Of a DNA stretch of 64,000 bases, positions 1 to 64,000 are shown piece by piece. Every line of letters starts with the position of its first letter. Positions within the stretch are counted from its first letter, which is position 1. Source of the stretch: Proteromonas lacertae (Eukaryota); the NCBI GenBank assembly GCA_002245135.1, contig NGBS01001161.1, positions 310,001-374,000 on the forward strand. The letters are read 5' to 3'. The notes below the pieces were generated by a model. It made no database searches and was not told where the DNA came from. It saw nothing but the letters and a program-made list of their open reading frames with translations. The position numbers and the translations under genes are program-made.

Positions 1-1415
1 TAGGAATTGCAGGAGGGACTGCTGTTCCATTAGTTAATTATATTACAAAGGTATTATTAATATATATAATTTATGAATAATAGACAGTTGCTAATAAAAA
101 CTTTAGGAATATTGAATTTATGCATTTACTAACAGCAGGAAGTGTACCATACACTAAACTTGAGAATACTCACAAGTTTTCTACACGTTGCTTTTATTTA
201 GGTCAAAATATGAGAAAACCAATAGAAGAAGGAAATGCAGATTATGTATATATAAATATGCAATTAATATTATATTAATACACAGTGTCCAATATTTTTC
301 AGTGATATTCCAAAACTGTACAGAGAGAAAATCATTCCAATTGATATATGTTTAGTAAATCTAAGTCAACCAAATGATAATAACTATTGTTCACTTGGTG
401 TGTCTTGTGGTGAAACAAGAGCTGCAATTGAATCTGCAAAAGTATATTATTATAATATATATATATATATATCAGTAGATTGTAATAGGAATGATAAATA
501 AAAAGATGCCGTATAGTTTTGGTGATAGTGAAATTCATATTTCTAATATTGATTATTTAGTGAATATAGATGATGAAATAGAAGAAATAAAACTTCCTCA
601 AATAACTCCAGAATCCAGAATAATTGCTAATTATATATCAGAAAAACTTATTGAAGATAAAGCTACACTTCAAATCGGTGTTGGATCTGTTATAATGGCA
701 TTAATGGAGAATTTGAATTCATTTAAAGATATTGGAATTCATACTGAAGTATTTAGTGATGGTTTAATACCATTGTATAATAAAGGTATTATTACTGGTA
801 AATACGTATAAATATATATATCATTTATCTCTATTTATTAATAGAAAACTGTGGATAATGGTTTAATAACAACGACATTTGTAAAAGGTAGTAAAATGAT
901 GTATATATTTTTATAATTATTTTTTTATTATTCTATTGCATATTAGATATGACTTTGTTGATAAGAATAAAGATGTTATTGTTCGAGATGTTGCATTTAC
1001 AAACAATCCATTTGTTATAGCGAACAATTATCATATGATATCAATAAACTCAGCAATTGAAATAGATCTAACTGGTCAAGTTGTTTCAGATTCTATAGGT
1101 AGTTATATATACAGTGGAACAGGAGGACAAGTAGATTTTGTTTATGGAAGCTCTTTATGTCCTGCAGGAAAGTCTATCATAGCTATGTCGTCTTGTACAA
1201 AAAAAGGTAAATCAAAAATAGTCTCATGTATTGAAAAAGGAGCTGGAGTTGTAACAACGAGAGCAAATGTGAGATATGTAGTGACTGAATATGGTATTGT
1301 AGATCTTTTTGGTAAATCGATAAGTGAAAGAGCTAAATTACTAATAAGCATTGCTCATCCTTCTAAGCGATCAATTTTATATGATGAAGCACATAAAAAC
1401 GGTATAATTATTTAA
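1..1415 (+). CDS. Acetyl-CoA hydrolase/transferase (acetate:succinate CoA-transferase subfamily 1B / 4-hydroxybutyrate CoA-transferase-like), 5'-partial, about 5 introns
   Basis: Spliced translation gives the motifs CSLGVS, LQIGVGS, GIHTEVFSDG, INSAIEIDLTGQV, SGTGGQVDF and VVTEYG...RAKLLISIAHP. GT-AG micro-introns are present, e.g. 51-83. Confidence 0.9.
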
Positions 1416-1528
1416 AAACTAACGTAAATTCTGTGATTCTTTTTGTATATATTAAGGGAATAATAATTACATTTTTTAATACAGTATTCAAGCCAAACTT
1501 TTCATTCGTTATTTGTTTATAAGAATCA

Positions 1529-4500
1529 ATGGGCATTTTAGTAGTTTTAAATATTTTATTATTTATTCCTGCTTTTGTTGGAGCAAATTTTGCTGTGATT
1601 ATAAGAGATTCAGCTCAAATAACTTTTTATGAGACATTCTTTCGTTCTCTAGCTGGTGACCCAACTGTCCAGGTTTTTGCTTGTGATAGTGGTTTAGATG
1701 CAACTCTAAATATATTAAAGACTGGTTTATATCAACATGTTTTCACAGATGATTGCTTATACGATATGGTAGATGATCTAAAAGATTACCCATGTTATTT
1801 TTGGATGGCATATCCACTTGCTCAGGAGAAATGTTCCAAGAATGTAATATATTACAGTTCATTTGTTCCTATGATGATTTCATGTATTTATATTATATTT
1901 ATAATATAATAGTTGGTCAAGCATTTGTAAAAAGATTCCAAGATCCTAGAATCAATGTATATATCGTTGAAGATGATAAGAATAATGTTAAGAACAATAA
2001 TGTATATGATATGATGAGTGGTAATATCAGACATTATGGATTTAACTCTGTATTTGATATTTTACCTGAGAATTTTGATGCAAATATAACATCAATCTTA
2101 TCAAAGAATGAAAAAACAATATTCTTGTGGGTAAATAGAAATAAAGATAAAATAAAGAAGTTTTATGGTGATGCTAGTTTTGATTCAACTAAACATATTG
2201 TATATTCATTCATTCACTTTGAAATTAAATCAATAACATCTCCTGGAACAAATACATTAAAAAATCTAAAAGAATCAACTCAAATGTTTACTGTTTATAT
2301 CAGGAATGATACAGCATTTGAGAGTTTAGTTAATTCTATAGATTCAGCAAGACAATTTACATATACAGATATAATGTTTTACAATATTTATTACCTTTTA
2401 TTAAATGGTAATACATTATCAGGAGGACTATCACCAATTGCTTTAGTTAAATCACTCTATTACCAACGTTTTTATTTTACATCAGGTGCTGTTTATCCAT
2501 TACCTAATAATTTTATATCAACATCATATTATAGTGTCAAATATGCTGATACAAATGATGATAGTGTAGATTTATTAGCCGTACAACATGAATATTTACC
2601 AAATGTTTATTTTGACCCAAAAGAACAAATGGGTAATGTTCCTTTACAGCATTGTAGTTGGCAAGCAAATCCGTTTACTGGTAACGTCAGCATTAGTCCT
2701 GTTGTTATTTTGTTCTTAAATCCAAATAGTGGTGAGGCAAGTCGTAACAGTGTATTGTCTATACTTTATTTATTATATTGTTAATAGCAATCATTAAGTG
2801 ATTTAGAGACAGCAGTTGTTGATCATATTAATAGACAAGGAGGAGTACTTGGCACTTATATTCGTGGGTATGTTATTAATACAAATATACCTTGGGAAGT
2901 TTTGAAGATAAAAGTATAAATAGTTTATATTTTTTAAATAATTATAGCTAATTGGATTTTATAATAGATATAAAGTTCCAGTAATGTTTCAATCGTCAGT
3001 AGGAGAAACAGCATATAAAATACATGACTGTATGAATAATAATTCTATTATTTTATTGTAGTATCAATTGAACAACAATGGAATACAATGTTTTTTGTTT
3101 TAAGTAATTCAAATTCTGCTCAATGTGATAATTATGGAACATTCTATTTAGGAATGTCTGCTTCAGTTGTATCGAAAGCATTAGTTAGTCATTATTTAGA
3201 GGAAAATATTAATTCAGTTTTTATAGTTGGAACTACAGAAGAGTATCATTTATAAATTGTATTTATATCATTGTTTAGATTTTCAGTAGCTTTATTAGAT
3301 CTTTTAAAAATAAGATTGACAGAATATGAAATATTTATCGAATCACAAGCAATAATGGCTGCTACTGATCTGGATAATGGTATTGTAATAGCTAAAGCGA
3401 TTAAGAAGTCTTATCCAGATGGTGGTTATGTTATTAATGCTGCATCAAGTTCATATAATCAATATTTATTTGAAGCATTGAATATTGAAGGTGTAAATGA
3501 GACAAATGGTTATTACATTTATAATGTATTTTTATCTGAACAAGATGTTACTTATTTTAGTAATTCAAATGTATAATGATGTAGTTATTAATATTAAATA
3601 GTTGACTGGATTTTATTCTCTTGGATATTATTTTGATTCAGAAAAAATACCATCAATGGAAGCAATAAAGAGTAGTTTATATGATAAAGACTATAGATTA
3701 ACATCAGATTTAGTTATTGCAAGAAATGCAATTGAAATGTTAAAACAGATTATAATTCATGCAAATACATATGATATGAATACTATACAACAGTATATAT
3801 GTTTTATTAATCTTATCATATTCTGTTTATAGATTTATGTTTTCTCAAACAATAACTGATCCTAGTATTTACAGTATTGAATTTTCTGGTTTTGCCAGAA
3901 TGAAAATAAAAATATATAAAGTGAATTATTTAAATGAATTTGAAGATATTTATACACCAAAGTTTACATTTTATTCAGATTATGCTTACCCATCAAGTTA
4001 TGTTTGTTCTTGGAAAGATTGTATATTGTTTTTATTATGATTATTATTTATAGCTGAAACTGATGGAATTCACAAATACAAATTGTTAGTTTTTGGTAGT
4101 ATTTATGATAGAACAAATCCAGATCATTTACCATATATTACTCAATTGAATGATATTATAGAATCAGCTAATTCTTTAGAAATTATACAAGAAGCAATTA
4201 TATATATTTATCATTTTAAATATTTAGATGAAGATCCATATAAGAACTATGAACTAAACATTTTTGAAATGGTTCATAATACTTATAATAATTCTGATCC
4301 AATCTTTCTTGGTATCTTTGGAGGATATGATGGAGAAGAAATTGAAAGAATTGAACCATTATTAAAGAAATATGATTTGTTATTCTTTGATTTACATCCT
4401 CATTATGGTGAAACATGTAATTCTCAAGTTGTTCATGTTGGAGGTACTTTTAATCAGTTTGGAGAATCTCCTTTAGTTTATGCTTTACAAAGTTCTGAAT

Positions 4501-7500
4501 CAATTGCCATTTTTACTGATAATTTAGAAAATAACATACAAATATCAAATACAGCTGTGAGTATGTTAAATCAGTTCACTACATCTGATATTTATACTGA
4601 GACTGTTACAAATTCAACAAATTGTACAAGTGTTGATGATATAATTAATACTTTACAATCAAATTATACATCATCAAGTGTATTTATATTTATGAGTCAA
4701 AAGAATGTTGAAAATATTATATTGAACTGTTATTCATACAATCCCACTATAAGAGTATATGCATTTGATGTTTGGGATAAAACTATTCATAAGAATCCTG
4801 AGAAATGGAATGGAGTTTATATCATTTCTACATATTTAAGTTCACTTAATACTACAGAAAATGTACAGTATAATATGTTAGTAAATGAGAAAGTGGGAAA
4901 TAATATTGATTTCTTCACTCCATTTGTAATTAATATTTATGATGTTTTGCTATTATATCAGAAAGATTTAACTTTGTTAGAAGAACAACATACTACAGTA
5001 GAATACTTATCTGCATTATATGCTGAAGAAATATCATCTATATATGGAACAATATCTTTGAATTTCAATAATTATTTAGATAGACCTGTTTATGTTACTC
5101 AGATTATGAGTTGTTCAGTTTGTCCTAATGGTTATTATCATAGTCCGTTTTATATCAGTTCATCACCAAAAAGAGGATTTCCATATGCTACATATGCAAA
5201 TGATAATAAGTATTATGAATGCAACTTTGTTGATCCATATATTCAAGAGAAAAAAGAGATTGCATCATTTCCTATCACTTTCTTATTAGATTTAAACAAG
5301 ACAATTGAATCATTTGGATTGTATGGATTAATGTTGACTGTTATAGAAAAAGTGAATAGTGCTGGTGGTATAAGAGGTTTACAAGTGTCAGCTGTTGTTA
5401 GATCATGTCCTGTATCTGATGCTTCTGATTTGTTTTTAAAATTGAAATCAGAAAATGTAAGATATATTTTCAGTATTTGTTCACAAGAGTCTTTCACTTT
5501 AATGAAAGAACCCATTAGTTTACTGGATGTTATATTCTTTCAAGCAGGTAGAAATTATGGTTATGAATGTGCATATAATATTTTGATGCTTAGCACTGCT
5601 GCTTATCAGGAAATAACACCTTCATTTTTATATCTTATCAAGAAATATGGAGCTGTTAATATTGTACTGGTTTTCAAAGATGATAAGTTCAGATCAACAA
5701 GAATATTATTGATTAATTCAATGTTGGAATTAGCACCATTTAAATCTATAAAGAATTTCATATTTTCAGGTGATGCAACAACAGCTGAAAGAAATTTGGT
5801 TCTACAAGAAGCAGTCAATTCATTACAACAGTATCAAGAGTTGTGTTTGACAGTTTTAGTGATGGATCAAGATGATTTAGAACAATATGCAAAATATTAC
5901 TATGAAGTTATTGGTGGTGGAACACAAAGTGGTTTAATTAACGCAGAAAAGATTTATCCAGTAGTTGCTCAAACAGAAGTCTATGGCACTTTAAAGAATC
6001 CATCATATTTAAATGGTTTTTACCTATTAACTGCTTTTTCAAATTATCAACCTACTCCATATGTTGTTCAGTTTAATCAAGATTATGGTTCTTATGTTGA
6101 TGGCTTCTTTGTTCCTTATAGTGTTGCATTAGTGTATGCTGGATTTCAATTATTAACAACGTCACTACAAAAGATTGAACAAGAAAAGGCTACAACCAGA
6201 GCAATTATTAATTTGTTTTTGGAGTATTATGATTATAGTATTGGTGGTTATATTTTCTTAAATCCATATTCTAAACACCTTCAACAACAGTATGTCATAG
6301 CTCAGTTTAAGGATAATACATTAAGTAATTTTGTTACAATTTCAGATATGTTTCCATCTCGTCCTTTTTATAAAGGATATACAATACCTGATACTACAAG
6401 ATGTGATGGTGAAAATGTAGTGGAAGTAGATATTATATTTTTGGCAGTATTCTTTTCATTTACTGAAGATGAACTTGAAAAATCATTACAAATAGTAGAA
6501 TCTAGTTTCCTTTCACTTGAATCTACTGTGTATTTACCAGATGGTAGAGCAGAAGGTATTTTCCTCTGTGATATTCATGGAGATCCAGAAGGAAGAGGTG
6601 TAGAGTGTTTTAAGCAAGCTGTGTCAAGAAAAGCAGTTGGTGTATTTGGAACAACAAGATCTGAAGATATTGTAGTATTTGGTAAGTTGTGTGATGAATA
6701 CAATATGCTTTATCTTATCCCATTTTTGACTGAAGGTAAATATTGTAATGAATATACATTCTTTGTATCACCACCAATCTCTGCATATGTATAATTATAA
6801 TATATATATTTTTATTAATAATAGGATACTGTATTTTCGTCAATTACAAGAAATTTCTTGTATGATATGGTAATAATAATGAGTGATACAACTAATGCTC
6901 AAGGTATTGGAAAATATTTACAAGGTGAATTAAGTTATAGAGGTGCTAAAATAGTTAAGCAGCATACAATTCCTTATACTGATGTTGATTTAGAACCATT
7001 AGCAGACACTATAAAAATGGATTTACCAAATGGCGGATTCATTTTGAATTTGTTAGAAACAGGTCATGCTATTGATTTTCTGAAAGTTATGTATGATAAA
7101 CAACTGAAATATCCAGATTATAAAGTAATGTCATTCTTTGTAGATGTGGATATAATTCGAGATACTGGTGAAGGAAAATATTTAGAAAATCAATACTTTT
7201 GGACTATATATAATACATGGGAACTTGCTGATTTTACTGTGTTTAATACATGGTATAGCAAATTAATGACATATCGAAATTGGTATTCAACAATAGCAGT
7301 TACTACTTATAATACATTATGGATGTATATTTGTTGTAAGAGCTCATTTCCAGATTATAATTCGATGATGATGAGATATGCATTTCAACAATTGACTGTT
7401 CCAACTACTTTTGGTTCATTGTATCTACTAAGAACAAATGTTTATGAAACTCCAGTTTATTTAACACAAGTTACAACACTTCCTAATCAAGCTTATACTC

Positions 7501-10500
7501 TTACTACAAAATATAAGCCAGCTTTGGCAAGACAGATTCCAGAAGTATTACAGTATAATTTCATGAAATATGAAACTTGTAATTTTGTTTATGGCAGTCC
7601 ATTATATGGAAGAATTAGTTATCCATATATTTCAGTTGGACTAATGTTATCACTGACTGGTTCTGATAGTACTAATGATAGGCCTTTATTTGAATTGATT
7701 CTTGGTTATTTTAAATATATAAATACACAATATGATATTCATGGGTATAAGATTAAAACTATTTTAAATAATCTTGAATCACAGATTGATAAAGTTCAAC
7801 CAGCTGTTCAATCATTTTTAAGTCAAGGAGTATCAATAATTATTGGTTGTACAAATAGTGCGTGTAAAACTAAAGTAATTGAATCATTGGCAAACAATTT
7901 AGATGTTGTTTATTTCTATATTGGTAATGTAGAAGGTGAAGAATGTCATTCAACTGCTTATTATACTGGTCATTTACCCAATCAGTATATTTTCCAAACT
8001 GTCGAATATCTAGTCAAATCAAATTTACCTAAAACATTGTTGATAGTTGCAACAAAAGGATCTGCATATTCTGTTAGAATAAGTGAAATTGTTAGGAATA
8101 TTGCTTATTTTCTACTCGATTTATTAGATATTCAATATTTAGCTTCAACATCATCATATAGTACGTTTTTATTTTCTATTCCTTCATTATGTCCAAGTAA
8201 TGGTTGTTCTATTATACTAACAGGTGATATGAATGATGTAATACAATTTATTAATGACTATCATTCTTCAACATTAACTGAATCAATGTATCCAATATTT
8301 GCAATGACACTAAGTATGATGAATAAAGATTACTTCACTGAAGGTAATTTCAAGAATTTATATATTCCAACAATCTACACAGCTCAAGCTCAAGAATCCT
8401 ATCCAACTTTAACTGTAAAAAATACAATATTCCATTATAGTGGATATGCAACTACAGATTCATTAATAAGTGCTTATTATGCTGCAAATATTATATCTCA
8501 AGGTTTTATGGAAGCTCCGGATATTTCAAATCATTATTTTCATAGTATAGTGTCTGGTCATAAATTTCAAGGTCCATTAAGTGTTTCTACATTTTATGAT
8601 ACACATTATATTGATCATCCCTTTATATTAGTACATATCAACTCAGATGGAGTAGAAGAATTAGCTGCCTATCATTTAGAACCTGTCAAACCATTACCTT
8701 GGAATTGGATGCTTCCTACAGAATTAGGTAAATCATGCTCGTTTGGTATGGGAGGTATTACAACATTTACTCAAGAAAAAGTTGTTTCTGTTACTACTTT
8801 CATTAATATGTCAGGAGAGGATGTTGAATTGAATAATGGTGTATCAGAAGCAATAAATGCAGTAATTGATAGTTATAATGCTGCAAATGGAATTAATGGA
8901 TATACTATTGTTCATTATTTAATAGAAATTGATGATTTAGCTGATGCAATTAAATCAGTAGAAGAGATGGCTAGTTTTATTAAACATAGATCTGTAAGTG
9001 CTGTTCCAGTCACACCATTATTTATATTAAGTTATAATGAAGAAATAAGAGATGGAATTTATGGAAAAATTGCTGATATGGAAGGTTTATTGGTTGATGT
9101 ATCAATGTCAGTTCCAAATTATTGTGAAAAGAGTGTTGTATCTGCAAGTTTAACAATTGGTTACTATGATAGATTATTGGATATTATTATTCATAGACAT
9201 TATCCTGGTTTTGCAATTATCAGTGAATTAGATAATGTAGCTTCATCTTATGTAAAGAAATACTTAGAAAGAAAAGGTGGTAGTGTATTGATGGTTTATT
9301 ATGATGAAAATAACTTGAATGTAATTGTAATGTCATCTTTATTACATACATTAAAATCTCAATTCTCTGAAGGTTGTTTAATCTTTTTAGGTAAATCAAA
9401 ATATCATTCTTTATTAAATGCAGGAATGATAAATACTGAATTATATGAACCAAAATACCATTTAATATCGTTTACAAGTGGTGGTGAAATAGTAGATTCA
9501 ATCGAGAATATATTACCATTTGAAGCAGCTGGTGCTTATTCTCAATCAATAAGTCGAAATGAAAATACTGAATTTCTAAACCGAATGAAAGCCTATTACA
9601 CTGGTTCAACATTTTTGAGTGATAGAATAGCTAGAACTTACTCAGTATTAAGTCTATTGTTTGATTCAATGATAAAAGCAGGAACAGTAAGTGATTTTTC
9701 TTTGATAAGAGAAACAATGTATCATACCAGTTATTCTGCACCTGAAGGTGTATTGACATTATCTGAGAATAATTATCTAACTCGTGTGATGACCTTATCA
9801 ACATATGATCCTTCAAGCAAAACATTTACTCTTGTTTATTCAACCGAAACAGCAGTTGAAGGTACAGCTTGGATAAGTGATGGTAAAGTAGAGATAAATT
9901 CATGTAATTTTGTAGATTTAAGTATAGGAAAAAAGAAAAAAGAGAAAACAATAAGTGTAGTAATTCCAGTTGCTTTAACAGGTGTTGATCAAAAAGATGA
10001 ATTAAAATTATTAGATTCAATATTACTAGCAATTGATGAAATAAATGAGAATGGTGGTATTTTAGATAATAAAGTAATAGCTGATATAAGAGATACAAAT
10101 TCTGATGAAGCAGAATTCCTTAGTATAGTTGAAACAGTGAAAGACACAGATTCAAAGTTAATAATTGGTGGAATAAAGAGTGAAGTATATTCAAATGTTG
10201 GACCAAGAGTTGATAAAGTTTTATACATATTCCCTGGTTATAATCCAGGTGAAGTATGTTATGAAAATGCTATATCAGTTAATTTCATGTTAAATCAACT
10301 AAGAAATCCATTACAGATTTATTTATACAAAGAAATGAAGACAATCTTTATAGTTTATGAATCAAATGAAATAAGTCAACAATGTCGATTAATGGTAGGA
10401 AAACTAATAGGTGAATCTCATTTGACTAGTAATGGTCAGACATTATTAACAAACAGTAATATTCAAACATCAGTGATGTTAATGCAAAGTAAATTATTAG

Positions 10501-13404
10501 ATGGTGGAACAATAGTAAATTGTCTATCTTCTTCAATAACAGTTGATCTTATGAAAGAAATGTGTAATCAGAATTTATATCCACCAACTTATACAATAGT
10601 TAGTTTATTCTTCCAAAATCATTATTTAGATGATTTAGGTAATATAAATAGTAAATGTATAGCAAATCATTATGTAATTTCTTCCTTCTTTCCTTCTTTA
10701 TCTGATGACTCTTCATCAAAAATAACAATCTCATCCACTTCTTTGAATGGATTTGTGAATAGTTTAGGTCAAAGAATAGGTTGGAATGAGAGAATAGAAT
10801 CTTATATGGAAGCAGCCTATTCTTCAATGATATTATGGGCTGATGCAGTTCAGAAAGCCTATACATTTGATTCATCTTTAATAAGATCTGTAATGTATGG
10901 TAGAAAATATAATTCTCCTTCTGACTTTTTGATAATATCGAATAATAATGTAGCAAGTCGAAGAATATATACAGCTTATATAACAGCGAATAAAGATTTG
11001 TATGTAGTTGAAGGTCCAGATGAAGCAATAACACCAAATGTGTATAGTGATATAAACGCAAATGGATTAGCTAATCATTATTGTGATTGGTCTAGTGCAA
11101 ATGGTGGGAAATCTTTTAAAAATTGAGTAAGAATATTTTAATGGTTCATAATACTGATGCAACAGATCAATTGACTGATTTATATAGATCATTAGCTGAG
11201 AAGGTGTATATTGATGCAATAAATCAAGATGGTGGAATATTAGGTTATAATCTAATAATCATTGATGCTTATTTAAGTGTAAATTCAGGTGAAATGAGAA
11301 GAAAAATAAAGAATATGATAATAGATAATGATGTAGTTGCTGTATTTGGATGTTCTTCAATATTTTGCATTGATGTAATGAGTGAAGTAGCGAATGATTT
11401 AAAGATATTATTCTTTACAACTCAATCTGATGATGGTACAATATGTTCTCCATACACAATTCATACTGGTCCAGCTGTGAATCAATTAATTGATCCACTA
11501 TATAGTTTCCTTCCAACAGTTGAAGTTAAAGCTGTGTATGTAATTGGATATGAAATTGAATCAATGAGTTCAATGATAAATGTGATAATGGATAAAACAG
11601 AGAGTATAGGCTTATCATTTGGTGGAGCTTGTAGTTATTTATCAACAAATAATCCCAACTGCTGAAAGTTTTAAGAATTGTACATTATCTTTAGAAAAAG
11701 TATATACTCAATATGATAGAGTTTTTGTTTATGCTTTAGTTTACCCATTTGAATTGTCTTATTTTATTGATTCTTTAAGAGACAATAACATTTTAATGGA
11801 ACATATTAAGTTAATTTTCTTTTCATATGAACCAATATATTTCAATGATGATGATTTAGATTATATAGATGGAAATTTCATTATTACACCAAGTGGAGAT
11901 GGAACTCAGAATACAGTAGCTTTATCATTCACAAGATTAATTCAATCCAATTTAGGATCTGATTTCCCAATAACAGCAACAATGACATATATGTATTCTG
12001 CTCTACAATTATGGAAAGCAGGAATAGAAGTAGCAACAAAACAAGTGAATGGAGAATGGCCTGGAACAGAATATGTAAGATTAACAATGATAGGTCAAAG
12101 AGCAAATACTCCAGGTGGAACAACAACAGTAAAATCATCAATGTATACAACACAATCATTCTATATAACCGAAATTGTCAGTAAAGAAGAATCATTAATA
12201 TATCCTGCAAAAGGAACTGTTATTGAAATGGATCCGTTATTAACAAGTGATTGTGAATTTGGTATTGCCAAGACACTATTTTCATACAATAGTATAGTTA
12301 GAGTAATAGTATTTGTATTAGTTGGTATTATAATGGTATTTTGTGTGTATTGTTGTTATTTCTTATGGAATTATCGTGAATTGAAGATAGTGAAATTTGC
12401 CTCTCCATTGTTTTTGTTTTATATGTTGATATCTTTAGCTTTGTTAGGTGCAGAAGGTGTTGTATTTGTGTTTGAACCAACAAGTGATGATTTAGTTTGT
12501 GCTTTTAGAGTTTGGGGTTTGGCATTAACAGTTGATTTGGTATTTAGTATTATTATAGCCAAAGCTTGGAGAATTCATAGATTATTCAACAATAAAGAAC
12601 TTAAGAAAGTATAATACACTATTACAATTGTTATTATTAAATAGATTAATATCTCGAATGGATCATTATTGAAAGTTATATTTGTAGTTTTAGGTGTGCA
12701 AGTGATATATCTTGGTATTTGGTGGTTAGTAGATAGATCAAAATACACAGAAACTTTTAGTCCATCTTATTCATCTTTCTTTGAAGATGTATATATTCCT
12801 GAATGTACAGAAAGTCAATACTTTATTTACATTCAAATTGCTGTTGTAGCAGTGATGTTTGTGTTTGGTATAAGATTAGCTTGGTCAGTAAGAAAAGCTT
12901 CAAAAGAGTTTAATGAATCAATCACCTTAGCTTCAACATTTTTGATTATGTGTATGAAATATATTATTCTAATTTTTATTTAATAGTGATTATTGGTGTT
13001 ATTGATATACCATTGAACTTTATATTATCAGATAGTCCAAATGTATTAGTGTCATTAAGAGCATTTGGAGATGAATTAGGTGTAATAATCATTTTATTAA
13101 TACAATATTTCCCCAAAATCTATGCAGCTTATACAACATCATCTGCTATTGATACTGTTACATTAGATCCGTCCAAAACAACAACTGCTACCACAAAGTA
13201 TATATACACATTATTTTATTCTGTTCTAGACAAACACAAACTCGACAGTCTATTTCTGAGAATCATGAAGGAAGTAGAGGTCAGTCAATCAATAAGAAAT
13301 TTGATAAAGATACTGATAATTATGATATGGAAAAGATTACAAAAGCTACTTTAGCATCTATTTTAGTTTTATCTCAAGATAATCCAAATATGAGAGAAGA
13401 TTAG
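1529..13404 (+). CDS. Giant class C GPCR: signal peptide + 9 tandem type-I periplasmic-binding (UrtA/AmiC-like Venus flytrap) modules + 7TM (7tm_3), roughly 3,800 aa. About 12 introns and two apparent 1-nt frameshifts (11118-11122, 11654-11656)
   Basis: N-terminus MGILVVLNILLFIPAFVGA. Nine copies of a (L/Y)FxxxxxxGxxC-like motif recur at ~1.15-1.3 kb spacing. 7TM signatures are KIVKFASPLF, CAFRVW, IIAKAWRIHRLF, FGIRLAWSVRKASKEFNES and YFPK. Stop TAG at 13402-13404. Confidence 0.85.
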
Positions 13405-13468
13405 ATTTATTATTATTATTATTCTGTCTAGTTACACTATTTTTTATATTCTAAATAAACAACATAAA

Positions 13469-15159
13469 CTAATTTACATAATAATTTACTGGTGCGACGA
13501 AATTTAGATGTAAATTTAATTGATTCAACACTGGTAATAATAAATCATTATATACTTGTATTTTTTCTGGTTCTAACTCATTGTTAGCTAAATATAAGTG
13601 TTGAAGGTTAGTTACATTGGAAACATACTTTTTCATTGTTTTTAATCCTTTAAAATCTATAACATTATCTATTTCAACAATAAGAAAATAAAGCAATACT
13701 TTGAAGTGATAAAGATTTCATATTGTGTATTGCTGAAAAATTCATGCTTAAATACTTCAATCCATGACGATCAATTCCTACATCTTCTAGTTTCAAATCA
13801 TTTAAATTAGGGAAATAGAACAAATTGTTAGAAAACACTTTTACACCATAATTACCTATATAATTACCACGAAATACAATTATCTCAACTTTATCTAAAC
13901 CTAATTTTATTGATTTATCTGATATAATTCTTTCCAAATATTCTACTTGTCTATATTTTGTTTTAGATTGATTAAAATTAATTCCATTGTGAATTGTTGA
14001 TCTTAATATGAATAACGAATCAAAAGTATTATCATTAATATGAACTGGCAAAACTTGTCGAATAGTATATAAAAGATTTTCATCATCACTATTCAAAAGT
14101 AAATTAAATAGAACTGAAAATGCCATTCTATTGTTTGAATGATCTGAATACTCATTAATAATTTTTATTATAGTTTTGATTGAATCTGATATTAAATCTA
14201 AAGCACTAAAATCAGGCAATAGAATTTTATTCATAAATGCAGACATGTAATAATTACTATCAATAATTAATTTCTTATTTCGTTTTATATTGAAGCTAAA
14301 ATTGTTATAACTACAATCTAATGTCATCATCAATTCTGTTAATGATATTCTTTTATTTATGTCTTTTGTGAATATTCTATCACATATATTAGATATCATT
14401 TCATCATTTACTGTGTTTTCATAACTACATTGAAGTATAGATTGTAGATTCACAAATGGTAAAAATCCATTGCTTAAATAAAACATCACACAACCAATTG
14501 ACCAAATATCACTTTTATATGATATTTCATATCCTTTAATTACTTCAGGAGAATCAAATATTATATCATTGCTTCTATTATATTCTTTAGATATTAGATT
14601 GTCGGTTAAATATACAGTTTCTAAGTCATCTGATAATTGTATATTTGATAGTTTAATATTTCCATGAACTATATTGTTCTGATGAATATAACTAACTATT
14701 TCTAGTAATTGCTGTAGAATATAACTTTGTATATAAAACAGTGATTCATAATCAATACAATCCATTGAAATCGAATGAAATGGATGAAGTAAAAATAAAT
14801 GATTCTGATTTTCAATATAAAATATATCTATTTTGTGAAATAACGGAGATATGTTCATTAATTGAATTGTTTGAATCTATGATTTAAGATTAAAAATAAA
14901 ATACCATCATAATTATGTCGATTTTTCTTGTTCCATCAACCTTCATTATTTTTATTACAGATTCATTAGTACTAGTCGAATTATTTGAAAAAAAACAGTG
15001 ATAGGTGCTGACTTTCTCTTCATCTCTTAAAACATGTCTGATCTGTTTATAATAACAATAAATTTGCCATACTTTGTAAATGCTGTTTTTATTTATCTTG
15101 GGCTATATAAATATAGTTTCTGAGAGTAATACGAAACTGAAACCTCTTGGCAGATGCAT
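13469..15159 (-). CDS. Pseudokinase + RNI-like LRR protein (paralog A), 4 introns
   Basis: Kinase-fold motifs HGNIKLSNI, LTDN, SPE and SDIWSIGC, followed by ~28-aa LRRs (GNYIGNYGVKVF, LNDLKLEDVGIDRHG). ATG at 15159 found by joining three GT-AG introns. Confidence 0.8.
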
Positions 15160-15334
15160 ATAATTATTTGATATCATTCTTTAGGTAGTAAAAAATAAAA
15201 TGAAACTAGTTATGCCTTTAATATGTATCTATACAAGGAGATTTGAAGAAAGAAATATAAAAATGAAACGGCTTATTTTTTTGAACAAATAAGAACAATT
15301 TCAAAAACATAAAATAATACAATTACAACACATC

Positions 15335-16168
15335 CTATATCATTCGAAAAGTCAATTTGGTAATATTATACTCCATTCCAAATACTTGTCTATATCCATC
15401 ATTACCTAAAATATCTCTGAAATGTGTATTCATTTTTTTAAACTCATTGTCCAAGTATTCTATATCACTATTTTCATGAGCACTATGAATAAAATCTAAT
15501 ACAGCTTTATAAATCATTCTTTTATCAACTCTCAAATTATTGTTACTATATTTATACTTGAACAACAAATCAACTCTTTTCATAATCTTAACATCTTCAG
15601 ATTCATTAGAAAAATCAATTTCTAAATATTTTTTCATCATTCCTTTTGAATTAGACATTATATTTTCTCTTAAAGTATATGTTGTTTTATTATCCCATTG
15701 TTTTTCACATTCACTTAAATATTTATCCCAACCATAACCATAGACACCATATAGAGTATAAGATAATGATCCTCCATATAACTGAGACTTGTCCATTGCT
15801 ACTCCAGCAGTATACATGATTCTATTAGCCATCTGATGACAAACACCTTTAACACCATATAGTATTCCACAAGTATCATCAGAAGCATTAAAAATGTTGT
15901 TTGAACGAATTGAACCATATTTCCCTGAAACAATTGTAATTGATTTTTGTAAATCACCTGTTGCTTTCATCGAGTAACGTATTTTATCAGTGATTGGTGT
16001 ATTGCCTGTGCATGCAAATATGTATTTATCCTCAGTTTGAGTATACACACCTGTATGATCTAACCAACTAGCAATATCAGTAGGCTGAGCATATACAACC
16101 AATTCAGTATCTAAAGATAGTTCTTTAGATTGACTTAATACAAATAACAAGCAAAAAATGAATATCAT
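15335..16168 (-). CDS. Secreted protein of unknown function, intronless CDS, with DHT...C and YGVKGVCHQMANRI motifs (possible permuted papain-like/NlpC-P60 catalytic pair)
   Basis: Single ORF of 277 aa with signal peptide MIFIFCLLFVLSQS and conserved-looking His and Cys motifs. Confidence 0.7.
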   Translation of the reverse strand: MIFIFCLLFVLSQSKELSLDTELVVYAQPTDIASWLDHTGVYTQTEDKYIFACTGNTPITDKIRYSMKATGDLQKSITIVSGKYGSIRSNNIFNASDDTCGILYGVKGVCHQMANRIMYTAGVAMDKSQLYGGSLSYTLYGVYGYGWDKYLSECEKQWDNKTTYTLRENIMSNSKGMMKKYLEIDFSNESEDVKIMKRVDLLFKYKYSNNNLRVDKRMIYKAVLDFIHSAHENSDIEYLDNEFKKMNTHFRDILGNDGYRQVFGMEYNITKLTFRMI

Positions 16169-16260
16169 TCTAAAGAGGATGGAATATATTGAAAAAAACA
16201 CATAAATACATGTATTGTAGTGTATTTGATTGTATTGTGAGTTTTTAAATTTTTCGTTTT

Positions 16261-16492
16261 ATGTCGCAAGTATTTTGTTAGAATTATATGTTTATAGGCA
16301 TCACAAGTGAATGTTACAGAGATTATGCCAAAGGCTGGTTTAGTTTATTCAGAAAAGGGTAATTTAAGTGAAACTTTATGTAAACCAAAAATATTACCAA
16401 TAAAATCGGCAAACTTGGAAAAAATAGAAGAATTAGAAAGGTTGGCAGCAACAGGAGCCGGTAATCCAGCAAATCCAATTGGAACAAGCTAA
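16261..16492 (+). CDS. BBIP1: BBSome-interacting protein 1 (BBIP10/BBS18)
   Basis: EIMPKAGLVYSE...LCKPKILPIKSANLEKIE matches the BBIP10 signature EVLPKxG...LCKPKLLPLKSxTLEKLE. One 28-nt intron at 16270-16297. Confidence 0.88.
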
Positions 16493-16560
16493 TATTTATT
16501 GTTTTTAATATTTTAAAAAAGTACTATGTATAAATAATTGTATTATTATCTAATAAATAA

Positions 16561-17985
16561 TCAATAAAAAGGATTAAAGCCAGGAAATAACACAATTTCA
16601 TCTTTTGATGTAGAAAGATGTAAACTAATCAATTCTTTTTCATCTATGTTTATTGATATTCTAATCAACTCATTTGAATCAATTAGGATACTGTCAATTA
16701 GAATCTCTTTTTTATCATTTCCTACTCCACATATATCTAAACTATACTTATAACTGTCATCTGGGTTTATAATAATTTCATTTGAATCAAACGGTAAAAC
16801 AGTATATTTTTTAGCTAAATATATATATCCATTTTTTAGTTTCAAAACAACATCATAAGTTAAAACAGGAATAATTTTGTATTTTCCGTATTTTTCACCA
16901 TAAATAGCAGCACCAATAGATTCTGTACCTTTTTGTGTTTTTTCATCCAGAATAGGAATATTAACACTATTAAATTTTAATTGATCAGAAAACAATCTAT
17001 TGAGCGAAGGATTAGAACATGTACCAGTAGTTATTATATAACATATATCATTTTTAGGTAGAATATCTATTACAGACTGATGATATTGATTTATAATACC
17101 ACTCATTATTTCAAATTCTATTACTATATCATCACATGCATCTAATTCATTTCCATTAGTGAAAATACTGATATAATCAATTACATTATTATGAATTTGA
17201 TATTTCTTTGAAGAATCAATCTCTTCAGATATATTTTTCTTGTAATAATTTAGTACATAATCTTCAATCATATATACTAATCCTTTTTGATATGACAAAC
17301 AGTTATAATACAACAGTTGTAATTCAGTATTTCCTTTTTCTTTATCTTCAACAATTCTATATTCTGAAACGGTTGTTGTTTTACCTCCACAATGTAAAAC
17401 TATTATATTTTCTTCATTATTTTGTTTTTTATGAATATAATCTTCTGAATCAATGTATGTAATTATAGATGCTGCTGGTTCTGGAATGTAATATGACAAT
17501 TCAATTTGTGAATCAATAACTATATCATGTAACGCTAATTTTTGGAACAGATTATAATATAAAGGATATGTAAGAACAACTGTTAATTTTGAACTTTCAG
17601 GTGAACTTATTTTCTTAAATGAATTCTCATAAAAATACGAAATAAGAGTAGAAATAATCTGTTGAATAGTGTATGATTTTTTTTCATTATTAACTTTCCA
17701 TTCAATTTTTATTTCATCCCTTTCATCCTTTATTATTTTTTTGTAAAACGAAATAGTGTCTTCATCTAAATCACTATAACATTGTCCAACAAATAATTTA
17801 AAGTTATTAATATAATTAGATGAAGTAATATTCTGAACTTGTAACTTATTCTTTAAAGCTTTTATACACATTGGCTTGTAATCTATAGGAATATCAGCCA
17901 AAGAAAAATTGTTAGCAGATGTATTAAATGCACTATTAGTAATTGTATTACCTATATATAAACCTAAATACTTAAGACAATTCAT
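16561..17985 (-). CDS. Highly divergent Hsp70-family (actin-like ATPase fold) protein, intronless, lid region absent
   Basis: LGLYIGNT (~IGIDLGT), VVLTYPLYY (~VITVPAYF), IPEPAASIITY (~INEPTAAAIAY) and VLHCGGKTTTVS (~IFDLGGGTFDVS). Confidence 0.75.
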   Translation of the reverse strand: MNCLKYLGLYIGNTITNSAFNTSANNFSLADIPIDYKPMCIKALKNKLQVQNITSSNYINNFKLFVGQCYSDLDEDTISFYKKIIKDERDEIKIEWKVNNEKKSYTIQQIISTLISYFYENSFKKISSPESSKLTVVLTYPLYYNLFQKLALHDIVIDSQIELSYYIPEPAASIITYIDSEDYIHKKQNNEENIIVLHCGGKTTTVSEYRIVEDKEKGNTELQLLYYNCLSYQKGLVYMIEDYVLNYYKKNISEEIDSSKKYQIHNNVIDYISIFTNGNELDACDDIVIEFEIMSGIINQYHQSVIDILPKNDICYIITTGTCSNPSLNRLFSDQLKFNSVNIPILDEKTQKGTESIGAAIYGEKYGKYKIIPVLTYDVVLKLKNGYIYLAKKYTVLPFDSNEIIINPDDSYKYSLDICGVGNDKKEILIDSILIDSNELIRISINIDEKELISLHLSTSKDEIVLFPGFNPFY

Positions 17986-18035
17986 TAAATTTTGATTTTT
18001 CTGGTTCAAACCTTTTCAAGCTTTGTTTTTCATTA

Positions 18036-19190
18036 ATGAGGAATTTAATCTTATTAAGTGAAAAACATATCACTAATATTAATATATTAGATAAGTCAGC
18101 ACTTCAAACAACATTTACAAAGAGTCCGACTGATAATAGAACTTATTTCTTGACTGTAAGTGGAGAGATAATAGAAGAAAACGAAGTATAGTCTCTTTTT
18201 TATGCTCAAATCATAGAATATTTGTGTAATTGCAGATGAACTACCTGATTTAAAAGACAATGAGTGGTTTTTATTGTTCTTCATTGTAGAGACAGAATCA
18301 TTGTGTTGCGTGTCAAAGAATGGTTCTATTGTTAATTATGATATTGATTCTAAGTCATGTAGTTTAATTGGTTCAATTTCAGATGGAATAAAAAGTCTAG
18401 AATGGAATATGGACCAATCAGTATTACTCTATAGTACTATAATATTTCAATAGTTAATTGCAATTATTACAAATGTAGGAAATGTGTTAGTAATGACCAA
18501 TGAGTGGGATACTTTAGGAGAAGTACCATTAATTGATTTTAGTCCATCAAGCCAAACCCAAATCTCATGGAGAGGAAATGAAGACATTTTCAGTATTACA
18601 TTTTGTAATGATAAAGATCAAAACATGATAATTACATTTAACAAAGAATTGAATATAATATCAAAAGCGAGAGATATTGATGATAAACAGTTGGATAATT
18701 TACTGCCAATTATATCATGGAGATATTCAATGGAAATATTAGCAACAGCAGAAATGACTAAGAGGAATATAAATATTCTGTTATTGGAATTAAATGGGTT
18801 TAAAAGATCTAGTTTTTCATTGAGATTAAATACACTTGAAAATGTATATTTATTGTATTATATTACAATTTATAGTTTGAATTAAAAAAAATGAGTTGGA
18901 ATATGACAAGTGATTTGCTTTGTGTTATTTATACCCAAAATGATAAAACATATTGTGAAATATGGTGTAGAAATAATTATTATTGGTATTTGAAATATCA
19001 ACATATTTTCAATAACAAATCTATACTTCATTGCGAATGGGATATTAACAGTCCATATTTATTATATATATTATTATCAAATGGTGAATTTATTGAAATG
19101 AATTACTATTGTGATATTAATTCATTTGTAAGTAGTGACAATGATAACCTGATTGGTGTTATTGATGGATCAACTTTGAAATTGACAAAT

Positions 19191-19224
<34 letters not shown>

Positions 19225-22159
19225 GATAATCGTTATTATATTAATCAAATAGAATAATATTATACCTCCACCATTTTCTGAGTTTGAATTGGTCACTGAT
19301 TCTCCTATCTTATCATTCGTTATTTGTAATGATTATATGTTATTATATTCTGCTAATAATGCAATTACAGTGTATAAATATGACAAAGAAAAATGTGAAT
19401 GTAACAAACAGAACTCAATTCAATTGGATAATGACATTTATTTAGGAAAACTAAGACAAATGATAAATACAAATAAACAGACTGAAATAGCAATGATTTT
19501 ATGTAAAAGAGAGTGTAATAATATCATTACTATTGATTTTAGTGAAGATTTTTCAGCCATTAAAATTATTAATGTTATTGAATATGCTCATTATATTAAC
19601 AGAATAACAATAAGTGAAGATAATATAGAGGTAGTATCAGATGAAGGAATAATATCAAAATATAATAATGTTACTAAGAAATGGACTGATTTATATAGAC
19701 TAAATGAATCAATTGTTTCTATCAAATCAGTAAGAATCAATGGAGTAGAATATATATTGAGCTTGTCGCAAAATAATAACACTTTGTACTGTAATAATGA
19801 TGTTTTAATAAAAGGAATTACATCATTTGATATATTATACAATTACAATTGTGTTTTATATGTAAAGAATGTTATTCAACAATCTATTATATGTTTTATT
19901 CCATTCAATAATGTATATATATATATATATATATATATTTGAATGCTTATATGTATTTGAATAGATTATTAATAAGAATATTGAATTATCGCTGTTAGGA
20001 ATACCAGTTATTCCATTGTTATCACATCCAACAGAAAAAGGATCTCATTTAGTATTATCCAATCAAAATTCAGTAAAAATAACCATTCAAACTCCAAGAG
20101 GTAATATTGAAACAGTAAGTCCAAGATATTTAGTATATATCAAAATAATCAATCTTTTGAATGAAAGAAAATGGAAAGAATCATTTGAATTAGCAAGAAC
20201 TAATCGTGTTGATTTAGATATCATATGTGATATAAATCCTCAAAGATTCATTCATTATATTGAAGAATTTATAGAACAAGTGAATATTATCAATTGGTTG
20301 AATATCTTTATTATGAATTTAAAGAAGTATTTATGTATATATTTTATAATTTATAGTGATAATATCATTCCATCAGATATTGTGAGTTTCTTACCTGAAT
20401 CATTACATGAAGAAAACGAAGAAGAAGAAAATAAATATAACCCATCTCAAAAGATAGATATAATCTGTAGAACAATAAGAGATGTAATGATTAAAAAGGA
20501 TTTATTGTATTACAGTTTGTCCATTATTTCAACTTATATAAAGCAGAATCAATGGTTAAAAGCTTTAGAGTTTATATATTCGAATATATTTTCAAAATCA
20601 AGTGAATTAGATAAAGCTATAGACTATATTACAGTAATAAAAGATTCAGAAGATTTATATAACTTATCATTAGAATTATATAACATTAAATTGGCAAAGT
20701 TGATAATAAAAAACTCTCAATTAAATCCACAAGAATATATTCCATTCTTAATAAATCTAGAAACTATGGAAGAATTGTATATATATATATATATATATTG
20801 TTATTATAAATATAGAGAAAAACAATATAACATAGACTTATATTTAGAGAATTATGATAAAGCAATTACTCATTATTTTCAAATGTTATATCCAATAGAA
20901 AGTGAAGAGGAAGAGGAAGAACCAAAAAAAGTGGTATATAAAGAACAACCAACATTTGAAAATGCATTATCTTTAATCACAGCTAACCATTTATATAAAA
21001 CAGTAATAGATTTAATAAGCAATAATAACTATGGTATCGATGAAGAAAAGAAAAATATAATCTATAAAGGTTATGGAGATTACTTGGTAGAGAATAAAAA
21101 ATTCGTTGAAGCTGTTCATATATACTGCAACATTAAAAATCAGAGTAAAGAAATAAAAGAAGTGATATTGAAGTGTAGTCAAGAATGTGGATTATGGTAT
21201 ATTACTTTGAAAATGATAAATGAATTAAAAATTGAAGATAGTTCAGAAATATCAACAATTATTAGTAATATGATTGAAACAATAACTAAAAGTGGAAATA
21301 ACAGTGATTTTGTTATATGTGCAAATTTATTGGTTAAATATTGTGATGATTGTGAACAAGCAATTACCTTGTTGAATAAATATAATGTATAGTTATATAT
21401 ATATATATTCATAATAGTTATGGAATGAATCGTTAGGTATTTGTCTAGAGAATAATCGTAGTGATTTAATCGAAACTATAATTATTCCTACTTTATTAGA
21501 ACATTATGGTAAAGAATTAGAAGATATAGAATCATATAAAATTAAATATGAATATAGCATAAACAGATTGGAAATCATCAATAAGCAGAAGGAATTAATG
21601 AAAGGAAGAGATTGTATTTATTATTATTTATTACTATTATATTGAAATAGTGTGTGTTGAAAATATGATGGATGATGAGACAAATAGTGTTATTAGTGGA
21701 ATAAGTGGAATTAGTTCTTTGACTGGTTTAACATCAATGTCTTCAACTGTTTCTGTAATGTCAAGTAGATCAAATAGAACAGTTCATTGGGATAGAGGAA
21801 CTGAGTTTTCAGCTAAAATGAAAAGTGATACAAATCAAAGACAAAGACGGAATAAGAATAAAAGTAAAAAAGTACATGAAGGAAGTCCAGGTGAAGAAAA
21901 ACATTTAAGAGAAATTATTAATCAAATCCAAAGAAAAATTGATGAATCTAAACCAAGAATTAAAGAAATGTGTAGTGCATTGACTTACCATGGATATATA
22001 AAAGAAGCTAAATCTCTGCAAAATGCATTTATTGGATTGATGAAAACAATTGAAACTTTGAAAGTTCCTAAAGAAATAATTAATGAAGATGAAAAGAGAA
22101 AAGAAGATGATGTAAAAGTTTCAAGTGAAAAAGACATTTTTGGATGGGATTATTTGTGA
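18036..22159 (+). CDS. ELP1: Elongator complex protein 1 (IKI3/IKBKAP), multi-intron
   Basis: Canonical MRNL start, ISWRGN, NYYWYLK, QTPRGNIETVSPR, NPQEYIPFL, and a C-terminal Ser-rich plus basic region ending in HEGSPGEE. Confidence 0.93.
19197..19224 (+). repeat. (TA)n microsatellite starting at an intron donor (GTATATAT...)
   Basis: Similar tracts occur at the donors at 19913 and 20777, and at ~58945 on the minus strand. Confidence 0.85.
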
Positions 22160-22248
22160 GAATAATCAATTATTATTGTTTTTGTTTTTTTTGTTTTTTG
22201 TTTTTGATGTTGATGTTGAAAATTAAAAATAAATCTAAAAATAAATAA

Positions 22249-23346
22249 TTAGAGTAAATAATTATAAAAATTCCACAAATATAGAATACCACTTGATGAT
22301 ACTGCATGAATTGCTGTTATATTACTTTCTTTATATAGTTTTAATTGGTTAAACACATTTACATGAATATAATATGAAAAATTATTAAACCAAGTAATAT
22401 TGGTTATATTCAATGAATAAATAATCTGTCCGTAATAAAGATCTTCGATTGAATGAATAGGTAAAACATTCATGTAATTACTTACAATTAATTGAATAAA
22501 CCTTCTAGAGAATATATAAAAAGCTCCACAAGGATATTGTACATTTGTTTTTATATTACCACTATCATACATTTTCATATCATTTTCACTTGCTACTAAT
22601 ATGTAACCAATTATATCACTGTTATACTTTGATAAAATTGAAGAAATTCTATCTGTTTTCAAATATAAATCAGAATTTGCTCTGACAATATAAATAACTC
22701 CAGGATAATTCTCCAATATATACTTATATGATAATAACAACTGTAATGTAATATGTTTGTATGAATTGGTAAAATTAAAGACAATTACATCATTATACTT
22801 CGTACTTTCTTCTATCAAATATTGAAATGGATATTCATCTGCTATTCCCATAAAGAACAAACATTTATAAATGTAATTTGACTGAGTTTTGATTGTACAA
22901 TATGTATTTCTTATAGAAATTCTTGGTTTAATTTGAGATGGACTGATTGGAATAATAATAATTACATTTGGATGAAGATCATTCAAGTGAGGTGATATTA
23001 ATACTGAATGATTGAGAATAAGATGTGAATAAAACGATTGATTGAATTTATTCTTTTTGTAATACAGTTTTGAGTATTTTGTATTATATATATCTACATC
23101 TTTGTGCATACAATTAATAAGTGGTTTACTATTCATACAACCAATCAACTCTTCATATTGAGCTTGTAGTTGTTTCTTTTCTTTTTCATATAACTTAGTA
23201 AAGGTATCATAATTAGATTCATACTGAATGTATAAATATAAAATGTTTAATGTAAAAGACACAACATACAAAATACTTAAAACAATCAACAAAAACAACA
23301 CTAATAAAACTAGTATTACAACATTGTGTGTTTTAATGAATTGCAT
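22249..23346 (-). CDS. GT31 beta-1,3-galactosyltransferase-family glycosyltransferase (type II membrane), probably one in-frame intron
   Basis: N-terminal TM anchor, RISIRNTY, EESTKYNDVI, NSYKHIT, YPCGAFY and IEDLYYG. The usual KxDDD reads RANSD. Confidence 0.8.
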   Translation of the reverse strand: MQFIKTHNVVILVLLVLFLLIVLSILYVVSFTLNILYLYIQYESNYDTFTKLYEKEKKQLQAQYEELIGCMNSKPLINCMHKDVDIYNTKYSKLYYKKNKFNQSFYSHLILNHSVLISPHLNDLHPNVIIIIPISPSQIKPRISIRNTYCTIKTQSNYIYKCLFFMGIADEYPFQYLIEESTKYNDVIVFNFTNSYKHITLQLLLSYKYILENYPGVIYIVRANSDLYLKTDRISSILSKYNSDIIGYILVASENDMKMYDSGNIKTNVQYPCGAFYIFSRRFIQLIVSNYMNVLPIHSIEDLYYGQIIYSLNITNITWFNNFSYYIHVNVFNQLKLYKESNITAIHAVSSSGILYLWNFYNYLL

Positions 23347-23548
23347 ATTACCATTTCTGATGATTTAGTCTGAAGAAATAAGAAGAAAGAATAAAATTAA
23401 AAATTGACATAAATGTGACAGCGTAAATGTAATTATTATACATCTTGTTAAATATAACAGGCTTCTATTGTTCTTATATTCTCAATGATGATATTATGAA
23501 AATCAAACACATGCACAAAAAATAAATAGAAAAAGAAACACACATTTA

Positions 23549-24926
23549 TTAATCTTCAATTAACTTCTACAAATTATAAAACTATGAAGTATATATAATT
23601 AAACAATAAAATATACATTTCCATCTTTGTATATAAGCTGTTTACCAGAAGCAGATCTAAACATTCTATCATACAAAGCTGGCATAAACTCATCCTCATT
23701 CTTGTATTGAATATCACATAATAGAATTTTGTCAATTCCATCTATTTTTTCACATTCTCTTAATAAATTGAAAAACACATGTGCACCTTCTTTACAACTT
23801 CCAACTTCAGATAAATCTTTATATACTTTTACTTTTTCTTTTAATTCACCAAAATGATGATTAAAATCTATCAACAAAGTCTTATCTAAATCAAAATCAA
23901 TCACTATATTATTATTGTCTTTATTCATTTCAGATGGATATTTAACAAGATATGTTTCTTGTTTCGGTGCATAATGTTTAACCATTTGTCCTGGAGCTGT
24001 TTGACCTTCATCTGTAGCATTATCAACTTTATTCTCTATACAATTAATTTTGATTGATTTTTCGTTGATATCATCTAAAGCTTTTCGAAGTGCAAATTCT
24101 GAAATACCTCCACGACGATATACGATAATCTTTATTTAATATACAATAAATATATAATAATATACTTGGTTATTATCTAAATCAATTTTTGCTACAGTAC
24201 TTTCAATCCCAATTGTACAATCACAACCTCTATAGATAATAGAAACTTTATATATATAATACGTTTTACCACCATCTATAATATGTATATCTGACTCTCC
24301 TAAGTCATTCATTACATGTTCAGCTGTTGTAGGTGAAATGTGATTAAACTTATTTGCACTTGGTGCAGCGATTGGTCTGTCTGATAATTCTATAAGCTGT
24401 AATGCAATAGGATGGTTTGGCATTCTAAAACCAATACAACCAGTTCCTGCTGACACTATTTATTGAGATAATAGAGTTAATTATATGAAAAAAGTATACA
24501 TGCCAATGGTAATGTATCTTTTGCTTTAGCAACTAACGTTAAAGGACCTGGCCAAAATTGAGATGATAAATATTTGAATAGGTTTTTTGTCTATCAATAT
24601 AAATTACAAAATAGAAATACTCTATCTGGAACATCAATATAAGTCAATGCATGTTCAGGCGATTTGACATGAACTATCAAAGGGTCTAAGCTCAATAAGT
24701 AAATATGAAATACCTGTCAAAGGTCTGCCTTTTACTTTGAATATATTTCTTACAGCTGTTTCATGAGTAGCATCAGCACCAAGACCATATACAGTTTCTA
24801 ATGAATTAAAAGATTAACTCTACCAGTAGGGAATGCGACTAATTCACCTCTTCTTATGGCATCTGCTGCTATTTTCATGTTATCAACAGTATAAGACAGT
24901 AGTTTAGCTTTCCGTATGACACTCAT
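23549..24926 (-). CDS. SUA5: Threonylcarbamoyl-AMP synthase (Sua5/YwlC type, with C-terminal Sua5 domain)
   Basis: VAFPTETVYGLGADA, KGRPLTDPLIVH, FWPGPLT, PIAAPSAN, GIESTV and APGQMVKHYAP. The 3' end is 23549 or 23567 depending on the last acceptor. Confidence 0.93.
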
Positions 24927-25015
24927 TTCTACAACATTGAAAACCGAAAATATTAACCCCGAATTCAAAATTCTTAATTTTCTTCCTGTTTTTTCTAGAT
25001 AAGTAAAAATCAGCT

Positions 25016-26320
25016 ATGTCTAACACCGAGGAAAGTAATAATGAAGAATGGAACCCGTATTTATATATACCTATATTTGCATATTTCTTTCTACATTACA
25101 TAATTTATGCTTTTATCATTATTTAGGTATAAAGAGGATCAAGCCAGAGGTAAACAAATGGAAGCATCCAATATTTTATATAAGTTGCAGTGCTCAGATG
25201 AATTAGTGAAGAATAAACAAGATTTATTCAATCAAATGATGGAAGTTATTAAAGAATTTAATATGACTAAATTTTATGAGCATGCGATGAAATTATTAAA
25301 AAAACAACCAGATGCAGCATTGTTGAAACAAATGAAAGAAAATAATGAGAAAAATATTAAAGCAATTGATGAAAAAGTGGATAAGGAGAAGGATTATATG
25401 GGTGAAGCTGATCTACTTAATGCAAAACTTGATAAATTGAGAGAATATATTATATCATGCGATATAGATTCATTTTTAGAATTAAGCAACAATTTAGGAA
25501 GAAAACAAGTCACTATTGGTCAAAACATCGAAGTAATAATTGAAAAATTATGGATATTGCTAATTTACAACAAATATGATGAATTTAGTAAATCATTGAC
25601 AGAAAATCAAGACTTAATTTCTAAATATGGTGATTGGGATCAACGTAATCGTTTAAAGATATATGAAGCAATACACTATTTAAATAATAGCAAACCATTA
25701 CAAGCCTCTCCTTTGCTAATTGAATGCTTACCAGTTTTTACATCCTATGATGTATTAGATTATGATAAATATATATTCTATACTATAATATGTGGATTAT
25801 TATCACTTGAAAGAAGAGAGTATTATTTTTTAGTTTTATATTTCTTTAAAATAGATTTCATAAAGGAATTGTCACTTGTCCTGATATATTATGCAGTACT
25901 TCTCAGAATCAATTATCTGATAAAGTGATGAGATCATTTTATGATTGTAAATATGATGAATTTATGAAAACTTTGTTAGACTTACATACTGAGTTTAAAA
26001 TTGATCCAATATTGTCAGCTCATGCCAATTATATAATTAAAGAGTTAAGAATAAAAGCTTATAATCAATATTTATTGAGTTATCAAAGTTGTACTTTGAA
26101 ATCTATGGCTGATGCATTTGGAATTTCTGTACCGTTTTTAGATAAAGAATTAGCAAGGTTTATTGCTTCAAATAGAATAGCTGCTAAAATCGATATGGTA
26201 GATAAAATAGTGAAGAGCTGCAGAGCTGATAATAAAAACACTGCATATATTCATTTGTTGGCACAGTCTGATGCAATTTTAGCAAGAATTCAAGGATTTA
26301 CCAGAGTATTTAATACTTAA
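25016..26320 (+). CDS. RPN7: 26S proteasome lid subunit Rpn7 (PSMD6), PCI domain
   Basis: GDWDQRNRLKIYE, FTSYDV, ELRIKAYNQYLLSY and MADAFGISVPFLDKELARFIAS. Confidence 0.93.
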
Positions 26321-26503
26321 AGCTCAAATCGAAAGAATTATTATTTTTACTACTCTTTTTTACGTTTTGATTACCTATGCAGGAATAAAACATAATGAAA
26401 TTCAAAAAGGAAAGATGAATTGACAAAAGTCAAAAAATTAGTGGTTTATAAAAGCTTGGCTTGAAAGATCAAATCTCATTTCTTTTATTCTTCTTGATCT
26501 ACG

Positions 26504-27380
26504 ATGAATAGTATATTTTATTTTATTGCATTTTGATTAGCACGTAATTTGTTACTTCTTGTTCTTGCATTTAACTGCTGTTTTGCATGGGAACAAGTAT
26601 ACTTATCAACTTTTCTATCCATAGGTTGATAATTTTGTTAGAAACGTCGATTCAGCAAAATCGGAATGTACTGAAAGTGATAAATATGGAGTATGTGTTC
26701 TAATTTTTTTAATGTTGTGTAGGTACCTGATTCATGGTTTGCTAACATGGGAACTTATTGCCAAGACTTGTATTGATAATTCTATAATTCTTGCACTAGA
26801 TATGACAAAGGTATTAAACCATTATACAAGACATTTGATGCAAAAATGGTATATTATTGAATTTTATATTTTAGATGGCTTGCAAGACATTAAAACCATA
26901 TTATGTGAAGTATTATATAATTGAATTTATCATATGTTAGATTATGGAAACAAATTGATCACATTCAAAAGAAAGGTGAAAAATTATATCAAGATAAAAT
27001 TGGCAAGCACTTTGAAGATGACACTAATGATTGTATATATAAGCATATTAATACTATTAATAGATGGTGAAGCATTTAGAAATTTTGTAACATTTGGTGC
27101 TTGTTCACTCAATAAAATCTTTGGAGGTATGGGATATTTAATATTCGCTACAGTTGACACTTATTTGTTCGTAACAATGTGGTATACATTATATCAAATC
27201 TTATTTTGGCCATTAAGAGCAATGATAAGGTGTTGCTGTTGTAAAAAATCCAAAAAATTAGCTAAAAAATCTAATAATGCAAAGTTGAATAACGAAAAAG
27301 AAAACCCAAAGCCAAAAGTTGAAAGTCCAACAAAATCTGATAAAAAATCTTCAAAGAAAAATAAATCAAAGACAGAATAA
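26504..27380 (+). CDS. Hypothetical type I membrane protein (signal peptide, C-terminal TM, Cys cluster, KxKxx tail), 7 introns
   Basis: All seven GT-AG introns join in frame. Start MNTRNLLLLVLAFNCCFA, TM YLIFATVDTYLFVTMWYTLYQILFW, RCCCCK, ends KSKTE. Confidence 0.65.
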
Positions 27381-27501
27381 ATAGTTCATTATTATTATTA
27401 AGATTTTTTTTGATGATTTCTATATTATCTCTTATTTTCAATCATCATTTATAATTGAGGGATGAGAAAATTTTGAAAAAACGGGATTAATAATTTTCAA
27501 A

Positions 27502-28561
27502 ATGTTGTTGTTAGTTATGGGGTTGATATTGATAATGGTACTCTATTACTCCTTTTGGAGTGGATCAGTTAACCAGTATATATAATAATAAAGAGACCTT
27601 CGTTTCTTTATCTTTAATTAAACATTCTAATATGATTCATAGGAAGCCAGTAGAAATAAGCAACACTTCAGAAATTTTACCGCCAGTTCACAACATGGCT
27701 TACTATTTAAGCTGTATGATGGGTGGAATGATCAGTTGCAGTTTAACTCACAGTATAATGACACCAGTGGATTTAGTGAAGTGTGAAATGCAAGCAAATC
27801 CAACAAAATATTCAAGTTTATTAGATGGTTTATTAAAAATCAAAGAAAGACATGGATGGACTACACAAGGTGGTTTATTTCTAGGTTTTGTACCAACTTT
27901 CGTAGGTTATGCATTTGAAGGTACAATGAAATTCGGTTTATACGAAATTTTCAAAGATTTCTATAAATGGATATTCGGAACTGGATGGAAAGTGTTATTA
28001 TATCTAATTGCATCATGCACAGCTGAATTCTTCGCTGATATATTCCTCTGCCCATTCGAAGTGATTAAAGTTAGAATGCAAACTCAATCTACAGATGAAG
28101 GTTTTCCCTTTACTTTACAAGGCGCATTCAAGGTAATCAGTAAAGTAGAAGGTTATAGAGGCTTTTATACTGGTATAGTTCCTTTATGGTTAAGGCAAAT
28201 TCCCTATACGATGGTCAAATTCACTGTTTTTGAACGAATAGTTGAAATGTTTTATGATTATATATTTACATCACCAAAAGCTTCTTATAGTCCTGGTTTT
28301 CAGTTGGCTATATCTTTTATTAGTGGATTTTTAGCAGGTATTATGTGTGCTATTATTAGTCATCCTGCAGACACAGTAATGACAAAATTGAATCATAATA
28401 AAGGTAGTACCTTTAGTGGAATAATGAAAGAAATTGGTTGTGGTGGTTTGTGGAGAGGTATTGGTCCTAGAATTGTATTGATTGGTACATTAACAGCTTG
28501 CCAATGGTATATTTACGATTTGTTTAAAACAACAATGGGTTTAGGAACAACTGGCCATTAA
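27502..28561 (+). CDS. Mitochondrial phosphate carrier (SLC25A3/MIR1-like) with a probable hydrophobic N-terminal extension
   Basis: SCSLTHSIMTPVDLVKC, KFGLYEIFK, AEFFADIFLCPFEVIKVRMQT, PLWLRQIPYTMVKF and SHPADT. Upstream exon joins via intron 27576-27642. Confidence 0.92.
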
Positions 28562-28707
28562 ATGTTAGTTTAACAATTTAATTTAATTAGTAAGATATTT
28601 TTCTTAGATTTGTTTGTTTATCAAAAAAATGAACAATAAACACGAGTCAAAACTTGATACGTTTTTAGAATCTTTTTCTTAAACAAGCTATTCATTCATT
28701 CTATAAA

Positions 28708-29963
28708 ATGGTATTTGGATTAATTAAGGAATTAAGAATTAAACAATTAGCTCGTAAGTTTAAACCAAAGAATGTATCCTTTTTTAAAGAATTATGTTGT
28801 GCCTAGTTTTTAAATATTTCAGTTCTTGGAGCAGCTGGAGGTATAGGGCAGCCTTTGAGCCTTTTAATTCGTGAAAGTCCTTACTGTAATGAATTAAGAT
28901 TGTATAACTATAAATGTTAAGCTTATTAGATATGATATAAATCGAGTTGAAGGTATTGCAACAGATTTATCACATTGTAATGTGGAAGGTGAAGTATTTT
29001 CAGAACATCTATTTTTAGGTTTATGCTTTCAACTCTGCAAATTTAGTCCCATGTTTAAAAGGTGCTGATATTGTTGTCATTTCAGCAGGAAAACCAAGAA
29101 GTCCAGGAATGACAAGAGATCAATTATTTGAAACAAATGCAAAGATTATAGCTGATTTAGTTTCTACAAGTGGTCAGTATATATGTAATTAAGATAATAT
29201 AAAATAGAGTATGTCCAAAAGCTAAAATATTGATAATAACAAATCCAATTAATTCTGTAGTTCCATTAGCTGCAGAAGTGCTAAAGAAAATTGGTGTTTA
29301 TGATCCAAAGAGATTAATGGGAATAACAAAATTAGATGGAATTCGTTCAATCACATTCTTGTCTGAATTAATCAACAAACCACCAAAATCAATGATAGTC
29401 CCGGTTATTGGAGGACATGCTGGAGAAACAATAGTTCCATTATGGTCAAAAACACATAGACCTCTACAATATGGAGTTAAACCACCAGGAGTATATATTT
29501 TTCTTTCTCTTTATTTATTTCTAGTTCAAATACAAATCATTTACAAAAGAACAGTTGGATGAATTGACACATGATGTACAATATGGTGGTGATGCTGTAG
29601 TTCAAGCTAAACATGGCTCAGGTAGTGCTACTTTAGCTATGGCATATTCTGGTGGTATGTTTGTTGAGAAATTAGCCAAAGCCATGAATGGTGAACCAAA
29701 TATTTATGATTATGCATTTGTAGATACTACAAAAGAAGCTACTCCATTTTTTTCGACTAGATGCAGATTAAGTGTATTATAATATTCATAATTTATTTCT
29801 ATTCTTTATCTAGCAAGATGGTATTGAAGAAGCTTATCATATAGAAGATCTTGCACCTCGTGAAGCTGAAATGGTACAGAAGATGTTACCAACTTTGAGG
29901 AAACAAATTGATAAAGGTGTTGAATACGGTAGAAAATACGAAATCAAACCAGTGAAAAAATAG
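28708..29963 (+). CDS. MDH2: Malate dehydrogenase, mitochondrial/glyoxysomal (MDH2) type, 6 introns
   Basis: [46 protein letters not shown] and [13 protein letters not shown], with a basic N-terminal extension. Confidence 0.93.
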
Positions 29964-30113
29964 AATTCGTTGTGTTTGTGGTGTATTATTGTTTATATTA
30001 ATATTTCTGTAAAATTTTATAAATATTGTTGTGATGTGAGGAGAAAATGAGTAAAAAAGATAAAACAGCATCAAATTTTTCTCAAACTCTTTGAATTTTA
30101 ATAACCTTAAATT

Positions 30114-30580
30114 ATGTCTGTTTTAGGTTCCAAAACAGTCGGAATTCCTACTGTATTGATTCATGAAGCAGATGGATTGATAGTGACTGTTGAAATGCTA
30201 GATGGTGTTATTTATCAAGGATATCAAGAAGAGAGTGAAGATACTTGGAATATAAAACTAATGAATGTCACATGCTTTCTTACAGATGGTTCTCAAATAT
30301 CTCTAGAAAAAATATACCTTCGTGGTGCTCAGATCTTGTTTGTCATATTACCTGATATATATCTTTTATGAAAATGTAAATACAACACTTATATATTTTC
30401 TTAATGATTTTATGTTAGGCAAATCACCAATGTTTAAAAGAGTAATTCAATTCAAGAAAGGAAAGACTTCACCTTCCACATCAGATAGAACAACATCTAA
30501 AGTACTTAAAGGAGATAGTATTTATTCATCTATTTTTATATTTCGTAGTAAGCTTGAAAAGTAAATATACAATTCGATAG
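30114..30580 (+). CDS. SNRPD3: Sm D3-like snRNP core protein (divergent, no RG-rich tail), 2 introns, the first non-GT-AG
   Basis: GIPTVLIHEADGLIVTVE...IYLRGAQILFVILPD|MLGKSPMFK matches SmD3 (GVPIKVLHEAEGHIVT...FLILPDMLKNAPM). Confidence 0.85.
30359..30413 (+). other. Putative U12-type (minor) intron with AT-AT termini, 55 nt
   Basis: 5' ATATCTTTT and branch-like TTCTTAAT near the 3' end. Removal restores ILPDMLGKSPMF. No GT-AG intron preserves the Sm2 motif. Confidence 0.72.
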
Positions 30581-30699
30581 TTTTTTTCCTTTTAATTCAA
30601 ATAAATATATCTATTATTAGTAATGAAATAACGAACTGTTTATTGGGATATTATTGTTGCCATTTTAAATAACAAATAGAAATTACAAAATAATTTACT

Positions 30700-32144
30700 T
30701 TAATGTAACAATAACATCCCCCTTTCCCCTGAATATTTATATCCACCTTTTTTCAAAAAATTATCAACAGCAGGACGTAAAATGGCTTTTTTATTTTTTG
30801 AATGATTTCCTACTCCTGTAATTATCTTTAATTCTTTTACACCATGAGATTTACATCTAGCAATTGCATCTTGTATATATTTTATAGCAGTTTCTTGTGT
30901 TTGTTTATGTACATCACATTTATCCATTGCTTTATTCTTTTCATCAAAAATTATCTCACATTTCTTTAACAGTAGTTCTTTAAATCTTTTTTTATCTTCT
31001 TTTACTCTTTCCATTTCAAAATTACCTGCTTCTCTTTTATTATTTCGATAATACTGTTGAGCATGAGCAAATCTATTTTTTATTCTCTCTTCTAATTTTG
31101 ACATTTCATTTTCTATAGATTCTTTATCATCTTCATAATCTCCTTCTACATTTACATCTACAACTTCTATTTTTGGTGGAATAAATGGTTTTATTGGTTT
31201 AGGCTTAGGTATATACTGCATTTCTAAATACTCATTCTTTATTATATTTTCTGTTATTGTTGAATTCATATCATTGTCCAAAAAAATATCAATAATTATT
31301 GATGAATCTATATCTGGAAATTCTTCACATAAATTTTGTAATTTCATTTTTTCAGCTAATGTAAAATCTCTATCTTGTATATAAGATGATGCAGGTAGTA
31401 GTGGCGGTGGTGATGGTGGTGGAATAGATGTTTGATAAAATTCATTTCCTAGATGTGGGAAAAGAATATTTGTATCATTTTTGTTTTTGCTTTTATTTTT
31501 ATTTTTCTTCTTAGATTTTCCTTTATTATTCTTTTTGGTTATTATCTCATTTATATATACATTACCTTCTGATACTGCAAATAACAAATCCATAGCATCT
31601 TCAAAATTTCTACTACAACTATTAACAAACACTTCTTTTATTTCTTCTTTTCTAATTGCAGGAAACATTTCACAAAGTGTCATAATCTGATCTTCATCTT
31701 TATCTTTCAATGACTCTAATATTGGATCTGGTGGTTTAGGTATTAGAACATCAGGTTTAGGCAGTGGTGGAAATTTAGAATCAAGAGATGATGTATTTAA
31801 TGAATTTTGCAGAGTTTGTTTTGTTTTTTCTAAATCGTTGTCACAATCAAAATATGCATTTATTACTTCGTTTCTATTTAAATCACTGAATGTTCTCAAT
31901 AAATCTTCTAATTCAGGCCTACCGTAATTAACTAAAATTTATACATTTCTTGAATAATATCTCCTGATGGTATAATTTTTGATATATATCCTTGTTCAGT
32001 CAGTCTATCGAATGTTTCTTCTATATTTTGTTGAGTTTCATACCACAAATCTTCTACAAGCTCTGCTGGAGCTTCAAAATATTCTTTCAAGAAAACTAAT
32101 CCTTCTTCTGTTTGACCTGACTCTCTATATAAACAATCTTCCAT
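30700..32144 (-). CDS. CUE-domain + Smr-domain protein (Cue2/N4BP2/NONU-1-like no-go-decay endonuclease)
   Basis: CUE-like motifs LCEMFP and LCEEFPDID. Smr motifs DVHKQT and KIITGVGNHS...LRPAV. One 26-nt intron near 31919-31944. Confidence 0.85.
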
Positions 32145-32289
32145 GTTATGAGGTAATTATTATTTTCTAAAAAATATATTCGTTTCAATCAACAATTTTT
32201 TTTAACTCTATACGGAATTTGCATATTTACTCATTTGTTAATACCAATTTTTACATTAATAAAGAAATAATTAATAAAATAATAAAAAT

Positions 32290-33413
32290 CTACTTCTTCT
32301 TCTTCTTTCCTCCCTTCTTCTTCTTCTTCTTTGTTATATTTCTAAATATACTGTTAAATACATCAGGAGGAAGTGTCTGATCACAAGTAAACTGTAGAGT
32401 ATGGTCGTTTGTCTCTACATTCAAGAATGGCTGTAAAGCTTTAGCTCCTTCCTCAGTAATTAAATTTCTTTCAAAAAATACATTTATTAATACCATATTA
32501 TCAAACATCATTTGACCAAACAGAGTTAATGCATCTGTTAGTTTTTTTGTCACTGGAAATTCACTTATATTATTATCACACAAATTTATTGTCGTTATTT
32601 TTGTATTTCTTCTTAAAGCATTCGCTAAAATTATTAATCCGTTAATTCCAAAACCATTTCCTTCCAGATATAACTCCAATATTCCACTATTCTTCTCCAT
32701 TATTAATTCTGCTAAACCACCACATCCCACTTCTTTTATTCCACAAAAATTAAGTGACAATTTCTTTAAAGTGACATTTGTTAGTAATCCTTTACACAAT
32801 CCTACACATCCATCATCACCTATTGGATTTTGATCTAAAATAAGACTTTGTAAAGACATATTATATCCAACTGAAAGAACTCTACCAATTTCAGTGGCAC
32901 CTTCATGTCCAATATTATTATAAGTTAAATCTAAACACTGAAAAGGCATTTCCATTGTTTCACATTGTTGAAGTAAATTCGCAAAAGCTAAAGCACCTGC
33001 ATCGCAACAATTGCATTTCCACAAACGATAGTTCTTACAAAATGGCCAAGGTTTATATTTAAACGGAGTTGTTCCTAAACTTTGTGCCATTATTGCGTTT
33101 ACTATTGCTCTTGTTCCGGCTGGACCTAAATTTTCGTCTGAAAAACAAAACTATTATAGGATAAGCAAGATAAAGAGTATACTTGTGTTAATGGAGCTTC
33201 TCGATCTTCCTCTGGAACTAAATATTTTTTCATTGATGTTAGAGGTTCAATTCCAAGTTGACCACATATTTTTCTGTACATTATACACACAAATTCCTCA
33301 GATGGTTCACCTAACAGCAATAAAAATAACTACATACTTATATCTTCCTTCTTTTTCCTGGATCCTCCACCTTTTTTGGACTATTAAAGAGTAGATATAA
33401 AGAAATATACCAT
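32290..33413 (-). CDS. RNI-like leucine-rich repeat protein with polybasic C-terminus, 3 introns (first exon is ATG only)
   Basis: LDLTYNNIGHEGA, LILDQNPIGDDGC, LSLNFCGIKEVGC and LYLEGNGFG. Ends KKKKKKGGKKKKK. Confidence 0.8.
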
Positions 33414-33567
33414 TTTAAAAAGAATCAAAACGGTTTTAGTTTGGCTTGGTTTATGATTTTATTTATTTCAATTTTTCTAATCAACAGTAGATTTAAAAAC
33501 ATACTATATTAGTTATAATACAATAATTCGGAAAAATGAAGGTAATGATCTACTACATAAATAGAAA

Positions 33568-34929
33568 CTAATGATGACTTTTATTATGTTTCTTATTCTT
33601 CTTATTCTTCTTTTGATTATTACTAATTTTCACGTCATTATTGTGATTATATTCTTTATATGGACTATGTGAAGTTCTGCTTATGTGATTTCTTATTTGA
33701 GTATGCTTTATATGATGGATTTGGTTGTATTATATCCTCTGAAGGTTGTTTATAATTTTTATAAAAGTTTTCTTCACTATTATAATCATTATAATGAGAT
33801 TTCCTAATTCTTTTCTTCTTAGGATCATTTATACATCCCATCCAGGTATGTCCACTCTTTCCGCAATGTGCACAATACAATTCTTTACTTATATTTGGCT
33901 GATGATGATTACATTTCTCATATCTTTGTTTAAAACAAACAGGACATCTCAAACTATAACTATCAAATGAAGATATTTTCATATTCAAAGGACAATTCTA
34001 TAATCATAATAAATAATAATAATAATTTATATACAACATCTGAATGTCCTTTTACATTACACAATATACAAGATAATATTCTTTCTTTAGAAGTTAATGT
34101 ATTTTTACATTTATAACTAATATGACCAATATTACCACATTTTGAACAAACAATAAAATTACACTTCTCTGTAGTATGAGTTACTCTTCCACAATAATAA
34201 CAAGGTTTAGCTGCTGGTGGATTTGGACATTCTCTTTGTGTATGACCAACTTGATTGCAATTGAAACATATTGTATTTGTATCTACTTCATGAAAATATC
34301 TCTTTAATGCGTGTCTTTGAGATTGTTTCTTTGATTTGTTATCACTACTTTCTTCTACTTCTCCTTCTTCTTTTTCTTCTTCTTCTTTTGGCTTTTCTTC
34401 TTCATCTTCATTATATTCTTCTTCTTCTTCTTCATAATTATTATCATCATCATCATTTTCATCATCTTCTCCTTCTTCTTCCTCTTCTTCATTTTCAGTA
34501 TCTTCCTCTTCTTCATTTTCAGTATCTTCCTCTTCATCATCTTCTCCATCATTCCTCTTCTTCATCTTCTTCTTCACTTCCAGAAATGTTATCATTTCCT
34601 TCATTCTCTTCTAAATCACTAAGATTAATTTCTAAACTGCTTTCTATAGAATAGTTTAAACAATATACCATCTTCTGAGTTAGTATTTTTGAGTGGATCA
34701 CTTTCTATAAGAAATTAGTCATTAATTATACCTAATTTTGATTTTACAAATACTTTTTCAAATTCTTCAGATGGTTCATCAGATTCAGAACCATCTCCTT
34801 TATCATTTTCTTCAACATTTTCTTCTTCCATCATATTATCATCATCTTCAGAATTGTCAGATTGATCTCCTATATTTAAATCCAATTTTGGATCGTCTAA
34901 CACTTTATAGTAGGAAATATACAACTCAT
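33568..34929 (-). CDS. CCHC zinc-knuckle protein (Air1/2 / ZCCHC7-like, TRAMP) with acidic N-terminus; apparent frameshifts at ~34554 and ~33675
   Basis: Knuckles CFNCNQVGHTQREC, CYYCGRVTHTTEKC, CSKCGNIGHISYKC, CILCNVKGHSDVNC and CAHCGKSGHTWMGC, preceded by RYF. The end is 33665 as written, or 33568 if the second shift is an error. Confidence 0.75.
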
Positions 34930-34983
34930 TTCAATTTCTTTTTCAAGCAAGCTTGTTTACAAATTTGCCTTTTTGAAGAGCTG

Positions 34984-36202
34984 ATGGATGTAGATTATGC
35001 TGTAATTGATGCAGAAATGACTAGAATGACTAAATGGATCGGATATGTCAATAAAGATGCATTTATAGTATAGTTTTATTGATATTATTATAGGTGGATG
35101 AAAATAAAGAATATAAAGCAACATTTGATGAATCAATACCGGGTTTGAAATGTTGCTCATCGTATACTATTTAGTGTATATGTTTGATTAGTTGTGGTGA
35201 AGAAGATGATAATTTTTTCACGCCTACTACTTTACTGAAACATTGGAATATAGAATGCAATAGTGAAGAAGTTTGGAGTAAATTATTCTATGATGATGGT
35301 GATGAAGATAATATACCTATATATGAAGTAGAAAGAATGAAATATAAAAGAAAAGCAAGGAATAAGTATTTATATAATTATTAACTATCATTAATTATAG
35401 ACGAATTGAGGCATTTCATGAGGTGAACAATACAAAACATAGAAAATCAACAAAAAGAAACAATAATGATCAATATCATAATGAAAGAAGAAAATCATAT
35501 GATAATAATACAATAATAGATAATTATAGTGATGATGATAATGACAATGATAATAAACTATTAATTGAAACAAAAACTCAATCATCTGAAGATAGTGAAG
35601 AAGAAACAATTGGTGTATTGAGAAATAAACTTAAATCACCAATCAAATCATTATTATTATCATCATCATCTAGTAATGAAAATAGTAAGAAGAAAAAGGA
35701 ATATAAGAAGAAAAAGAGTGATGAGGAAGAGGAAGATGAATATGTTGATAATGTTGATAACAAATACGATGATGAAGAAGATGAAGAAGATGGATTGGAA
35801 GGATTAGAAGAAGAAGATGATGATGATATAGATTATGCAGTTAAGAGAAAAAGTAATAATAGTTATAGTTACAGTGGCAGTAATAGGAAAAATAAAAAGG
35901 TTAAAAAAGAAATATATTATAATGATGAAGAAGTGGAGGAAGAGAAAGATGAGATAGAATTTAATAATAAACATAACAGAAGTGAAAAAGTACACAAGAA
36001 GAAATATTTTAATCAGAAAAAGAAAACGATTGGTGAAGATAAAAGTGAATATAAAATATGCACTGAAACAATATTTGATCGTAAGAGTTTAGAGTTGTAT
36101 TTATTAAATCATGTTATTAGAGCTTATGTTGTAGAAAAATTGAAAGAAAGTGAAAGAAAAAGTAAAAAACGATTAACTTTTACATCTATTTTAGCTGAAT
36201 AA
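34984..36202 (+). CDS. Hypothetical nuclear protein: N-terminal SAND/TDBD-like Cys-His module plus acidic/basic low-complexity region, 3 introns
   Basis: Spliced GLKCCSSCGEEDDNFFTPTTLLKHW...VWSKL resembles GIxCxCxxC...FSPxxFxxH...W. Confidence 0.55.
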
Positions 36203-36343
36203 CATAGTTTTTTTTTATAATTATTATTTTATCAAAAACAAAATATACTTATAATAATATAACAAATTTTGTTTTATATATATTTTATTATTTCTATAAG
36301 TCGAAATTATTATATTTTATTATATATTTATAATTATTTTATT

Positions 36344-38125
36344 CTATAAGTCATATTCAGAGGGATCTACTCCACCTTCACTTTCACTATCACTTTTATC
36401 ACTTCCATCTTTCTTACCAGCTTCACCACTATTACCATCTTTATTATCTTCTTTCTTTTCTTTCTTATCTTCTTTATCAGAATCATCACTGTCACTATTA
36501 TCACTTCCATCTTCATCATCACTGGCAATATATTCAAAGAAATCACAAGCATTTGCTAAACGTATTCTTGCTTCTTTCATACTCTTATCATCACTTTCTT
36601 CATGAATATTATTTAGGAATTCAATCCATGTTAATTCACTTCTAACAGCTAATGCAGTCTGTAACCTAGCAAAGACACCCATTGTCTTTCGGAATTGTTT
36701 ATTTCTATATTCTACGAACTTCTTCAATTCACAGTGAACAATAGCTTTGTTAATATTAATTAATTCATATCTAATCATATGAGTTTGTTTTTCTAATATT
36801 TTCACTTGTTCTGCTGCTTTCCTTGCTTTGTCTTTTTGACGTTTTTGTTTCATTTTCATTACTTCAAAATCTTTATTATCCTTCTGAGTCCATACTTCCT
36901 TGAATTCTTCAGCTAATGTCTTTCTACGTGTGAATAAGTCTTGTAGTGCTAATACATGCTCTAATTGATCTTGTAATTCATACTGTAACTCTGGAATAAT
37001 CTCTTGAGGATTGAAGAATTCTAATTGATGCCAATTATTAGTTACTTTCTGTAATTCGTTTAATGTATCAACAAATTCTTTATGTGATGCTGTAACACTA
37101 TCTTCTACTCTTAAACTCTTCACATTTGAGTCTTTTCCAATATTGAAATATGTTTTTAAATCTTGTTGCAATTGGTTAGTGATCATTGCATAACTAGATC
37201 CTCTTACAACCATTTGTTTTACTGTTTCTACACATTTTGTTAATATATTCACAGTTTCATCTACTTTACCACTAAACGCTCTTAATTCAGGATCAATATT
37301 TTGAGGAGCAGTTAAATGTCTTAAATATTCATGCCATCTAAATAAACCTTCATTCTTACGATCATCTTCTACTTTCTTTGGGTTTTTCTTCATCAATGAT
37401 GTCATATTATTGAATATATTTTGTGGTTTGGTTATATCACTTAAACTGAATAATGTGTTGGTGTTATCTTTCTTTAATAAATCCCATTCACTTTGACTTA
37501 ATTTGAGAAAATCTAATAATAAGTTATCACTTCTAATATATGGATTTAGTGCTAATTTATTTAAGAATCTTTCTAATCCCTTCATTCTTACTTCTACGAA
37601 CTCACTCTCGGTGTTGTTTACCACTTTCTTAGGTGGCATTGATTCGAATAATACTGCAGGATATCTTTGAATTAAGGCATATAAGACCCATTCAATATCA
37701 CTGTATCTTCTACGAACTCCCCATCCTGCTGGTAAGGTAGATACCAAATAAGTGATATATGGCTTTAACCTATTTCCTTCTTTTATTGGCTCACTTACAG
37801 TAATTTTCATTGACTTTTTATTCACTTCTTTAAGCCATTCTTCATGTTTTACTAGATATGCATTTCTTTCTTCTTCTGGGAGATCATCAAATGATGGTAA
37901 TCCTTTGGCAGTCTTACCACCCTTCTTTCTTTTATCATCAGCATCTATATATAATAAACTATTAAATAAAACTACAATACCTGAACCTGAAGATGAACCA
38001 CTACTTGAACTGCTATCACTACGACTTCGACTAGATTCCCTGCTGCTGGCACTGCTTTTACTTGAATTACTTGATTCGCTGTCACTACGGCTTCGACTGT
38101 CGCTATCACTATCACTTGAAGACAT
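36344..38125 (-). CDS. Sorting nexin, PX-BAR (Vps5/SNX1-like)
   Basis: PX motifs YITYLV, VRRRYSD, MPPKK and FVEVRMKGLERFL, followed by a helical BAR region. Ser-rich N-terminus and acidic C-terminus. Confidence 0.88.
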   Translation of the reverse strand: MSSSDSDSDSRSRSDSESSNSSKSSASSRESSRSRSDSSSSSGSSSGSGIVVLFNSLLYIDADDKRKKGGKTAKGLPSFDDLPEEERNAYLVKHEEWLKEVNKKSMKITVSEPIKEGNRLKPYITYLVSTLPAGWGVRRRYSDIEWVLYALIQRYPAVLFESMPPKKVVNNTESEFVEVRMKGLERFLNKLALNPYIRSDNLLLDFLKLSQSEWDLLKKDNTNTLFSLSDITKPQNIFNNMTSLMKKNPKKVEDDRKNEGLFRWHEYLRHLTAPQNIDPELRAFSGKVDETVNILTKCVETVKQMVVRGSSYAMITNQLQQDLKTYFNIGKDSNVKSLRVEDSVTASHKEFVDTLNELQKVTNNWHQLEFFNPQEIIPELQYELQDQLEHVLALQDLFTRRKTLAEEFKEVWTQKDNKDFEVMKMKQKRQKDKARKAAEQVKILEKQTHMIRYELININKAIVHCELKKFVEYRNKQFRKTMGVFARLQTALAVRSELTWIEFLNNIHEESDDKSMKEARIRLANACDFFEYIASDDEDGSDNSDSDDSDKEDKKEKKEDNKDGNSGEAGKKDGSDKSDSESEGGVDPSEYDL

Positions 38126-38459
38126 TACCTATGTACAGTATAAATGAATGGTCTATTTTAATAAGTTTAATTCAATCTACAAAGCTCTATAATATACTTT
38201 AATTGAGCAAGATATGATCCAAAACCGACCAATCAGATGAATTTAATTCTTAATTGCAAAATATTTGATCGTTTCAAGTCATGAAACGGATAAGTAATTC
38301 ATAATACATTATCTAACAATATACAGAGTTATATACTCAAATGAAAATATGTGTTAATTGTTATGCATTTATCACATTAAAATTCATCCATATTCAACAG
38401 ATTGTTACAGAAATATTAAAATGTTTTAAATTAGTTACTTTATTTAATATATATACGAT

Positions 38460-41400
38460 TTAATGTTTATCCCAAAATCCTCCTTTCAGAGGAGGTTGTC
38501 CATCCTCTCCTCCAAACAATAATTTTTCAATTTCTGCTTCAGAAGTTTCAGATACTTCAGTCTTTTTCGTCTCAACATTACCGTCATAATCAGTTAATGT
38601 ACGATCTCGACTTACTTCTTTTGGAGCAGGTTCAACAACAGTAGATTTACGAGAATATGCCTTGGTTGTTGTTTTATTTCCATTCGACTTATTTTTTTGT
38701 GTTGCATATGGACTATTCGTCATCATTGATGATTTCTTTTTGATGATTTTTTGCTGAGTTCTTTTCTTCCATTTGACTAACTTTATTTTCAATTTATCTT
38801 CTGTTCTTTCTTGTTGTTCTTTATTCCTCTTTGCCATATCTTTCAACGTACTTCTCAATGCATTTTTTACCTTCTCCTTCAATGAATCATAATAAAACAT
38901 CATTCTCTGTAATTCTGTATGTGATAACATAAACAAATGACTTGTAGTTAATGCTCTGATTGATGCAGTTCTTTTAGTTTCCATTAATATCGCTATTTCA
39001 CCAAAATAATTACCTTCTGTTATGTTTGTATATACAACTTCATCTGCTGTTCCAGCTTTGCCTAAACATTGAACTGTTCCTTTTATTAAGAAATACATTT
39101 CTGTTCCTATTTCTCCTTCATGAAATACATAATCGTTTGGACTACAATAAATTGGACTCATTACTATCAATAAGTAACTGATAAATCCTGTGTCTTTTTC
39201 ATTATTAAAGAATGAAATCTTTGGTATTTCATTTCGATATACATACAGTATTAATTCATTTCTCAAATATTCAGGCATTTCATTCACAAAGGATGTTTCA
39301 TCAAATGCACTTTTCAATTTAAATATAAAAGTATAGTGTTTAATTACTCTATCAATCATTACTCTTGGTATTTTATTCTCCTGCAAATAAGCCAGTACTT
39401 CATTCATCCTTGATTTCTCTCTTCCTCCACTAGATGAATCTAATTGACTTACAACAGCAGCAATACCACCTATTATATAACCAAACACAATTGAACCTAT
39501 TAACATTGACAAACTACAATATATCATTTCAAATGTATTTGTAGGAGTTATATCTCCATATCCTACAGTTGTTATGGTTGTAAAACTCCAATACAACGAA
39601 GATACATACTTTTCAAAATTACTTTGTTGGTCTTTAATGTATATAAGCAATAACCAATTGTCATTTGGATAAAATGTTGTTATGTAATACCATAAGCAAC
39701 TAAGAAAATTGGTAATAAACACTACTTCATAGGCATAAGCACAGAATTTCTTCATATTTGGACTTAACTGAAATTGGTTGGTGAATTTTGCATACAACCT
39801 CAGCAATTTGTATAAACGCAATAATTTCAAAAATCTAATAAGCTTTGCTAATCTATATGATCTTAAATTCATATGACTATCAAAATCTAACAAATAAAAA
39901 ATCAAATCAATTGGAATAGAAGATAAAACATCTGGAATAAATGTTGTGCTTAAATAGTGTTTTCTTATCTCCTTATAATCACTTTCTAAATAATCCAAAT
40001 GACGATAATAAGCTGTAAAAAAACGAATAACAATATCAAAAATAAATATCATGTCAAACAATATAGAAAATAATAACCATATTAAATCAGGTTCTGCATT
40101 AAATCCAACTCTATATGGAACTTCTATTGAATTGAATATTATTATTATAAACAATATTATTTGATGAAATGAATAATACTTATTCTCTGGATGGATAATA
40201 TACTTTGGAAGTTTATTCATTTCATTATACAATTCTATATCTTGTTCTACATTCTGATATAAATCTCCATTTTTATCATTCTTATTCTCATCATTTGATT
40301 TACTCTTTTGATTAATAACTTCATTGATTTTATCTTTGAATTCACCTTCCACTTTTTTCATTTCACCATTATATAGTAAAAATGATAATAGCAAAGCATT
40401 TGTTCTTCTTGCTACGACATGAGTAGCTGATGTTAAATTTTCTCTTATCGAATCTGCCATATCTTGTCCAATTGATCTTCTATACTTTTTCTTTTTAAAT
40501 AAATTCTTTGGAGAAACTGGATTGGAATTAGGCAGTGTTACAGTTTTATTTAATTTCAACTGTTCTGGTTTTCCTGATAAATCTTCACTTGAAAGTGTCT
40601 TACTTAATTTTTTCTTTGGTGGTGGTGTAACTGATTCAGGTAGTCTTGGTGATATTTCATTTTTTTCTTTTCCTGTAATTGGTGTTTCTGGTAATTCAGG
40701 TGCTACTCTTGAAGATGATTTCTTTGGTGGTGTAAGTGGAATTGATAGTTTTATTCTTGAGGGCAACTGCTTAGCTTGTGATGGGATTGTTGGGAGAGTT
40801 TGTGGAGATTTTATAAAACTTGATCTGAATGACTGTGAAGGTGATGATATATGGAATGAAGTGGGTGTTGATTTTCTCATTGAATCATAATCATAAACTG
40901 GAGAATCTAATGCAATTGTTGCTTTTCTATTAATTGTCATTCTTAATTCCTCTTTAATTTTGTTCAAATTAGAAACTCTATCCTTTGCTGTTTGTGTTAA
41001 TTTGTCTTTAATTCCTTTGAAATAAAATGTAATTTCATCCACATCATCTTTATTAATAAAGTACATATCACAATAAGTAATTGCAGTAAATGAACAAGGA
41101 CTTCTCATTTCTAACATTAAAGAAGTATCACCAAAATAACAACCAGCATTATACATACCAACTGTAAAAGGTGATTTATCATAATCTATAAACACTTCAA
41201 CTTCACCTTTCACTAAGAAATACATTTCTCTAAATATCCAACCTTCATTACCTATTAAATCGCCTTTATTATGATACATTGGTCTTAATCTTGTCACAAA
41301 CGCACAAACTACGTTTCTATCTTCACCAATAAACAGTTTACAATTAGCTACAAAATCTAAATGAACTTCAATAATGATTTGATTTCTTATATTATTGGAT

Positions 41401-42912
41401 AATTCAGAAAGAATTACATTTTCATCAAAGACAGAACGATGTTTATATAAATATTGAAAGTATCTATTTATTTAATATAAATACAACAATAATCAATACT
41501 TTGTTATTTTTCTTCTTATCATTGAAGGCACTTTTCTATCTTTTAGATATTGTTTCAATTCATCAATTTTATTTTCAAATACAATACTTCTAATTGAAGA
41601 ATCACTAGAAATAGCAGTAATATTACCAACTAAATAACCATAAATAATAGCACCTATCAATTGAATGATAATTGCAAATATTCTTTCATATAAATTATAA
41701 GCAACAATATCTCCATATCCTGTAGTTGCCATTGTTGCTATTGTCCAATAAAATGAAGAGATGTAACAATTAATTAATGATTTTCTATCAATATCTATTG
41801 ATTCTATCCATGAGAATGAATTATCAGGTCCATATCTTCCAATGAAAAACCAAATGCAACAAATGATATGAGCAGAAAAAATGAATGTCATAATTAACTT
41901 TGAAATATTATACAATCTCGGACTATATATTAAAAAGTTATAATGACAATTGTATTATACTTTATTCTGAGTAATATTGCTTTGTTAAATGGTATTCTAT
42001 ATAATTTAAATAACTTTAATAAATGACTTAAAACAAATTATTAAAGATAACTATCAAAAGGTATTTATATATGTCTATATAAAAGATATTAATTTGAAAT
42101 CCTAATCTATTTTTCATCGCAGACTGAAGTATGAAATCTAAAGGAATTGCTGGAATTAAATCCATAATAAACTTTGTTTTTAAATAATGAATAGCAATTT
42201 GTTTTCTATCATACACAGTCATTTGATTTTCTTCATCTTTAAAGGTGACAAAGAACCTTATAATAATATCCACAATAAATATAAACTCTATTATAACATT
42301 TATTATTAACCACGCACCTTCATCAGCAATATCATAACCAAACATAAAAGGTGTTGTTAATGAAGATAATATAATAATTATACGTAATAATATACCCCAT
42401 ATTACATAGAATATGGATTCTGCATGAATGATCCAATTATTTCCAAAACACCAAAACCGTTTATCCTTATCTGTTCTGTTGTGTTGCTTTAAGAATTTGT
42501 CTTGATCTCTTCTTTCCATCATTTGAACATGTAAAAAGTCTTGAGTATTTCCTGTGTCTCTTTTCCATTCATTTTTTACGTTTTTACTCTCAAGATTCTC
42601 TCTAATAAGTATAATTGATGAAAATGTACTCAACACTTTCACTAATTCCTTCCAAATGTTCTGAATCATTTGATTTTGTCTCAGCAAGATTTAATGATTT
42701 ATTCAAACAGCTATTCACACTGTCACTTATTAGTTTTCTATTAATCAAAGAAAATAATGTACCGATTCTGCCTTTTTGATTCTATTTTATCTCTATTTGT
42801 TTGAGATTTCCTTGTAGATTCGTTTCTTCTCTTGAGTTTCTAAAGATATCAATAAAGAAAAATGTACAGTTCTTCTAGTATCATTTCTAAATCTCGCTGT
42901 TATTGATAACAT
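38460..42912 (-). CDS. Two-repeat CNBD-containing K+ channel, 2x(6TM + C-linker + CNBD)
   Basis: Two pores, YWTIATMATTGYGDI and YWSFTTITTVGYGDI, and two CNBDs, YFGDTSL and YFGEIAIL...RTAS. The frame is continuous after splicing. Confidence 0.88.
42028..42089 (-). other. Putative U12-type intron (AT-AA, 62 nt; alternative AT-AT acceptor at 42037) at S4 of channel repeat 1
   Basis: 5' ATATCTTTTAT is identical to the SmD3 intron, with branch-like TCTTTAAT. Removal gives GFQISHLLKLFKLYRI, colinear with repeat-2 S4 SYRLAKLIRFLKLLRL. The only local GT-AG option is out of frame. Confidence 0.68.
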
Positions 42913-43064
42913 GTATATAAACCACAGTTTCCGTTTCTATTCACCTATATCTAAAAAAATATTCAATTAACCGTTTCAGTTCAAACCTAATATCAAACTA
43001 TTTAAAAATAAACAATCAAAAAAACAATAAAAATAGAATATATAATAATTATTATTTAGTGTAA

Positions 43065-46000
43065 TTATGCTGCAACCAATTTTCCTCCTTGTAATACAAA
43101 CCATGAACCAGACTATTTGATAAAAAATAGATAAATAATAGAAAATATATACGTTTGGATCCTTTGTGTAACGATTACTACTCTCATCAAAATACCATGT
43201 AGTTTTTGTATTATACCATAAATTAAATTCATCATTCCATATAAAATCACCTTTTCTCTTTGGTTCAGCTTTTGGAGCAGGTGGTGGAGGTGGAGGGGCT
43301 ATTAAAATAAATAATAATATATAAATATATACGTTCACCAAATCCTTTTCCATACATATCATCATCTTGAAAACCACCACTTGAATCACCAAATCCACTA
43401 TCTCCAAAACCACCACTATCAACAGCTGGAGCAGCAGCAGCAGGAGGAGGTGGTGGTGGCGGAGGAGCACCAAATCCACCATCCATACCTCCTCCACCAA
43501 AACTATCATATGAACTTGCACCTAATTCGTAAGTACTTGAACCTAAATCATAAGCACTAGCACCTAAATCTATTGAACTATCAACTCTAATACCTGGAGC
43601 AGCTGGAGGAGGAGGTGGAGGTGCAGCAGCACCAAATCCACCAGCACCACCAGCAGGACGTAAATTAGGTAAAAACTTATAATAACAAGGAGGTATTGAA
43701 TTAGGAACTGGGAGTTGTTGTTGTGTACATACCATAATCATTTGCATAATAACACAGAATTCTGGCTCATTACATGCATTCAAATTAACATCAACAGCTA
43801 ATGATACTATTTGTTGTAATATCTCAAATGCTAATCCACTCATCTGGAACATTGGGAATGCTTGACCTAAAGTAACTGTTGGAGCACCCATTGCAATTTG
43901 ATCATAATAACCTTTCCATTGTAAATACATATTCTCATCCATACCCCATGGTGGTGATTGATCATCTTCCAATCCATATCCTGAAGTTGCTCTACTTCCT
44001 CTTCTTGCAGGTGGAGCAGCAGGAGCTGGTGGTGGTGGTGGAGGAGGAGCACCAAATCCACCATCCATTCCTCCACCAAAACTATCCATACCTGCACTAG
44101 CACCACCGAAACTATCCATTCCAAATCCACCAGCGGCTGGAGCAGGAGGAGGTGGAGGAGGAGCACCTCCAAAACCTCCACCGAAACTACCATCATCACC
44201 TCCTCCAAATCCACCATCATCACCTCCACCAAAACCACCATCATCACCACCAAAACCACCAGCAGCAGAACCTCCAAAACTATCCATTCCTCCACCGAAA
44301 CTGTCCATACCTGCACTAGCACCACCGAAATTATCCATTCCAAATCCACCAGCAGCTGGAGGTGGTGGTGGAGGAGGAGGTGGAGCAGCAGCACCTTTCT
44401 TTCCTTTCTTACCTTTAGCAGCTGGAGGTGGTGGAGGAGGAGCAGGAGCACCAAAACTATCATCCATTCCAAAATCATCATCACCTCCGCCAAAACCACC
44501 ATCATCATCACCACCAAATCCACTATCCATACCACCACCAAAGCCTCCACCAGCAGCAGCAGCACCCATACCAAATTCATCATCACTTGAGTCATCACCA
44601 GCACCAAAACCACCACCGAATCCACCAGCAGCTGGAGGTGGTGGTGGTGGAGGAGGCGGAGCAGCACCTTTTTTACCTTTCTTTGCAGCAGCACCTTTCT
44701 TACCTTTTGCAGCAGGAGGTGGAGGTGGTGGAGGAGGAGCACCAAAGTCCATTCCACCTAAATCATCATCAGAGTCATCATCACCAAAACCACCACCACC
44801 CATACCAAATCCACCTGCAGCTGGTGGTGGTGGAGGAGGAGGAGGTGGAGCGCCTTTCTTACCTTTCTTTCCCTTCTTACCTGGTGGAGGAGGTGGTGGA
44901 GGTGGAGCATTACCAAAACCATCATCTTCTTCTTCCTCATCTTCTTCATCATCATCACCACCACCTGCAGCAGCAGCACCACCACCACTACCTATCTCTT
45001 TACCATTTGCTACAAGTGTAACGAAGGATGTAGCAATTGATCTTGTTAATCCATCTAAGAAAACAGCTCTTTCTTTTAATGCTCTTGACATTTGTGATAT
45101 ATCTTTTGCACCTTTTCTTAGATCTCTTGCATTTACTGCATTGTATTCTAATGGTCTATAAGCAGCTGGTTGAATAGCTTGAGCAGCTAGTGCCATTGAT
45201 GCTAAATAACCTAATGGTAAATTGGGATCTTCTTTAGCAAATGCCATCATTGGATTTAATACTTTCTCTGCTGTATAAATTGTACCTAAAATCAATATAA
45301 TTTGACATGTAGTAGAATCAGAGGCTTCAAATACAAATGCTCTTTCTGGTGTAACAATTGAAAACCTTTTATCATTCTCTTGATTCTTAATGAAATAGGT
45401 TGATTGATTGTAAGTATCTTTTACCATTGTTTTACCTCCTTTTCTTAACTTATATTTATTTCTATTTAATAATACTTGGAAGAAATCTTTCTTACCACCT
45501 CTTGCTAAATCTGCAGAATTCAAACCTGATATATGATTTACAATATAGAATATATCTTTACCTTTCCTTAATGTTGCTTCTACTGGCATTTCAAAGTGTT
45601 TTATTGTTACTGGTTGAGTTGTTTCAATATAATGTGCATTTCCATATCGAACTCTAACTTGCATTTGACAGCCAGCATCATTAATCGATAAGAAATAAGT
45701 TGGTCCAGAATGAACTACATCCATTTGATTTCCATATTTAACTCTATACCATTCAATAAATGCAATATCACCAACTTCAAACACTTTTTTACCAATATGC
45801 ACTTTACCTTCTACATACAATAATGTACCTGCTCTTGGTTGACCTACAATACTACAATCTGCAATTCGGACAATTCCTTTCTGCATATCAGGTATTTGGA
45901 TCATTGAATATATTTGTTCTTTTATATCCATCACACAATCTGCTGAATCTTTTAATAAATTCATTAAATTAGCTTCTACTGGTGATGGTTCTCTAGCTTC

Positions 46001-46673
46001 ATGTATTTTCATTTGCATTGATTGACCACCTTGAGCTCCTTCTTCTGAACTTGATCTTCTTTCCATTCCACCAGGTGGAGGAGGAGGTGGAGGTGGAGCT
46101 CCATGTGGACCACCTGGTGGTGGTGGTGGTGGAGGAGGAGGAGGGGGTGGAGGAGGTGCAGCACCTTTCTTACCTTTCTTTCCCTTTGGAGGAGGTGGTG
46201 GAGGTGGAGCTGGTCCTCCCATATCATCATCACTTGAATCAGAAAAACCACCACCACCAACTGGTCTTTTTGGAGGAGGGGGTGGTGGAGGAGGAGCACC
46301 GTATTCATCATCACTGTCTTCTTCTGGTTCAGATTCATCTTCGTTTCCACCATCTATTTCTAGTTTGACGGATTTACCTAATGGAGTGAATTTGTCCTTT
46401 AGAGTATCTGCTATTTTCTGTTTACTGATCTGTGCTCTATATTTATTATAATTATAGGGTGTATATTATACGGAATAACGATCTGTTTTTTATTGTGAGT
46501 TCCTTCTCCCCAAACAACACCTATTTTTATTATAACAATAACTTAAATACCTGGAATTTCAATGTTAGTAATTTTTGCAATAATAACCAAAGGATCTGCA
46601 TCTGGATTTGGTTTTATTGTATATTTACAATTAACTAATGTTGATATTATATATAATAATGTATACGTGGCAT
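43065..46673 (-). CDS. Polyproline/Gly-Phe-rich scaffold: small N-terminal domain + SCAB1-like Ig-PH + EH domain + C-terminal OCRE-like domain, 5 introns
   Basis: ATG at 46673 joins via three introns. Ig-like IEWYRV...PTYFLSINDAG, PH-like KYKLRKGGKTMVKDTY...FVFEAS, EH W...FQMSGL..EILQQIVSL..D...EFCVIM...PVPNSIP, and aromatic octamers FIWNDEFNLWYNTKTTWYFDESSNRY. Confidence 0.75.
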
Positions 46674-47128
46674 GTTATAATATAAATTTTAGTCTATACA
46701 GAGTAAATTAGTGATTAAAGATAATAATAGGATTATTAGTAAACTAATACAAAAATATGTTGTAGAGATTAAAAGATTTATTATACTATACCGTATTTAT
46801 CAGTTACTATAGAAATAATACGATCCAATAAATCAATACAAAAAAGATCTTGTTTCAAGCCTTGAAGCTTGAGATATCTAATTCAATTTGAAATGACTTA
46901 ATTTTTATGTTACTGCCTAGCTTTTATGCATTATTAATTATATTGTTTTGTATATGCAAGCATATTTCATATGATACTGCCATTATTGTATGAATTATGA
47001 TTGTGTTCCGATTTTTGTCGTTTGATGTTTTGAATATTTATATGACAATTTTGTTTATTAAATGCAACACAAACGTGAATTCAAGATAATTACACCAAAA
47101 AACATAGAATTATTCACATTTTTTTCTT

Positions 47129-48481
47129 TCAATGTTGTTTCTTCACATAATCCAATATATATTTGTATGTACAGTACTTATTGATAAGGAAAATAAGCAA
47201 AAATGGAAGAATCCATAACAACAACATAATTCCAGTAAATAAATCATCAAAACCATATACATAACAGTTGAACCCATATGTAATACCAAACACACAAGTT
47301 GGACTAAACAATAAAGCTCTTAAAAATGAAGGAGCAACCTAAATTAAATTAAAGAGTAAAAGAAAAAGAATATACTCTAAATGGTGCATATTTATATTTA
47401 CCAATGAACATAATACCAACAAACATTAATGCTAAAGATACACCAATCTGAATGAATAATAAACCATTAGATTCTTCTCTAACTTTATTTATCAATCCAT
47501 CAACACCATACTTATTTTCACTAACTATAAAGAATGGTTTATCTTTATCATTATTATTAACACTATAAGGTATGATAGTATCACCTTTAGCTTGTCCAAC
47601 AATTGTAAATGTTACTGGAAATCCAACTGTAAATATTCTTACTCGAATATCTCCATTACTACCTATTATGAAATTATAATATCATATTATAAATACAATT
47701 ATTATTAAATTGTTGTATTATTGGATGATTAAGTTTTAAAAAATATGGTTTATGATGTACAGTTTGACTTCTATCACTGTATTTTGAATATATCCAATCA
47801 GATGTGATATAATTAAATCCTTCTAATTGTGGTTTACCACTTATTGAATTTATTGTTAATTCATTGTCTTCTGGTTTATATTGATACTCTTCTTCTTTTA
47901 TACTTTTTATTAATTCAGTATCAATTTTATAACCATTAACAAATGCATATTTTAAAGTAACTGTTCGACTATTTAAATAAAGAATAAAAAAACTTATAAA
48001 AATACTTTGAAATAACATTAGTTCTATTCACATTTATATGACCACTTTGTTTTTTAAATGTTTTAGATGATATACATGATTTACTCCAATCTTCCTTATA
48101 CTCATAACTACCATCTTCTTTCTCTATTTCTTGCCATTGACAATATTCAACTTCTCTTCTCAAAATATAACGTGATCTAAATTGTATGCCTAATACATCA
48201 TCATATAAACCGTAATTTCTATATCCCTATTCAATCTAATAACCTAATTATACTTCCACTTTCATAACTTTAACTAAGATAAGCTCATCTTCATATTTCA
48301 AGTCTACTTCATCATCTTCAGGTATTTCAATCTACATTTTATCTTGTATTAAAGAAATTAATACAGCATTTTGCAATATTCTAACATCATATCCTTTTTT
48401 TAGTACGATACCAAGATTTGCATACATTACTAATCCAATTGCAGCAATACAAAGAGATAAACCAACTATTTTTAAAACCAT
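47129..48481 (-). CDS. TMEM43: TMEM43/LUMA (DUF1625) family membrane protein
   Basis: LRREVEYCQWQE...YKEDWS, GHIN and GDIRVRIF...TIVGQAKGDTIIPY, with an N-terminal TM and C-terminal TMs. The start is placed at MVLKIV (48481) so it does not overlap the + strand neighbour. Confidence 0.82.
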
Positions 48482-48526
48482 ATGTTTGACTCTGGCTTGA
48501 AGAGAAACTGCTTTTTCTTTCTTTTC

Positions 48527-49160
48527 ATGTTTACTACAAGTCCAACTTGTCATGCCACTTTATTAGTGAACGAATCTGATTTTCTAAAAGAAAATTACAG
48601 AAAACAGAAGAGGTATCATATGTTCTTGTTATTATATGAAATAGATGGAATATCATAGATGTCGATCATGAAAACGAATGGCTCAAAAATCAAAAAGCTT
48701 ATGAAACTTGTATATATGGTTCACCTAGACATCCAGAGTCCTTTTACCATAGAGAGTATTAGTTGTTATAATATTGTAATAGAAGACCTGAAATACCAAG
48801 ATCTCATTCTGCTCGTCCCAGTAGAAACATTTATGAACAAATTGTAAATACTCACAATGAAATAATCAAAAGATTAACTACCTACAACACAACTCACGTA
48901 TTTAATATTTTTAATAATTTACACATACTTAGGGTATAAAAGAAAGACCAAATTCAACAGGAAGAATGATGAAACCAATGCAAACTAGAACAAATCAGCA
49001 AATAGCACCAATATCACCAATTAAAGCAATTCCTCCAAGTAGTTTACCACCAGTGACACAATCTCCAAGAAGAGCACATATGCCAGTAACAAAATATGGT
49101 TGTTTAACCAGACATGTAGATCATGATGAAAGATGGTTGTATCATAATTATAAACGATAA
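48527..49160 (+). CDS. Hypothetical protein (~180 aa), 3 introns
   Basis: In-frame splicing from ATG 48527 (MFTTSPTCHATLL...) to the stop at 49160. No family recognised. Confidence 0.55.
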
Positions 49161-49250
49161 ATATTTATATATAAAAAGATCATTTATATGATAGTATTGT
49201 TAACATTGTATGGCTGTTATACTTTAATCCAAAAATTACAGAAAATTCAT

Positions 49251-49257
49251 CCGTTTC
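49251..49257 (+). promoter_or_regulatory. CCGTTTC candidate core-promoter motif upstream of VPS18 (representative copy)
   Basis: The same 7-mer lies upstream of starts at 15265 (rc), 38283 (rc), 42931, 42971, 52477, 54622 and 62792. Confidence 0.5.
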
Positions 49258-49292
49258 AAAATTTCTTTTTATATCTTTAATTTTTTGAATCA

Positions 49293-52200
49293 ATGGCATC
49301 ATTATTTGATGAATGGGTTTCTTCAACAGGGAATGAAGAGGAAGATCTCCACGAATCTGATGTACGTTTATTTTTATTATTGCTTCTATAGAATAATATT
49401 ACTCAACAAGTGAATCGAAGACATGTAGTTGAAGAACAATCTACCGAAGATCCAATATTCACTGTGGAGTTAATGAATTGGATAGTTCCTCTTAATAGCA
49501 GAGGTCAAAAAATAGCAGGTTTTGTTCCACCTAAATTAACTTCTGTATATAAAAATACTTTATTATATAGTTTGCATGTGGTAACAATGTACTTTTGCTA
49601 GGAACCAGTGATAAGAAATTATATCGTTGGAAAGTGAATGGCCAATTTCAAGGTATATATATTATTCATCCTATTTTCTAATAGAAATCGAATTACCAAG
49701 TCGTGATTGTGGAATTTATAGATTATTTGTTGATCCAACAGGAAAACATGGAGTAATCAGTCTTAGAACAGGAGATAATTACTATTTACATGAGTCAACT
49801 AATAAATTGAAAGAATTAACCAAAATTCATGGAATGATTATAGAATCAATAGGTTGGGATAAACAAGCACCAACTGATAAAAGTACAGGTACAATATTAA
49901 TCGGTTCAAGAAACGGTCAAATTTTCGAAAGTGTAATAGAAGAGAAAGACAAATACTGTAAAAAAGTATGTGATTTACGTCAATCCATTCCAATATGTGG
50001 ATTATTCTACGAAAGATTCCCAGGATCACTTAATAAATACTTTGTAATGTTAGCTACAGCCAATCCAACTAGATATTATCAATATGTGGGTGGTCCAGAT
50101 TTTGAACATATGTTTGATCAATGTAAAGGAGGAGATAATGCATTTACTGAATTCCCAGGCGATATACAATATACTGAGTTACAATTTTATTCTAAATATA
50201 TTCATGATGTAGCTAGAACATTTGCATTATTAACCAATGCAGGTATTTATTATGGAACATTATTATTTGCTTCACAGAATACAGGAGATACTGTTGTTCA
50301 TGATTATCAATTAATACAATTAGATTCAATACCTGAATCAATTGCACTAACTGAATTTTATTTTATATTAGCCTATAAGAATGAATTGATCATTCAAAAT
50401 CAATTAAATAATGAAATTGTATTAAGAAGGCAATTTACCAGTAATGAAGGTAATTTATTGAGTTTATCACTTGATAATGGGAATAACACTGTATGGTTAT
50501 GTGCTGAAAATGGAATATATAAAATCAATATAAAAGATGAAGATAGAAATGTTTGGAATCTATATTTAACTCGAGCTAAAAATGGTAATATTCAAGATTT
50601 TGAAACTGCTTATCAACACTGTAAAGATGATAATGAAAGAGATATTGTATTACAAGCTCAAGCTGCTCATTATTTCAATTCAAAAGATTATGATCGTAGT
50701 GCTAAATACTATGCAAGGACACAATGTTCATTTGAAGAAGTGTCATTAAAATTTATAAGTGTAAATGAGAATGATGCTTTAAGGACATTTTTATTATTGA
50801 AATTGAAACAATTTGATAATAATAATAATAATGGAGGTGATGATGATGATGATGAAAAGAGAGAAAGAAACCCACAAAAAACATTAATCTGTACTTGGTT
50901 GACTGAACTATTCTTAGACAAATTAAATTCAATTCCTGAAGATCCAAAGAATGTTAATGAAAATAGTAATCATGAAGAAGAAATTACTCAGATTTCTTTC
51001 GATTTTCGTGAATTTTTGAATGAATATTTAGATGATTTAGATGGTGAAACAACATTTAAACTATTATCAAGTCATGGTAGAGTTGATTTATTATTATATT
51101 ATGCCAGTCTAATGAACGATTATGAAAGAATCTTAACACATCATATGCAAAGAGGTGATTATGAAAGTGCAATATTTGTACTAAAAGAAGCTGATTTTAA
51201 AAGTGTAGAAGATTTGTATTATAAATATAGTGGTCCATTGATGTTAAATTGTGCTGAGAAAACGATAGAGTTATGGCAATGTGCACCGCAATTGAATGCT
51301 GTGATGTTAATACCTTCATTAGTTCGTTATGAGGAACAGAGACAAAAAACAATAAAAAATAATGAAAATGCTGAAAATATAAATGAAAAAATTGGAAGAG
51401 ATTTTGCTGTTGATTATTTAGAATATTGTATTAACAAAAGAGGCAATAAAGACCAAGCTATTCATAATTATTTATTATCTTTATATTGTGATATGGATGA
51501 TGAAATCCCACTTTTACGATATTTAGAGAATCAAATCAATAATCCAGTTGTTGATTTAAAATATGCACTAAGAGTATGTAATAAAGCAAAGAAATTAAGA
51601 AGTTGTGTTTATATTTACAGTATGTTAGGATTATATGAAGAAGCAGTGAAATTATCATTGAATGTTGATATTAAATTAGCAAAAATGAATGCCAATAAAC
51701 CTGAAGATAAAGAATTACAACGTAAATTATGGCTAGAGATAGCTAAGTATTTGATTCAAAATAATAAAGATATAAAGAAAGGATTGAATGTATTAAATGA
51801 ATGTAGTTATATAAAGATTGAAGACATCTTACCTTTATTTCCAGATTTTACTACAATTGATGAATTTAAAGATCAAATTTGTCAAAGTTTGGATGACTAT
51901 AATATACAAATAAAATCATTGAAGGATGAAATGGAAGAATATACAAGTAGTGCTGATAGAATAAGAGATGATATCAAATGTCTAAGAAATAGATATGGTT
52001 ATATTGGTGCTAATCAAAAATGTGATATTTGTCATGAAAGTGCATTATTGCGTCAATTTTATTTATTCCCTTGCACTCACGTTTTTCACACTGATTGTTT
52101 AATGAAAGAAGTGAAAAGATATTTAAGTCCAGTAGGAAGACAACATTTGAAAGAATTGAAAGAGAAATTAAATATTAGTGTAAGTAGTAACAATAATGAA

Positions 52201-52380
52201 ATGAAAAATGCTGTTGCTGCTGGTTTGCCAATAAAAGAACAAGTCCAGACTGAAATAGATGAATTAATAGCCTCTGAATGTTTGTTCTGTGGAGATAAGA
52301 TGATTGATTCTATCACTGAACCTCTAATTAGTGTAGATGAGACTGTTGAAGGATTGGAGTGGAATTTAGATACTAATTAA
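49293..52380 (+). CDS. VPS18: Vacuolar protein sorting 18 (Pep3/deep orange; HOPS/CORVET)
   Basis: LFVDPTGKH, IESIGWD, EDRNVWNLYL, SFEEVSLKF, IHNYLLSLY, KIEDILPLFPDF, and split RING CDIC...FPCTHVFHTDC...ECLFCGD. Confidence 0.95.
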
Positions 52381-52502
52381 TAAATATACATTTGTTTTAT
52401 TATTTTACAATATTTTTTTGCAATTGGTGATTAATGGAGAGTGTATATCTAACAAAATTAGTTTCTAAATATATATCCGTTTCATTTATTCTATATTTTT
52501 AA

Positions 52503-54581
52503 ATGATTTCTCTTCAGAATGTTTTTGTTGTTTATTTATATATATTATTATCATAGAATGAGATGAAATTAAGAAATACAAAAAGAGTAAGCTACTATGT
52601 TTAGTATTTAGAAACTTTTTGTTGTGAAAAAGAAAGAAGCACCATATTTTTACTTTATTGATAAATTCGATTCCAAAGTTATAAAGGTAATACCATTTAC
52701 TTCAAATAAAGAGGATATACACACATTTTGTGTATTCTACTGTTTATTTTATTATATAATAGTCAAATATATCTATTTTACAGCATGCATTTAATATACA
52801 TGCAAATTATTGTTTTCTTCCAACTCAATTGACATTATATTCTTCATTCATTGCTTTAGAAACTCCACATACCGGTCATATAATGTATTCAAAAATAACA
52901 TCAGATATTACATACATAAACTATATAATAAAGAGTATATGTCAATCATTGTTATTCCTTGAATCATTGAATATGATTCATGGATTAATTACTCCATCAA
53001 ATGTATTTTTCAGTGATTCTGATGGTCAAATATTATTATCAGATTACTTACAATACTCACTTATTAATAATCATTCAATAAATTATCTTAGTCCTGAAAG
53101 AATAAAAGGAATGGAAGTTGATATTAAGTCAGATATTTGGAGTTGTGGATGTTTAGTGTATTATTTATTAACTAAAACAAATCCATTTAATAATAAGGAT
53201 CAACTATTGCACTGTGAATATAGGGAATTGAAAAATAATGAATATTTTAATCAAATATTGAAGAATATCATCATTTTAAACCCCAGAAATAGATTAACTC
53301 TTTTGGAATTATATAATACTATTAATGAAATCGATATGAGAGTATTTGATTATAGAATATATCCATTATTAATGTATAATCAATATCAAATTGATAATGA
53401 TGAACAGTTGCAATTATTAAGTAAAAATATGAATATAATATTATTATTAATAAAAGAATATAATAAGCTTCCTGAGTTAAACTTTTTATTCCTATTTTTT
53501 CAGATGAGTGAATTATCATACCAGTATTCAATATTATTTCAAAATAATATAACAGAAAATCTGAATTTCTTCGATACATTTAGACAGAATCATAAACTTG
53601 ATTTATCATGGAAGCAATATTCACTTTCATTTCTAAATCAATTGTCATCACATTTTATTTCATTAAGACATTTAAAAGAATTAATATTTGTGAGTATATA
53701 ACATACAATATTCAATTTATTGTATTTATTTTAATAAAATAGATAATTCAATTCCTGATATCTCTGTATTAACTAAAAATTTTAAATATATAAGAGAATT
53801 AGAAGTGCTAAACATTGATAGTATAAAATTGTTAATTTTATATATTCAATAGTAAATAATTTAACATCAAGTGGTTTTAAAGAAATTAGTGATTGTTTGA
53901 AATATATTACTCTTTTGTCAGAGCTTTCATTAAATTGTATTAATTGATTATTACAATAATGAAATAGATAATAACTCTGAAGACTCAGGAATAGCTTATT
54001 TATCACAATCATTTCATTTTATCACTCATTTGAAGAAATTATCTCTAATAGAGAATAATGTAACAGATAAAGGGATTAAATTTCTATGTGAAAATATTAA
54101 ATATATACCAAATCTGACAGCGTTAATACTGAGTCGTATATCTATATCTATTGTATTTTTTCCTCATGAAATAGACAATAAAATTAATGATTTAGGAATG
54201 TCAATTTTGTCATACTCTTTTTCATCAATTTTATCATTAACTAAACTAAATATGCAATGTATTAAGTTCTTTGTATTTATTAGATAATTCAATTGGTGAT
54301 ATTGGAGGTATATCGCTTTATAACAATTTGCATTTACTTACTAAAATTCATGAACTGCAAATATCACGTATAAATACTTATATTCTAACATAGATAATAA
54401 AATGAGTGATGAGTCAATAGAATGCTTATGTGGATTGTGTTTTCCTGATAATGATAATTTCATTATGAACATTTCTTGTATAACAACTATATATCTTATG
54501 ATTTGCCTTATAGTTAACAAATTATCAAAGAAAACCGAAGAATTGTTGAGAAAATTATGCAAATTTAAATGTTACTATTGA
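52503..54581 (+). CDS. Pseudokinase + RNI-like LRR protein (paralog B) with one exon per LRR
   Basis: HGLITPSNV, LSDY, YLSPE and SDIWSCGC. LRR exons of 78, 84, 168, 84, 84 and 84 nt are all flanked by phase-1 introns. Confidence 0.8.
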
Positions 54582-54654
54582 TTAAAGGTGATTATGATTT
54601 GATTATGTTTGAATGAAGTAGCCGTTTCATTTAGAATATTTTAAAAATTACAAC

Positions 54655-56716
54655 ATGCCAAGTTATCCATCAACATTTTTACCACCATATACTCCATCAC
54701 AAATGCTATTACGTCCTCCTCCTCCTCAACTACCACCACCCCAAACGCCGAATTCATTTTACAGTATAAAAGTAGCTAGAAAGAAACTTCATGTGTGTAA
54801 TTATTATTATGTAGAACAAGTTAAGAATAGTAATGAAGTATTTGTCATTAAAACACTTAAATTACCAATTAAAGAATTTCACACAATTGAAATGGAAATA
54901 TTAGAGTTAATTAAACACTCAGGAGCTAGATATAATATTATAAATAGAATATATAATGTAAACAATAATTATACCAATATTTATACTGAATTTGAAGAAT
55001 TTGGAACAATGTGCGATTGTATAGAGTATTGGGATAATATGAATCAGCCTTTCACATTAGATGTATATTACTATGCAATTTATTGAATAGATAATTCTGA
55101 AATATATCAATCATATCATTCTTCAATTGCAGTTCCTTTATGATAAAGGATATGGACATGGAAATATATGTACTAAATCATTCTTATTTGGTAAAAGACT
55201 AAACTATCCAATTTTATGGAAGTATTCATATGCATATAAGATATCAAGTCCAGAAATAAATAGTTATGATCGTTGTGAAATTAGCCACCAGAAATAATAG
55301 AAAAGAAATCGTATAGTGAAAAAAGTGACATTTTTGCTTTAGGTTGTCTTATTTATGAAATGTATAGATTTCGAAAGTTGTTTACACATGCAAATGCAAA
55401 TGATATGTACAATACATTTAAAAATATAAGATACCCAGAAGTTGTTAATAATAGTGGCGATTTAATTATTAGTTTAGTAAGGAAAATGATAGAATATGAT
55501 TTCAATAAAAGAATATCTTTTGATGATTTAAAGAATGAAATACGTATTATTGCTAATAATAATCAACCACAACAACTAATACCACAACATCCTCAACCAC
55601 AAATGTCACAAACTCAACTAATACCACAACATCCTCAACCACAAATGTCACAAACTCAACTAATACCACAAATTCAACCTCTACAACTACAGAATTGTCA
55701 AACATCACCACCAAATAATTCACAACAAACAGAAACTATATATCCATCTCAAACAATAATTCAATCACATACATTATATCCTTACCAACAGACACAACCA
55801 CCACAACCACAACAAGCGCCTCCACCAATACCATTACCTCAACCACAGAATCAACAAATAAATGTATATATAATAATGTATATAGGAATAAATAGATTGT
55901 TAAGTTTTATTCTGGAGAAGAAAAGTATGATGGTAAGTATATAAATTATTATATAAATTGTGAACCAGAAGAGTTAAGTGGAAAGGATCTTGATACGTTT
56001 GAAATACTATTACCATCATCAAAGTCAAATAATATCAGATTTGAAAAAAGAGATTTAGAAAGTATCTTTTTTATTATCTATTATTAGTTTTTAAAAAGAA
56101 CGAAAGATGTGTAAAGAATTACATGAAGATGAAAGATATAATAATAAAAATGAATGGATTTGATCCTAATACTCACAGAGAGAATGAATGTTTTCAGTAT
56201 TATTGAATATAATATTCATTATTTTATAGATATAACAATAAAAGAGGTAATCTAATTCTGAAACAAATGAAAATTAGTGTTAGTGAAATACTTGATGATG
56301 TATCAATACTGAATAATATTGATAAATACATAGATAAATGTATATTTTAAATTATGTTATATAAAATAGTGGGATTTGAAGTTTCTCTACCTAACATGAG
56401 TAGCAGTAGTGATTATAAATCACCAATAACTGAATTAGATATATCATATATCAATATACCTAAAAAAAGAGAAAATACTTATAATGAACAGATAGAAAAT
56501 GAAGGTGGCATAAATGAGCATCAAATACAAGATGAAAATTATACAGAAACTGAAGATCATACAGAAAATGATTCTGATATAAAAGAGGATGAAATACAAG
56601 GTGAAGATGATATAAAGAAAGAAGATGAAATGGAAAATGAAGAAGATGTTGAAAATGGTGAATTTCATCCTCCAAAGAGTGATGTTAACCCCAATCAATG
56701 CTGTACATTCATGTAA
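54655..56716 (+). CDS. Pseudokinase with Pro/Gln-rich linker, acidic tail and C-terminal CaaX (CCTFM); apparent frameshift at ~55283
   Basis: VIK, HGNICTKSF, PPE and SDIFALGC. All other junctions are in-frame GT-AG introns. Confidence 0.7.
55573..55671 (+). repeat. Coding tandem repeat, 42-nt unit x ~2.4 (QLIPQHPQPQMSQT)
   Basis: caactaataccacaacatcctcaaccacaaatgtcacaaact occurs exactly twice plus a partial copy. Confidence 0.95.
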
Positions 56717-57012
56717 TTGAATAGTTTGTTGTTTTACATATAATAATTCATATACTTAATAGTAGTTTTGAGAGATTATTATTACATAATTGAATTAAAT
56801 ATTCAAGATTATTAAATAACTGGATGTCTTATAATAATGTATGAAACATGTGAATAATTGACATTTTCCCTCAAATTTCTCTTTATTGGACTACTATGAA
56901 AAGCCGCTCAAATAAAAAATCATGCATAGATAGTAATATATTAAAACAATGCAAATAAGATTTAAATACAAATAACAGTATATTAAATATGAAAGTACAT
57001 GTAATTTACCGC

Positions 57013-57280
57013 CTAAAAGATATCATCAGTATTATCACCATCAGGAGATCGTTCTAAGTACCGAAATCCATCTTCATCTCTCTTTTCAATAAATAATTCA
57101 CGTTTTGGAGCAGTTAAATTACGCATAGTAGAGTTTTTTGTCTTTAAGGTGATAGGTGAATATATTGGTTGTTTTTTGAGCTTCATATCAACAGCTTTTG
57201 AGAATTGTAATTCAAGATAACTACATAATAAATAAATTAAGTGTATACTTTGAATCAAAATGGACATTGCATTGTGACAT
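57013..57280 (-). CDS. Small hypothetical protein (~80 aa, one intron), or a terminal exon of the upstream WD40 gene
   Basis: ATG 57280 plus a 28-nt GT-AG intron joins ORF 57013 (...ERSPDGDNTDDIF). Confidence 0.35.
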
Positions 57281-57465
57281 TGAGATGTTCTACTACAGTT
57301 CAAGGTTGTTCGATTATAAATTGATTTAATGAAAGTTCAACCAATAAAATTCCTGAAATCTTTATGTAAATTATGACATTTTTACGGTCAAGAAGAAAAA
57401 CACATTACTCCTTCTTTTTTCAAACACAGATGTAAATAATATCATACAAAAACAAAATATCGCCA

Positions 57466-58911
57466 CTAAGAATACATAAAAGAATACTTTATTTTCATTC
57501 TTCTGGAGTTTTTATTTGTAGGTGGTCTAGTTGATGGAGGGATTGGTATCTGCTTAATTGTCTGTCCTTCTTCATTCAACATTGTGTTGTTCTGAATTAA
57601 TTGCTTCTTTTCTTCTTTAATCAATAATTGGTTGAATCTTCTTGTTTGAGCTGGTAATTTTGTTAATTTCTTTTGTTTCTCTTCCTCTTCATTGATTTCT
57701 TTGGGATGCTTCATATATGAATCAATAATTGCCGATTTCAAGCCGTAAGGGAGAAGTGTAAAGGGTGAAGATAAAGGATAAACATCACTATAAGGTACTA
57801 TATCTTTAGTATCTATCATTCCATTTGTTTGTATTTCTATTGCATCATCTAACAAAACTGTGAATCTCTTCTTACATACATCAGGATCATCACATTCCGT
57901 CAAAGTAGGCGACCAATCATTATCACCTATTTTACATTCAATCTTTAACTCTTTCAAATTCAAAAAATAACAAACAGCTCCACCAACAGTAAGAACAATA
58001 TTTTCATAAACAGTTGGTGCCAAAAATTTGGGTGTTTTATTGAACCCAGGAATTGTATCAACAATTGTATGTGGTGTATCTTTACCTAAAGGTCTCCATT
58101 TCTTTACATTCGTTAAATCTAAAATAATAATCTGTGGTTTATTAGTTCCTAGATATAAATTTTCCTCATTTTTATCAAAAACCATTGAATATACTTCAGA
58201 ATTAGCAGATAATCTATAAGCGGTCTCATTAGTAGTAAGTGACTGATAATTATGATTATCAATAGTAAATATATATCCATTATCAGTATTATAGAATATT
58301 AAATTACTTGTTGAATGGTATAATATTTTATTGACTGATGGTCTTAACACTTGTTTTTCTGATAGTTTCTTATTACCAATTATATCTGAAGGAGAATATA
58401 ATAAATTGATATGATCACCACTTAGTTTATTCCAAAAACTAATTTCTCCATTAAATGTACCAGCTACTATTGTTGTTGGAGTGGAGGTTAAACATAATAC
58501 ATGAGAACTAATACCATCTAAATTCAGTATTCTTGGAGGAATTTTTGTTCCCATATCTATATAAAAATATAAATATAATTATTATACCTGTAACAATGTA
58601 CATACTTCCATGATAACCACCACATATTAAAGTAAAATAAGCTTGAGGTATGTTTGTAAAATGTAATCTATTTACATCTATATGATTTGGCAATTGAGTG
58701 TGAAATGTACAACTTCCATTATGTAAGTTATATATATAAATATGACCATATTGAGTACCAACAGCTAATACTTTGCCATTTATACCTAAGAGACAGCTAA
58801 TTAAACGACGATCTTGATGTATTTGGAATGAATAAACAATTGTTCCTGTATGAATACTATACTCTGATACTAATCCTTTACCAGTTACTAACACAATCTA
58901 ATTAAACATAA

Positions 58912-58949
<38 letters not shown>

Positions 58950-60671
58950 ATGTAAATCAGGACTGTATAGTAATCCAACAATTTGTAATTCTAGATCAAT
59001 TAATGAATCATCATCTTCTTCTTTCTTCTCTGGAACTTTGTCAGCTTGCATTACATCAACACTGCTAAATGGACTATCTATTTTTTCACCCATAATATAT
59101 TTCACATTCCAAGATCTTATCTGACTACCAGCTATAAATATTCTACTATATTGTTCATCATAATATAAAGTAGAATGATATTGTTGTTCCCAATCTGTTG
59201 TTGATTGCAACAACCTTCCCATTCTTAAATCAAATACTTTAATCTTTCTATCAACACTTGTACATATTAACATATCTTCATTTTCACAACAACATATACC
59301 ACATACTCTATGATCCAATATATTTCCAATATCTTCAACAAATGGTAATAATTGGGTAGGACGATGGGGTGAAAAAGGATCCCACATACTGACAGTTCTA
59401 CCAAACCCAGCACATGCCAATACTCTTCTAGAACCACACCATGTGAATAATCGAACATTATTTGGATCAGTCATTATAGTTTTTGGTGTAAAATGATAAG
59501 GATCAACAATAATCATTTTATTATCTAATCCACTACTTACATATCCAACTAAAGCAGGAATATATTGTATTTGAGTTATATTTTGTTTATGAACATTATA
59601 ATGGGTTAATTCATCACCTGTTTCAACATCATATAAGACAATACAACCGTTATGACAACCACAACATAAATATTCTTTTTTATTATCTTCACTGATATTA
59701 CTATATAGATAAGTTGGAGTACCATAATCAACTTCTAACGATCCTCTTGGATGTATATTCACATTCATAGAATGCAATGATAAATCATATTGTTGAATCA
59801 ATCTATTCTTATAAGCAATGAATACTTGTGGAAACATACTTCTATAAGCAATAGCAACAACAGGTTGTTTGACTCCCATTTGCATTAATGATAATTTACT
59901 TTCAAATGTTGCTCTTGGTGGATTTTTAAGACCAGGCTGTAATGGCTTTTCATGTACTGATAAACTATATCTATAACTTAAATCATTGCCATATATATTC
60001 ACAGTGTCATCTCTATTTAACATTATATATTGATCTAATGTGGTTGAATATAAAATTTGAGTTGGACCAGAGTTTGTGTATGGTTTGATAATTCCTGATG
60101 GTTTTAATCGATGAAAACCAAATAAATACTTCAAATCGTATGAATTGGAAGTTTCATCTATTAAGTATTCAGTTATTTGATTCCAATAAATTTTCCCTTC
60201 ATTTCTCCAATCGATTTTGTCATAGAATAAATCGATTTGTTCTTGTGTACTATCACATATCAATAATACTGTATAATAAAAGTCTAATTTGGTTAAATAT
60301 TGGATTTTTTTCTTTCTAAATATGTGATATACTAATCTTTGAAATAAATCAAGCTAGTAACATAATAAAAATACAAATAAATATACTGATCTAATTATTG
60401 CTTCTGTTGATAATGGTGCTCTTTCTCTAGATTTGATTATTTCTATAAATTTATCAGATAAATCTTTAAATGGAGTATGTGGACCTTCTAATGATTCTTT
60501 CAGGAAGAATGCTTTTGAATCACGAGTTATACAGCTTAAAAATGATTCTCTTCTTGATACTGCACTTTTTGGTGTAGAAGGCAATGATTGGTATGTTGGT
60601 TCACTCGACTTTATTTCTTCTAATCTATTATTAAATATTCTTTTTTTCAAATTCCTGTATAATTCAGACAT
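57466..60671 (-). CDS. EF-hand-like + WD40 repeat protein (WDR49/WDR64/EFCAB8-like, cilia-associated family); 3' end uncertain
   Basis: IDLFYDKIDWRNEGKIYWNQITEYL followed by WD-type repeats (SMWDP, KVFDLR, ISFWN). Confidence 0.72.
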
Positions 60672-60790
60672 ATTTTAAAAAATAGAATAAAAAACTGTGG
60701 ACATATAATTACAGTGTCAATGTAAATATTTCTTTTTATTAAAATAAACACAAAATACTAGAATTCATCTATTGAATCAAATTAGATTAT

Positions 60791-62126
60791 TTATTTTTTA
60801 CCTCCAGCTTTCCAATCAACCACCTCTTTAATGGCTTTAGCTACATACTCCACATTATTCTCTCTTAAGCCTGGAATACTAATTCTACCATTCTTTAACA
60901 TATAAATGTGATGCTTGTCAATCATTCTTTGACTTTGATCAGGATCTAAACCAGTGAATGAAAACATTCCGATTTGCTTGGTTATATGATCCCATTTACC
61001 TGCAGTTCCAATTTTTTCTAATGTTTCTTTCAACATCTTTCTCATTTTAATAATTCTGCTTGATACCATCTTAACTTCATCATTCCATTCTTTGAATAAT
61101 TCTGGAGATGTTAAGATCTTAGCAACAATAAAAGCACCATGAGAGGGAGGATTAGAATAGTCAGGTCTTACTACCAATTCAATCTCACTTTGAACTGCTT
61201 TTGCTGCTTTTTCTGATTTACAAACAACATTAATAGCACCAATTCTTTCATTGTATAATCCCATATTTTTAGCATAGGATTGTGATGCTAAAAACTCAAT
61301 TCCTTTCTTTTCAAATAATCTGACGGATGTTGCATCTTTCACTAAATCACCTGAAGCGAAATCCTTGATAAGCAGTATCAAAGAATGGAATGAAGTGTTT
61401 CTTTATACATAAATCAGCAATTTTCTCCCACTCTTCTGCAGTTGGATCAACTCCTGTTGGATTATGAGCACATGTGTGGAATAAGATGATTGAACCATCT
61501 GGAGCGTTTGTTAAATCTTCAATTAAGCCTTTAAGATCTAATGCTATTTCTTTAGCATCATAATATCTGTATTCACAAACATTAGCAGCCATTCCTACTG
61601 TGTTGAAGATTTGACGGTGATTTTCCCATGTGACGTTTGGAATATATACTTTTCTATCATGACAGCATTTTGCTAAGAATGCAGCACCTAAGAATAAAGA
61701 ACCAGTTCCAGATAAGCCTTGTACGGTGCATACACGGTTCTCTTTAACAGCTTTTGCATCTTCACCTAATAAAAACTTTCTAGTAGCTTCACGGAATGCT
61801 GGGAAACCTGCAATTGGTAAATACTCTTTGTTATAACTTGGATCACTTAATATAGCTTCCTCAGCTTTTCTGACTACTTTAAAGTAATATGGTTTTCCTT
61901 CTTCTGTACGATAAGCACCAATACCAACATCAACCTTGTCTGGGCATTTATCATTTGTGTATAACTCTTTTAAATGGAAAATAGCATTGGGTGGAGCTAT
62001 TGGAAGCTTCTATTAAACAGCATTAATAAAAAAACATACTTCCCAAGCTGAATCTTTAGCTGGTAATTTTGGATCATATGGAACATTTCTAGTGAATTGA
62101 GATGGGAATGAAGGAGATGAACCCAT
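60791..62126 (-). CDS. Aspartate aminotransferase (class I PLP enzyme); 1-nt insertion at 61359-61361
   Basis: GIGAYRT, VQGLSGTGSL, HTCAHNPTGVDP, FFDTAYQGF/ASGD, SYAKNMGLYNERIG and QIGMFSFTGL. Confidence 0.93.
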
Positions 62127-62371
62127 TAGACTGTTGTAAATGAAAGAAAGAAAGAAGATTCAATGAAACGAATAAAACAAAACGAATGTTTTTTTAATTA
62201 CACCCTTTCTTCGTTGAATGTGTTTTATACATTACCATAACTACTTTTCGAAATGATAAAAGTGAATTAAATTTATAGAATATATTCTCATTTTAAGCTT
62301 CTGTTGAAATAAATTTCATTAATTATTCAAAGAACAACTAATTGATAAAGAAAAATTATATTTTAAATTAA

Positions 62372-62769
62372 TTAAAATTGAAAGTGTTCAACCTCTCCAT
62401 TTTCCTCTTCTTCCCCTTCTCCTTCCTCTTCTTCCTCACCTTCTCCTCCTTCTTCCTCTTCATATTTTTCTTCTTGTGATTCATGATGTTCAACTGATGG
62501 AACATTGTTATCCACCTCTTCTTCATCCTCTTCATCCTCTTCTGACGGCATTTGTGAAAAATATGAAGCTGCAAACTGAATTGTGTCTTCAGGTTTATAT
62601 TCAAGCACAGTTAATAAAAATTGTTTAGTCATTTCCAATAGTTCTGGGTGTTCTCTTAGATATCTCTCATTATTTATTTTTGTATCAATCTAAATACATG
62701 AAACATTCAATATAATACTCTAGCCTTCTGTAATGCATCTCGCTGCTGAGAATTAAGTGCGCTTTTCAT
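62372..62769 (-). CDS. RIIAD1: RIIa domain-containing protein 1 (docking/dimerisation domain) with acidic tail
   Basis: QQRDALQKARIDTKINNERYLREHPE...KPEDTIQFAASYF matches the RIIAD1 pattern (TRIxNExYLRxHxE...RPxNILEFAAxYF). Confidence 0.8.
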
Positions 62770-62815
62770 TTTTATGAGTTTATAAAAATTACCGTTTCTT
62801 GTTTTTAAATCAATA

Positions 62816-63584
62816 ATGTCTCAAGAACAGTATCTAGAATCACTTTTAAAACTTGAACCACCCGTGTGTGTATCTAATACAACATTAGATAGTAAAGTAT
62901 AACCTCATTAGTTTATATTTTGTTCTACTAGCCAAGTAAACAAATAGCAATGAATAAACTTGAAAGTACACAACTAGATGAGATTTTAAACTCAATATTA
63001 CCACCTCAGTATCATAATTAGTGTTATTTTATAGCCGTTTCACAAAGGATGGTTTTACATATGAGCAACAAGTATCAAAAGCAAAATCAGGAAGAATGGA
63101 GATAATACAATTACAAGAAACTTTAGATCGAAATCTTGCAAAACGTCAAGCAAGAGATAGTGGTATATGTCCAGTAAGAGAAGATTTATACCATCAATGT
63201 TTTGATGAAATTATTCGACAAGTAACAATATTTGGACCAGAAAGAGGTTTATTGTTATTGAGAGTAAGAGATGAAATAAGAATGACAATTGATGCTTATA
63301 AAACATTATATGATAGTAGTGTAATATTCGGAATAAGAAAACAAAAGCAAAGTGAAGATGGAATGGAAGAAATGAGACAGAATATTAGGGATTTAGAAGA
63401 GAAAAAAGCAAGATTGAATCTTGAAGTATTGGAATTGAGAAACAAAGTTGATATTTTACAGAAAAGAATTGCTGAAGAACAAGCTGTTGAACAGAAGAAT
63501 TATCAAGAACAAACTGATTTTATTAAGCATCAAATAGGACATTTTGAACAATATTTAAAGAGTTTAGATGCTGATGCTAATTAA
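62816..63584 (+). CDS. DNALI1: Axonemal inner-arm dynein light chain p28
   Basis: EILNSILPP and RQARDSGICPVREDLYHQCFDEIIRQVTIFGPERGLLLLRVRDEIRMT. Confidence 0.96.
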
Positions 63585-63687
63585 TTTATACTAAACTTTA
63601 ATATTTATTGATATAATTGATTTGGTTTGTTTGTATATATATTCAAAAAAGAATAATAATTAAAAATAATATAAGTTGTTATAATAA

Positions 63688-64000
63688 TTACTTATAATCA
63701 TCAGAAAAAAATGAATGAAGTAATGTTGGTGATGCTATACTATCTCTTCTTCTATGATGAACTGATCTCTCATTTTTGTTAAATATATATTTCTGAATTG
63801 CTTCAAAAAATACATCACCATCTTCATTCTCAAGTTTTATTTCGATTTCTTTTTTATCTATTTACAAATAATAATAATAATAATAATAATATATACCATC
63901 ACCAATTAAACATCCATTTCTATATTTATTACAGAAAATATAACCACACATCATTTTATTGTTTTTCTTTATATTATTTGTATTTAATATGACTTTAACA
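63688..64000 (-). CDS. 3' end of a hypothetical protein gene running off the window, one intron
   Basis: Open frame ...CLIGD|DKKEIEIKLE...FSDDYK* across a GT-AG intron (63858-63896). Confidence 0.55.

What the first reader, a model, noticed from the sequence alone, without database searches (positions are those of the whole stretch)
1529..13404. Giant class C GPCR with nine tandem bacterial-type (UrtA/AmiC-like) Venus-flytrap modules
Seen: eleven ORF fragments join into one gene of roughly 3,800 aa, made of a signal peptide, nine ~385-aa modules and a 7TM with GABA-B-type signatures (VKFASP, AKAWRIHRLF, LAWSVR...FNES, FPK). Each module carries a variant of one motif: YFWMAYPLAQEKC (~1800), FFVLSNSNSAQC (~3095), LFFDLHPHYGETC (~4380), IFFQAGRNYGYEC (~5535), LYLIPFLTEGKYC (~6710), YFYIGNVEGEEC (~7910), LLVDVSMSVPNYC (~9090), LYIFPGYNPGEVC (~10220) and LFFTTQSDDGTIC (~11410). 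Several are followed by xGxxPNQ-like ends, and several modules open with IN.NGGI.G. Established: these match type-I periplasmic binding proteins of the urea/amide class (UrtA/FmdD/AmiC: LLFYPxQYEGxExSxNxxYTGAxPNQ), and canonical class C GPCRs carry a single flytrap. Inference: this is a multi-ligand nutrient or chemosensory antenna receptor, possibly built from a bacterial binding protein. The modules are highly diverged, which suggests old duplication and different ligands. I know of no described receptor with this architecture.
Basis: partly seen in the sequence, partly recalled or inferred. Interest (0 to 1): 0.92.

Follow-up and report, generated by a model that had tools for sequence, protein, structure and literature searches.

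The report
Nine-flytrap receptor built from urea binder
This protist DNA encodes nine copies of a clamp-shaped domain related to the bacterial urea-binding protein UrtA, lined up ahead of a G-protein-coupled-receptor membrane domain, likely as one giant receptor that would sense several small molecules, and it belongs to a receptor family for which no published description was found.

Summary
The architecture is real. A signal peptide, nine ~386-aa modules and a class C 7TM lie on the + strand at 1529-13404, joined by 12 GTAT..TAG introns (3,821 aa). All nine modules beat shuffled controls against a profile of relatives. A model of modules 7-8 matches UrtA best (Z 48.6). They are probably assembly errors: relatives run through both, and three other genes in the window, including aspartate aminotransferase, have the same kind of break. 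The gene is not unique: 20 of 150 listed relatives carry 2-9 such modules plus the 7TM in one ORF. One (P0002) has nine modules, five with the complete UrtA urea pocket; here each module keeps only 0-3 of 8 pocket residues. Best reading: a class C GPCR family built on a UrtA-type binder, probably urea/amide-sensing at origin, with pockets since diversified. Ligands, dimerisation, G-protein coupling and a single mRNA are untested. Ten paper searches found no description. New variant of a known kind.

The parts
1529..1588 (+). Start codon and predicted signal peptide
   Evidence: only hydrophobic segment before the 7TM; inferred from hydropathy, no dedicated predictor run
1589..2694 (+). Module 1, the most diverged (intron 1884-1912)
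   Evidence: 46.5 bits vs shuffle max 7.8 with family profile; failed two weaker profiles; Atlas 0.90 to ANF/Peripla_BP_6 clusters
2695..4073 (+). Module 2 (introns 2752-2787, 2914-2947, 3030-3061, 3243-3278, 3571-3601, 3793-3832, 4021-4053)
   Evidence: 147.8 bits; introns
4074..5264 (+). Module 3
   Evidence: 131.0 bits; Peripla_BP_6
5265..6428 (+). Module 4
   Evidence: 76.5 bits; TIGR03407 23.5 bits
6429..7622 (+). Module 5 (intron 6789-6824)
   Evidence: 137.9 bits; TIGR03407 33.2 bits on its second part
7623..8777 (+). Module 6; best-kept pocket (3 of 8 UrtA residues)
   Evidence: 204.9 bits; TIGR03407 62.8; pocket
8778..9944 (+). Module 7
   Evidence: 183.6 bits; AlphaFold2 model with M8
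9945..11122 (+). Module 8
   Evidence: 301.8 bits; TIGR03407 96.7; fold matches UrtA 8hic, Z 48.6, rmsd 2.4 over 379
11118..11126 (+). Frame break 1: one base short at an A run in the M8-M9 linker, stop at 11124-11126
11123..12284 (+). Module 9, membrane-proximal, degenerate pocket
   Evidence: 191.5 bits; Pfam and TIGR03407 on both halves; pocket
11650..11660 (+). Frame break 2: one base extra inside module 9
12285..13122 (+). Class C seven-helix domain (introns 12609-12644, 12952-12986)
   Evidence: 7tm_3; best solved relative GABA-B2, E 1.3e-6; family alignment
13123..13404 (+). Ser/Thr-rich cytoplasmic tail (intron 13198-13229) and stop

Best explanation
The DNA encodes nine UrtA-like clamp domains and a class C seven-helix domain that likely form one ~3,820-residue receptor, in which some clamps would close on small polar molecules and would pass the movement down a predicted stiff chain, through a probably non-binding last clamp, to the membrane domain and an inferred G protein. 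Shown: domain content and order, class C motifs, UrtA as nearest known sequence and fold, a family with the same layout, loss of the urea pocket here and its retention in GC-rich relatives. Inferred: that the two frame breaks are assembly errors; that the family began as a urea/short-amide sensor; that the diverged pockets bind other ligands; that the two cysteines kept in almost every module form a disulfide; that the last module is a transducer; dimerisation and G-protein coupling (from class C knowledge).
For: One gene: a profile of 14 relatives that run unbroken across this region scores the 1-nt-break reading 332.0 bits against 313.6, 306.4 and 287.9 for the intron readings; three like breaks lie in other genes of the window (61367 in aspartate aminotransferase, inside a motif continuous in solved homologues; 55284; ~34552), so about 0.9 breaks are expected in 11.5 kb (3 in ~36.6 kb; my scaling). 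Family: 22 of 22 top relatives have Peripla_BP_5 repeats and 12 of 22 a 7tm_3 hit; 20 of the 150 listed have 2-9 modules plus 7TM in one ORF. P0005 has a signal-peptide-like start and nine modules, and 7 of 9 window modules match it best at the same position. Low-GC modules group by position (17 label changes vs 64.6 shuffled). Origin: UrtA pocket W-S-Y-Q-E-Y-N-S (PMC10392092) is 8 of 8 in five P0002 modules and one P0029 module; the last module keeps 1-2 of 8 in P0002, P0029 and P0049 and at most 2 of 8 in 18 fully aligned low-GC last modules. Fold: M7+M8 model pLDDT 89.2, pTM 0.91, consistent with a fixed mutual orientation; UrtA Z 48.3-48.6, AmiC 42-43, GABA-B flytrap 32.5-32.7. The two cysteines are the best-kept columns (99% and 92% of 189 modules).
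Against: No RNA evidence for this gene. The DNA as given cannot make the full protein. No window module keeps more than 3 of 8 pocket residues, and at positions 6-9 most pocket columns are no more conserved than the median column, so binding may be lost rather than changed. Pocket mapping at under 25% identity is uncertain: it shifted at some columns between alignment methods. High pTM is a model's confidence, not a measurement. P0002 module 8 does not group with the low-GC module 8 set (AU p 0.025, simple model), so the shared count of nine may be coincidence. Trees have long branches and no root.
Confidence: 0.55

Rival explanations
1. One intact receptor, but most modules no longer bind small molecules: they form a long stiff stalk for reach, adhesion or mechanical sensing, with at most one or two working pockets.
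For: 0-3 of 8 pocket residues per module; pocket columns not conserved at positions 6-9 while core Gly/Cys/Tyr are; 14 N-glycosylation sequons in the ectodomain; module spacing tightly kept (median 386, quartiles 381-389, n=104).
Against: Position 5 keeps a conserved polar pocket in relatives (Y 83%, D 67%, E 78%); P0002 keeps the full pocket in five modules, so the array can be multi-binding; variable pockets are also what a diversified chemoreceptor family would show.
Confidence: 0.25
2. The two frame breaks are real and this copy is a recently broken gene, making at most a secreted eight-module protein that ends at 11126.
For: Both breaks are in the DNA as given; two in 11.5 kb is above the ~0.9 expected; members of large receptor families often decay (general knowledge).
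Against: No in-frame stop or other lesion in the rest of the 11.4-kb coding sequence and all 12 introns canonical; like breaks in a housekeeping enzyme in the same window; P(2 or more) was 0.13-0.36 for 2-4 background breaks.
Confidence: 0.15
3. Two genes: a secreted eight-module binding protein (1529-11126) and a one-module class C receptor starting at ATG 11141.
For: The first ORF stops exactly where UrtA itself ends; the gene finder chose stop 11126 and start 11141.
Against: The second gene would lack a signal peptide and the first strand of module 9 and still has the break at 11655; only 14 nt separate them; 14 relatives are continuous across the junction.
Confidence: 0.04

Closest known systems
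GABA-B receptor subunits (GABBR2, e.g. PDB 7c7q, 6uo8)
   Same: Best solved match to TM1-3 (E 1.3e-6); class C motifs; binding domain joined to TM1 without a cysteine-rich domain.
   Different: One ANF-type flytrap there, nine UrtA-type here; family relatives score higher on TM1-3 (P0020 92.2, P0002 45.9 bits) than GABBR2 (31.8).
UrtA, urea-binding protein of UrtABCDE (TIGR03407; PDB 8hic, 7s6e, 7s6f, 8tg1) and AmiC (1pea)
   Same: Closest sequence and predicted fold for the modules, including the two-cysteine signature of 7s6f/8hic.
   Different: Stand-alone bacterial transporter component; window modules are far below the cut-off (17-96.7 vs 492.75 bits) and lack the urea pocket.
Non-animal class C GPCRs with bacterial-type binding domains (fungi, Dictyostelium, diatoms; PMC3251606, PMC3971589, PMC3727952, PMC10445921)
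   Same: 7tm_3 fused to periplasmic-binding domains (ANF, Bmp, OpuAC, SBP_bac_1, Peripla_BP).
   Different: Passages read report N-termini of 57-1,667 residues and mention neither tandem arrays nor UrtA; here the ectodomain is ~3,480 residues.
BvgS-family bacterial sensor kinases (PMC4352136)
   Same: Tandem flytraps (2, up to 5 in homologues) proposed to integrate signals; membrane-proximal domain proposed to stay closed and transmit.
   Different: Histidine-kinase output, not a 7TM; different flytrap family (type II, recalled).

Membership tests
Class C GPCR | 7tm_3 membrane domain | tested here: met
   66.5 and 51.6 bits vs cut-off 33.5; six helices above the hydropathy threshold, TM3 placed by alignment
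Class C GPCR | Loop/TM3 and ECL2 cysteines, Lys/Arg at end of TM3, acidic residue at TM6, PK in TM7 (as listed in PMC3727952) | tested here: met
   LVCAFR, PECT, AKAWR, FNES, FPKIY
Class C GPCR | N-terminal bilobed flytrap domain | tested here: met
   nine of them
Class C GPCR | Constitutive dimer | not tested
   no dimer job was run
Class C GPCR | Ligand-driven G-protein activation | not testable with these tools
   needs an assay
GABA-B subfamily | No cysteine-rich domain between flytrap and TM1 | tested here: met
   one Cys in the 60 residues before TM1
GABA-B subfamily | Single ANF-type flytrap | tested here: not met
   ANF_receptor 22.6 and 18.6 bits, under cut-off 25.4; fold closer to UrtA (Z 48.6) than to GABA-B (32.7); nine copies
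UrtA (TIGR03407) | Score above the family cut-off | tested here: not met
   17-96.7 bits vs 492.75; modules 1 and 3 no hit, module 2 not submitted
UrtA (TIGR03407) | Type I binding-protein fold | tested here: met
   module 8: Z 48.6, rmsd 2.4, 379 aligned; module 7 same secondary-structure order but barely tested by the fold search; others by sequence only
UrtA (TIGR03407) | Eight conserved urea-pocket residues | tested here: not met
   0,0,0,0,2,3,0,1,1 of 8 for M1-M9; 8 of 8 in five P0002 modules
UrtA (TIGR03407) | Stand-alone component of a urtABCDE operon | tested here: not met
   intron-containing gene among eukaryotic genes

The most novel reading that the evidence does not exclude
A microbial eukaryote took the bacterial urea-binding protein UrtA, fused it to a class C seven-helix domain and multiplied it into a chain, creating urea-sensing GPCRs (P0002, P0029 type) and, in a low-GC flagellate lineage, a large repertoire of nine-pocket receptors in which each position binds a different metabolite and one chain sums them into a single G-protein signal.
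Probability: 0.3. Interest if true: 0.92.

Novelty: new variant of a known kind. Interest (0 to 1): 0.76.

Why it matters
Class C activation is understood for one flytrap per subunit. A nine-clamp chain asks how a distant clamp can move the membrane domain and whether one receptor can combine inputs. The family gives a direct test: P0002 and P0029 have complete urea pockets, so the ligand is predictable and they would be urea-sensing GPCRs, a kind for which the searches here found no report. The modules are much closer to one bacterial transporter family than animal flytraps are to any named here, which makes this a traceable case of a transporter part becoming a receptor. The diverged modules are also a ready panel of scaffolds for ligand screens and biosensors.

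Tried and rejected
No RNA holder was listed and no whole genome is held, so splicing, the breaks and paralogues in this genome could not be checked. Word-based homologue searches: none for the 1,433-aa ORF among longer proteins, none for TM1-3, one bacterial UrtA for module 8; the family appeared only in the full HMMER search. Exact look-ups of 7 window ORFs found 0. Two scans of metagenome contigs found no relative. Single-sequence fold of part of module 1 was useless (pLDDT 29.8). The complex job for M7 with M8 as separate chains gave no answer (score 0.00, alignment not used); it is no evidence either way. Intron explanations of the two breaks (11090-11127, 11604-11634) were rejected: GC-rich or non-canonical, and they lose 18-44 bits against relatives. 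Programmed frameshifting was considered at 11124 but the site is not an in-frame X XXY YYZ heptamer and like breaks occur in ordinary genes. Gene-finder break at 44921 was false. Blastocystis as host was dropped: 8 of 8 strains have no class C GPCR and no axonemal dynein light chain in PMC12129017 Table S5, while the window has both. Earlier-findings look-ups returned nothing.
Full report
Observation. The + strand from ATG 1529 to the stop at 13402-13404 carries a hydrophobic N-terminal segment, nine repeats and a seven-helix domain. A splice search and an independent codon-model gene finder agree on eleven introns and the finder adds a twelfth at 13198-13229; all twelve are 29-40 nt, GTAT..TAG, 6-22% GC. 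The finder also made two calls inside coding sequence (10639-10662, 12292-12321) that I left out because the frame is open and homologous there. Removing the twelve leaves 11,466 nt, 3,821 residues plus stop. Modules are 8-19% identical to each other. M2-M9 passed a leave-one-out test and M1 did not; with a profile of 129 modules from relatives all nine passed, M1 at 46.5 bits against a shuffle maximum of 7.8.

The two breaks. The frame shifts by one base at ~11124, giving a stop right at the end of module 8, and back at ~11655. The only intron candidates are non-canonical or 42% GC. A profile of 14 relatives that are continuous here prefers the one-base reading (332.0 bits) to the intron readings (313.6, 306.4, 287.9). 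The same kind of break splits a conserved motif of aspartate aminotransferase at 61367, whose halves match adjacent residues of solved enzymes, and occurs at 55284 and ~34552. Three breaks in ~36.6 kb of other coding DNA predict about 0.9 in this gene. I put assembly error at about 80%, a real lesion at 15%, two genes at 4%. No reads could be laid.

What the parts are. Pfam gives Peripla_BP_5/6 and 7tm_3 above cut-off. The best NCBIfam match for M4-M9 is UrtA, far below its cut-off; the best solved sequences are UrtA 7s6f, 8hic, 7s6e (E ~1e-22). An AlphaFold2 model of M7+M8 from 30 sequences has pLDDT 89.2 and pTM 0.91; module 8 matches UrtA at Z 48.3-48.6, AmiC at 42-43 and GABA-B flytraps at 32.5-32.7. 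The 7TM has the class C cysteines, AKAWR, FNES and FPK, and its best solved relative is GABA-B2. There is no cysteine-rich domain before TM1.

The family. A full HMMER search with module 8 gave 357 hits at E up to 0.001, of which 150 were listed. All 22 top hits scanned have repeated Peripla_BP_5 and 12 have 7tm_3. I took 39 of the 150 as family rows; 20 have 2-9 modules and a 7TM in one ORF by a 7TM profile that included the window and three relatives. Most are ORF fragments, so module counts are minima. Left out were several short fragments and four proteins with two widely spaced domains and no 7TM. P0002 (3,745 aa, start probably cut) has nine modules and a full 7TM in one frame; P0005 has nine modules from a signal-peptide-like start, and 7 of 9 window modules match it best at the same position. 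Of ten looked up, nine come from Logan assemblies without names and one from JGI, labelled as a urea-binding protein. Closest relatives are 22-29% identical over M6-M9. Hosts are unknown; by amino-acid make-up there is a low-GC group like the window and a GC-rich group (P0002, P0029, P0049, P0089).

Evolution. Low-GC modules group by position (17 changes vs 64.6 shuffled, 0 of 200 as low; 107 rows from 14 family proteins and 38 others), so the array was fixed before these genes diverged. In a 46-row careful tree the 20 single-domain rows lie on one side of a 99/95 branch and all array modules on the other, compatible with one origin. The tree is unrooted, has long branches, and some single-domain rows may not be bacterial, so direction of transfer is inferred from UrtA's known bacterial role, not shown. 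P0002 module 8 is rejected from the low-GC module 8 group (p 0.025) while a clade of last modules is not rejected (p 0.27): the P0002 array may have expanded separately.

Pockets and mechanism. The eight urea-pocket residues of UrtA (PMC10392092, passages) are complete in five P0002 modules and one P0029 module, but window modules keep 0-3. The last module is degenerate throughout. In 189 low-GC modules the two cysteines and core glycines are kept, while most pocket columns at positions 6-9 vary as much as an average column; position 5 keeps a polar pocket (positions counted back from the last module, P0022 and P0089 excluded). The most likely working: clamps close on small polar ligands, movement passes along a stiff chain to a non-binding last clamp, the 7TM rearranges, probably in a dimer, and activates a G protein. 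Every step after domain content is inference; the main rival is a mostly structural stalk.

Known systems and print. Class C 7TMs fused to bacterial-type binding domains are known in fungi, Dictyostelium and diatoms (PMC3251606 passages and section 20, supplements listed but not read; PMC3971589 passages and search of three supplementary files, file 1 not searchable, and its architecture lists may collapse repeats; PMC3727952, PMC10445921, PMC12716839, PMC8687355, PMC12965686, PMC13466386 passages). Tandem flytraps are known in BvgS-type kinases (PMC4352136 passages). PMC12129017 (passages, sections 5 and 6, rows of Table S5) counts many class C entries in one low-GC flagellate without describing architecture in what I read; PMC5608401 has no GPCR mention. 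Ten searches found no description of a UrtA-type or multi-module protist class C receptor; subscription journals, including the genome paper that PMC12129017 cites for that flagellate, were not seen. Unchecked notes from this scan report animal class C receptors with two to five flytraps, so tandem flytraps on a GPCR may not be unique to this family.

Verdict. Real feature; new variant of a known kind. Interest 0.76: unusual architecture, an apparently undescribed family, and a relative whose ligand can be predicted and tested, offset by the lack of expression or ligand data and two unresolved breaks in this copy.

Noticed in passing
window 61367 (-), 55284 (+), ~34552 (-): One-base frame breaks without introns in aspartate aminotransferase, a protein kinase and a zinc-knuckle protein; the assembly probably carries uncorrected indels, so other broken genes in it should be doubted.
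   Followed up: yes
window 63018-63581 (+); whole window: Axonemal dynein light chain, 28% GC and ~26-56-nt GTAT..AG introns. This fits a flagellated low-GC protist. In PMC12129017 Proteromonas lacertae has 27.0% GC, 116 class C 7TM and 182 type I binding-protein entries, 7 G-alpha, 75 RGS and no urea transporter; the lineage is an inference, not established.
   Followed up: partly
P0047, P0135: Single UrtA-like domains in unusual settings: P0047 ends in a Thr run and hydrophobic tail like a GPI-anchor signal; P0135 has hydrophobic N-terminal segments. They may be eukaryotic or viral, so the single-domain group in the trees is not certainly all bacterial.
   Followed up: no
P0034, P0051, P0052: UrtA-like domains fused to bacterial signalling domains (cyclase-like, PAS/diguanylate, histidine kinase): UrtA has been reused as a sensor in bacteria too.
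   Followed up: no
window 43268-46465 (-): 1,066-residue frame rich in polyproline, Gly and Asp with no Pfam hit, in the only GC-rich stretch (42%).
   Followed up: partly
window 38463-42690 (-): Cation channel gene with two ion-transport domains and two cyclic-nucleotide-binding stretches.
   Followed up: no
window 13469-14876 (-), 52763-54287 (+), 32293-33150 (-): Degenerate kinase and leucine-rich-repeat genes, apparently a repeated family.
   Followed up: no
window 15335-16169 (-): Single-exon ~277-aa protein with a signal-peptide-like start and no Pfam hit.
   Followed up: no
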